From: Hyphochytrium catenoides
Lineage: Eukaryota; Protista; Hyphochytriomycota
Assembly: GCA_900088475.1 (NCBI GenBank)
Contig: FLMG01000883.1
Span: 1-62,061, forward strand
DNA length: 62,061 nt
Reading direction: 5' to 3'
Below are positions 1 through 62,061 of this stretch, piece after piece (the first letter of the stretch is position 1; the number at the start of each line of letters is the position of its first letter). A model generated the notes under the pieces. That model did no database searches. It saw only the letters and a program-made list of their open reading frames with translations, and was not told where the DNA came from. A program made the translations under genes and the position numbers.

Positions 1-480
1 GGCTCTGGCGGAGACCATATATCGACTTCTTCAACCTCCAGACGTGAATTTCTTGTCCAGGGGTTGCAAATCCCGGTGGTTGACGCATGTACACCTGCTC
101 GTCGAGATTATCGTTCAGGAAGGCGGCCTTGATAGTTGATGTGATGCACTTCTAGATCCAGCGTGGCGGCGAGCGAGAGAAGGCAGCGGACAGTGTCATG
201 CCCTATCACTGGAGCAAAGACCTCGCTAAAGTCAATACCTTGCTTCTGTCGATTGCGAAGAGCGACTAGACGTGCCTTGTACTTGTCCACTGAGCCATCG
301 CTATGCAACTTGACCCTAAAGTTCCATTGAGAGCCGATAAGATGAGCGCCGGGAGGTGGGGGGGCACTAGATCGTAAACCTCATGGAACTGCATTGATGT
401 AAGCTCTGAGGTAATGGCGGCTAGCCTTTCTGTGGCATGAGGTCCAGAGAGTGCCTCGCGGACTGTTTTCGGTTCAGAGA
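1..480 (-). pseudogene. Ty1/copia reverse transcriptase (RVT_2) fragment, frameshifted, truncated by window edge
   Basis: Across frames reads EPKTVREAL...VYDLV...KYKARLVA...QKQGIDFSEVFAPV...IKAAFLN..LDEQVYMRQPPGF...RLKKSIYGLRQS, canonical copia RT motifs. Confidence 0.93.
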
Positions 481-496
481 CATGCAGAAGATAACC

Positions 497-827
497 TGAT
501 AAACTTACAGAGCTGGTGGCAATGCCTGAGGCTTCTGTATGAGCACAATATAGATGAAACGATAACAAAGAAGGGACTGGGTATTGATCTATGATTGAGA
601 TTTCTCTGAATGATTGCTGAGTCCTGAGAGTCATCTCGAGATGTTTGCTCGGCCCAGCTTCCCTCATCATCTCTCTCCTCTGCTGTTCCTGTGTTCTTCT
701 GGAAATTCGTCTCACATCCCTCTTCCCCATAACACAGGTGTACCCGTAATGTCTATGTCCCTGAGAGCTAGGTGTGTATAGAGAGTGACTACTGTACTAC
801 TGACAACGAACATTGTAGCACTCAACA
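497..827 (-). mobile_element. LTR (family A, ~330 bp, TGTTGAG...TTTATCA) inserted in the gag zinc knuckle
   Basis: Reverse-complement copy of 1584-1924; TG...CA ends; followed on the minus strand by GGTTAT (start of a copia-type PBS); no TSD, and PR/IN are missing at this junction. Confidence 0.85.
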
Positions 828-1583
828 CATTGCAATGAGGACAAGGATTGCGTCATCCTTTTCCGGGATCTCCTTTTTTCTGAGGATCCAGGCGTTCGGT
901 GGGATAAGCTCCTCTTTCACCAGTAGTAGCCTCCTGCTGCGCAGCTACAGCTCTACGGCGGTTAATAATCTCATTGATGAGAATCTCTTCCACTTGATCA
1001 GCAGTCAGAGTGCCAGTGCCGCGGACCTGTATTGCTTCCACAGTGCCTCGAAATGATACTGGCAACCCCATTAGGATGGTTGCAATGAGGAGCTTGTCAC
1101 TGAAGTCTTCGTTGGTCATCATCTCTTTGAGCAAATCGCATTGTCTGCGTTGTTCATTCAGGAAGGTTCTTAGATCATCTCCATCCCTATGTTTGTTGGT
1201 AAGGAAAGAGATGAGGGTTGCCACAATATTGTTGACATTGCGGCTCTCGAACTCCTCTTGCAGTTTCAACCATGCCTCCCTGGCAGTTCCCTTCCTTGGT
1301 AAAAAGCGCACGAGGTTGTCGGACACGGCAAGGACAATCTTGTTGTAGGCTTTCTTGTCATCCCTGAGCCATTTTGAGTCCTGTTCACGTCCTGCATTTC
1401 TCTTGTCCTCCTTTTTAGTGTCCGCTGTAGAGGCTCCAGAGGGTTCCGGATCCGTAATGTGGTCCAGTGGACCTAGCTCATTCAGATAGGCTTCCATTTT
1501 GACACTCCAGATAGGGTAGCCGTCTCGTTCTTGATGTTGGATTATATGGAATGATTGGACAATGTCATTAGATGAGACTGCTC
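828..1583 (-). pseudogene. Ty1/copia gag (Retrotran_gag_2/UBN2-like)
   Basis: YPIWSVKMEAYL...DDKKAYNKIVLAVSD...TAREAWLKLQEEF...ILMGLPVSF; after an in-frame TGA it continues RNPCPHCN (start of the CCHC knuckle) up to the LTR. Confidence 0.88.
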
Positions 1584-1924
1584 TGTTGAGTGCTACAATG
1601 TTCGTTGTCAGTAGTACAATAGTCACTCTCTGTACACACCTAGCTCTCAGGGACATAGACGTTACGGGTACACCTGTGTTATGGGAAAGAGGGATGTGAG
1701 AAGAATTTCCAGAAGAACACAGGAGCAGCACAGGAGAGAGATATGATGAGGGTAAGCTGGGCCGAGCAAAAGATCTCGAGTCCAGACCAGGCTCTCAGGA
1801 CTGAGTGATCATTCATAGACATCTCCATCACACATCAATACCAAGTCCCTTTGTTATCTTTTCAGCTAGATTGTGCTCATACCGAAGCTTCAGGCATTGC
1901 CACCCAGCTCTGTAAAGTTCATCA
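1584..1924 (+). mobile_element. Solo LTR (family A) with 5-bp target-site duplication TGCTC
   Basis: Begins TGTTGAG, ends TTCATCA; TGCTC at 1579-1583 and 1925-1929; second copy at 497-827. Confidence 0.9.
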
Positions 1925-1944
1925 TGCTCTACTTATAAGCCCAA

Positions 1945-2215
1945 CTGGGGTCCCATAATCTAGAGCTATTCTGACTATGCCAACTATTCCTAATAAACCC
2001 TAAGATTTTCAGTCATAGAGAAATTTCTGTCTAGAACAGTCACTCCTGAAGGTATTCCGGGGTACTGACCATAAGCCATAGATATAAACAGGGACATTTC
2101 GTTTGCTTCATATCTCGGCTTCTACTGGGAGTTTAGACCTGAAAGTTGGGTAGTTAAGCTTGCCAGCTTGTAGTCCACATAGCTGTGCCCTCAGACTCCA
2201 ACACCTCCCCGCAGC
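1945..2215 (-). mobile_element. Putative host copia LTR (family B, ~1961-2203) with upstream PPT and downstream PBS-like motif
   Basis: Minus strand: GCTGCGGGGAGG (PPT-like) | TGTTGGAG...GCTCTA | GATTATGGGACCCCAG (resembles the copia half-tRNAiMet PBS GGTTATGGGCCCAG), directly upstream of gag. Confidence 0.55.
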
Positions 2216-2340
2216 TCGAACTCCCTATTATGAAGGGTCGAAGCTGAACATTCAACCTTGAAGCTTGTTGATGGATAGAGTTCCTGAGGTTTGAGAGTCC
2301 ATTTTCTCTGAAAGTAGAGGGGATACGGGAGTTTTGATTG

Positions 2341-2666
2341 CAGGATCGTAATGCCGTAAAAAACTGGATATTCCGGTATAATGCTAATTTTGACAAAATG
2401 TCATAATGGTGCTCCAAATGGTGTCAAATAAGGTATATTGCACACCGCAGACAGATATAATTGACAGGTTGTTTGGAATTAAGAGCTTTGGCTGTCAATT
2501 CAGGAAAATGTCAAGTATGGTCAATTACTATCAAATATCCTGTCAAATATCGGGATAATTGACAAAGATTTGTCGATAATTGACCCAAAGCTGGCAAATT
2601 GACTCCGTTCAGTATGAATTTTGAACTGGGGACGGTAACGGCAATGATCTCCGGTTTTCGATCCTG
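2341..2666. mobile_element. Possible non-autonomous DNA transposon relic
   Basis: Terminal inverted CAGGATCG...CGATCCTG; AT-rich interior with about ten TTGAC/GTCAA motifs; no clear TSD. Confidence 0.35.
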
Positions 2667-3795
2667 GAGGAGCGTTGGATACTTCAGGGGGTAGTCTTGT
2701 TCTTGGTCTTGGTTTGGTTGGTCCAGAGAGCTCGCTGAAGTCCTGGAGGAAGCGTGGGCCGATAACCTGTTATATTGTATGGGATTTGAAGACACTCTTA
2801 TTTGGGTTATGTGGTCTACTAACTGATATGCTCGAAGTGAGCATGAAGGGCTTATGGGACCTTGTTTCCTAGTTATCACGTTGTCTAGTTGTTCTGGAGA
2901 GTAACTGTGTCTCGTATAAACTTACTAGACCCAGTTACTACTTCTTGACGTCGCATGATGACTTACCTTATGATAATAACCTAGTTATCATAACTCTGAA
3001 ACATTTTGCTTTGTACCTTCTTCCTCTCGTCAGATTTGAGTCTAGAACTGTGAGCCTTTTAGAGCTCTTGTCAGCTTCTGCTCTCAACAACAGTGCTTGT
3101 ATCAAATCGTTCGTGTGTATCCCATCCGCTTTGGACGGCAGTTCTGCCTAAAACTGACTGTCGAACAGATGGGTCACACTCACATTGCTGTTGGAGGGCG
3201 TCAGATTGAGCCAAACTGACGTCACAAACGGCTGTTAGCGGCACTTTCGATCGTTTACAGGCAGAAAGTAAGGGACCCAAAACTGATCAAGCCGACAGGC
3301 CCAATCTACTATTTGATGGACAAGAACACCTAAATCAGTGGAAGTGGATGCGTACAAGCGCTTTTTAGCAGAGATTGATGGGAAGGGAGAGCGATGATTA
3401 AGGGCCGGATGTGCATAACATTAGGTAAGAAAGCAGAATGCTCATGGAAGAAAGTGGAGATATGAGACTGAGAGGGGACAAGAGACATAGAAGTGGAGAT
3501 TACAAAGAGAAACGAAGCAAGAAATGCTAGCAGCAGTATGTTGAGTGCTATGCAGCTATATGATGGAAGTCTGTATGCAGCTATATATGTATAGAGAGCG
3601 AAAATGACGGAAAGCGGGGGAGAGGAGAGGAGAAAGACTGAGAACTAACAAGCCCACTTCTTTATGACAGATCTGGGGCTCTAGTAGTTGTGCGAGTTAC
3701 ACATTAAGGCTAGGGCACTTTGAGTCCGACATTGCAATAGGAAAAGCACATGTGCTCTAGTAAGGCAGGCTATATATGCTTACTGATGTGCTAAC

Positions 3796-3943
3796 TGACC
3801 TCATAGCGCCGCCCTCATTGCTTTTATACCCTGTGACTCTGTCTTTCTGCTACCCTTCCTTTGACCTCTAATGACCTTATAGCGCCGCCCTCGTTGCCTT
3901 AATGCCGGGTGACTGTCTTTCTGCTACCCTTCCTTCAACCTCT
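3796..3943. repeat. Two-copy ~75-bp tandem duplication
   Basis: TGACCTCATAGCGCCGCCCTC...CTGCTACCCTTCCTT..ACCTCTA occurs twice in tandem. Confidence 0.8.
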
Positions 3944-4171
3944 ACCTCTTTCTCCTCCAACACCTATCCAAGTCCTAACTTATCAGTCTTTCTTGCTCCC
4001 TTCTGCCTGACCCATTCGCTTCGAGAGCTCGCCAAAGAGGTCAGTCAGAGAAGCCTTTTCAAGAATCTCCGCTGCAAGCCGGCCAGCGATACAGAGAGCC
4101 AGTGAGGGAGAGAGAGAGAGACAGTTGGATGTCGTCAGAGGAAGGATATCGAAGAACAAGGCCAATGGAAA

Positions 4172-8368
<4,197 letters not shown>

Positions 8369-9189
8369 CCTTTCCTTCCACTTATTTCCTTATCTCTAAT
8401 GCTTTACTTATGATTCCTTACTCTGATACCTGTTCGCCGGTCTCTGGTGACGGCGTTAGGTGCACTTCGTAATGGAGGAAGTGAGACAGCTCCTGAGATT
8501 GGAGAGAGGAGGAGAGGCGGGGAAAGAGGGGAGAGTGTGCGGACCTGAAAGAGAGAGAGAGAGAAGAGAGCAAAGAGAGGAAGAAGGAAGAGACAGCGCA
8601 TGGATTGCCCTGCTTCTGATGGCTTGACCTGTAAAGCTTAGAAAGATACTTCTTTTCATTCTCTCTCTCTCTCTGTGCCTCTGTCTCCAGATCAACTCTG
8701 TGTGGATCTATCAAGCTTTTTCTATCTCTACTTGGCCCGCCCTCTGTCTCCCTGGTACATCCGCACAAGTGGTAGCTCTCCGTATCTCGCGATTCCCTCT
8801 GTCTCATCTGATTAGCTAAGATGCTTGCTCCCTTGTCTTTGTACACCAACTTGCTGGTCGATTTTTGGTACAGGAGGCCCGGGCCTCTACCCGGGACTCT
8901 CTGTGAAGAGCCAACATTATCCACCAGATAGCTCCTTAAACAACCCGAGTCTTCTCAATTTCTTAGAGGGGTAAATAAGGTGGATGTTGGTCTTCTTGGC
9001 TCCAAGATCTCGAATATAACTCGTGAATCACAGGACATGTCTAACATAGACAGAGGGAACCCAGCGCACGGGCCCGAGTCACTACATTGAGCTGTCCTGT
9101 CTATCTCCCAGTCACCTCTGGTTCCGCACTTTCAGACCGAAGAGGCAGTCAGAGTGTGGCTGCTGCTGACTTGCTCCTCTCTCTCTCTC

Positions 9190-9215
9190 NNNNNNNNNNN
9201 NNNNNNNNNNNNNNN
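9190..9215. other. Assembly gap (26 N) within a (CT)n tract
   Basis: Run of n characters. Confidence 1.
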
Positions 9216-10383
9216 TTTCTCTCTCTCTTCTCTCTCTCTCTCTTCTCTCTCTCTCCTTTTCTCTCTCTCTCTTTCTCTCTCTCTCGCTCCTGTCGCTCTT
9301 TCTTGCTTTCTCTCTCCCCATCAACAAACAATCCATGTTGCGTGTTGCAGCAGGGCACCCAGGCGCTATCATTCTTTATACTCCTCCAGGAAGAAAAGCA
9401 TCAAAGACAGAGAGAAGAAGAGGTGGAGAAGACCAAGTAGACATAGACTCGTTAGCAACAAAGAGGAGGAGGACAGAGGAGAGAAGGTAGGAAGGTTCAG
9501 AAGGACAATGAAGAAGAAAAGATGAGAAACAAGTAAACAGAGAAAGAAGAAGAAGAAGAGAGAAGGATGACCGCTACGAAGAGGAAGCATCATCACGAAA
9601 GAAAGAGGAAGGAAATAGATAGACAAACCAAGCACTAGGAGCTCTGTGACCCCTCTTCAGCCTTGCTTCAGTCCCATCTTCTGCTGCGGAATTTATAGAG
9701 GGAGAAAGCTGCTGAGACAAAAACAAGAATCATGACTGTCTCTTTCCTTTTACAAAAATAAGAAAGCTTAGCAGAGGCAAACCCGTCCATTGTTTATTCC
9801 TTATTTGTGGCTGCTATACAGGGATCGGCGGGAGGTAGGCAGATAATATATGATGAGGGCTGCGTGACCGCTGATCGATGATGAGGAGGAGCTGGCTGGT
9901 GATGGAAGGAAGAAGAGTTCATCACCGATAGAAAGATCTTTCCCTTTCAAGTTTGAAAGAAGAAAGTGCCACTAGCGAGCAGGAGAAAGAAGAGAAAGAA
10001 GGCAAGGATGTGTACAGAAGAAGAAGAAGGGTGGAGGAGCGGGAGAAGAGAAAAGAGAACTAATGCAGCTCACTCTGTGCGGCGCTGATGCAGATGAAGC
10101 TCACGGATATCGGTTTGACCCTTCCTAGTAGGATATAGACCAACTTACTAGCCTTATTAGCGGAACAAAGGCTGAAAATCGAGTAGAGAGGGTAACATCA
10201 AACGCCTGGACTAGCACCAGCAAATACTGAGTTCTTATTATGCCGTTCTCCATGGCTCTAACTCTTTCTAAAAGAGAAAGAGTTACAATTCTCTTATACT
10301 CTCTTCCCTCTCTCTCTCCCTCTCTCTTTTACCCTCGTTTTGTCGTCCTTTGATGGCGACAGGTTGTTCCCGCTGCTACGTGC

Positions 10384-11016
10384 TCAGTGGCCTTCTGCTG
10401 CTGTCACTCCCTCTTCAATTATCTGTCCTTTCTCTCCAATGACTGGAAGATGGCGATCAGGCCGTTGGAAGCTTCTGATCTCGGACTGGCCGTGCACATG
10501 CACGCTGGCAACAACACGACCTGGGCTGTCCAGCGTCCCCACTGTTACGGCCATCCAGGGCCTCGGTTCACACTGATACGTCAAGCTTGAGCCACAGGCC
10601 GCACAGTGAGTGCGTGAGACAGAGGTGGAAGAGTGGTAGACGGCTGGCTCTCCCTTGGTAAATCTGAAGGCCGAGGGAAGCATGGGAAGAAGAGTCGTCC
10701 AAAGAGACCCAACGGAGACGCGACAGTCTGTGCACATGCAGTGTGCCGTGTGCGTAGGGAAAGGGAGAGAGTGAGGTGTCTCTTTGTTTTTCTCAGATGC
10801 GATAGGGAGTGAGTCCTTGTCTCCGAAGATGCTTCTAAACTCTTCGATGTCAAAGGCTGCAGGGTCTGACACTGTGATCTCATAGCGAATGGCACCACAA
10901 TGGCAACCGCCTTCCAAGGGAGGAAGAGAAGAGAAGGAGGAAGGAAGAAGTTCCTCTCCATTTCCTCCTGCTGCTGCAGCAGCGTTTCTAGAGTTTGCCT
11001 GTTCCGTTCCAGTCAT
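10384..11016 (-). CDS. GFA (glutathione-dependent formaldehyde-activating)/CENP-V family zinc protein
   Basis: EGGCHCGAIRY, HCMCTDCR, RTHCAACGSSL and VTVGTLD motifs; intronless 210 aa. Confidence 0.9.
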   Translation of the reverse strand: MTGTEQANSRNAAAAAGGNGEELLPSSFSSLPPLEGGCHCGAIRYEITVSDPAAFDIEEFRSIFGDKDSLPIASEKNKETPHSLPFPTHTAHCMCTDCRVSVGSLWTTLLPMLPSAFRFTKGEPAVYHSSTSVSRTHCAACGSSLTYQCEPRPWMAVTVGTLDSPGRVVASVHVHGQSEIRSFQRPDRHLPVIGEKGQIIEEGVTAAEGH

Positions 11017-11046
11017 GATTCCTCTTCAGTCGTTTGCCCCTTCTCT

Positions 11047-11950
11047 TTAGATCGATGATACTGTCTCTTCTTCTCTTAGTAAACAACTTGTGGCTATGTA
11101 GGCTTCCAAATGTGCATGTGGCGCTGAAAGTTTGACAATGGGCAGCAGCAGGAGGACTCGCCGTCGGATTGAAGAAGGAAGAAGGTCACAGAGCTGGTAC
11201 ACATAAACAACAAGGAAGAGGAAGAGACCGTGGGCTTCATGCTCATTGTAAAGAGACAGTGGCATAGAGGAGGACGAGCACTGGGAAGAGAGAGAAGAAG
11301 AGAGAGAGTCATCAGAAGATGAAGGAGGAAGAAGGGCCATGTGCGGTAGAGACGATCAGGTGTCAATAGCAGCAGAAGTGCCAGACCATATCTTCTATTC
11401 GAAGCCTGTCCACTACCTTCAAGAGGTTGATGATGAGCAGCGGGCCCCATGAATGTTTGTCTCTAAAATAAGATCCATCATCTCTCTTCTCTTCTCTCGT
11501 CCATAATTGTCTCTCTTTGCCCTCCTCCGCCGCCTCATCTATTTCTCTCTTCTTCTCAGTCATCAGCACAATAGGCCAGAAGAAGAACGATGATGGAGGA
11601 GAAGTAAGACACAGAGCAGGAGTTAGAAACGACAGAAACAAAGAGGAAGAGGCTCAGTATGTCAGGGGAGATACAGTTGTTAGAGGAGGACAACATGGTA
11701 GCAAGGGTTGTTGGGGAAGTAGAAAAAAGTTAGCAGGAAGAGAAGGTGATGAGGAGTTGGTGGTCGACATGCGTGGAAAAGAAAGAGAAGAGCACTTCGC
11801 CATCATTCTTCTTCGTCATCATCGGCCTGCTGGCCTGTTAACTTCTTCTCTTCCTCCTCCACTATGCTTCCACTGACAGCGGGTAATAACTATATGGCGC
11901 TATGGCGACAGAGAGAGAAGCCTAATGCTTCAGTCATGTTGCCACATCTC
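11047..11950 (-). pseudogene. Highly degraded multipass membrane gene, possibly a distant paralog of 38760/49648
   Basis: Hydrophobic stretches alternate with an E/K loop over several frames; weak echoes (STH, LC..L..E.HGLFL) of the family motifs. Confidence 0.25.
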
Positions 11951-12201
11951 TTCTTCTCTTTCCCTCTTTCCCTCTTGAGAAGGGAGGACCATCAAGGGTA
12001 GGACGGGAGGAGGAAGGAGGAGGAGGAAGATGCGATTATGGAGGCGGCGGGAGAGTGATGGTCAAGCGTTTCTCCTGTTCTCTCTCCTGTCCTAACAGAC
12101 CGCTAACGGAGGTATTGTAGAGGCATCAAAAAACAAGCAACGGGATGGGATGTTTGATGACGACAAGCCCTCACAGCCTTGCGGCGAGAGAGAGAGAGGG
12201 G

Positions 12202-12235
<34 letters not shown>

Positions 12236-13202
12236 GGGAGAGAGAGAGAGAGAGAAAGAGAGATGGATAGATAGAGAAAAGAGAAAAGGATGTAAAACCA
12301 CGGGACAAAATTGAGCAAAGCGGGAGGATTGCGGCCAGAGTGAGAGAGAGGCAACTGAGACAAGATGGAAAGAAGAAAGAAGACGGCAGGAGGTCTCGTC
12401 CAAGTGTAAGAGAAACAGCAGCAACCAGACACGACAAGCGTAACATGTGTAGATCATTTGAGAAAGCTGCTCAGTCTCTCCTCCTGCAGCCACGATCAAG
12501 CAGTTAATGGTTTGTCTCTTAGGCGGGACAGCGGTACTTACGCTTCTTCCAGCTTACACTGAGGGACGACACATGAGCAGGAGTAAGAAGAAGTAGTCGA
12601 TCAAAGCTCAATCAGTTTATATCTGTGGATTGGTGGCAAAGCTTTATAAAGAGTTTCTTTTGCGCTCTGCCTGTCTGTCTGTCGGCAGAGCAAAAAAAGA
12701 GGAAAGATTGGGTCCTTATCCCATGCTATGTACAAGCGCTAACTTTTAGACTAACAAGTCAAGGAAAGAGGATGGGCTCGGCCTCTATCGGCCGTCCTCC
12801 ACCGGTAGAGTGCTAGCTTCGAGAAAGGCCCCAGTCCATCGACAGGAAGAGAAAGAGAGAGAGAGATAGAGAGGGCGATAAGAGAGAAGAAGAGAGACTT
12901 GCGTCTCAGTTGGGCACTGTTGCGTCGTCTCCAACAGTCACCCATTCTTGATGAAAAAGATTGGACAAATTAAAGGGGCCCGTGCGTTCCTGGAGATAGA
13001 AGTATCAGAACCTTGGTCTCTTTCTTTCCTGAGATAGCTTATCGCCGATATGGCGGGCCGGTAGTCAGTGCAGGATCCCACGGTCCAGTGCGTAGGAAGA
13101 GGCGGCGCGGAAGATGATAGGAGGAGAGAAGCAAGAAAGAGAGAGAGAGAGGTCCAAGTCTGCTCCTCGCCTTGGCCTCAATCGTCTCCTTGGCTGGTCC
13201 TT

Positions 13203-14604
13203 CTAAACGTGGATGCCATTGATCTTGTTATATCTTTGCCTTGCATAGTCCATCGCCATAGGGAGGCCACCTTGAGGATGAGGCAGCTCTGATCCCATCC
13301 CAGGCGGCGGGTTCGGTCCGTTATAATAGACCATGTTGCCACCATTGGCCTTCCAGGGATCGAAGAACAGAGAGATAAGCTCGTTGATGTTCCAAGGAGC
13401 CTCCTGATCGCCTTTCTGCTTATCAAAGATGAAGAAGAGAGAGCAAGAGAGCAGAAAGAGAGAGTGTGAGATGAGGACTATAAGTGACTGGGAAGAGGAG
13501 GTGGACATCAAGTGCGATCCACATAGCCGAAGAACAAGAGAGACGAGCACGATTAAGTACAAATAGAGAGTCGGAGAGGTATACCTAGAGGAAAGAGAAG
13601 AGAGAGAGAGAGAGATAGGCGACGTTCACCTGTGGCGGTCCATTGACCTCTACATTGATTGCCCTGGGCATCTGGTGCGGTGGTGGCGGAGCGTAGCTGT
13701 AAGGATACTGATAGGAGCCCGGTGGACCCATCGATAACATGGGGAAGCCCATGGTAGGCACTGAAGGCATCTCGCCCGTCATGGACACTGGGGAAGAGGA
13801 CGAAGGAGTCATCATCGCCTTTCCTGACCCATTTCTCAAACCTGCAGCCATCTTTCTCTCGCCGAGAGAGTGTGAAGACGTGGATGAAGGAGCAGAAGAG
13901 ACAGAGTGGGAGGAGTGATGCATGTGGCTGTGCAGATGGTGATGATGGGCAGAGGACCCGCCGTTGTGCGTATGCCCAACGCCGTTATTCCCACTATCAC
14001 GACTGGCGCCGCTGTGATGCTGTTGGCCATTGTGGTTCATGGCACTCATGGGCGGCATCAGCCCTCCACCGACGCCCAGGCCGCTGGTGCCAAGTGCCGC
14101 CGCCGTCTTCTTCTTTCTGCTTCTGATGTGCGCTCTGCAGAGACCTAGGGCATGAGTGCTCTTCATGCAGGTCGGGATATCACACTTTCGGAAACCGCCG
14201 TGTTTTTTGCACTTTCCTCCCACTTGGGCAGACTTTTCGCAGCCTGGGAAGGCGCAGCGCTTGCCCCCACCGTGCGTGATGCAGAAACCGCCGCCTGCAG
14301 CGTACAAGTTTTAGTCGTTAGAGTGGAAGCAACAGATTGAGAAGGCGAAAACTATCGCGGAGTTGGAACCGTCCCAGCCCGGAGAGCGAGAGAGAAAGGA
14401 TATCGAGCAGATTCTGAGCAGGATACACGCAATGGCGCGTTTGTCAGAGAGAAAGGAGGATCTATAAAGTGCTGATAACTCACCCTGATCACTCTTCTCA
14501 CAATTATCAAACGAGCAGCGCTTTCCTCCTCCATGAGCCTTGCAAAGACCCCGAGAGCGAATGCCTGAGGTACACCCAGGGAATCTGCAGGTTCTAGACT
14601 TCAT
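13203..14604 (-). CDS. WRKY19-like zinc-finger (C-x4-C...C-xx-HGGGKRC repeat) protein, 3 exons
   Basis: Exons ~14604-14484, 14294-13630 and ~13418-13203; repeats CRFPGC..GLCKAHGGGKRC, GFCITHGGGKRC, GKCKKHGGFRKC; His/Ser/Pro-rich tail; no WRKYGQK domain. Confidence 0.85.
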
Positions 14605-15030
14605 TCTTCCTTGCCAAATTGCGGCGGAGAGTTAGAAGAGAGAGAAAGTAGAAACGTAGGCCGAGAAAAGGACGATGAAGCTCTGAGCTCGCCTCTTTCA
14701 CTGGCTTCTAATGTGTCTTCTATAGCGGAGCCACGTATTGCCTTCACTATAAATCTCCTCTGCTCCGCAGCTTCTGACCTCGGCAGCCGTCACGGGAGGG
14801 TATCTAAACGTGAGAGAGAGGACAGCATAAACAGGAAATGGAGAAGAAATGAAGATTCAAAGTTCTTTCCCCGGTCGGCTACCTTCAGGTTGTGGACGAG
14901 TCAAGCGGAAAGCAGAACAGCTAATGATGGCCTCGCTCGGACGTCTGACTGCAGAGAGAGAGAGAGCCGCGGCATTGAGAAAGCCTACAGCGGAAAGGCG
15001 ATTGAAGGTCGCTCTGAAGAGATAGGGAAC

Positions 15031-15073
<43 letters not shown>

Positions 15074-15297
15074 CGAGGAGGGGGAGGTGCTGGGCTGTTT
15101 GTGAGACAGATGCGGTCTGAGTGATTAGAGGCGGCGACAGGGAGCGCGACGGGCCGAGAGCCTCTTTTGAAGCCAACGTTAAATTTTACCTGTCTAGTGA
15201 AAGTTTCGAGCGCCTCTTCCTCCAAACTCCAGCCTGTGATTTCTGCTGCAAATGTCTGAGACATGGGATAGGGCTGGGGCAAGGGGAGAAGAGGAAC

Positions 15298-15372
<75 letters not shown>

Positions 15373-16699
15373 TACTATTGCCGTTGGTACCGTACTAGCA
15401 AGGGAGTCACAAAAAAAAAGATATAGTCTAGGAAAACTATACTGAGGACGGGCAGTTGGGATCAAGGGGAGGAAGGGAGATACTCAGGCGACGAGAAAGA
15501 AACAATGACTGAAACTTTTCAAGACAGGAATATTCGTTCCTCGCCGTTCTTGTAAAACGGTAGACCGCCCAAGTTCATACAAAATAACAGAGGTGGGTGG
15601 TGCTAGATATCAGCGAGTCGGAGGAGCATTAACTATGGATTTGTTGGTACCTGGACATGATATACTGTTTTGCATACTTTCTCTACTGTTTTGTACTGTG
15701 ATACCAACGGAGCTCGTCAGGGACCCACCCACCCCCAAAGTGGATCATGTTTTTTCTTATTCTGACCACCCGTCCTTTCAAATTACAAGTTAAATGTCGC
15801 CCTACCCACCTTGTGAGGGGTGGAGCGGCTGAGAGGGGAAGCACTGCGGCGGTTAATAAAGAGCAAAGGAGAAGGTGCGACTGTAGATCCCGAAGGAAGG
15901 AACAAGGAGAGAGAAGAAAACGAAGAAAGAGAGCGAGAGGGAGAGGTAGAGCGGGAGAGAGAGAGGAGAGCGAGAGGGAGAGAGGAGAGCCAGAGAGAGA
16001 GGGAGAGAGTGTGTGTGTGAGAGAGAGAAAGAGGAGAGAGAGAGAGAGGGGAAGAGTGTGTGAGAGAGAGAGAGAGAGAGAAGGACAGAGCGAGAGAGAG
16101 GGAGAGAGAGTATGTGTGTGTGTGAGATAGAAAGAGAGAGAAGGAGAGAGCGAGAGAGAAGGGGAGAGAGTATGTGTGTGTGTGTGAGGGAGAGAGAGAG
16201 AGATGAGATGTATAGATAGGTAGGGAGGGAGAGAGAGGACAGAAAATGTAACACGTTTCTCTTATATTCCGGGACTTTCAAACGACCCAATGTCCTGTCG
16301 TTAGTTAGTTAGACAGAAGAAATATTTCCAATGGGCGGACTAAATTGAGTGGGTGCCTTTGTTTTCCCAAAAGAGAGAGAGAGAGAGAAGGAGAGGAAAG
16401 AGCGGCACAAGAGAGAAGAACTACTACTACTGACTTAGTTTTTCAAAATCAGGGGCCGCTCGTTGTCTTAGATGAGACAGGAGACCCTTCAACCTGGAGA
16501 ACTAGAAGAAAACGCAGGGAGAGGCAGGAGATCTTCGAGTTGAAGGAGAAGGGCGACATCGAAATAAGAGGTTGACGAGAGGAAAAGAAGAAGTTGATAC
16601 CACGAAGGTAGAGCGAGGAACAGAACGAAGAGACAGAAAGTGGGTAAGATGTGAAAGGTGGATAGGCAGGAAAGGGATGGGGAATGTATACTGAGAGGT

Positions 16700-16744
<45 letters not shown>

Positions 16745-19441
16745 AGAGTAGATAAGGACCAATGATCAATGATACCTCCAAGGGAGCGCAGAGCGGGTCT
16801 GTAGGAAGAGCCATAACCCTGAAGAACAGGCTCGCGGGTTGTCCTACAACTATTTTTGTTGAGACTTCCCTGTGAGAGATACAAGAGAAGAAGGCGAGAG
16901 GAGAGAAAAGATATAGAGACAGATAAAGGAGAGAAAAGGAGAGGTCCATAGATAGAAGGGAAGGAGAGTCACACCCGTGGATGGGAGTATAGAGTGGAAG
17001 GTGATATGTTAGTTACGTTCTAGGAGAGTGATCAGGGAGAGGACAGGGGACAGATTCCGTAGAAAGACTCTATAAAAAGATTGGATTGGGACGGGTAACA
17101 GGGTCGAAGAAGGAACGCGTGACCGCAGCAGGACAGCGTATTCTTCTTAGCAGTTGGAGACGAGAGCACTTGGACCGTGGACCAGAGATTTTTAGACCGA
17201 GCGCTTGGAAAAAGAGAGTACGGAGAAAGAAAGAGAGCGAGGCGGCGAGCAGGAGAGAGAGAGAAAGAGAGAAGGGAGAAAGAGAGAAACAGAATACTAA
17301 TGATAGAAAGAGAGGGAGGGGGAGGAGGGTGGTGGAGAGGGAAGAGGGGACAGACACTTCCTTACTCCGTGCCAAGATGCCTTCTTTTTCTTTTTATAAA
17401 AAATGAGAAGAGAGATAACTGACTGCGGTCTTCTGATTGGAGCGCGGGAAGGAGTGCCCGAGTCACTCCCTTCCATGCCGTTCAAGCATACTTTACTTGT
17501 CCGGCAGAGCGCCTCCCGTGAACTTCGTCATACCTTTCGGGCTCTTCTAACCAGAAGCCCGGAGCCAGAAGCCGGAAGATTAGCCAGTTGGAGGTTTCTC
17601 CTTTTCCTTGTCAGTACCAGGCCTTTGATCTGTCCATCATGGCTATAATCAGCGGGTCGATAATTTAACAGCATCAGTGTGAAGAAGTATGAGGCCCGCT
17701 TAGAGGCTGCGGTTTGTGCCGATTCGATGACAAAAGATGCCTTTCTTCCCCTCATCAGGTGTTGTCGTGGCTGCGTGGAACGGCCTGTGAAGCTTCCAAT
17801 GTGGTTGCTCTTCACTCATCAAAGCTTCTCGGCCTAGTCATTGGGCTCACCACCTGACGATGGCTTTTTAGTCTTCACTGGGGTTTTCTTTGGCAATCCA
17901 TCAACTTCTTCAGCAGTTAGAGCCCTTCTCTTCCTTTAGCTGCGTAGAGAGAGAGAGTGATAATAATATTGAAGCTATGCTTCCCTTCCTCCCTCTTCTG
18001 TCGTTGATTGCTGAGGAGCTCAGCTTCGAGTCTTCCTTTTCTGAAGAAGAGTAAAGGTAGACGGGAGAGAGTTGAGAGAGGTCAAGAGTTCCTAACTCTT
18101 GTCTCTTCTCTTCTCCGTCCGTTCCTTCGATGAGGTAAAAGGAGAAAGGTTACGAATGGAAGACTGCGCATGAGGTGCCACGGAGTTTTGATTCTCTCTC
18201 TTTGGCTTTTCTCTTCTTCTCTCTCTCTCCTTCCACGGCCTCCCGTCGTCTCTGATGGTCAAAGGACCTCCCTCTCTCCTCCTACCATCCGACGGCAATA
18301 TAACAAGAGAGAAAGAAGAAGGAAAGGTAGAAATAGCAACGGGAAAAGGAGAAAGAGAGAGGAGAACGAGTTGGTTGTAGATGGACTCATAATAAGCGAG
18401 AAATGTGCTTCCAGACATCAGCGAACATAGGAGGGAGAGAGAGGAAAGAAGAGAGGTCGTCAGAAGAAGATAGGAAGAGAATGGCGCCCGATGGGGGAAA
18501 GGAGAGAAAACGGACAGAGAAGAGAGTCGTCCTCCCGTCCCAGGGAGCTCGCTGGTGCTGGCACTGCAGTACACTGGGGATCAATAAACAAAATCTTAGC
18601 CACTAAGTATAGATTCTCCAAAGGAGAGAAGAATGAAGCAAAAGAGAGAAGAGAGACAGAAATGAGAGAGAGAGACAAAGGGGGAGAAGATGAAAGCTTG
18701 AGATTTGGAGGCCGCGATATTATTGCCTGAGGCAGGACGAGCACTCTATCTAGCTAGTAGCCGCGTCGCCGATCCGCGTCCAGTCACGCAAAAGTCCTGC
18801 TTTCAGGTGACATCTACACGAGAGAACGAGCCATCACGGCGCTTCACAAGCCAGAAGAGGAGAAAGGAGAGCTTGATAAGAGTCAATGCCACAGAAAGTA
18901 ATTTGAACAGCGAGGGCCATCATGGTGAGGCAAGCTTGTCAGAGGCAGGGACACGAAGCTGTGCGGTCAACGCAGGAGCTAGGTCCAGATGAAGATGTTC
19001 CCTGCTCTCCGCTTCAAGATCACTGAAGACGGTCATGCCTAGCTTTGCACCCCTGCTAAGAGAGCCGCGGCGGGGCTGGCTATGGAATTCAAAGCTGGGG
19101 AACAGGCGCTACGGAACTTTTGCCCTGTTATTGTTAGCCTAGCGCGGCCAGACAACGTGACGGACGTTCCTTCTCGAGCTGCTAGCACACGCCTTCTGCA
19201 AGGCTATGGGTGGACCTCTGAGAAGGGAAGAGATGCCGAGATAGGAGAAAGACCGCGCCAAGGGAGATGCACTTTATTGTTTTCAATTTTATAAAACGAA
19301 CGTTCGAGAGAGAGAAAAAGAGGACAACTTTATATAAAGAAAGATAATCAGAAGGCTGTTGGACGGAAGAGAGTCCTTCCTCCGTAGTGCAGGCTGCTGC
19401 TGCTGCAAGGACCTGGAGCGATTCCTTTCCCATGCCGTGGC

Positions 19442-19495
<54 letters not shown>

Positions 19496-19519
19496 ATGTG
19501 TGTGTGTTTTTTTCTCTCT

Positions 19520-20098
19520 TTCCTCTTGCTACTGGGTTTGATGGAGGTGCGGGCCCTGGATAGTGTGACGATGTGGTCAGGTCTTGACTCGGACCTGTCC
19601 AACGATGTAAATCATCATCTCCCTCATCAGTGCTAGAACCTGCTTCCTGTCTCCCTCGCTTGCGCCGCTTGTGAAGCAATCGAGCTGGTCTTAGTTCTGC
19701 GGCTCTTCCCTCGTTCCTCCTGGTTCACTGTGTTGATCTCTTCCATCTTCTGCTGTCTTTCCTTCTCCGTCTTCTGCTGTTTCTCTTTCTTCAGTTGCTC
19801 CGTTTGCTCCTGTGTCCCTTTCTTTATGTCTTTCATCTTCTTCTGTGCTCTTCTCCTCCCTCTCTTTCTGCACTAGCTCCCACATCGCCTTCTTCTCCGT
19901 CTTGAGTTTTTCTACTTCTTCCAGACTTAGGACGCCGTCTACAGGCAGAGAGAAGTCTTCAACTACTGCTCCATCACTGTCAGCAGAAGTCACCAGAGGG
20001 AGATCTTCGGCAACATTCCTACGAAGAGTTTGCTGGGCGGCTGTCTGTTGAAGGACGAAGAGCACAAGGAAGGCCGAGGCAGAGCTAATGAGCTTCAT
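19520..20098 (-). pseudogene. Secreted coiled-coil protein gene, probably frameshifted
   Basis: Signal peptide MKLISSASAFLVLFVLQQTAA; the K/E/Q coiled coil continues in a second frame (MKDIKKGTQEQTEQLKKEKQQK) and possibly a third. Confidence 0.5.
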
Positions 20099-22640
20099 CC
20101 TGTTGCTGCTTGGCTACGTTGAGAGGGAAAGAGAGAGAGAGACGTTCACGTGTGAATCTCAGGTTACGTTGCCCAGGCAGGCTTTCCCCGATGGACACTT
20201 TTTGGATAGTGGCTTGCGCTGGAAAGAGCAAATTGTACAGTGAGAGAGGGAATAGTTCTAGAGAGGAAGCTTCTCTCTTTTCGCACCTGACGAGGTATTG
20301 AGATCCTCGTTCGCGCCATGAGTTGATGGCAACACGCTGAGACAGACAGAGAGAAAAAATATATAGAGAGAGAGCGGTAGAAAGAGGACAGATCTAGAGA
20401 AAGGAGGATCTGGAGGACGAGAAGGAGAGCATCCGTGGAAAAAACAGAAGAGAGAGAGGGGGAGGCTGGACTTCTACTAGTGCTCGCAGTGCTTAAAACA
20501 TAAGGTTAGAGGAGGCCGTTGATGCAACCAGCCGGCCAAGAGAGGAACCAACCTTCTTCCTTCTTGCATCTCTATAAGGAATCGAAGTCACATCTTCTAC
20601 ACTTCTGCTACGACTATCATAAAAGGGCAAGGTCCTCGTAAAGACAAAGAATGAGCGGCACGCAGCGTTCTGCTTATTAGAGTCTCAACCATAATGAGAA
20701 AGGCGTTGGTTGAAGTGTGGAGAACCTCGGGAGGACCGAAGGAAGCGAGGAAGAAGAGGGAAAAGAGAGAGAAGAAGAGGAGGACAGCCTGTCATATTAT
20801 TAGAGCTTTCTAGATCCTTTTCAATATTTTAGACGAGCGCAACATTTATTTTTTAGGGCCCACAAGCTGGGGCGGTTGTCAGCATCCGCGGTCATAGAGT
20901 TAACGGTACAAGCGGGGAAAGCTACAAGCACTTGCCTTTTTTCGGGTGACAACCAGAATAAGGAGTCGTGAACGAAAGTAATAGTGTGAAGAATGTGGAA
21001 AACCCTACGTAATGACACTGTTGAGGCTCGAGCCATATGACTAATTCTCGGTGTCGTCTGTCTCGGAGCTCGACACAAGTCAGGCCTCAACCTTCTTCCA
21101 CAAAGAACGAACCGTCTTCACTCTTCAACGCTGCTGTTGTGACGTGAAGCTCTCAACATGATCCCTGAAAAAGATATGCTCACTCTTCTCATAGCGTAGC
21201 AATGGGCACTGAGCGTCAGGGTAGAAGAATGTTAGCCCAGATGCCTGAAGAAAGGACGACATAAAGGCTGGGATAAGACTAGCAGTGCACCAAGAGAGAG
21301 AGTGTGAGATCCTCTCGCACAACGAGAGGAACTCTAAGATTAACACGGCAGAAGACCTTAAAAGATTTCAGAAGTCATCGTGTTGCCCTTCACTTCTATG
21401 GACTCGGTCGCATTTTTTTAGCAGGAAAATTTGACTCTTGACATCTTAGGCTGATGGTCGTCGATGCGTTGATTCTACCTTGCACTTCCACAGATAGTAG
21501 ATAGATAGATACATAGGTAACAAGTGGTAGCCTTACTACGTTCCTATGTAGCGGCTCCTGTGGAAAACAGTAGTACTCTTTCTACCGTTTTGCGACACAC
21601 CGCCTGTTCCACTTTCTGGAAAGAGAAGACGAAGCCGCAGTCTCATTTCTTCGACCTCCGATATCCAAACGAACTCTATCGAGTAAGGTGTCGTCGCTCC
21701 CACCTTGCTCTCTAGCTCGTCTCTCTCTCGCAGGCTCTCCTTAAGTTGTTTCCTTAGGTCTTCAAGGAGAGAAGAGGTCTTCTTCTATCATCTGAACTCT
21801 ATGAGGTAGGCCTCTCGGATGGATGATGGATCGGTTCTACTCGTCTCACCGGCCGGGGCAGTCCACAGAAGAGGCTACGCTAAGGTAGAGCTACTCATCA
21901 TTCCTTTGTTGTCAGGTCGTTGGACATTTTGATCTGCGTGGTGGCTGGCTGGACCCCTTGATTATGCCTGCTATTCCACCTGTAGAAGTCACATTGTTTA
22001 CCTTTTATTATGAAAATTAGAGACACCTATAACAATGCGCTTGGTCCAGTTCCAGCCATCAATAATCTATTGAACTGTCGTTCTGCTGGTGAGAAGTTCA
22101 GTAGAGCATTTCATGTAGAACTATAGCTTGCACGAATCTCCTTTTTCTTTTTGGAGTATCTACCGTTCCTGCTCCGCCCTGCTCGAGCATTTTGTTAGCG
22201 CGCAGCCCGAGGAAGAAGAGAAGGACAAAGAAGGGCAACAGAGAGATTGATCCAGCAGCCACCTGCTGCTGCTCTCGTCATGTCCTGTTGTTCATCATCA
22301 GCTTCTCACCAGAACCACCTCATGGTATAGATATCCTGACCACGTTCTGCCCCACGTCTTCCCAGTTGTACATTGGCCCCTAAGCCTCTTGCTCTGGGTC
22401 AGGAAGACTAAGGTCTCTATTCCCTTCGTTCTGTACCGGATACTAAGGATTTAGTGGGATGCCGTTCCTGTTTCCATTGTTCTAGTACTGATATTAGGGA
22501 TTCACCTAGCAGAAGATGCAATTAGAAGTTGAAGAGCACATCTTCTGGGAAGAGTAAACCTATGATGAGGCTGGCTTCGGGACGTCGACCCCAGCATCAG
22601 TGGCCATCCAGCGCAAGCTCACACGGTCTTGTCTGCTTGA

Positions 22641-23071
22641 TGTAAGGGAGGAAGGGACAGTGAACTAAGTGGAATATATAATCATGACTGATAGTAAGCA
22701 GCTACTAGTTGTAAGCGCTAACCAGGAGGCCTTTTCCTTTCACTCTTTCCCTTCCTATATGACGTAGAAAAAATTTTAGACACTCGTTTGCACAGAGGCC
22801 GTCGTCAATATCTAATCAATTGGAAGGGTTATCCAGATCACGATGCGTCTTGGGAACCAGAAGCCATGCTAACCCGCGCTGACGAAGTATTAAATGACGT
22901 CTGGGCCCAGTCTCACGATATCCCTGCTCCCAGGGCATTGCCAGAAGGAGGGGGAAGTCTGCGTAGGAAGGGAAAGAGCGTAAGGCCTCCTGGTTAGCGC
23001 TTACAACTACTAGCTGCTTACTGTCAATCATAATTATACTTTCCACGTAGATCACAGTCCCTTCCCTTACA
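22641..23071 (+). mobile_element. Chromovirus (Ty3/Gypsy) mini-element: inverted LTR - chromodomain - PPT - LTR
   Basis: YDVEKILDTRLHRGRRQYLINWKGYPDHDASWEPEAML chromodomain; PPT GAAGGAGGGGGAAG; LTR 22962-23071 and its reverse complement 22641-22759; flanks CTTGA/CTTAA. Confidence 0.85.
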
Positions 23072-25752
23072 CTTAACCTCTTACAACTTTGAAGAGAGGA
23101 CGAACAGCCCGCTACAATTTGACAAACATCTTTTCAAAAGGGCAATAACACCTGAACAACATGAGCAAGGGTGATGAATAAGACTGGCTGCCAAAGTCTT
23201 GTGCTGGCTAGAGCAGCAATGAGACAATTCCCTTGAAGAACTAGATGACAACGGGTGAAGTCTACGGAGAGGACAGAGGTGATTGAGAACAGGGAGGAGG
23301 AAAGGGAGAGGGCCAAATTCTTTGGGGTGGGAGGAAGAGGGAAGAAGAGCAAACTTTCTCTCTTTTGGGGTGTTGAGGAGAAGGAAGCGCTGTTCTTCAT
23401 TTCTAGGAAGAAGCTCATTCTTGAAAGCTAGTCGGAAAGACTATAATAAAGTCTCCATCTGCTCGATACTGCTACTTCGTCTCAGCACAATTGGCAGTCA
23501 TTCAAAAGCAGGGCCTTCAGAACGAAAGGCTGATACGTCGTCAACTCTTAGGTTGGCTCTGCCGTCAGAGGATCTGGCAAACGCTCCCTCAAGAGATTTC
23601 GGACAAGAGTAAACGTTAAAAGGACGATCTACGAGCGCTGAAATCGTCAGGCAACTCTCTGTTGTTCACACGATGAGACGCTATCATAAACATATCAACA
23701 GACGCAAGGGTACCATGACGTTCATCGTTGAGCACGTCATCAGTAGAGTTATGAGCCTGAATTATGATGATGCTAGTAGTCTTAAACAGAGTAGAGACCT
23801 ACCGAGATATAATGATGTTTGGCCGCCGTCTGTTACTTTGCTCTATAGATTGTCACTGGGAAGAAGTGGATATGAAGAGGAGGAAGAACTTCTTCCCAGT
23901 AAAAATTCGTTAGCCTTGGAAGAAGTGATCAGCATAACTCCGATGGAACAGGATCTAACAGACTCCTTTACAGTCCTTGATAGTACTCTCATAATAGGAG
24001 ACACTTTTTTGTTTCCTTGCTTCTCTTTCTTTCCCCTCGCTCTCTCTTTCTCTCCGCGCTGTACGTAAAAAGTCACAAGTACAGTTTTGGATATAATGAA
24101 GCAGCTCTGGAGGCTGTCTCTCATTCCTTTTCTTGCTTCATCAAGGGATGATTGACCTCAGCCAACCCCTTTGTTTGAAGGAGCATGATGATGGAAGGCG
24201 AAGACAAACGCGCGGATGACGGTGACGTGACAGAAGGGCAGCGTGGACCCTAGACATTCATAATGAAGAGGACAAGACCGTACATACCTCAAAGACCTGA
24301 TGGAGGAGACAGCTAATCAGAAAAAGGGAAGATTTACGTTAATAATATAAGCGCCAGAGGAGTGCTCAACACGACAGCGCTAGAAGCTGCAAATAGTCAG
24401 ACTCTAACTGAGTGGCGGCGAGAGAGGAGCGGAGCTCTATCCCGTCCTAACTAGGGTTAGACGCTGTAGAAGAGAGTGCCAAAGGCACATTAGTGCATTC
24501 CAAGATTTAACCCTAGGGTGCAAGTAGTAGCGGAAGTAGAAGACTACTACGAGGAGAGAAGGGTTAGGAAGAGACACAAGGGAGTCATCAACAAGAAGGA
24601 AATCTGATGTTGTTCACGTGGAAGGAGAGGATGGCCCGCCCAACTTCCCCTTTTGCTATTCATTCATTATGTTATTTAGCCACGTGTCATCAATCATGCT
24701 TGACTAAGACAGTCATGCCTTGAAAAAGATCAAGCTTACTCCTTATCACTCCTCCACGTCAAAGTTCAAGCAGGTGATTTCTAAGGATGAAAGAAGAACA
24801 TCCTCTTCCGCAGATGGACGCTGGTCTTGCTTGCTTGCTCGATTGTGATGGATGATGGTCTCGGCGCTACGTTCCTCTTCTTCTCCTCCTCTTTCTTCGT
24901 CTCCTATCGTTATCGCTGAAGAGCTCAACTATGATGCTTTTTCTTCCTTCTCTGATACTGATGGTGGAGGAGGAGAACGTGCTGAAGAAGAGTTCAGGAC
25001 TATTATGTAGCTCTTGTCTCTTCTTCCTTTCCTTCTTCTTCCTTCTTCTCTCCTTCTTCCTCCTCTTCTTCCTCTTCTTCTGTCCTCTTCTCCTTCTTCT
25101 TCTTCTTCTTCCTCTTCTCCTTCTTCTTCTTCTTCCTCTTTTCTCCTTCTTCTTTTTCTTTGATCATATTCTTCCGTCCCTTTCTTCTTCTTTTACAAAT
25201 TCTTCTTTTCTTTCTCTCTTTTGAATATAATAAGTACAAGGCCACACTGAAACACCACCAATTTTACTTATAGTTTACTGCAACTAATCTAATACTAGGA
25301 ATACTATGAAGTACTAAATACTTACTATAGCAACACCAAGTACACCAAGTACATTAGAGTGAACTAACTCTTTGGCTTATAAAGGTAAAATAAAGAGCAT
25401 CAGATTCTTTTTAGAATCAATAAAGCAAGAGATCTGAGCCACGTGTACCGTTTTGACAAACTTAGAAAATTTAAAGAGCAAGTACAGCAAGTACAGCTGT
25501 TGTAGTTGTAGCGACTTGACACAAGTAACCTTGAGATTAAGAAAGTTACTCGTATAGGGGCTCATCATACAGAAGCGCATCCTCTCTATAAGTACTAGAC
25601 TTGCCCAATTAGAGCTCTTTAACTACTTACTTGTACCTGTACTTGAGCGTACGTTCAGGAAGAGAGTGGATACGGAAGGAAAGAGAGAGAGCGAAGCAGC
25701 CATAGAAAGGAGAGAGATATTATTGTTAGGGAGCGAGGAAGGTGGGGGAGAA

Positions 25753-25815
<63 letters not shown>

Positions 25816-27021
25816 AGGGAGAGAGGGGAATAATACACAGACGGGATTTACCCGGAGGATAAGTCACGTAAAGTGACCATGAGGATAAGAACCGGCTCTT
25901 CCTAGTCCTAAGTACATGGAAAGAGGAAGTAGACTGCAAAGGTTTTTTGAAACAGTAGTAGAGATTTACAGGGCCTAAACATAATAATAGAAGAGCAAAC
26001 AGAGGAGAACTCTCATAAAGCCGGAGAGAGCAGTCTTCTGTCCGTATTTTCCTTCTTCCTCCTTCACAAAGCGGTTCCACTGGCCTGGCTCTGTCAATAA
26101 GAAAGCACCCATTGCGTGCGCCTGCCTCTGTGCCTCTGATGACTTTAAACCTGCGGTCTTAGTCCAGATTATGTACTCTTAGTATGTCGCTAATTTTTGA
26201 TTCTGTCTCTCTCTCCAGTTCCTCCTCTCCTCCTCGTTTTTCTTTCTTCTCTCTCTGCCTGACTGCCACCTCATTCTGTCTCTAGTTCTATGTTCCCTGT
26301 CTGTTACCACGGACAAACTCTCTCTCTCTCTCTCTCTTCCCCACTTTTGGTTGTTTATGGTACTTTTTCCAATTGCTTGGCAGAAGGCTACTGTCATCAA
26401 TGCTTATAAGAAGAGACCTTTGCCAAGATGTCAGAGTTTCAGCATCAAGGTCCGTACGCTTGAGACCGAATATCTCCGGTACAAGGTGCACAACAGAGAG
26501 ACAGATATGTTTCATTTCTTCTCCTGTTTCCTCGCTCTCCTGATGCTTGGAGTGGAGAGATAGTACAGATTAAAGAGCTTATAGCTCTTTTCCCTTTGTA
26601 CGATGAGTTAAAAGAGAGAACACAGACTCTCTGTGTAATAGGTCCTGTTCCCTCTCTCTCTCTTACAGCCGTTTTCCAGCGTGTTGATGTCCTTTCCCTT
26701 TCTTTCTTCGCCCCTTTCTGTTAGGCTCTGAGTTGGAAGTGATGGCCATCAGCCTAGCCTAGCAAAAGGATGACTGTCAGCAGCTGCTCTGTCTCTCTCT
26801 TTCTCTCTTTACCCTCCTTGTCGGAAATAGTTAGGAGCAAGCAAACATTGAGGCGCCCGTCGTGGCGTCTGGTTGCCGTCTCACACTTTCACAGTTTCCT
26901 CTCCCCGTTCAGGGCGGCCTTCGTAGTTGTCTCTCCGATCCTGACGGCAGAGAGGGAAGGAGAAGGGAAGAAAGAAGGGTAGAGAGACGAGAGAGAGACT
27001 TATCTCAATTGATAGAGGAAA

Positions 27022-29049
27022 ATGGGGATTTCTCTCCGCGCTTTACGATCAAAAACCGCGCTCCTTGCTGTCAGTCTTCTGTTGAACCTTCTCTCAGGGC
27101 CATTAGCTCCGGTAGAGATAGCTGCGGGAGGTGCAAGCCACCTTCGAAGTCTTTCTTCATCCTCTTCTCTCGACAGTCTTTCTCTTCAAAGTGCAGATCT
27201 TGCGGACGTGACAAATCATGACCGTACTTTCTTTGAGAGAGAAGAAAGCAACGGACGGAGCGCACACTACTTTGCCCGACGAAGAAGACGAGCGCAGGCA
27301 GCAACAGCGGACGCTGCCGCTGGAGCTGCCAATAGAGGAGGTGCCGCGGCTACGACTGCTTCTGCAGACGCCCTGGGCATCCCTCCGTCTATCTTTGCCC
27401 GGCTGACCCAGCTACAGAACGCCGCGATAGGCAACTGGAGCGCGATCGGGCTTCCTCTTCTAAACCCTAAACTTCCCACAATCATCCAAGCGGCTGCGAA
27501 AGCTCTTGCTAATGGCCCTGCTGGATCTACGGCTGTGGCGGACTCCAATGCTCTTTCCACTGGCTTTGGTTCAGCCGCTGTAGCAGACTCCAACGCGCTA
27601 GCTAATGGTCCTGGATCTACGGCTGTGGCAGACTCCAATGCTCTGTCCAGTGGTATTGGATCTACGGCTCTGACAAACTCTAACGCCCTTGCTAATGGTC
27701 CTGGATCTACAGCGGTGGCAGACTCTAATGCTCTATCCAGTGGCATTGGATCTACCGCCGTGGCGGATTCTAATGCTTTATCAAACGGACCTGGCTCTAC
27801 GGCAATTGCAGGCTCCAATGCCCTCGCCAACGGCCCTGGCGCGACTGCCATAGCAGACTCTACTGCTCTAGCCAATGGTCCAGGAGCCACTGGTGTGGCC
27901 TCATCCACTGCTATTGCTAGCGGAGGTGGAGCTACGGCTGTGGCTTCGTCAACAGCTGTCGCCAATGGCCCTGGCTCTACCGCCTTCGCATCATCAACGG
28001 CTATCGCAGTAGGAAACGGCGCCTATGCTCGGGCCTATTCTTCTTCTTTCGCCAGCGCTTATGGGCCCGTCCTCCCGTATAATCCTGGGCCGGCCTATCC
28101 TCCGCCTCCTTACCCTGGACAGCTCCAGTTCCCGCCGCCTCCGCCTCCAATCTTCTACCCTCCTCCTCCTACTCTTCCGCCAGTTCTTCCTCCTCCTCCT
28201 CAACCTTTCCCTAACCCGCCACTACCGGCTCCTCCTCAGCCCTCGCGACCTCGCCCGCTGACTCAGGCAGAGATCATAAAGGAGTGCTTGGCTCTTGCCA
28301 GTGGCTACGCGTTCTATCAGCACCAGGCGCTAGTGGCAAACTTGGGCAGGACGACGTTCTTTGAGCCTCCGGCGCTCTTTCCTCCCGATCTCCCTCTTTT
28401 TGACGTTTATTGGCAAGAGAGACCACCTGTTTGGACTGATCCGCCTCCAGTCTTCCGTCTTCCTGGAAACAGAGTGATCACGGCTCCTCGGCGGCCGCCT
28501 ATTCCTCCCGTGATCCAGCCTCCACCATTTCTATGGCAAGGAGACTGTTCCGTGGTTCCTCGAACCTTCAGCTTGCGTCCAGAGTGGCGCATCGCTGATG
28601 CAGGCGTGCCTTCCAACTGGAAGAGCATCGCTGACACGGATGTGCTGTCCAAGTTACTCATTCTGGATTTGAGCTTTGAGACATCACAAGGTGGTTCTCC
28701 TGTCGAGATCTTCTCCTCTTTGTTGAGAACCCAAGACAATCACTTCCCACAGTTTGACTACTACGGCCCCAATCCAGAGCGCGGCTGCACGTGGGAGGCG
28801 CTGCGCTCTTACTTTGGCCGCAACGATGACAATGTGATGCTCAAGTGGGTGGAGACGCTGCTCCGTCAGAATAGCGAGGCTTTTCTCAAGTGGCACGCGG
28901 TACAGAGCGAGTTCCATAGGTTTGTAGAGTGGCACCAGCTCTACTTTCCTTACATCTGCGGGACGGGGCTCAAGGCGAGCTTCAATGAGGCGTACAATGA
29001 CTGTCTGAGGTTCTATTGGTATAATAGAGAAGAAGACTATGATAGATAG
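27022..29049 (+). CDS. Secreted protein with ~12 x 15-aa Ala/Ser/Gly repeats, a Pro-rich linker and an unknown C-terminal domain
   Basis: 675-aa intronless ORF; N-terminal hydrophobic signal; GSTAVADSNALANGP repeats with synonymous codon variation; Trp/Phe/Cys-rich C-terminal domain. Confidence 0.85.
   Translation: MGISLRALRSKTALLAVSLLLNLLSGPLAPVEIAAGGASHLRSLSSSSSLDSLSLQSADLADVTNHDRTFFEREESNGRSAHYFARRRRRAQAATADAAAGAANRGGAAATTASADALGIPPSIFARLTQLQNAAIGNWSAIGLPLLNPKLPTIIQAAAKALANGPAGSTAVADSNALSTGFGSAAVADSNALANGPGSTAVADSNALSSGIGSTALTNSNALANGPGSTAVADSNALSSGIGSTAVADSNALSNGPGSTAIAGSNALANGPGATAIADSTALANGPGATGVASSTAIASGGGATAVASSTAVANGPGSTAFASSTAIAVGNGAYARAYSSSFASAYGPVLPYNPGPAYPPPPYPGQLQFPPPPPPIFYPPPPTLPPVLPPPPQPFPNPPLPAPPQPSRPRPLTQAEIIKECLALASGYAFYQHQALVANLGRTTFFEPPALFPPDLPLFDVYWQERPPVWTDPPPVFRLPGNRVITAPRRPPIPPVIQPPPFLWQGDCSVVPRTFSLRPEWRIADAGVPSNWKSIADTDVLSKLLILDLSFETSQGGSPVEIFSSLLRTQDNHFPQFDYYGPNPERGCTWEALRSYFGRNDDNVMLKWVETLLRQNSEAFLKWHAVQSEFHRFVEWHQLYFPYICGTGLKASFNEAYNDCLRFYWYNREEDYDR
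27523..28062 (+). repeat. Coding 45-bp tandem repeat (~12 units)
   Basis: Units such as GGATCTACGGCTGTGGCAGACTCCAATGCT...AATGGTCCT. Confidence 0.9.
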
Positions 29050-29072
29050 AAGATAGAACGGGGAACCGCAGG

Positions 29073-29128
<56 letters not shown>

Positions 29129-29387
29129 TATCTGTTGAAAGAGGAGCTAGCCTGCTGCTAAGATTATCTCTTTCCTCTTCCGACCCTTGAGGTCAAAGAG
29201 TCATTGACTGCCAAGCCATCACACTGCTGGGGAATTGTATGGATAAAATATAGTTTTTGGGGATAAGCTCTTTCTTCCCCAGTGGCCAACTTTCTCATTC
29301 TCTCTCTTCTCTCTACTGTTTCTCTCTCCTATTTTAACCAAATAATGGGAGCACCTGATTGGCGACGGGTAGACCTGGACTTTAAAA

Positions 29388-29451
<64 letters not shown>

Positions 29452-30832
29452 TCCTCTCTAAGCTGATATTGACAGGATGATGTCCTGAGGACTGAGGACC
29501 ATGTGCTCAAGCGGTCAAGGGAGCTTGTTGGCAAGTGTCCATTCTCTGCTGGAAACTCTTATTCGTCTCCCCTCTTTCTACGAAAAATCTCTCTCTCTCT
29601 CTTTCTCTCTCTCTCTTTCTCTCTTTCTCTTCGTTCTTCTCTCTCCTCTCTCTCTAGTAGCTGATAGAACTATTGACATGACGACCTGCTGAGGGTTATC
29701 CGTTACCGCGGTGAGGGGAGCTCATTGGCAAGCGTCCTTACTTTCCCTCCTTCTTCTTAATGATCTTGACATAAGTAAAAAAGGGAAAGCAAGCAAGCGA
29801 ACTATCTTTCGTAGGCAGGCAGCTGGAAAGGACTAAAAAGAGAGCGCGAGAGCGAGAGAGAGAGCGCGAGAGCGAGAGAAAGAGAGCGAGAGAGCGAGAG
29901 AGAGAGAGAGGCAGAAAGAGAGAAAGAGGGAACAATGAGAGAGAGGGAGAGAGAGAGAGAAGAAGGGCAAGATAAAGGCACCAAGAGGCAATATGCACGA
30001 TGACGATATGAAGGAGCAGAGAAGAGAGACGAGATAGAGGGAAAGAATTTACAGGATGAGGAGATAGTGGGCGCGGGAGAGAACTTGAAATAAAGAACAA
30101 AGAAGAGTAAGAGAGAGAGAGAAAGAGGGAAAGAGAGAGAGAAGAAAGAGAGAGAGAGATTTTATTGCTGTAGTTTCTATGTCTCCGATCTCTTTTCTCT
30201 CGTTGTCTCTCAAGTTCATTTCTTTCTCTCCTGCCAAAACTTCTCTTCTCTCTAACCTCTCTCTTTCTCTCCCTCTCCTGTGTCTTATCCCCTATCTTTC
30301 CTCTGTTTTCCCTTCTCTTTCTGTTTTCATCTCTGTCACTCTGTCTCTATAATAGCCTGTAACTCTTTTTAGATGAAAATGACTTCTTATTTCTTCATCT
30401 ATAAAACAATTTATTATAGAAGTTGAGCCACAATTAAAAAAACTAATTTTCTTCATAATATAGGCCACACCAACTGCAAAAATATTTAATAGCTATAAAA
30501 AAGAGTGTAAAAAAGTTTCCTTTTCATGTTTTCAATACAGGGACGATCATAAGGAAAGAGTGTTTCTTAGTTGACTTTTATAGGAAATGCAAAGGTTATA
30601 AAAAAGATGTAACAGAAAAGGTCGACTTGGTATTTCTGGCTTTCATTCTGGCTCTTTCCTACCTAAATGAAGGTTACAACTACGCTGCAGATACTTTTCT
30701 TTTCCCGTAATATCCGTGTATATATTAGGGTATTGAATGTTTCACGGTAAAATATGAAGTATTTGGTGGTGACGTATCTTTGTTGAGACCTTTGGCCAAA
30801 GTCCAAAGTGGAATGGAGAGTCACACAAGAAA

Positions 30833-30867
<35 letters not shown>

Positions 30868-31178
30868 AAGAGAAAGAGAGGGTGAGCAAGAGAGAGAGAG
30901 AGAGAAGCTGAGAGAGAGCAAGAGAGAGAGGAGAAATAGGACAAAGGAAGTGGAAGTTGCGGTGGACAGACAGCAAGAGAGAGAGAGCTCGCCGCCAGAG
31001 AGAGAGAGAGAGAGCAGATAGAGAGAGCGAGCGAGGGAGAGAGAGAGCGTGAGGGAGGGACAGAGCAAGAGAGAGCGAGAGAGAAGACAGAGAGAGTCAG
31101 AGAGAGGGAGAGAGGAGAGAGAGAAAGACAAAGAGAACGAGCGGGAGAGCAAGAGCGAGCGAGAAAGAAGAGAGAGGC

Positions 31179-31233
<55 letters not shown>

Positions 31234-31504
31234 ATTGATCTTCCACATGTCAATACTCCTGCAGTTTATTTTACAAAGAGAAGAGAGAGCATGTGGTTGG
31301 GGTATGACAGCAGCAAACACCAGCGATGAGACAGTAAAAAGGAGAGAAAAGCCGCGAGGAAAGGAGGGAGAAGAGAGAGAAGGATGGTGCGCTGCTGGTG
31401 GCGGTCGAAGGGGAGACAGAGCGAAAGAGCCAGAAAAGAGAAGATAAAGACTGCCAGACGCAGACCGCCAGTAGTGGGAGAAGAGGGCTTTGTGAGGAGA
31501 AGAA

Positions 31505-31565
<61 letters not shown>

Positions 31566-31960
31566 AAGAGAGAGAGAAAGAAGGAAAGAGGAGGAGACTG
31601 AGTGTGGGATAGAGTGAGAGGCATCGAGACACCGAACCCTTTTTCGCTGCAGAGGAAAGAAAAGAGAAGAGAAAGAGAGACAGAGAGAGAGAGTGTGGGA
31701 CTCTTTAGAAACTAGAGAGAGAAACGCCATCTGCTCATTATTTGCTCACTTTCCTTTGTCTCAACATCGCAGCTCTACCCAGCAGCTTGGCCGCCCAGCT
31801 GGCATCTTCTTCCTCCTCCTCTATCCACGAACAAAAAAAGCGAGAGAGAAGAGAGAAGCAGTTCCTCAGACACAATAGAAAAAGAACAGAGAGAGAGAAA
31901 GACAGCGGCAGAAAGGAGAGCGAAAAGACACTCTTCAGGTCTTTTTCTTCTCAGAACAGG

Positions 31961-33145
31961 ATGGAGAAGACCATCCCCTCTCCCTCTCTCTTCTTCAAGA
32001 AGAGTTCTCCTTTCTTCCTCTTTTCTATCTTCCTTAGTCTCTCTCTTCTTGTCAGGTTATCCTCTTCTCTCCCATCATCTTTCTCTTCTGCGAGAGAAGC
32101 TTCGATCATCGCAGAAGGCGAGAGGGAGAAGGCACGTCTCTTTTTCTCTCCGGAAGAGAGAGAACTCTCAGAGCCAAGAGAAGAGAGAAAAGAAAGATCC
32201 ACCACTCTCTTCTCTTTAGGAAATCGTCCAGACGGAGGAAACGACATAGAGGAAGAACGAGAAAGACATCCACTGGGTGAGAGAGAGAGAGAAGGAGAAG
32301 AGACGAAGAGAGAAGAGACGAGAGAAAGAAGAGAGACAACAGGAAGAAGAGAGAGACGTCTTCCGGTCTCTGACGCGGCAGAATGCAAAAAATTTGGAGC
32401 TTCCCAGGATGTCAACGGACTGATCGCCTGCTGCAATGAGTTCGGAGGGGGCGACTTCGTGTCTGGGGCGAGGTGCTGCTCCCTCGCCGCGGACCCGTTT
32501 TCTAGCTCGAATCTTTTCGATAAGTGCCGCACCGGTGTTAGGGAGAGTGACGCTCCCCCCGCGTTTCCTCCGTCTCCTCCCTCTTCTTTTCCTACGTTTC
32601 CCCCTGGCTTTGGTCCACCTTCTTCCTTTCCTTCTTCTTCTCCCACTCCTCGTCTCTCCGATAAAGAGGAGCCAAAGCCAAGCCCTTCGTCTCCTTCCTC
32701 TTCCTCTCCCTCAGCTTCTCTCTCTCCCTCTCCTTCTCTCTCTCCTTCTCTCTCTCCTTCTCTCTCTCCTTCTCTCTCTCCTTCCTCTTCCCGCTCTCCC
32801 ACCACATCCACCGGAGGGAGAGAGGAGACGGAAGAGGGAAAAGAGACTGACAACAAAGGAGGAAAAGACGGCGAAGAAAGGACGTTCCGTCCTCCGTCTT
32901 CAAAGGATGGTCAAGATGTTGTCACGGGTGATGACGCCTCTCTCCCTTCTACCGGCAAAGACAACTCTCTCTCTTCTTCTGATGATGATGCGTCCTCGTC
33001 AGGGTTCCCGGTGGTGGCGCTGCTGCATCTTTTGCTCTCTTTCTCTATCCTGCTGGGCAGTGTGGCCGTCAGCCTCTCGCATGTCGCCGCTGTCTCGAAC
33101 AAACCAAGAGAGAGTGTACTCTTAAAGGCTACACAGAGATGTTGA
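31961..33145 (+). CDS. Secreted/surface protein with a small 6-Cys domain, Ser/Pro stalk and C-terminal hydrophobic (TM or GPI-like) segment
   Basis: Hydrophobic N-terminal signal, charged pro-region ending RRERRL, C-x14-CC-x13-CC-x15-C domain, (SPSL)n stalk, VVALLHLLLSFSILLGSVAV. Confidence 0.65.
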   Translation: MEKTIPSPSLFFKKSSPFFLFSIFLSLSLLVRLSSSLPSSFSSAREASIIAEGEREKARLFFSPEERELSEPREERKERSTTLFSLGNRPDGGNDIEEERERHPLGEREREGEETKREETRERRETTGRRERRLPVSDAAECKKFGASQDVNGLIACCNEFGGGDFVSGARCCSLAADPFSSSNLFDKCRTGVRESDAPPAFPPSPPSSFPTFPPGFGPPSSFPSSSPTPRLSDKEEPKPSPSSPSSSSPSASLSPSPSLSPSLSPSLSPSLSPSSSRSPTTSTGGREETEEGKETDNKGGKDGEERTFRPPSSKDGQDVVTGDDASLPSTGKDNSLSSSDDDASSSGFPVVALLHLLLSFSILLGSVAVSLSHVAAVSNKPRESVLLKATQRC

Positions 33146-33180
33146 GGCTAGAATGGAGAGAGGAAGAGCCAGATAGATAG

Positions 33181-33217
<37 letters not shown>

Positions 33218-33536
33218 CAACTACTGCTAGACAGAAAGGTATTGTTCTCACTATTTTAAGAAAGAAAAGTCTGTTAACGCGCCTCAGCAGGAATGTCCTC
33301 CCTCTTATCAGGCAACATTCTCCTATTTCCCCGCTCTCTCTCTCCTTGTGTCTCTTCTTTGGTAGCTCTCTCTGTGTCTCTCTGTCCGTCTCTCTCTCTC
33401 TCTTACTTTCTCTCTCTGGCGGTCCTGTGGCTGCCTTTTACTGCTGGACATTGTGATGGAGAGTGCCACGCTTCATTCTACACTTTCTTTCTTACTCTCT
33501 GTTTGCGGCCTCACGTCAGTCAGTTAGATGATCCTT

Positions 33537-33579
<43 letters not shown>

Positions 33580-33784
33580 GTCCTCTCTCTGTCTCCCAAT
33601 TTTGGGCATGAGTCTCTCCACCTGAATTGTTCCTTTGTGAAGTTCAATGACTCACACTCTTTTCTCCTCTTTCTTCCTAACATATCCTCCTTACTTTTAT
33701 TGCTGAGAGACTCTGTCTTCCCTGTTGATGATGATTCATCGGTTGCCTGATGGAGAATAAAATTGAAGACAAACCCTGTCAAGG

Positions 33785-34350
33785 ACTTGAGAAGCTGCGC
33801 TACTCTCCCTCACTCTCCCGTTCCTCTGTGTGGAGAAGAAGAAACTCTTCGTAACCTCTTTCCTCTGAAGCAACCTCTCTCTCTCTCTCTCTTTTTCTCT
33901 CTCTCTCTCTTTCTTTCTCTTATTATACCGACTTCAGAAGCTGCGCTGCTACTCTCCCTCATTCTCCCGTTCCTCTATGTGGAGAAGAAGAGACTCTTCG
34001 TAACCTCTTTCCTCTGAAGCAACCTCTCTCTCTCTCTCTCTCTCTCTCTTTTTCTCTCTCTCTCTCTTTCTTTCTCTTATAACGACTTCAGAAGCTGCGC
34101 TGCTACTCTCCCTCATTCTCCCGTTCCTCTATGTGGAGAAGAAGAAACTCTTCGTAACCTCTTTCCTCTGAAGCAACCTCTCTCTCTCTCTCTCTCTCTT
34201 TTTCTCTCTCCTTCTCTCTTTCTCTCTCTCTCTTTCTTTCTCTTATACCGACTTGAGAAGCTGCGCTACTCTCCCTCACTCTCCGTTCCTCTGTGTGGAG
34301 AAGAAGAAACTCTTCGTAACCTCTCTCTCTCTCTTCTTTCTTTCTTTTAT
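33785..34350. repeat. Four-copy ~150-bp tandem repeat with embedded variable (CT)n
   Basis: ACTT(G/C)AGAAGCTGCGCT...GAAACTCTTCGTAACCTC units start at ~33785, 33931, 34085 and 34251. Confidence 0.9.
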
Positions 34351-34465
34351 AAGGAAGAGGAAGGGACATTCCCCGTCTCCTCGACCGTGAAAGAAGTCAA
34401 CCCCTATACAGATTGCAATCTCTCTATTCATTAGCTTTTGTTGCTGAGTAGATAAGAGAGAGAGA

Positions 34466-36028
34466 CTAAGAGGAATAGAGCTCGAAGATCTCTAAGGAGA
34501 GAACCAACTTTGGCACTCTCTCGATCCAGCGTCCTATCTCCCTGCTTCCCTTGCTCCTCACGACCATATACTCATCCACATCCTCAAGCACTGACCACTT
34601 CAAACCTCTGACATTATCGATGGCACTCAGCGCCTCACAGAGCTCCGTCAGCACTTCCAGCTTCGCTTGAAAAATCTTCTTTCTTCCCCACCAGCGCGCC
34701 ATCGTGTACATATAAAGCACCAGCGTGACCATCGTCCCAATGAAGAAAAGGATGAGGAAAGGCACCATGACCGGGACCGCCCCCAGAAAGAGAAGAACCA
34801 TCGTGAGGAGCCAGAGAGAGACGCCAACCAGCTCAGGGAGGAGGAGATACTTCTTCTTCACTGAAAATGACGCGTCGGCACTGTTGAGATCTTCGATACG
34901 CGCTTCAAATGACTCTTGACTCAAGATACCTTCCAGCTCGAGCGGATAGTCGGCCTTGAAAGGGCAGCAGAGCATCGGCGCCATCGTGAGAAAAAGGGAA
35001 GAAGAGGAAGAACAGCAGGAAGAAGAAGCGTCTCTCTCTTTCTCAAATCGCAGCCTGGCGATGACTCGTTTTCTTCTTCTCTCCTGCTGTCCTCCGCCGC
35101 CTCTATTTTCTCCGTCACGATTGTAAGGAAGATGCACGAGGACGGCACGCATTCTTTCCTCGGTGGAGCTTCTTCGCCCGCCTCCTCCTCCCGCTTCTCT
35201 TCCTCTTCGATCAAAGTGGTGGCCTTCTCGATTGTCTCTCTCTCTTTCTTCTCGTCTTTCTCTTCCCATTTCTGGGCCTTCTCCGCGGTGCCACCTCTGT
35301 TCTTCTACGTCTTCTTGACTCAGGAGAGACGTAGAAATGATGTTGGTCCCTAAGTGTCTATCAGGAGAGAGAGAGAGAGAGGCAGAAGAGCGGATAGCCG
35401 TGGCCACAGCGATAGGAAGAGCATGAACGGAAGGTGGCAAAGCTCCGTTTCTCTCTCTTCTTCTCCTCTCTTCCTCCTGCTCCGCTGCTGCTGCTCGCTG
35501 TCTCTCTCTCATCGCCGCTTCTCCTGCTGCTCTTTCCTCTTCTCTTCGTCTCTCTTCTTCTTCGTCTTCGTAGTAATGTGGGATAACCCCAACGGGAGGA
35601 GTGCCAAGAATTTGCTGGTAGAAGCGAGAGGGAGGAGCTTCTCTCTCTCCTCTCTCCCTGTTATCGTCATTGCCATAGCAGGCAGGAGGAGTTTCTATCG
35701 TGGGCGCAGAGGAAGGAGGTAAGGGAGGGAGAGAAGATAGGCCCACGGCGCTGCCTCTGATGTTTCTCCTTCTCTCTCTCTCTTCTTTTCCCTTTAATCC
35801 TCCAGAGACTGGCAAGTGTCTTCTCCAGGAAGACACAGAAGAGGGAAAGGAGGGGCTTTGCCGTGGATGGTCCTCTTTTCTCTCTTCGATGTGTGTGTCT
35901 CTCTCTCTTCCAGGCAAGAGAGGAGAAGAAGGAGAGCGATTCGAGGGAGACGCGCTAGACGCAGAGAAAGGGTTGCGCCCACGTGGTTCTCCTCCTCCTC
36001 TTCTTCCCTGGCCGTTCGCGTGATCCAT
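34466..36028 (-). CDS. Membrane protein with a C-terminal Erf4/golgin-A7-like domain and 2 TM helices
   Basis: YPLELEGILSQESFEARIEDLN motif followed by a hydrophobic hairpin and ...NVRGLKWSV; long disordered N-terminus. Confidence 0.65.
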   Translation of the reverse strand: MDHANGQGRRGGGEPRGRNPFSASSASPSNRSPSSPLLPGRERDTHIEERKEDHPRQSPSFPSSVSSWRRHLPVSGGLKGKEERERRRNIRGSAVGLSSLPPLPPSSAPTIETPPACYGNDDNRERGEREAPPSRFYQQILGTPPVGVIPHYYEDEEEERRREEERAAGEAAMRERQRAAAAEQEEERRRRERNGALPPSVHALPIAVATAIRSSASLSLSPDRHLGTNIISTSLLSQEDVEEQRWHRGEGPEMGRERREERERDNREGHHFDRRGREAGGGGGRRSSTEERMRAVLVHLPYNRDGENRGGGGQQERRRKRVIARLRFEKERDASSSCCSSSSSLFLTMAPMLCCPFKADYPLELEGILSQESFEARIEDLNSADASFSVKKKYLLLPELVGVSLWLLTMVLLFLGAVPVMVPFLILFFIGTMVTLVLYMYTMARWWGRKKIFQAKLEVLTELCEALSAIDNVRGLKWSVLEDVDEYMVVRSKGSREIGRWIERVPKLVLSLEIFELYSS

Positions 36029-36599
36029 TGCAATAGTTTATCAAGCTTCAAGGAAAGAAGTGAAGAAAGTCTGAAAAGAGTGAGAAGAAGAGAGAGAGAA
36101 CGAGAGACAAGAGAGGTCGAGGAAAGCTCTTTCTGCTCCGCTCTTATGCGGCTGCTGCTTCTCTCCGCGCTGAGAAGAGCTTCTGGCCCTGTCTTTTCTT
36201 GGTCTGATTGAGGGACACAGCGACACAGCACAGGGTCGACCAGGCAACGGGAGGATCTGAGGGAGAAAGGGAAGAGAAAGAGGAGGGACGAGGGGGAGAG
36301 AGAAGAAAGAATCGAGAGAGAGAGAGAGAGGGATAAACATTCTTGAGAACACGCCGTGCATCTAAACTTTGAAGTCCTGTCTTTCTCTCCGCTGATCTTT
36401 GCTCCAATCGTGCGATGCTTGTCATCCTGCTCATCCTCTAGCTGGAGAGAGAGACTCTGTGCTGCCTTCCGGCTCTCTTTCTCTCTCCCTTGCTTTCTCG
36501 CTCATTGACTTTAGTCCCATTTTGGCCATAGGGCTAGGTTGTTTGATTGTGGCAATAGCCTGGCTGGCTGGCACAGAGAGAAATCTCTGTGTGTGTGTG

Positions 36600-36630
<31 letters not shown>

Positions 36631-38068
36631 CCAGCCATCAGACAGAGACTGAACGATTGGATGATGCCAAGGGAAGAGAGAAGGAAAAGAGTGCGAAGGG
36701 GGGGAAGGGAAGAGAGAGCTAGCTGTGAAAAGAGAGAGAAAGAGAAGAAAGAGAATGGAAGAGAGAGAGAGAGAGAAAAGAGAGAGAGAGAGCGAGAGAG
36801 AGAGCGAGAAAAAAGAGAGAGAGAGGTGCAGCATGAAATGTCCCCCCTGCTGTCCATCAGTTTCTGACTCTTCCTCCAATAACCCAATAATTTATAAATG
36901 TATGTCCTCTTTTCATTCATTTATTGAGGATTTATTGCATGTGAGCATATTTATATCAGTCACTCTTTTTTCTATACTCGGAATGGGGTGTAACTCGTTT
37001 TTATAAAATGCCATAGTGCTTTTATCATAAAAAAGATAGAGCTTTATGGGTTTTTTTGCCATTTTCTGAATACAGTAAGATGATCCGAATAAACAAAAGC
37101 ATCAAAAGTCTACCATTTCCCCATAAAAAGGCAATTACAGAAATACTGTTGACGAGTGGGAAGATATTATCAAAACGCTGGGCTTTATTGCGGATCCTAT
37201 AGAAGCACCTGACTTGCCTTTTGTTATAAAGAAGGCTCTGCACAAACGGCAACTAGAACTACTGGTGGGGACGGACAATGACAGCTCTTCTTTTTTATAC
37301 TCCGTATGTTTTAACGTAGGCTCCTGGTGAGGCTGCTGTAAGGCTGCAGTTTGTCCCACTAGTTCGGGAGTCGTGGTGGAGCTATGCAAGGCGCCGTTAA
37401 TGGTGTGGGACATCTGGTGAAGCTTCATCAGCAGTGTGGCCGCTCTGCTCTTGATACGCCTGCCTCGGCATCATCTTGGTCAATGGTCCAGTTTTTTGTT
37501 GGCCAGCCATCATGGCTTTTTTATGATTACGCCTTCACGGCAATCTCTCTGGCGATTCATGAAGAAGATGCGCTTCAAAATCCCCTTGAGCAGCTGGTCC
37601 TCCGCTCGCTTACCTCGCGGCGGTCGAGCTTGGTGATGATGACATTGTGGTGGTTGTTGGTTCACCTCCTCCTCCTCCTCCTTCCCTTATTACTATTATT
37701 GTTGAGGGGATCACTATGGTTTTTCCTTTACTGATGGATGAACGTGGAGCAGATTGAGCTGAAGCCAAGACCAAGGCTTTGTAGCTTTTCTTGTCTCTTC
37801 GTCTATTTCCTATTCATCTTCTCCTCCTTCTTCTCCTCCTTCTTCTTCCTCTTCTTTTTCTTGGGATGGTATTTGTACTTGTGGCAGCAGTGATAAAAGG
37901 CCATTAAACATTATAAAAAGAAATAGAGATTTTATAGGCACATCTGGTAACTGATCTGATCTATAATTGCCTTTAGTTATCATTGTTAACGAAAGACAGG
38001 GCGTTAGCGGCTAGATTGGCCGTTACGAGGGTGCTGGGCCAACTTATTTGGGGTCCTAGAGAGAAAGG

Positions 38069-38115
<47 letters not shown>

Positions 38116-38759
38116 AGGCCGGAGAGAGAATGAGGGAAGGTCCCATGCACAGAAGATGGGAGAAGGCGGCTCCGAAAGCGTCGACATGCCGCGTGGAGAA
38201 GAGCAGAAGGGGACGGAATGGAGTCTTGGAGACAGAGCGAGCGAGAGAGAGGGGTCGGGCGAGAAGATGAAAGAGAATGGCACCACGCTGAGTCGTCCTC
38301 CCTCCTCCTTTCGACTTCATCCCCTTCGCAAGCCAGACTGTTAGGCCAAGGAGAGAAGTGCTGTATGAGGGCTGCAACTAACCCTCCTCGTCTCTCTCTG
38401 TCTCTCTCTGTCTCTCTCTGTCTCTCTCTTTCTCTGCCTCTGTCTCTGTCTCTCTCTCTCTTCTCATTGCCCATCCTTCAACTGCGAATTTATACTGCGA
38501 CCTAGTCAAATGTCTCGGCTGCAACAAGGGGAACGGCGCTATTCATAGAGGGATAAGGATTCTTCTTGAAGAGTATGGCCAGAACAGAGCTGTAGAATCT
38601 CTTCACCTCTGAGTTCATGTCTCACTGCGTGCTGCCTGTCATCTATAGGCCTTCCTTCTCAATTGTCGTCCCTCTCTCTCTCTCTCTTCACATTCTATAC
38701 TCCGACGAGAAATGAAGGGTTAACCACCGAAGTGCAATGCCATAGAAGCATATTAAACC

Positions 38760-41078
38760 ATGGGGACAGCAAAGGACAGTGTCTCTCTCTTTCTCTTTCC
38801 CTCTTCCTTCTCATCCTGGTGGTGGAAGGCTTGCAACTCCTCACCCAAAAAAAGTAGAGGGAGAGTGGCTGCGGCTCCTACTGCCTCTCAGACGGATGAC
38901 TCTTCTCCTTCTTCTCCTCTGACCTCTCCATCTTCTCCTTCTCCTCTCGTCTCTTCTGCCTCAGCGGCTTCTCTCCTTCTCAGTCTGTTTGGTGACTTTC
39001 TCCTTCTCCTTATCAGCAGCTTTCTCACGGCCGTGGCCTCTCTCTCTCTATATTTTGCTTTTATCATAAGCTTTCCCTCGCCTGCTTCTGTTCCCTGGTG
39101 TGAGTCGCGCTGCGTCCCTTTCTCTTTCTCTCTGAACTGCTCAGGAGCTTTCCCTGTCTCCTCTACGTGCGGCATCACGTCTACCTTCGGTCACTATCTC
39201 TATATTATGCTTATCCAGCACGCCGTCAGTCACTTCGGCCTTGTTCATAGCTATGGCGCGCTCTATCCCGATCGTTATTTTCGGACGAGGAAACGACTCT
39301 TCATCGTAGTCTCGGCACTGACGGTCTTCTCGGACATCATCTACACGGTGCAGGTCATGATCATCGGGAACATTGGCTTCTTTCCCGGTCAGATCGTGTA
39401 TGTTATGGTCATTCTCTATCTTTTTGCATCTCATGGCGGCAGAATCAGGAATAACTCCAAGGCATATGTCCGCGGCGTGGCCACGCTTCTCTTCCCCAGT
39501 CTGGGCGTCATTCTCTCTCTTAATGTTCTCTTTCCTCTTCTTCTCCATCGCTGGGATGCCTCTCTCCGGCGCTTTCTCGTTGGCTACGTTCTCCCTGGAA
39601 TCCTGTTCCTCTTCTCTCTCGTCACGGAGAAATGTCTCTCTGGCTTGCTTCGGCTGCAGAGACAGAGAGAAGAAGAAAGGAAAAAGAAGAAAGAGAAGAA
39701 TTCGATGGGAGAAGAAGGAGAACCAACAGAAAGAGAAGAAGAAAAAGTAGGAAGGAAGGTTCTTGTTTTTTCTGAGAAGAAACAAAGGGCCGAAGAAGAA
39801 GACGCAGAAGAAGAGAGAAGTGAGAAGAAGAAAACAACTGAGGGAAAGAAAGTGAACCCTCTCTCTCCCTCTCCTTCAATGGACCTCTCTGTGAGTCGTC
39901 AGAGCACTAAGAGAGACCCTGAAATGAAAGAGAGCCATAATTCCCGAAACCCGCACGACTCCAAGGGGAGGAAAGAGCCTAAGAAGCCGTCGTTCATAGC
40001 TGAGACATTTGTCGGAGGAAGAGAGAGAGAGAGAAAGAGTGAAGAAAGAAGAGCAGAGGAGAGAGTGGAAGACTGCAGAAGAGAGGAAGAGACAGAGGGA
40101 GAGAAAGAAGAAGGAGAACTAAGAGTCGACCTTGCTCTCTTTCTGACCTATCACATGTTTCAGTCTGTACAGCTTTGCGCCTCTCTCTCCAATGTGGAGA
40201 CGAACGGGCTCCATCTCGTCTCTCTCTCTACGATGACATCCTGCGTAGGATTGGGAGCCACGATTGCTTGGAAGCTCCTCCGTCTCAAGAGAGAAAGAGA
40301 GAAGACAGTGGCAGAGCAGAAGAAGAAAGAGGAGACTGCTGGTGCTTTGAAGAATACGCTGGCGCAGATGGCTGAGAGAGGACAGAGAGAAAGAGAGGAG
40401 AAGGAGGTCGAAAGAAGAGAACGGTTCTCTGCGGCAAAGAAAGAAGAAAGACAAGGATCCGGAAACGAGAAGGAAGAAAGTCATGGCTGCGCTCTTTTAT
40501 CACCGACAAAAAATCTGGTAGAGACCGAAATCTCTGTTGCAGATTTGAAACTCTATAGGAATCAGCGCCAGATGAAGATCGTAACGGAAGCGCAGGATGG
40601 CGTGGCGCTGTGGCAGAGAATGGCCGTTAATATGATTATGGGAACAGTGACCTGCATGGGCCTGGTGACCGCGGTCATTTTGTGCAGAAATTTTGTCCAC
40701 ACAGGTCTTCTCCGCAGCGAGACGTGCCCTCTCTCTCCCCAGACTTCTTCTTCTTCCTCTTCGTTCTCTCTCTCTTCTCCTTCTTATTCTCCAAACGAGA
40801 AAGAAGACCAATCGGCCCGCTTTCCTTGGGAGTCTGCAGATTCTCTGTGGAGCTCTCTCGACGTCAGGACCGAGTATTTTCTCTATATCTTGGCAGTGGT
40901 GGCGGTTCTCTTACTCTTTATTGGCTGCTTAGAGGTGCTGGGCTTCCGTGTGCTGAGGCTGTGGAAGAAAGGAAGAAGAGAACGAATGAGAGACGCAATG
41001 GTTCTCTCTCTCTATCTTGGGCCGTATATGAGTACTAGTCTTCTCTTTGCGATACTGACAGGACCGCAGTCCTGCTAG
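38760..41078 (+). CDS. Orphan multipass (~11 TM) membrane protein, paralog A
   Basis: 772-aa intronless ORF; collinear with 49648-52698 (WCxSRC, IGNIGF(F/Y)PGQI, GGRIRNN, RVDLALFLTY, LWQRMA, PWxSAxSLWSS). Confidence 0.8.
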   Translation: MGTAKDSVSLFLFPSSFSSWWWKACNSSPKKSRGRVAAAPTASQTDDSSPSSPLTSPSSPSPLVSSASAASLLLSLFGDFLLLLISSFLTAVASLSLYFAFIISFPSPASVPWCESRCVPFSFSLNCSGAFPVSSTCGITSTFGHYLYIMLIQHAVSHFGLVHSYGALYPDRYFRTRKRLFIVVSALTVFSDIIYTVQVMIIGNIGFFPGQIVYVMVILYLFASHGGRIRNNSKAYVRGVATLLFPSLGVILSLNVLFPLLLHRWDASLRRFLVGYVLPGILFLFSLVTEKCLSGLLRLQRQREEERKKKKEKNSMGEEGEPTEREEEKVGRKVLVFSEKKQRAEEEDAEEERSEKKKTTEGKKVNPLSPSPSMDLSVSRQSTKRDPEMKESHNSRNPHDSKGRKEPKKPSFIAETFVGGRERERKSEERRAEERVEDCRREEETEGEKEEGELRVDLALFLTYHMFQSVQLCASLSNVETNGLHLVSLSTMTSCVGLGATIAWKLLRLKREREKTVAEQKKKEETAGALKNTLAQMAERGQREREEKEVERRERFSAAKKEERQGSGNEKEESHGCALLSPTKNLVETEISVADLKLYRNQRQMKIVTEAQDGVALWQRMAVNMIMGTVTCMGLVTAVILCRNFVHTGLLRSETCPLSPQTSSSSSSFSLSSPSYSPNEKEDQSARFPWESADSLWSSLDVRTEYFLYILAVVAVLLLFIGCLEVLGFRVLRLWKKGRRERMRDAMVLSLYLGPYMSTSLLFAILTGPQSC

Positions 41079-42295
41079 AGTAGGTCAAGGAGAGAGAGGG
41101 AGAGAGAGAGAGACTGTAGAAGAGAGGAAAGAGAAGGAAAGAGAGGAAGAGACGTTGGAAGACACCAAAGAGAGAGAGACAGAAAAGCGAGAGAGAGAGA
41201 GAGGGAAAGAGGGTAATCAGGTGATAGGAAGTCCATACCTCCTCCTTTGCATCTATTCTGCTAAGAAACGAAGTGAAAGTCAAAAGACAGTGGGAGAGAG
41301 GGAGAAGAGAGAGAGGAAGAGATAGATAATGAGACACTCTTCTAGAGTACGATAAACGGGGAGAAAGAGAGAGTGAGCAGAAGAGAGAGAGAAGAGGAGA
41401 GGGGGAGCGGGAGGGAGCGGGACAGAGAGAGGGAGAAGAAGAGAGAAAGGGAGACGACATATGTATAAAAATATATAGAATTTTGCACTTGTCGCCCTCG
41501 AGAGAGCTCCACCATTGCCTGATAGGGAACAAGTCAACCAAATAGAAGGAAGGCCGGTGCGATATGCGAGAGAAAGAGAGAGAGAGAGAGAGTGTGGCTG
41601 AGGAATGAGAGACAGAAGAGAGACAGGCACCTTGACGGCCAGTAATGGCGAGACGGGGAATTAGAAGAAGTAGGGAGAAAGAGAGAGATAGACATAGCCA
41701 AGGGCCGGGAAGAGGTGAGAAAGGAGAGAAAGGCATAGAGAGTCTCGGAGAAGGAAAAGAGAAGCAGTAGAGGAAAGAGAGAAGTAAGAGAGAGAGAGAG
41801 CGACCGAGAGAGGAGAGTCGGGGGAGACACATGGGACAGAAGAAGGGGAAGGAAGAAGGACCGTAGGAGGAGCAATAAGGGAATGAATGACCTCACTCTC
41901 AGACCTTGGGTCAGTCTCCTCTTCTCTGCAGCCATTGCCACCGACGAAGAAGACGTTAATCGGCCCTCTTCGTTTTAGCAGAGGGCTAACAGGCGGTACA
42001 ATTGCAAGCATTGAGGTCAGGTCAGTGGCTACTTCCGCTCGCTCGCTTCTCGGTCTCTCTCTCCCTCTAAGCCTTCTCCGTCCTTCTGATGTTTGCTAAG
42101 CAGTAAGCCAGTGATGCACAAATATTGGTGGAACGAAGCCAGAAGCTCTTATCATCTCTTAGGGATTGCTTAGTAGCACCTGAGCAGCGAGGTTAGCCTA
42201 AGATAAAGGCAATAAACATCATCGCCCTCAATCCCTGGGTCAAGAGCCTTGCTTCTCTGCAAGACTTTATAAGAACGAAGAGAGTGGCTCCTACG

Positions 42296-45200
42296 CTACG
42301 CGGAAGGCTTGACAGGCGGCACGACAGGCAGACCAGAGGTCAGGTTGGTGGTTATCTCCGTCAGCTGAGCATCTGTCAGCGCGAAATCAAAGAAGAAGAA
42401 GGCCGAGAGGTCCATGGACGCTTCATTAGATGACGTTGTTGACTGCCCGATGTGCCAGGTGGACAGGCTCCGGTCCGTCAGAGGAACGGACGCTGTGGCA
42501 GAGATAAGGCTCACGCCGTTCTTATAGACTTGCGCCTGGCCGCTGCTCCGGTTATACCGCGCCGCATAGGTTGCCCACTCGTTCTGGACAATGGCTCCGT
42601 CGCTGGTGTTACAGTTCAGGACGGCACTGGCTCCGTTGAGGAGAATGAACTGCAGCGCGCTGGTGCTGCCTCTTCGTCTGAAGGTAAGGCTGTCGGGCGA
42701 TGCCGCTGTCGCGGTGCCGGCTTCGAAAATGGTTGAGGAGGTGGCCGGAGTGCTGGTGAAGCGCATTAGCGTCACGATTGTCAGTCCGCCGCTGCGAGGC
42801 AACGCTGTGACGTTCAAATCTCTTGACGCCGCCACTAAACGTTGTCTATCAGTCCGATTGAAGGAGACGAATGGCCCATTTAGATGGCCGCCCAGGGTCC
42901 TGAAGCGCGGAGCAGAGCTGGCCGTCGACGCAGAGGCAGCATTGCCCCACTTCATGACTGCAGCGCCATCGCTGCTCTGGTTGTTAAGGTTCAACGCCTG
43001 CAAGTGCAGGGCTTCCGGACTGTAAGAGAGCACCGTGATACTGTCCGATGGCGACGCAGCAGCCACACGATAGACATTGACCGGAAGATTGGCTGTGAGG
43101 TTGCTGGAGAGCTCGATTAGCTGACTGTCGCTTAGGCTAAAGTTGAACATGTAGAAGGCGTTGATGTCCATCACGGCAGCAGTCATCCCAGTAGCAGAAG
43201 CCTGCCCTGCCATCCGCCACTCCCTGACCACTCTGTTTGTCAGCACGGCCTGGACGCTGCCAACACTCTGGCCATTCTTCAGCAGCTCCGCTCGACGAGT
43301 AGCAGCTGAGTAGCGGAAGCCATAGACAGCCCAAACTCCTTGCTCTATGACACCAGCGGCACTGACAACGCGGAAGTCCAGGTCTCCCGAATCACTGTGC
43401 GCCTGGAAAGCGAGGTGATCCGAGGTGCCCTGACGGAAGAGGACGATATTACCTGAGAAACCTACTGTCGTTTGTGCACCTAAGAGCACTCGATCGTCTT
43501 CGTTGGGGGCGTTGCTGAAGCGCATGAGCACCAGGATCGTCAGGCCGTGAGTCTCAGGGTAGATGGTCATGGATCCGGTGAAGAAGAACTTAGAAGGTGA
43601 AAATGATATGTAAGGTCCATTGGACGGACCGCCGCTTCGTACATATAGCGGTGCAGTACCTAAATGCCTGCCAAAGCTGTTGACCACTCTATTGACCAAG
43701 GAGTTGTTGGCAGAGTTCGCGTCGAAGAGCGTGGACGCCAGCATGATGCAGGGGAACCAATTGATAGGAAGTGGCGTTGACGACCCAGCGCCCGCAGCGG
43801 AGGTAGGAGCTGTGACGTTCAAGCCTAATGAGAGGTTAGTAGTGATGGCGGCAAGCTGGCTGTTGGTCAGGGCGAAGTCAAAGATATGGAGAGAGGCGAT
43901 GTCTACCGTAGCCAATCCCGTCGTCAGGAGGACGTTCGTGGATCGGGCGATGAAGAAGGCGCCATAGTTCCGCTGAGCAGGGCCCGGCCATAGAGAGGAA
44001 CACTGGCCAACTGATACGCCATTCTTGATGATCTCCAGGGTTTCAGTTGATCCTCCAGAGCTGCGCACAGCCCAGACCGCCCATTCATTCTGGACGACAG
44101 TGCCAGGCATACTGACCACACGGGCACCTTCATGCGTTGTGAACTCAAGAGCATCAGAGCCTCCATAACGGTTCAGGGCTAAACTGTCCTGAAGGTACCG
44201 CTCACCAACTGCGTTTAGATGAAAGACACGCTCCCATGCACCAATAACCGTTCCGGGTAACCGGAGCAAGGCGACTGCGCTGAATCCCAAGGCGCCCACA
44301 TTAAAGCGCCGTGAACTACCGAAAAGCCAGTGAGGGAGAGTGCGAAGGAAAGAGACATACGGCCCATTAAGATGCCCGCCGCTGCTGTAGAAGATAGGAG
44401 CTGAGGCGTTGGAGGCGCTGCTCAGTTTTTCCCAGGAGAGGACAGCGCTACCATTTTGCTGCCCGGCTTGAATCAGTGCTGAAGCCGCTAGTTGGGCACC
44501 AGAAGGGCTAAGCGGCGGTAGGAAGGAGACAACTCCCTCGCCTGATGAGGTCAGAGACGTATCTACCGGCAGACTAGCACTAAGATTGGAAGATACGGCG
44601 AGCAGCTGGCTGTTGGACAGCGCGAAGTCAAAGACGTAGAAGGCGCCAAGATCAAAGTTGCCATGGCTCTGTTCCGCGTGGTTCGCTGACCCAAGCCTAA
44701 ACCAGCCGTTGGACAAATCTGTGAACTTTACGCGGCGCAGGGAGTACCCAGTGCTGAGACCGTCCTTAATGATCTCTGCTCCTAGCGTCGCACTTGAATA
44801 TCTGAGGGCCAAGACTGTCCATTGCTCAGACATAATAGCGCCAGGTTCAGTGATCAGAGTCAGAGATGGTGGTCCCGGAACGTCTTGGTTCTGATAGTAG
44901 TCGGAGGCCAGGTGGCTGGAGTTGCCAAACCGTCGGAGGTTGATCGTCCAGTTCCATGTGCTACTAGGGGCGCTGGTTCCAACGCTGAACAAGTGTTCAT
45001 CATAGACAGGCGTACTGGAGGTGAAGCGCACAAGCATGAAAGCCGTGAAGCCGCCTTTGGTGGCAAGAGGCAAGTTCACGGTGGCTGGTGTCTCCAAGAA
45101 GTGCTTGTTCTCACTGTTGAAGGATATGTAGGGGCAGCCGTTATAGCCGCCACTGGCTCGGAAGATAGGCTGTTGGGCAGTGGCCGTCTGACGGAACTGA

Positions 45201-45574
45201 TCCCAGGTTGAGAGCCCAGAGTTATTGCTTTGAGATGATACCAATGAGGCTAAATGACACCATGCAGGATCTGTGGGTGGAGTTGGCGCTGGCACCGATG
45301 TGGGAGAGGCAGGATTAGAAGCCTGTGTAGGTGTCGGCTGTGGGGCGGGCTCCGGAGTAGGTTGCGGGGTGGGCTCAGCGGTTGGCTGTGAACTTGGCTG
45401 TGAGATGGGCTCAGGTCCTGGCTGAGTGGTAGGCTGTGGGGCGGGCTCAGGAGTTGTTTCAGGAGGTGCCTCGATAGCTGGTGTGGGAGTTGGCTGGGGA
45501 CTGGGCTCAGGAAGTGGCGCTAATGAGGCTGGGGGACTGCCGGGTGCTTGGCACTCTCCATCTGCCGCCAGTAG
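42296..45574 (-). CDS. Protein with a Pro/Thr/Glu/Gln linker and four tandem LamG/concanavalin-A-like domains (true start unknown)
   Basis: Frame open 45574-42296; four ~240-aa repeats each with GG.NGP(Y/F)(I/V)SF, W...A.RY....E..KNG.S and FDFAL(S/T).SQL...(S/T)NL...LPV. Confidence 0.75.
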   Translation of the reverse strand, partial: LLAADGECQAPGSPPASLAPLPEPSPQPTPTPAIEAPPETTPEPAPQPTTQPGPEPISQPSSQPTAEPTPQPTPEPAPQPTPTQASNPASPTSVPAPTPPTDPAWCHLASLVSSQSNNSGLSTWDQFRQTATAQQPIFRASGGYNGCPYISFNSENKHFLETPATVNLPLATKGGFTAFMLVRFTSSTPVYDEHLFSVGTSAPSSTWNWTINLRRFGNSSHLASDYYQNQDVPGPPSLTLITEPGAIMSEQWTVLALRYSSATLGAEIIKDGLSTGYSLRRVKFTDLSNGWFRLGSANHAEQSHGNFDLGAFYVFDFALSNSQLLAVSSNLSASLPVDTSLTSSGEGVVSFLPPLSPSGAQLAASALIQAGQQNGSAVLSWEKLSSASNASAPIFYSSGGHLNGPYVSFLRTLPHWLFGSSRRFNVGALGFSAVALLRLPGTVIGAWERVFHLNAVGERYLQDSLALNRYGGSDALEFTTHEGARVVSMPGTVVQNEWAVWAVRSSGGSTETLEIIKNGVSVGQCSSLWPGPAQRNYGAFFIARSTNVLLTTGLATVDIASLHIFDFALTNSQLAAITTNLSLGLNVTAPTSAAGAGSSTPLPINWFPCIMLASTLFDANSANNSLVNRVVNSFGRHLGTAPLYVRSGGPSNGPYISFSPSKFFFTGSMTIYPETHGLTILVLMRFSNAPNEDDRVLLGAQTTVGFSGNIVLFRQGTSDHLAFQAHSDSGDLDFRVVSAAGVIEQGVWAVYGFRYSAATRRAELLKNGQSVGSVQAVLTNRVVREWRMAGQASATGMTAAVMDINAFYMFNFSLSDSQLIELSSNLTANLPVNVYRVAAASPSDSITVLSYSPEALHLQALNLNNQSSDGAAVMKWGNAASASTASSAPRFRTLGGHLNGPFVSFNRTDRQRLVAASRDLNVTALPRSGGLTIVTLMRFTSTPATSSTIFEAGTATAASPDSLTFRRRGSTSALQFILLNGASAVLNCNTSDGAIVQNEWATYAARYNRSSGQAQVYKNGVSLISATASVPLTDRSLSTWHIGQSTTSSNEASMDLSAFFFFDFALTDAQLTEITTNLTSGLPVVPPVKPSA

Positions 45575-45710
45575 TTAAGAGTGAAGAGAGAAGTTTGAAG
45601 TCAGGGTTGCGAGCCGGCCATCTATAGTCATTCTCCCTTTCAATGTTTCGGGCTAACTCTCCATTTATCTCTTGTCTATCTCTTGTCTCTCTCTCTCTCT
45701 GTCTCTCCCT

Positions 45711-45746
<36 letters not shown>

Positions 45747-46507
45747 TCTCTAGCTCGCTATACTTAACGCTGGGTTGCACGGTGCAGTAGCCTCCGCTCT
45801 CTCTGTCAGCTCCACCGGGCCATACAAAGACCTTATTGTGAACGCGACAAGAACCTTAAAGAGAAGTATGCTTACCGGCCGCTGAGGTGGGTGAGATAGA
45901 CGCAGATACGGTGCTGGTGCAGATTCTATGGTTGGCACTCCCTGTCAGGAAGCTTGGCCTCACAGCGCAGAGTACGGAGGTTTTATCTACACCAATCTGG
46001 GTGCTGCCAGCAGTGCGCCATACTTCCGCCCTGTAGGCAACCTGCACCTGGTGGACCAGATTAACGGACAGACGCCGTTTGCCGAAGTGCCTCACTCCCC
46101 TTCCTATGACAATGTGGGCCAGGACGATAAAGTTCACAAGTAAGGATCAGTGACAACGAACACGGTAGCTAAGAGTAGTTCTAACCGGGAGGCAGCCAGC
46201 TGACAGCAGCCTCAACTCGGGGTAAAGGCAGAAGTAAGAGACCTTGCCTGGCACTCGCCCACCACTTGACCAAAAACGGGAATGATGGAAACAGCCGGAA
46301 GAGAGGTCTTGGTTGACGTTGCTGATGCTCAGGCTTGCCTGAAGAATGCACCACAACGACCACGTGATGGAGAAAGTGGTAGTAGCCGGCCCACAAGAAC
46401 AGGAAGGCCAAGAGGAGAACAATACGAGCTCTACTGCCATAACGTTTGCTATGGGCTACAGCGGATGCATGTTTGCTAGCTGCGGATGGTTTGCTGGAGC
46501 TCTTCAT
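45575..46507 (-). pseudogene. Degenerate N-terminal type II membrane module upstream of the LamG ORF
   Basis: MKSS...IVLLLAFLFLWAGY TM anchor, then stops and frameshifts; homologous to 60090-61171. Confidence 0.6.
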
Positions 46508-46995
46508 CTTTACGGCGATCTTCCTCGATTGTAGGTAGGAGGTTTGCTTGGCACTTACACGTGATAGAGCCCCGGCTATTGAGTCTCAAATAGACTAAAG
46601 AATAGCGCGGCTTTCGTATTAGCTGCAACTGTGCACGATGGCAAGCTTCGCTGCGGCGCCTTTATGGATGCGCACCAAACTCGCCATAGAACTACTTCAA
46701 TGCCAGGCGAAGGTAGAAAGGGCATTCCTAGGGAAAGAGAGGCAGGGGGTTCCTCTCTCCTTGACTGCCATGCAGCAACGCTAGCTCTCTTCTGCAAACA
46801 CTCCTGCTAAAACTCCTCTCCTCATGGCGACTGTTCGCGCTCTCCTTTCTAAGCGTCGTGGCCAGCGGCGCTTCTTCTTTTTTGTTGCCCTGTGCGCGCT
46901 ATGGCACTCCTGCTGCCCTGCTACTGCTGGACCATCACATTGTGGCGACCCTTCTTCTGTCAGTGCCGTCCAAGTAGTAGAACTACCTATTATAA

Positions 46996-47235
46996 AGGGC
47001 GAAGGGCTAAAATTCACTTCTAGCGAAAAGTTGCGAATCCGGGCCTCTAGGAATATTAACTATGGGGTTTCGGTTGAAGAAGACTCAAAAGGATGGGTAG
47101 GACGAGAGCCTACCCGTTCGTTTTTAAGAGGCCCCGCCCTCGCCCTCCGACAACTCCATAGATAATATTCCTAACAGGCCAGATTCGCAACTGTTCCCTA
47201 GAAAATGAATTCCCCGGGAATTAGCTCTTCGCCCT
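46996..47235. mobile_element. MITE (PIF/Harbinger-Tourist-like), 240 bp, long imperfect TIRs, TAA TSD
   Basis: TAA|AGGGCGAAGGGCTAA...GTTGCGAATC..GGCCT.TAGGAATATT versus AATATTCCTAACAGGCCAGATTCGCAAC...TTAGCTCTTCGCCCT|TAA. Confidence 0.75.
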
Positions 47236-47419
47236 TAATGAACAAAAACCTCCTGCTCTTCTTTGACAGCAGACTCGACTTGTACGGTACGCGTCATAGT
47301 TACGCAGCTTCTCCTCTGGGGCTGCAGTACTGTAACAGTACTATAGGTACTGTACTTATATTCTATAGGTACTGTACTTATTCTATATAAAAATCGGCAG
47401 GATCGGTACTGTACAGTAC

Positions 47420-47541
47420 AACAGTAACAAAAGATTCCACTGCGGAATCGTAAAACAGTACAGTAATAAAAGATATCACTGCGGAATCGTAAAACAGTAC
47501 TGTAACAAAAGATTCCACTGAGGGATCGTAAAACAGTACTG
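47420..47541. repeat. Three-copy 39-bp minisatellite
   Basis: CAGTAACAAAAGATTCCACTGCGGAATCGTAAAACAGTA x3. Confidence 0.85.
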
Positions 47542-48237
47542 GATATAAACTAACAATGTATGGCCTAGGAGGCCGTCGCCTAAGTTTCAACGAGATTATC
47601 AAAGTTTCGTCCGATTGTCCCACTTTTGGGGATGGGATCATAACCCTGTGATTGCTGGGGGCTTTAGACCATCATAGATATAACCCTTGCCAGGTTTGCC
47701 CATACATTATTAACTCGGCGATACTGCTCGGCGGCCAGAGAGTGTCAATGAAGCTATGGCTAAAAAGTCTAACAGGTGCACTGAGGGGTCCTCCACGGTA
47801 AGCCATTCTTTTATATAGGGATAGTGGGTGGTATCGAATAGTAGTTCTAGTGGCCTCTGTGAAGTTTCCTTCAGCCTTTGCACATTATGTCGCTAACGAC
47901 AAACGAGATCAATTATGATTCTTCCTTCATTGATGATCAGTGTGGAGGAGATCAGGTTGAGGAGGAAGAGACCAAGGCGTCATAGCTTCCTTCGTCTCTT
48001 TTCTTCTTCTTCTTCCTCTTCTTTCTCCTTCTCCTTCTTCTTCCTTCATCTTTCACTTCTTCCTTATAAAAGAAATCAATACCTTAACAAGCAACTTAAC
48101 AAGCAAAAATCCCTCACATCTTTTTCAGTCATCATTCATCAAATTTAGAACAAGAACTAATGAAAGATCGGCGTACTTTCGGGGAATTCACGGTCTCGCA
48201 CTCAAGATTTTGTTGTCCTTCGCCCTGCCTTCAGCTT

Positions 48238-49483
48238 GGGGGACAGTGACCTGCCTGGGCCTGGTGACCGGGGTCATTCTGTGCAGATATTTTGTCCACA
48301 AGGGTCTTCTCCGCAATGAGACGTGCCCTCTCTCTCCCCAGACTTCTTCTTCCTCTTCGTTCTCTCTCTCTCTTCTCTTTCTTATTCTCCTAACGAGAAA
48401 GAAGACAAATCTGCTCGCTTTCCTTAGGAGTCTGCAGATTCTCTGTGGAGCTCTCTCGACGTCAGGACCGAGGATTTTTTCTATATCTTGGCAGTGGTGG
48501 CGGTTCTCTTTACTCTTTATTGGCTGCTTGGAGGTGCTGCGCTTCCGTGTGCTGAGGCTGTGGAAGAAAGGAAGGAGGGATCGAATGAGAGACGCAATGG
48601 TTCTCTCTCTCTATCTTGGGCCGTATATGAGTACTACTAGTCTTCTCTGCGATACTGACGGGACCCCAGTTCTGCTAGAGTCGGTCCGAGGGGAGAGAGG
48701 GAGAGAGAGGGAGAGAGAGAGAGAGACCTGTAAAAGAAAGTAAAGAAGAGACAGAAAGAGAGGGAGAGATAGGGGAAGACACCGAAGAGAGAGAGAGAGA
48801 AAGAGAGGATAATAAAGCGATACCAAGTTCATACCTCCTCCTTGAATCTATTTCTGCTAAGGAACGAACTGAAAGTCAAGAGACAGTGGGAGAGAGGGAG
48901 AAGAGAGGAAGAGAAAGATAATGATGAGATGCGCAGGGCTCTAGAGTACGATAAACTGTCTGAAGTAGAAAGAAGAGGGGGAGAAATAGAGAGTGAGCAG
49001 AAGAGAGAGAGAAAGCGAGAGAGAGAGAGGGAAGACAGTGAGAACGGAGAAAGAGGGAAGAGGAGAAGGGAGAGAGAGAGAGATGTAACTAGATATATAG
49101 AGCATTTTGCACTCGTCGGCTTTCTATACAACTCTACCACTGCCTCATAGGAAACAATTAGACCAAATTGAAGGAAAGCAGGTGCGATATGTGACATAAA
49201 GAGAGAGAGACTGAGTGAAAGACAGAAGAGAGAAAGCTACCGAGACGGTCCAGTTATGGCTAGACAGGGAAATAGAGGAAGAAGCGAGAGAGAGATGGAC
49301 TTAGCCAAGGGCCAGATAAGGAGAAAGAAGGGAAAGGAAAGTAGAGAAGAGATGGGACAAGGAAGAGAGAAGCAATAGAAAAAGGAGAGACTTGAAGAGA
49401 GAGAGAGAGGGAGTGTTCGAAGAGGTTCTTGGGGCAGAAGAAGGGGAAGGAAGAGGACGGGTAGAGGAGCAGTAACGGATGAA
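48238..49483 (+). pseudogene. Duplicated 3' part of membrane paralog A plus its 3' flank (copy of 40640-41887), frameshifted
   Basis: GTVTCLGLVTGVILC...ETCPLSPQT...RDAMVLSLYLGPYMST with indels; the downstream non-coding flank is also collinear. Confidence 0.9.
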
Positions 49484-49647
49484 GAAGGGAGGAGACTCTT
49501 TGTCCATCCAACACTATCTCTATGCAAAGGTTAGTCAGCCATCTAAAGAAAGGCCCATGAACTCTCCTCCTCTCTCTCTCTCTCTCTTTCTCTCTCTCTG
49601 TGCTGCTTCGCTCTCTGGCACTCGCTCTTGGCTTTATTGCTGTAGGG

Positions 49648-52600
49648 TTAACAAGAGGAAGGCGCATCACTAAGCATTGCCAGCAAAAGGCTCGTCGTCA
49701 TGAAAGGGCCAAAGAGAAGACAGAGAGTGATCGCTTCTCTCAGGTGCTCTCTTCTCTCTCTCTTCGCCCAGAGCCTTAAGAAGGGAAAGCCCATCACCTC
49801 TAAGCTGCCAATAAACAGCAGCAGCACCAGCACAACGGCCAAAATATTGAGAAAATACTCTGCCTTCACGTCTATCGAACTCCATAGAGACTCCGCAGAT
49901 GCCCACGGAAGAGCCGTCTTCGAAGCGTCTCTCTCTCTATTGAAAGAAGCGGGAGATGAAGGGGAAGAGAAGAGAGCCACGGCAGACGAGGAAGAAGAAA
50001 ATTGAGAAGAAGTGGAGTGGCTGGAAGAGATGGAGGAAGGAGAGACAAGGGGGAGAAGCCGCCGTGTTGGTGGGAGAGAGGAGGAGGAGGAAGAGAGACG
50101 ACGAGAAGACGAGCAACTTTCAGTGTTGAGAAGACCACTCAGGACGAAGTTCCTGCCCAGAAGAACCGCTGTCAGGACACCCATGCAGGAGAGAGTCCCA
50201 ACAATCATGTTGGCGGCCATTCGCTGCCATAGGGAATCTGTTTCTTTCTGCGCGAATCTCCAGATCTCTATCTGAGACAGATTCTCATACATCTTCGAAT
50301 CTGCATTTGGAGATTCGATCTCTGCTGCGGGCAAACTTTTCGGTGAAGCGGTTCCCAACGCCATACTTCCTTTAGCTTCACCGCTTCTTCTCTCTTCTCC
50401 TTCTCCCTCCTTCTCTTCTCTCGCTCCTCCTCTTGCTGGTCTGAGCACTTTCTCTCCCACATCTATGCCAAGATCTTTGCCTCTTCGCTCATCTCTTTCG
50501 TTCTCACAATGGGAAGCACCGTCCACCGGTGGAAAACTCATCGGACCCAATAACTTTCTCTCTTCGAGTCCCTTCTCTTCCATTAACCTTCTCTCTCCGC
50601 TTTCCTTCTCTCTTTCTCTCGTTTCTCTCTCTCTTCTCCCTCCTCGAGCCTTCTCTCTCCTGCGCAGCTGGAACAGGTTCCAGGCAATGGTAGCTCCCAA
50701 TCCTGCGCAGGAGGTGGCAGTGGAGAGAGAAACGAGATGGAGACCGTTTGTCTCCAAGTTAGAGAGAGAGGCGCAGAGCTGAACGGACTGGAACATGTAA
50801 TACGTGAGAAAGAGAGCGAGATCGACCCGTACGCCGCCTCTCTCTCTTCTTCTCTCTCCTATGCCGACGTCTCCTTTCTCTCCTTTCAGTGTGTCTCTCT
50901 CTTCTCTGCACTTTTCCTTCTGTTCCCTCGTAAGTGAGCCAATTTCAGGGTCAGCCGCGCTCTCTCTTCGTCCTTCCTCTGCTAGGACTTCTCTCTCTTC
51001 CCCTTTTTCTTCCACCTCTCCCTGTGAGAGTACCTTCTTCTCTCTATTTACTGCTGTTCCCTTCTCTTCTATATCTCTCTGTCGTCCTCCTCTATCTCCT
51101 TCTGCTTGAGAACAAGGTCCTTCCATCGGAGAAAAGACGGTGGAACTGGGTTTTCTGCTATTCTGATTTGGAAGGAAGAAAGAAGTAAGGTTCTCTTCTT
51201 CTCTCTTTCCTCTGTTTTCTTCTTTCTCTCTCTGCACTTCTGCTCTTCTCTTCTCTTTCGTTGTCCGTTCTTCTTCTTTGTCCTCCCTCCTGCTGGTGGT
51301 GGTGCCTCCTCCAAGCTTCATCACAGCAGAACCATAGAGAGAGGGAGGAGAGACAACCGTCACTACCTTTCTTTCCTCATCCTCTTTTGTTTTCTTCGCT
51401 TCGTTTCCTCTTCCTCCTCCTATTCTTATTATTAGTGGTAGAGACCGTGTCTCTTCTCTCTCCTTCGTCTTCTTCTGTTTCCCTTTTTCTCCATCATCAT
51501 TTCTTCGAAAGACGCTTGCAGCCGAGGATGAGACTTTGATTGTCCTCGTTTCCTTTCTCATTTCAACCTTCTTTTTCTCTTTTATTCCCTCTGTTCCCTC
51601 TATTTTCTTCGTCTTCTCTTCTCTTCTTCCCCCTTCTCTTCCCTTCTCTTCTTCTTCTTCCTCTTCTTCTTCTTTCTTCTCCCTTCTTCTTCTCTTCTTT
51701 TCTTCCTCCTCCTCTAGTACTTCTTTTCCTTCTCTCTCTCTCTCCAGCCGGAGCAAGTCAGAGAGACACTTCTCCGTGAGAAGAGAGAAGAGAAAGAAAA
51801 TGGCAGGGAGAATGTAGCCAACAAAAAGGCGCCGGAGAGAGGCGTCCCAGTGATGAAGAAGAGAAGGAAAGAGAACATTAAGAGAGAGAATGACGCCCAG
51901 ACTGGGGAAGAAGTGCGTTGACACGGCCAAGGCACTTTGCTGAAGGTTATTTCTGATCCGACCGCCATCGGGGGAAAATATATAGAGTATGGCCACCACG
52001 TATAGGATCTGACCGGGATAGAAGCCAATATTCCCAATCACCATAATCTGCACGCTGTAGAGCACATCCGAAAGTAGTGTTAGCGCCGAGAGCACCGCAA
52101 ATAGCCGGTTTCGATTCCTAAGGTACCGATCTTGGTACATTGCTCTGTAGCAAAAGAGCATGGCAAGATTGCTGATCCCGTGTTGAACCGAAACTACGTA
52201 GAGAAAGTGTCCGAAGGTTGCCGTCATGCCGCAAGTAGATCCGAACGGCAAGACTCCAGTGCAGTTCTGGGGCCAAGAGAGAGATCCACAGCGCGATTGG
52301 CACCATGAAAGAGAAGAGGGAGAGGGAAAGCTGAGGACAAAGAGAAAATAGAGAGAGAGAGAGACAGCTGCAGAGAGAAAAGTGCTCGAGAGAAGGAGGA
52401 GAAAGTCTCTCAAGAGAGAGAAGAGAAGATGAAGTGGAGAAGAGGCTGATGAGGGAGAAGAAGAAGACGAGGAGGAGGAGGAGGTTTTAGTGGAAGGGAG
52501 AGAGGGAGTGCCTTGGGAAGAAAGAGAGAGCGGCGAGACGGTTGCAGTGACTATCTTTCTTCCTCTCTTTCTCTTTCCCATGCCTCCTGATCCCAGGCCT

Positions 52601-52698
52601 GCTGACCTCCAGGAGGAGGCTAAGAGACCAGACGGATAAAGAGAAAAGAGAGAGAAGAAGGGCTTAGCCTTTCTTTCTCCTCCACCTTCTCTTCTCAT
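49648..52698 (-). CDS. Orphan multipass (~11 TM) membrane protein, paralog B
   Basis: 1016-aa intronless ORF; TM blocks conserved with 38760-41078, charged loops expanded. Confidence 0.8.
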   Translation of the reverse strand: MRREGGGERKAKPFFSLFSLYPSGLLASSWRSAGLGSGGMGKRKRGRKIVTATVSPLSLSSQGTPSLPSTKTSSSSSSSSSPSSASSPLHLLFSLLRDFLLLLSSTFLSAAVSLSLYFLFVLSFPSPSSLSWCQSRCGSLSWPQNCTGVLPFGSTCGMTATFGHFLYVVSVQHGISNLAMLFCYRAMYQDRYLRNRNRLFAVLSALTLLSDVLYSVQIMVIGNIGFYPGQILYVVAILYIFSPDGGRIRNNLQQSALAVSTHFFPSLGVILSLNVLFPSLLHHWDASLRRLFVGYILPAIFFLFSLLTEKCLSDLLRLEREREGKEVLEEEEEKKRRRREKKEEEEEEEEEKGREGGRREEKTKKIEGTEGIKEKKKVEMRKETRTIKVSSSAASVFRRNDDGEKGKQKKTKEREETRSLPLIIRIGGGRGNEAKKTKEDEERKVVTVVSPPSLYGSAVMKLGGGTTTSRREDKEEERTTKEKRRAEVQREKEENRGKREEENLTSFFLPNQNSRKPSSTVFSPMEGPCSQAEGDRGGRQRDIEEKGTAVNREKKVLSQGEVEEKGEEREVLAEEGRRESAADPEIGSLTREQKEKCREERDTLKGEKGDVGIGERRRERGGVRVDLALFLTYYMFQSVQLCASLSNLETNGLHLVSLSTATSCAGLGATIAWNLFQLRRREKARGGRRERETREREKESGERRLMEEKGLEERKLLGPMSFPPVDGASHCENERDERRGKDLGIDVGEKVLRPARGGAREEKEGEGEERRSGEAKGSMALGTASPKSLPAAEIESPNADSKMYENLSQIEIWRFAQKETDSLWQRMAANMIVGTLSCMGVLTAVLLGRNFVLSGLLNTESCSSSRRLSSSSSSLPPTRRLLPLVSPSSISSSHSTSSQFSSSSSAVALFSSPSSPASFNRERDASKTALPWASAESLWSSIDVKAEYFLNILAVVLVLLLFIGSLEVMGFPFLRLWAKRERREHLREAITLCLLFGPFMTTSLLLAMLSDAPSSC

Positions 52699-52860
52699 TT
52701 CCGATAACGATCCTTGGCCAGGTGGACTTTCTTCTCTTTTTCTCTCTCTCCTGGTGCTATTTCTCTCTCTGACGTGGTCGTCATTTCTTCTCTACATGAG
52801 AACCATTGACATAAAATGGCAAAGAGGACAGGAGAAGAGAGAGAGAGGCACACACAGGGG

Positions 52861-52897
<37 letters not shown>

Positions 52898-53562
52898 GAA
52901 GAGAAAGAGATATTCTCAGCTATTATGGAGTAGGAAGAGGAGGGAAAAGCAGAGGGCAAGAGAGAGAAAAGTGTGCTTGTTAGTACCTAGCTTCTCTCTG
53001 TGTCACGGCAAGAGAGAAAGAGGGACAGGCTTCAATAGAAAGAATCAGCGCCATCGTAACACCTTTCTCTCTCAATTTCCTTCGTGACCCCGCCGCCGCG
53101 CCTTTCAGAGGAGGATGGAGGTTCAGAAGTGCAGAGAGAGAGAGAGAAAGAACAGAGAAGAGAGAGAGAGGGAAAAAGAAGAAAGAGAAAGAGAGAGAGA
53201 CACAAATAATAAGTGGTGGGGTGAAAGTTTAAGAGAAAAAGCAGGGAGTGGACCATAGAAATAAGGAGAGAGACGATGACTGAGAGCCAAAAGAAAAGAA
53301 GGACGGCTAGGAGAGAGAGAAGAAGACAGAAACGAGCAAGGCATTCGACATCAGAACTGACTACGGGAAAGATAAAAGAGAAAGAATATAGAGAGAGAGA
53401 TTACTGAACGTTAAGAGTAGCGAATGTGAGGTTCTTTGCGTCTCTGTCTTTCCGTTACCCATCCTGCACGCTCTGCATGAGGGCAAGGACGAGAGTTCAC
53501 CTCTCCTATCAAAAGAGAGAGATGAGCAGGTTGAAGAGGAGGAAGGTCACGGCGGTTAGGAG

Positions 53563-53643
<81 letters not shown>

Positions 53644-54025
53644 TAATGGAGGATGTTGAACAGTTAGCTGATCCTCCGCAGTTGAAGCGGCACACACCGA
53701 ATTGCGTTCCTCCTCTTCTCTCATTTCTCTCGTCTCTCTCTCTCTCTTTCTCACCTCTCTCTTTGTCTGTCTTCTCTTTCTCTCTATTCTCTGTTCTCTC
53801 TCCTTGGTATGCCTTCCTCTCCAACTCTCTTGGCTTCTCTCTCTGAAAAATCACTGTGCAGTCTGGCTCTCTTTCTCTTGTCCTTCCCCCTCTTTCGCTG
53901 TTTCCTCGCGGATCCCTCCTGTATTCCCCTTATGACTTATGATCCAGTCCCCCCATTTGTCTCTCTTCTCTCTCTCTCTCTCTCTCACACTCTCTCAGCT
54001 GAGTCCTCTTTCTCTCTCTCTCTCT

Positions 54026-54063
<38 letters not shown>

Positions 54064-54179
54064 CTCTCTCTCTCTCTCTTCATTCAAAGACTACACACAA
54101 AGTACACAGTAACGGCCAAGACAGCCAGTAACGGCCATAATAACCGGTAACGGACCTCTGTTACTTGGAAAGCATTGGG

Positions 54180-54211
<32 letters not shown>

Positions 54212-54763
54212 ACGAGGGAGAGAGAGAGACGCAAGAGCAACACGGCACAGTGGTGACTGTGGAGACAGAGAAAAAAGTCTGAGAAGAGAGAGAGAGAGTT
54301 AAGAGAACAGAGGCGGGCCAGATGCTGACAACAACGAGAGGAAGAAGGACGATGAGGTCCATAGCAAAAAGAGGACGGCAAGAAGAGAGAGTTCTCTGAT
54401 GCAGAAAAGTTCAAGAGACAAAGATTGAGAGAAGAGAAACAGCGAGCGAGAGAGAGGCAAGAATCTAGCGCGTCGCAGGAAGTCGTCGAGAACAGAGAAT
54501 ATCCAGGGAAGAGAGAGGAGGTCACTCTTCTTGTTGGCAATAGCAGAGAACAGTTCCCCAACAAAAGAAAGAGAGAGAGAGAGAGAGAGAGAAGGGCTGG
54601 CTCTTCAATATAAAGAAGCAATGCATTTAATGACTCAAAACTGCTGACAAACAAACAAAATGGAGCGGGACTTTCTCAGTCCCTTGCTCTTTTCTTCTCT
54701 CTCTTTTTTGGGAGAAAAATGCGCAAAAAGCGAAGAGAGAGAGAGAGAGACTGTTTTCTCTGT

Positions 54764-56599
54764 CTACTGTCGTTGTACGGCAGTGGCTCTGGAGTAAGAG
54801 ATACGCTGCTTCCCATAAGAAGTTTGAGTCTTTCCTCTCTTCGTCTTTCTCTGATGTTTCTTGGAAGAGGAGAGAGGCCGACCGTAGTCTCTTTTCGGAG
54901 GAGAAGAGAGAGGAGAAGAGACATAAGGTTGTCTCTCTTCTCTCTTTGGATGCTTGTATCCATGTCGTAGGCGCTTGTGAGAATGGGAGAGGGGCGGAGA
55001 GCCAGGATTGTAGGACGAAGTCTCTCCTAATTCTTTTGGTGGTGAAGAGGGAGAGACTCTTCGTCCATAATATGACTTTCTCTCTCTCTTCTCTCTCGCA
55101 TAATAGTGGTTCTTTCTTCCTCTTCCTTCTCTCTTTCTTCCGTGGCCTCTCTTCTTGTGGGGAAGTAGGCCCTTTGAGGAGAGAGGCTGTGTCTCTCTCT
55201 CTCCTCCACGATTTGCGGGAGAGAGAGAGGGAGGAGGTATCTCTCTCTCTTGAGGAGAGAGAGGCCCGAGGTCCATCTCATGGACGGCAGGAGGAAGAAG
55301 CTCTTGCACTGCCCCGTTGTTCTCTGTTTCCTCTTCTTCGTCAGTACCTTGTTCCTCTTCTCTCTCTTCTTCTCCTGTTTGTTGTGCCTCTCTCTCTTCT
55401 TCTTCTTCACCTCCTGGGATTGTCTCTCTTTCTCCTTCCTTCTCTATTTCTGGTGCTGGCAAGTCAGTGATGAGGAGAGGAGAGAGAGACTCATCTTCTC
55501 TCTCTCCTCCTGTCACGACGGGTGCGTCCTCTTGTCCTCCCTGTTCCCCTCCTTCTCCCCCGGAGGAGAGAGGAATGGGAGGTTCATCTTCTTCTTCAAG
55601 CTCAATGTCTCTCTCTCCTGGGAGAGAACTCTCTCTCTGTCCTGGAAGAGAACTCTCTCTCTCTTCTCTCGCAAAGAACATCGCCCAGTTCTGTCCCAAG
55701 AACCGGGTAGAATGGTCAAGGGAAACTGAAGAGCGGAGCATCGCTTCTCTCTCATTCTCTCTTTCCTCTCTTAACATTGCCATCTTTCTTGAACTGTCTC
55801 TCTCTTCTTCTCTCTCTCTCTTCTGCACCTCTTCTGCCTCTTCTCTCGGCTCTTTCCTCGCAAAGAACATCATCCAGTTTTGCCCCAAGAATCTTTCCCC
55901 GTGGGTTCTCATAGGGGGAGAGGGAAGAAAAGCTCTCTCTCTCTCCATTTCATCTCTCTCTTTCTCTCTTTTCTCGTCTCCCTCCCTCTCTTTTTCTCTA
56001 AGACCGGGAAGACTGAACATGGCTAGATTCTGGCCGACGAATCGCTGAGGTTGATTGAGGGAGAGAGAGGAAGATGAAGAGACAAACCTCTCTTCTTCCT
56101 CACTTTCCATGAACTCTCTCTCTCTTTCTCTTTCTTGGGGTTTCTTCTCGTTCTCTTCCGTGTTCATGTCTCTCTCCTCCTTAAGCCCGGGAAGACTGAA
56201 CATGGCTAGATTCTGGCTGAGGAATCGCTGTGGTTGATTGAGGGAGAGAGACGAAGATGAAGAGAGAGACTTCTCTTGTTCCTCACTTTCCATGAAAACT
56301 CTCTCTCTTTTTCTTTCTTGAAGTTTCTTCTCGTCCTCTCCCGTCTTCATGTCTCTCTCCTCCTTCTGTCCGTCTTGCAAGAAGGTAAGTTTGTCTTCTG
56401 GCTCCAACCAATGGCTGACGCCTAGGAAAGAAGAGATGGAAGAGAGAACGAGAGGAGAGAAACTCTCTTCTTCATTCTCTCTAGGTCTCTCTCCTGGCGT
56501 GAGCGTCTCTCCCTGCACTGCCGCAGCCATTGTCAAGGCCAGCGCTACTGACGCGAGGACCATCCTCTTCTTGTTTCTTCCTGCGCCGAAAGGAGCCAT
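54764..56599 (-). CDS. Secreted precursor-like protein with four RF(L/V)(G/S)QN(L/W)(A/M)MF cores
   Basis: ATG at 56599 (MAPFGAGRNKKRMVLASVALALTMAAAVQG signal peptide); four hydrophobic motifs in Glu/Arg-rich spacers; basic C-terminal tail. Confidence 0.75.
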   Translation of the reverse strand: MAPFGAGRNKKRMVLASVALALTMAAAVQGETLTPGERPRENEEESFSPLVLSSISSFLGVSHWLEPEDKLTFLQDGQKEERDMKTGEDEKKLQERKRERVFMESEEQEKSLSSSSSLSLNQPQRFLSQNLAMFSLPGLKEERDMNTEENEKKPQEREREREFMESEEEERFVSSSSSLSLNQPQRFVGQNLAMFSLPGLREKEREGDEKREKERDEMERERAFLPSPPMRTHGERFLGQNWMMFFARKEPREEAEEVQKREREEERDSSRKMAMLREERENEREAMLRSSVSLDHSTRFLGQNWAMFFAREERESSLPGQRESSLPGERDIELEEEDEPPIPLSSGGEGGEQGGQEDAPVVTGGEREDESLSPLLITDLPAPEIEKEGERETIPGGEEEEEREAQQTGEEEREEEQGTDEEEETENNGAVQELLPPAVHEMDLGPLSPQEREIPPPSLSPANRGGERETQPLSSKGLLPHKKRGHGRKREGRGRKNHYYAREKRERKSYYGRRVSPSSPPKELGETSSYNPGSPPLSHSHKRLRHGYKHPKREERQPYVSSPLSSPPKRDYGRPLSSSKKHQRKTKRGKTQTSYGKQRISYSRATAVQRQ

Positions 56600-56954
56600 C
56601 TTTCTTCTCTCTCTTTCTTTCTCTCTCTCTCTCTCTCTCTTTTCTTTCTCTCTTTTTCTTTCGTTCTCTTTCTCTCTTGGTTTTGCCTTGTCTCCTACGT
56701 TGTCTGTGATCCACAGGGAGGAAAGAAAATTCGGAAGTAAGGGAAAGGGGGCAACACCGCCGCGGACCGCCAGGGGAATGGCGGGGAAAGAGAAAGCGGG
56801 AGAGAGAAGAAGAGAGAGATAGACAGAGAAGAAGAGAGAGAGACAGATAAGAAGAGAGAGAGAGAAGAAGAGAGAGAGACACAGAGACAAAGGGATAAAG
56901 AGAGATGAGAGAGACAGAGCGAGCGAGCGAGAAAGAGAGAGAGACAGAGCGAGC

Positions 56955-57021
<67 letters not shown>

Positions 57022-57364
57022 AGAGGGGAAGACGTGGTCATCGATAACCATCATGCTGAGGAGGGTGGCCTTGCAAGAAGAGTTTGGAACGACATCTCAA
57101 GAGAAAGAGGGGGAGAGAGAGACCGAGAAGAAGAGACATATTGACAAAGAGAGGGAGAGAGAAAGAGAATGGTGGCCCTATACGAACTATGAGACAGACA
57201 TCAGGTGCTGACCGATTAGAAAGAGGAGAAAGAGAAGGAGAATCGGGAAGAGACTTCAGAAGAGAGAGGAACAAAAGAAAAGAAAGAGCCCGGGTGGGGG
57301 AAGCCAAGCAGAAGTTCGGGAGGAGCAAGTTGAAGAACTATAAAAGGTGGAAAAAACAAGCAAG

Positions 57365-57400
<36 letters not shown>

Positions 57401-57728
57401 CATCTGTATCTCCAAACGTAAGAAGTAGCAGTTACAAGGGTCATAGAGTGGGGACACAAGAGGCACAACGTAGCCAACCCGACCTTTTGTCTTAGAATAA
57501 AACGAAGGTGATAAGAATGTAGGGGAACGGGAGAGAGAGAAAGAGAGAAAGAGAGAAAGAGAGAGCGAGAGTGAGAGAGAGAAAGAGCGAGAGGAAGTGC
57601 GACAAAGAGAGAGAGTGAGAGGAAAGAGCGAGTGAGGGAGAGAGAGAAAGAGCGAGGCGAAAGAACGGGCAAGCGAGCGAGAGAGTGAAGAGAGGAGAGA
57701 GAGAGAGCGAGAGAGAGAGCGAGCGAGC

Positions 57729-57762
<34 letters not shown>

Positions 57763-59400
57763 GAGCGAGAGAGAGCGAGAGAGAGAGAGTGGAGCTTATG
57801 TAAAAAATCTCCAAGGGGTGGGTAGGCCTATATGAGGTTGTCGTGGTACTAGTACTATCCCCCACCCACCTAGCTTCCCCTCGTTGACTTCATCTGCGTT
57901 CTGGACTTATTTCCCAGCAGCAGCAGCAACAGCAGCAGGAGGAGAGAGAAGTGGAGGAAAGAGCGAGCGAGGGAGAAAGGAGGAGGAGAAGCAATGAGAG
58001 AGAGAGAGAATAGAGCAACAACCTAGAGGAGAGAGAGAGAGAGAGGAGATGATCCACTCGACAAGACAGCCGAACCGAGTGCAGCAGAAGCGGATCTGAC
58101 GACAAGGAGAAGAGGGAAGAAGAAGAAGAAGAAGAGAACAAGAAAACGGGAGAAGAATGAGACAACAGAGAAAGGAACGGGAGAAAAAGAGAGAAAAGAA
58201 AAGGGAAAATAGAGTGTGCAATGGATGCTCATCACCTGCAGCCTAATAAAACCAAGAAGAAGCTAAGAGGGAAGGAAAGAAGAGCCGGCAGCATGGTCTT
58301 TCAGTATCTCCAGACGACGAATTCTGCATTCTGAAGCCGCAATAACCCAGCTCTTCAGGCAAACATGATGGCCTTGCCCGGAGAACAGCGGTCTCCTTTC
58401 GTTTTTGGCGTCGAGCGGTAGGAGGAGGAAAAGAGCGAAGGCCACCAAACGCAATAGAGGGAGAGACAAGTGCTAGTCGACGGGAGCTAGAGAGACAGCA
58501 AGACAAGAGGAGAGAGAGAGAAAGGGAACAGAGAGAGAGAGACAGAGAAGAAGTAGAGGGAAGGGAGAGAAAAAGCTGGCATTTTCCGTCACCGTCGGTG
58601 CATTGGTTCTCCGTCCCTTCTATCCACTCATTCTACCCTCCAACAACTGCTCCTCTTCTCTCCCTCCGCCTGACAGTAAGAAGAATGATGAAGGACGGAG
58701 CTTCTTTTCTCTCCTTTTCCTTCCCTTTCCCACGTCTCTCTCTCTCTCTCTCTCTTATTCTCTCTCTCTCTCTCTCTCCCTCTCCACTATTTCCGACTGC
58801 CGCCACCCAGGGGAACGCTTGAAGGAAGGAAGACCTTCCCAATGACTCTACGTTTTCAAAAAAATAAGTCTAATATAATGTACGAGAAGAGAGTCTTTCA
58901 ACCCAGCAAGAAGGGCAATCTACCCGAGGAAGTGAAGTGACAAAGAAAGGAAGAGAAAAGAGAGAGAAGAGAAGCTAAGACTATCCTTGGCAAAATCTAG
59001 CAGAGGAGAAGAAAGAGAGAAGACTCTTCTCTCCTTGTGCCCTGGGAAGTCCCGCATTTGAGTTAACGTCGAAGCCTTCAGTCACTGTCTCTAAAGAATG
59101 AAGGAGAGACGGCAGGCGTAAGAGAAAACGAGAGAGACAGTCTCTTCTTCGTCACTTTGCAAAGGAAAGCAGGAACTCCCCCACCTTATAGACTCTACGT
59201 TGACAACGTTAAACCTTTAGACAGAAGGAACGAAGGTTCTGAATTGGAGATCGATCCTTCGTTCCCACGTAGCCGCTGGCGGACCGATGAGGAGGATCAC
59301 CGCCAAAAGCAAGGGGTTCGGGGTCTTGTTCAGAAGAGAGACGAAGGAGGTTGGCCTACTGTCCGATAAGCGGCATGCTGGGGGCCAGCTTCATCTACTC

Positions 59401-59917
59401 CTAGGCGCCAACCCTAACCCTAACGCAGAATTAACTGGGGGCAGCTATTACTTTCTCCTCACCATAGCACTCAGTTGGCTGAGGTCTGTCCTCAGCTAGA
59501 TCTTCTCCTCCTAGGCGCTACCCTAACCCTAGCGCTAAGGTGCCTGAGGTCCTCAGCTACATCTGCCCTCTACTGGGCGCCAACTCTAACCCTAAGCACT
59601 AAGGTGCCTGAGGTCTGTCCTCAGCTACATCTGCCCTCTTGGCGCCAACTCTAACCATAGGGCTAAGTTGGCTGACGTCCTCAGCTACCCCTACTTCTAG
59701 GCGCCAACCCTAAGCCTAGCGCTAAGGTGCCTGAGGTCAGCTCCATCTTCTCCTCCTAGGCGCCAACCCTAACCCTAACGCAGAATTAACTGGGGGCAAC
59801 TACTAACTACTGCTCCTCACCATAGCACTAAGTTGGCTGAGGTCTGTCCTCAGCTACATCTGCCCCCTAGGCGCCAACCCTAACCCTAGCACTGAGTTGG
59901 CTGAGGTCCTCAGCTAC
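59401..59917. repeat. Satellite of ~60/110-bp units containing telomere-like AACCCTAACCCTA
   Basis: Seven units starting CTAGGCGCCAACCCTAACCCTA near 59401, 59511, 59573, 59638, 59697, 59755 and 59867. Confidence 0.9.
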
Positions 59918-60089
59918 CTCTCCATCTTCTCTTTCTTGGGGCCCTCCGTGAGTAACGCTAAGCCTTGTTTCATTTAGGTCAGACTAGGAGCAGAGCAAAA
60001 GGGAACCTTCACTTTCTCAGCTGGTTCGTGAGGACACAGCCTTGTGCAGGTCTACTCCTTCCGCCGCGCTGGGAGAGCGCAAGGTTATC

Positions 60090-61171
60090 ACTGATCTCCA
60101 TCGAGCTGGATGAGAAGCTGGCTGTGGGGGCTGGCTGAGGAGCTGGTTGAGAAGTAGGTTGTTGGGTTGGCTCGAGAGCCGGCGGAGGAGTAGGTTGTTG
60201 TGTTGGCTCAGGAGTTGGATGAGAAGTGAATGTTGGATTGGCTCAGGAGCCGGCTGAGGAGTTGGCTGTTAGGTTGACTCAGGAGCTGGATGAGATGTTG
60301 GCTGTGGGCTTTGACTGTGAGATTGGCTGGAGAGCCGGTTCGGGAGATGGCAGTGGAATGGGTTCTAAAAGTGGCGCTAGTGAAACAGGGCCATTGGTAG
60401 GTCAGAGGCACTCTCCATCTGTTGCCAGTAGTTGGGGAGAGATGAGGTCGAAGTGAGGGTTGCAAGCCGGACGGTTCCAGTCAGTCGTCTTTCAGGAAAG
60501 CAGAGACCACTAAGGAGAGAAGATATGCTTACCGGTCGCGGATTGGGGCGAGATAGAGGCAGATACCGCGCTGGTGCAGATTCTATGGCTGGCAATCCCT
60601 GTCAGGTAATTAGTCTTGCACTGCAAAGTACGGAGCTTTGATCTGCCTCATCATTGATGCTGCCGGCAATCCGCTGGAACTGTGCTCGGTAGGCAGCCTG
60701 CCGTGCCGGTGGTGCACCCAGTTAGCGGACAGTCGTCTCTTGCCGAAGTGCCTCACTTCCCTTCCTGCAACGATGTAGGACGGCGCCATAAAGCTCATAG
60801 TAATAAAATCAGTGAAGGAACGGTAGCTAAGAGTAGTCCTGACCTCAGGGCTGCCACGTAACAGGGACCGCCTCAGCTCTGGGTAAAGGCAGAAGTGAGA
60901 AACGACGTCTAAGATTGTGCCACCATCCTACAGAAGGTATTGACGATGGAGGTAGTCCGAGTGGAGGTTCTCGTGGAAGACGATGCTCAGGATTGCTGGA
61001 AGCGGGCGGCAGAATCACGTCGTAGACCAAGAAGTGGTAGTCAGCCCACAATAGTAGGAAGGCAAGAAAGATCAGAATTCCAGCCCTACTCACACCACGT
61101 GTGCTATGGGCTACTGCTGCTTTATGTCTGCTGCTAGCTGCGTGTGCTCTTGGGGAGCTCTTCATCACCAT
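60090..61171 (-). pseudogene. Second degenerate copy of the type II membrane module plus PT/PE linker, without LamG domains
   Basis: MKSSPR...ILIFLAFLLLWADY; shared blocks ACGGTAGCTAAGAGTAG, GCTGGTGCAGATTCTATGG and LLAxDGEC with 45300-46800; several stops. Confidence 0.7.
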
Positions 61172-62061
61172 CCTACTACTTCTCCCTCTTCGTTCTTCAA
61201 CCTATTTAGAGCGAACTGACGCTTCCGGGCCCACTAGCCGATGTTAGGTAGGGAGTTCGCTTGGCGCTTGCACACCTTCGAGCCCTGACTGTCAAACTTC
61301 ACGCTGGCTAAAGATTAGCGTGGCTTTCGCTAAGCTGCACCTGTCCACTACTATATAAAGCTTCTCGCCTGGGCCTCGGTGAGGACCCATGATAGCGTCA
61401 AGCTCGATGATGGCAAGCGGGATGGCGGCAGCCCTAGGGAAAAACTAGCAGGGCCTCTCTCCTTTATCAGTCAACCAGTCAGCGCTAGCTCTCTGTGCAC
61501 AGGTGCCAGCACTCTTCTTAGAGACTCTCTTCCTCACGCGGCGGTTTGCCTTCTCAGCTCCTTCGGGTCGCGCAGTCGCGCCGGCGTTAGCCGCTTCTCC
61601 AGTCCGTTACCGTGAGTGCACTGTTGCATTGCTGCTGCCTCGCTACTGGGCCGTCAGCGTCCTTTCCCTCTGGCGGTTAGTCTCGGTCTAGTACAAGTAT
61701 GATAAGTATCCGCTCTCCTCCTGCTCTCTCTTAGCAGCAGTAGTTACATAGTTCCTTCTTTATAACTAACTGTAGGTACTTGTACCTAGTGAACATACGG
61801 ACTTGCTTACATTACAGTATAAAGAGTGGGTATAGTTCTACTTCTGTATGGTAGTTCTACGAATGCGAACCCAGTAGTAATAATATAGCAAGCAATAAGT
61901 ACCGGCCTATCAGTTACTGTTTTATCCTCAATTACAGTAAGTAGAAAGTATTTGTAGAGAACCCAAGGCTTGAGGCTACAGCTTTGCCTGCGTCCGTTGT
62001 TAGCTCCTAGACGGAATCCACAGGACCCAAGGACCAAGACGGCCTAAGACTGTAGGAATAG

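Follow-up and report, generated by a model that had tools for sequence, protein, structure and literature searches.

A putative secreted protein of Hyphochytrium catenoides with four copies of a ten-residue motif set among charged low-complexity spacers

Short motifs of the R-x-L type have been described as processing sites in secreted proteins of two groups of stramenopiles. In the precursors of the diatom silaffins, silacidins, cingulins and frustulins, the RXL found at each repeat has been taken as the site of an endopeptidase that releases the repeats; the motif stands at the end of the repeat as well as behind the signal peptide, and what is released are the charged repeats themselves (PMC4557024). 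In oomycetes, the RXLR motif is cut after the Leu and the EER motif after the Arg prior to secretion, and the cleavage at RXLR is position-dependent and confined to the vicinity of the signal peptide (PMC11754927). Hyphochytrium, which is said to be a stramenopile as well, was reported to live free as a saprotroph and to have no more than one RxLR candidate (PMC5795050). Repeated short elements also characterize the KEX2-processed repeat proteins (KEPs) of fungi, for which the detection pipeline cleaves at KR/RR and requires that the repeats make up at least 15% of the protein (PMC6339444). Secreted disordered proteins that work via tandem short motifs are a well-established class, with GRA24 (PMC5222587) and TgIST (PMC9279507) of Toxoplasma as examples.

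The gene compared here with these systems is located on the minus strand of a 62-kb stretch of the H. catenoides assembly (62,061 nucleotides of contig FLMG01000883.1, hereafter the window). It is predicted as a complete single-exon coding sequence (54764..56599) of 611 codons plus a stop, running from the ATG at 56599, the first in a stop-free frame of 708 codons, to the stop at 54764-54766. The sense frame is protein-coding and the gene is real. Among 500 dinucleotide-preserving shuffles there was not one with 600 open codons, the longest having 316, and the sense frame is free of internal stops, as compared with 13-17 in each of the five other frames. The start codon is preceded by A at position -3 and followed by G at +4, and no strong splice donor (GTRAGW) was found within the 611 codons. 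The codon log-likelihood prefers the sense frame to about residue 450 and is equivocal beyond, with the weakest support in the C-terminal tail. A plus-strand ORF at 55317-56048, considered as a possible antisense source of the conservation described below, was rejected. It has its third codon positions in common with the sense frame, its frame contains 16 stops over the span of the gene and keeps three of the invariant core residues, and the antisense frames in general retain fewer of these residues than the sense frame does.

Judging from inspection and hydropathy, the N-terminus (residues 1-27, 56519..56599, minus strand) resembles a signal peptide, with an n-region of charge +4, then 18 uncharged residues with a mean Kyte-Doolittle hydropathy of 1.84, and, near residues 25-30, cleavage sites of the AxA type. 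The h-region is short, like those of cleaved signal peptides, and AlphaFold2 (AF2) modelled a helix at residues 9-28. The C-terminus is not hydrophobic and lacks KDEL or HDEL. The protein is probably secreted.

Behind this N-terminus, four short hydrophobic cores are found on the minus strand, beginning at residues 124, 185, 235 and 298, i.e., at spacings of 61, 50 and 63 residues. Core 1 (residues 124-139, 56183..56230) and core 2 (residues 185-200, 56000..56047), in which RFV replaces RFL, are of the QNLAMFSLPGL type, while core 3 (residues 235-248, 55856..55897) and core 4 (residues 298-311, 55667..55708) are of the QNWMMFFAR and QNWAMFFAR types, respectively. Common to all four is a ten-residue block, R-F-[LV]-[SG]-Q-N-[LW]-[AM]-M-F, six residues of which are invariant (RFxxQNxxMF); it lies at 56198-56227, 56015-56044, 55865-55894 and 55676-55705. 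When a core profile was run against the six-frame translation of the whole window, exactly four matches were obtained, with 25-27 bits, and the next best scored 5.5. A candidate for a degenerate fifth core, SFLGVSHW near residue 57, gained no support from this profile. An Arg, encoded by three different codons, directly precedes every core and a Lys or Arg directly follows each of the four; the RK after core 3 is the only dibasic site that adjoins any core. The cores contain neither Tyr nor Cys.

The number of independent copies is smaller than four. Two tandem units of 183 nt (61 residues) are 91% identical, with a core at the end of each (55999..56364, minus strand); cores 1 and 2 lie within this recent duplication and therefore count as a single independent observation, which leaves about three independent copies overall. 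Between cores 1/2 and cores 3/4, the third position differs in six of the ten codons, yet the six residues remain invariant. Synonymous swaps within the motif include those for Arg (CGA/AGA/CGG), Leu (CTC/TTG), Gly (GGC/GGG/GGA), Gln (CAG/CAA) and Asn (AAT/AAC), and the two-base swaps of Arg and Leu are silent in the sense frame only. In the tandem duplicate, 12 nonsynonymous and 3 synonymous codon changes occurred outside the ten-residue block, and two nonsynonymous changes, both at variable positions, inside it. Outside the recent duplicate pair, the likeness of the spacers to each other did not exceed that of composition-matched shuffles (z 0.3-2.8). These comparisons show that the E/R/K spacers evolve freely and that the four copies (about three independent) of the block are the sole sequence-specific, selected elements. 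The original prediction had described a signal peptide followed by four hydrophobic cores amid charged spacers, with selection apparently acting on the cores while the spacers diverge; in these respects the present analysis agrees with it, and the cores lie precisely where it had placed them. It had also interpreted the gene as a precursor of the kind known from fungal alpha-factors and KEPs, dikaritins or animal neuropeptides; this assignment to named families, as discussed below, found no support.

The spacers combine low complexity with predicted helicity. All of the following segments are on the minus strand. The spacer segment at residues 67-114 (56258..56401), a long predicted helix with AF2 block pLDDT of 79-95, reaches an E/R/K fraction of 0.62 and has opposite-charge pairs at i/i+3 and i/i+4; that at residues 200-223 (55931..56002; pLDDT 85-91) has an E/R/K fraction of 0.81 and 0.76 salt-bridge pairs per residue; and a third predicted helix is found at residues 251-292 (55724..55849; pLDDT 79-95). 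Residues 326-611 (286 residues, about half of the protein) contain no core, and their charge is arranged in ordered blocks. By composition, an acidic block of net charge -38 (residues 326-475, 55175..55624) is followed by a basic tail of net charge +31 rich in Tyr, His and Pro (residues 476-611, 54767..55174), which holds all 10 Tyr and 8 of the 12 His and also has two SPPK motifs. The E/R/K tracts probably arose from GA microsatellites, and their composition is probably mutational and not selected. Neighbouring paralogous membrane proteins also carry E/K/R-rich insertions of variable length in their loops, and the spacers thus reflect a habit of a genome rich in GA repeats and not a design specific to this gene.

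As in the KEPs, e.g., alpha-factor and Rep1 of Ustilago (PMC6339444), a signal peptide is followed by at least three short conserved repeats with variable sequence between them. However, no KR, RR or KK that would delimit the repeats stands beside the cores, the cores occupy 9.8% of the protein and thus fall below the 15% cut-off, the spacers are 34-49 residues long instead of a few, a core-free tail of 286 residues follows, and the organism is not a fungus. In silico cleavage at KR/RR gave pieces of 72, 113, 50 and 223 residues and left cores 1 and 2 unseparated. Membership among the precursors of dikaritin or ustiloxin-type RiPPs is likewise unsupported: the cores have no Tyr that could be cross-linked and no flanking Kex2 (KR) sites, and a Pfam search of the ORFs of at least 108 residues within about 10 kb, a scan that multi-exon genes could escape, found no family and hence no clustered tailoring genes (UstYa/DUF3328, oxidases or others). 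The animal neuropeptide precursors differ as well, in that here dibasic sites do not flank the cores and there is no amidation signal of Gly plus a dibasic site; the Gly in the core ends ...PGLK and ...PGLR is not adjacent to the basic residue.

A further comparison is that with the R-x-L signals of stramenopiles. Three cores open with RxLx[EQD] (RFLSQ, RFLGQ and RFLGQ), while core 2 has RFVGQ; of the composition shuffles, 15% contained at least three such motifs. The motif positions are residues 125, 186, 236 and 299, the first about 98 residues past the signal peptide. Elsewhere, no RxL occurs at residues 28-124 or, outside the cores, anywhere in the first 570 residues despite 66 Arg, and one is present at residue 574, so that four were observed in total versus 5.5 expected, i.e., without overall enrichment. 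The tripeptide EER follows cores 1 and 4, but EER is frequent in this protein because of the GA repeats. Like the diatom RXL precursors (Sil1p, silacidins and cingulins), this is a stramenopile protein with a signal peptide, RxL in three repeats and charged low-complexity sequence. In contrast to them, RxL opens a hydrophobic block, one copy is RxV and none is present from the signal peptide to residue 125; moreover, no sequence similarity to the diatom precursors was found. With the RXLR-EER effectors of oomycetes and the PEXEL proteins of Plasmodium (PMC11754927; PMC4740378), a class marked also by cleavage through a plasmepsin V-type or oomycete aspartic protease, it shares a signal peptide, a disordered N-terminal region, RxL with Gln at the fifth PEXEL position and a nearby EER; it departs from them in having four motifs instead of one, at 98-270 residues past the signal peptide, a variable Leu and no WY domain.

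The explanation that we tentatively prefer, though we would not call it established, is that of a secreted, largely disordered protein made multivalent by a repeated helical motif for binding or association. The invariant residues fall at i, i+1, i+4, i+5, i+8 and i+9, which corresponds to one face of an alpha-helix, a pattern noticed post hoc in about three independent copies. The amphipathic moment of the cores is 0.29-0.36, and AF2, run on the single sequence, placed a short helix of low confidence (under 50-66) at each of them. The ten-residue block would fold into a short amphipathic helix and could serve as a binding or self-association motif ("sticker"), four of which may be held out by spacers that form stiff, charged helices of the ER/K single-alpha-helix (SAH) type. 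In their E/R/K fraction of 0.6-0.8 and their many opposite-charge pairs at i/i+4, the spacers resemble known SAH spacers (PMC4183817; PMC4571873), and single-sequence prediction renders them as long isolated helices with pLDDT of 79-95; known SAH domains, however, are intracellular linkers. The protein, either whole or in large pieces, would act multivalently on the cell surface or within the extracellular matrix, and attachment or condensation would, as far as composition suggests, be aided by the acidic block and by the basic tail with its Tyr, Pro and His. The flanking Arg and Lys/Arg could be part of the motif or act as "gatekeepers" of an aggregation-prone segment instead of serving as convertase sites. 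A core-free half with ordered charge blocks fits such a working protein better than a pro-peptide, and the departure from the KEPs and the lack of a tailoring enzyme among the ORFs scanned nearby also speak for this reading. The favoured analogy for the mode of action is that to GRA24 and TgIST, which are also secreted and disordered, as is predicted here, with a few repeated short motifs in otherwise unconstrained sequence, and whose function resides in motifs that fold on binding; there is no sequence relation to them, and H. catenoides is apparently free-living. Against this multivalent protein, conserved islands amid diverging charged spacers behind a signal peptide have just the look of a multi-copy precursor, basic residues bound every core, and the RxLxQ that opens three of them matches cleavage signals known from related lineages.

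The second explanation, which refines the original prediction and which we regard as possible but doubtful, is a hyphochytrid multi-copy precursor cut at R-x-L by a secretory endopeptidase of the diatom/oomycete type. If the chain were cut behind the Leu of R-F-L and once more, at a single basic residue past the core, it would release xQNLAMFSLPGL and GQNW(A/M)MFFA, i.e., peptides headed by xQN[LW]xMF, as signals or surface-active peptides; the RxL cut alone would give fragments of 63-111 residues, each headed by the hydrophobic motif, and larger end pieces. The layout and the confinement of selection to the cores agree with this, as do the RxLx[EQD] at the start of three of the four cores with no other RxL in the first 570 residues, the basic residues directly before and after all four, with the Arg kept through three different codons, and the stramenopile precedents of diatom RXL (PMC4557024) and oomycete RXLR/EER (PMC11754927), together with the EER after cores 1 and 4. 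However, the Leu is replaced by Val in core 2 and the invariant residue is the Phe at "x", which is the reverse of RxL logic. RxL is not enriched, the first motif lies much farther downstream than the RXLR cleavage near the signal peptide would allow for (PMC11754927), about 300 residues are free of cores, no dibasic sites delimit the cores, and GA repeats explain the frequency of EER. Moreover, the release of short peptides needs the second cut, of which there is no sign in the sequence.

The same cleavage could be read the other way round, with the islands as mere recognition sites of the protease and the charged E/R/K peptides as the products, their function depending on composition like that of silacidins and silaffins. 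In diatoms the products are indeed low-complexity charged peptides and the RXL site is the specific element (PMC4557024), and here the spacers vary freely while keeping their E/R/K composition. Nevertheless, a conserved hydrophobic block of ten residues far exceeds the needs of a cut site, and unrelated proteins of the window often carry E/R/K tracts, which vary in length, for which reason the composition is probably mutational; we consider this very improbable. Slightly more improbable still is an effector targeted to a host, in which RxLxQ would be an export or translocation signal of the PEXEL/RXLR type and the basic tail a nuclear localisation signal. Three cores do fit the PEXEL consensus in a disordered protein with a signal-peptide-like N-terminus and a strongly basic tail, but PEXEL and RXLR are single and near the signal peptide, Pfam detected no WY or other effector domain, and Hyphochytrium is described as a free-living saprotroph with a single RxLR candidate (PMC5795050). 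It is also improbable, if less so than these two, that the gene has been misread, the N-terminus being a signal anchor or following an unseen 5' exon, in which case the protein would stay unsecreted, or the last 150 codons or so being altered by an unrecognised intron. The equivocal coding statistics past about residue 450 would allow for this, whereas the 611 open codons against the shuffle maximum of 316, the context of the first ATG, the short h-region and the lack of a strong internal donor speak against it.

Should the cores serve in binding or association, the protein would be one more lineage-specific secreted repeat protein, and its chief use would be as a clean case of a short motif under selection amid drifting spacers driven by GA repeats. 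The cutting at R-x-L, if true, would matter more: secreted proteins are cut at R-x-L in diatoms (at RXL) and in oomycetes (at RXLR) alike, and the case would bear on how the RXLR signal arose. The protein would then be a simple substrate for finding the R-x-L protease and for asking if such cutting is older than parasitism. A true precursor would also make this the first peptide-precursor system known among the 'pseudofungi' and a missing link that would make RxL-directed processing ancestral to stramenopile secretion.

The protein appears to be lineage-restricted and without known relatives, in collections from which the proteins of this genome are themselves missing. Pfam assigned no family to the whole protein or to its C-terminal half, a word-indexed protein search gave no match for the whole protein at E<=0.01 and, for the region of core 4, no protein that shared three 5-residue words with it, and an exhaustive search by HMMER, in which residues 1-330 were run against 1.84 billion representatives, returned no match at E<=0.001, the query protein included. 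No usable match was obtained from the ESM Atlas and none from the PDB sequence search. By exact look-up, the protein and five other ORFs of the window were all absent from the searched collections, and the failure to find relatives is thus in part due to an unsampled lineage. At the DNA level, a degenerate pattern for the W-type core had no match in metagenomes, viral contigs or prokaryote genomes. A looser pattern for all four cores gave at least 120 single matches; among the matches listed, the 44 that fitted a slightly narrower peptide pattern were attributed to chance, with one copy each, mostly amid stops or clearly unrelated sequence. Synteny via the downstream neighbour was fruitless, that protein likewise having no detectable relative, and its AF2 model (mean pLDDT 40.7) was too poor for a fold search. 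Rfam had no match in the window, and the sole Pfam domain detected there was Laminin_G_3, located 9.5 kb from the gene.

The stop-free minus-strand frame at 56890-54764 comprises 708 codons, and its first ATG, at 56599, opens a protein of 611 residues that ends at 54764. Four short hydrophobic segments (cores) are separated in it by Glu-, Arg- and Lys-rich spacers, and start on the same strand at residues 124 (56230-56183), 185 (56047-56000), 235 (55897-55856) and 298 (55708-55667). The coordinates of gene and cores in the original prediction were reproduced exactly, and the spacing it gave as about 50-62 residues was measured as 61, 50 and 63 residues between successive core starts. On both sides of the gene (53400-54700 and 56600-58200) the DNA is densely filled with tracts of (CT)n/(GA)n microsatellites. 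These tracts produce many overlapping spurious 'SLSL'/'ERER' pseudo-ORFs of 50-190 aa in every frame, and therefore a control beyond bare ORF length is required. When the region was shuffled 500 times with its dinucleotides preserved, the longest open stretch had a median length of 138 codons and never exceeded 316. Internal stops were absent from the sense frame, whereas each of the five other frames contained 13-17. A codon log-likelihood for which other window ORFs served as training set favoured the sense frame to about residue 450 and was equivocal beyond, and no strong splice donor was found within the 611 codons. The frame is a real, protein-coding gene.

Cores 1 and 2 lie inside a young tandem duplication (2 x 183 nt, 91% identical) and therefore count as one observation. 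Cores 3 and 4 have only a 42-nt block in common (86% identity), with unalignable flanks, and spacer pairs other than the young duplicate were no more similar than composition-matched shuffles (z 0.3-2.8). When the four units were aligned, six core residues were invariant (R-F-x-x-Q-N-x-x-M-F) and the other four positions varied conservatively (L/V, S/G, L/W and A/M). This invariance is kept despite codon switches: between cores 1/2 and cores 3/4, 6 of 10 third positions differ, the codons used are CGA, AGA and CGG for Arg and CTC and TTG for Leu, and there are codon switches at Gly, Gln, Asn and Ala as well. An ORF on the plus strand (55317-56048, 243 aa), antisense over cores 2-4, has its third positions in common with the sense frame, so that third-position changes are silent on both strands; in CT/GA-rich DNA, arguments from selection can be misled by such an ORF. 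However, the sense frame is the only one in which the two-base swaps at Arg and Leu are silent, and the antisense frames keep fewer of the invariant residues and contain stops, which rules them out as the source of the conservation. The core motif is thus selected at the protein level in the predicted frame while the spacers are free, as had been proposed. A core profile run over the six-frame translation of the 62-kb window found exactly four copies.

The N-terminus has, by inspection, the classical shape of the signal peptide predicted for it, with an n-region of +4, an uncharged stretch of 18 residues whose mean hydropathy is 1.84, and AxA-type sites at about residues 25-30. The whole protein contains 17.5% Glu, 10.8% Arg, 6.1% Lys and no Cys. 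The cores and their mixed-charge spacers (residues 28-325) are followed by an acidic block (residues 326-475, net charge -38) and a basic tail (residues 476-611, net charge +31), the latter with all 10 Tyr of the protein, 8 of its 12 His and two SPPK motifs; the C-terminus has neither a hydrophobic end nor KDEL. AlphaFold2 run without an alignment modelled the spacers as long helices (residues 67-114, 200-223 and 251-292; block pLDDT 79-95) and each core as a short helix of low confidence. The spacers reach an E/R/K fraction of 0.6-0.8 with many opposite-charge pairs at i/i+3 and i/i+4, as is characteristic of ER/K single alpha-helices. If the cores are helical, their invariant residues (i, i+1, i+4, i+5, i+8 and i+9) form a single face, with a hydrophobic moment of 0.29-0.36; as only about three of the copies are independent, the periodicity is no more than suggestive.

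KEPs are sought by the presence of a signal peptide and of three or more repeats, by KR, RR or KK between the repeats, and by repeats making up at least 15% of the protein (PMC6339444). The 611-residue protein has the first two features but lacks the others: in silico cleavage at KR/RR gives pieces of 72, 113, 50 and 223 aa in which cores 1 and 2 stay joined, and the cores cover 9.8% of its length. Dikaritin-type RiPPs have a gene cluster and cores that contain Tyr and are flanked by Kex2 sites, both of which are missing here, as are the dibasic and Gly signals of animal neuropeptide precursors. The observation and the gene of the original prediction stand, but its kinship with these three kinds of precursor does not; none of the labels KEP, dikaritin precursor and canonical PEXEL/RXLR protein fits this protein.

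Diatoms and oomycetes are both stramenopiles. In diatom silaffin, silacidin, cingulin and frustulin precursors, RXL occurs at each repeat and is regarded as the endopeptidase site that frees it (PMC4557024), and in oomycetes cleavage takes place before secretion, behind the Leu of RXLR and the Arg of EER (PMC11754927). RxL is a better lead than could have been known from the sequence alone. A precursor cut at the RxL of its cores is a serious, if rather unlikely, rival, and would be a more interesting outcome than a multivalent protein. RxLxQ opens three cores, but core 2 has Val at the Leu position, and it is the 'x' position (Phe) that is invariant. Elsewhere in the protein RxL occurs only at residue 574, yet it is not enriched overall (4 observed vs 5.5 expected). 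EER follows cores 1 and 4, although its abundance is a consequence of the GA repeats, and RXLR cleavage depends on a position close to the signal peptide (PMC11754927). The coding frame, the selected motif and the free spacers are firm; from there on we infer, and the reading rated highest, still tentatively, is that the protein is secreted and disordered and acts multivalently. Its four core motifs, as helices displayed on the stiff charged spacers, would associate with one another or with a partner, and attachment would be the role of the acidic block and the basic tail. GRA24 (PMC5222587) and TgIST (PMC9279507), secreted disordered proteins with tandem short motifs, are examples of the manner of action proposed here.

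No family was found in a Pfam scan of the protein, and no relative in word-indexed protein searches with the whole protein and the core-4 region or in ESM Atlas and PDB sequence searches. Back-translated core patterns had no match in metagenomes, viral contigs and prokaryote genomes, and matches to a looser pattern were judged to be chance only. An exhaustive HMMER search with residues 1-330 gave no match at E<=0.001 and missed the query itself; six ORFs of the window, looked up exactly, were also absent from the sequence collections. The lack of relatives thus points as much to a lineage that has not been sampled as to a gene that is young.

Within about 10 kb of the gene, no ORF of at least 108 aa has a Pfam domain, nor do the surroundings show a protease, a tailoring enzyme or a recognisable receptor. 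Its downstream neighbour (49648-52698, minus strand, 1016 aa) is an orphan multi-pass membrane protein with a paralogue of 772 aa at 38760-41078 (plus strand). The two are 53% identical, with roughly 9-11 predicted helices each, no Pfam family and no relative in the word search; the AlphaFold2 model (mean pLDDT 40.7) was too poor for use. Their membrane segments are kept while their E/K/R-rich loops differ in length by about 240 residues, so such tracts are a general feature of this genome, probably mutational in origin.

Several other ORFs of the window were also noted. An intact 675-aa ORF (27022-29049, plus strand) has a signal-peptide-like start with R-S-L about 10 residues behind, resembling the diatom and oomycete arrangement, then about a dozen tandem 15-residue 'ADSNALxNGPGSTAV'-type repeats, a proline-rich hinge and a C-terminal domain rich in Trp, Tyr and Phe, without a Pfam family. 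The open frame of 999 codons at 42296-45295 (minus strand) has no ATG start and probably belongs, as one exon, to a larger gene. It is made up of a tandem array of several Laminin_G_3 domains of the concanavalin-A-like type (Pfam E 1.9e-19), and every domain closes with a similar 'FDFALT(D/N)SQL...NL' segment. The translation of a 292-aa ORF (853-1731, minus strand) resembles a retrotransposon Gag/UBN2-type protein. In a 520-aa ORF without a Pfam family (34466-36028, minus strand), the N-terminal half is long and rich in E/R/G, and the C-terminal part contains one or two hydrophobic segments.
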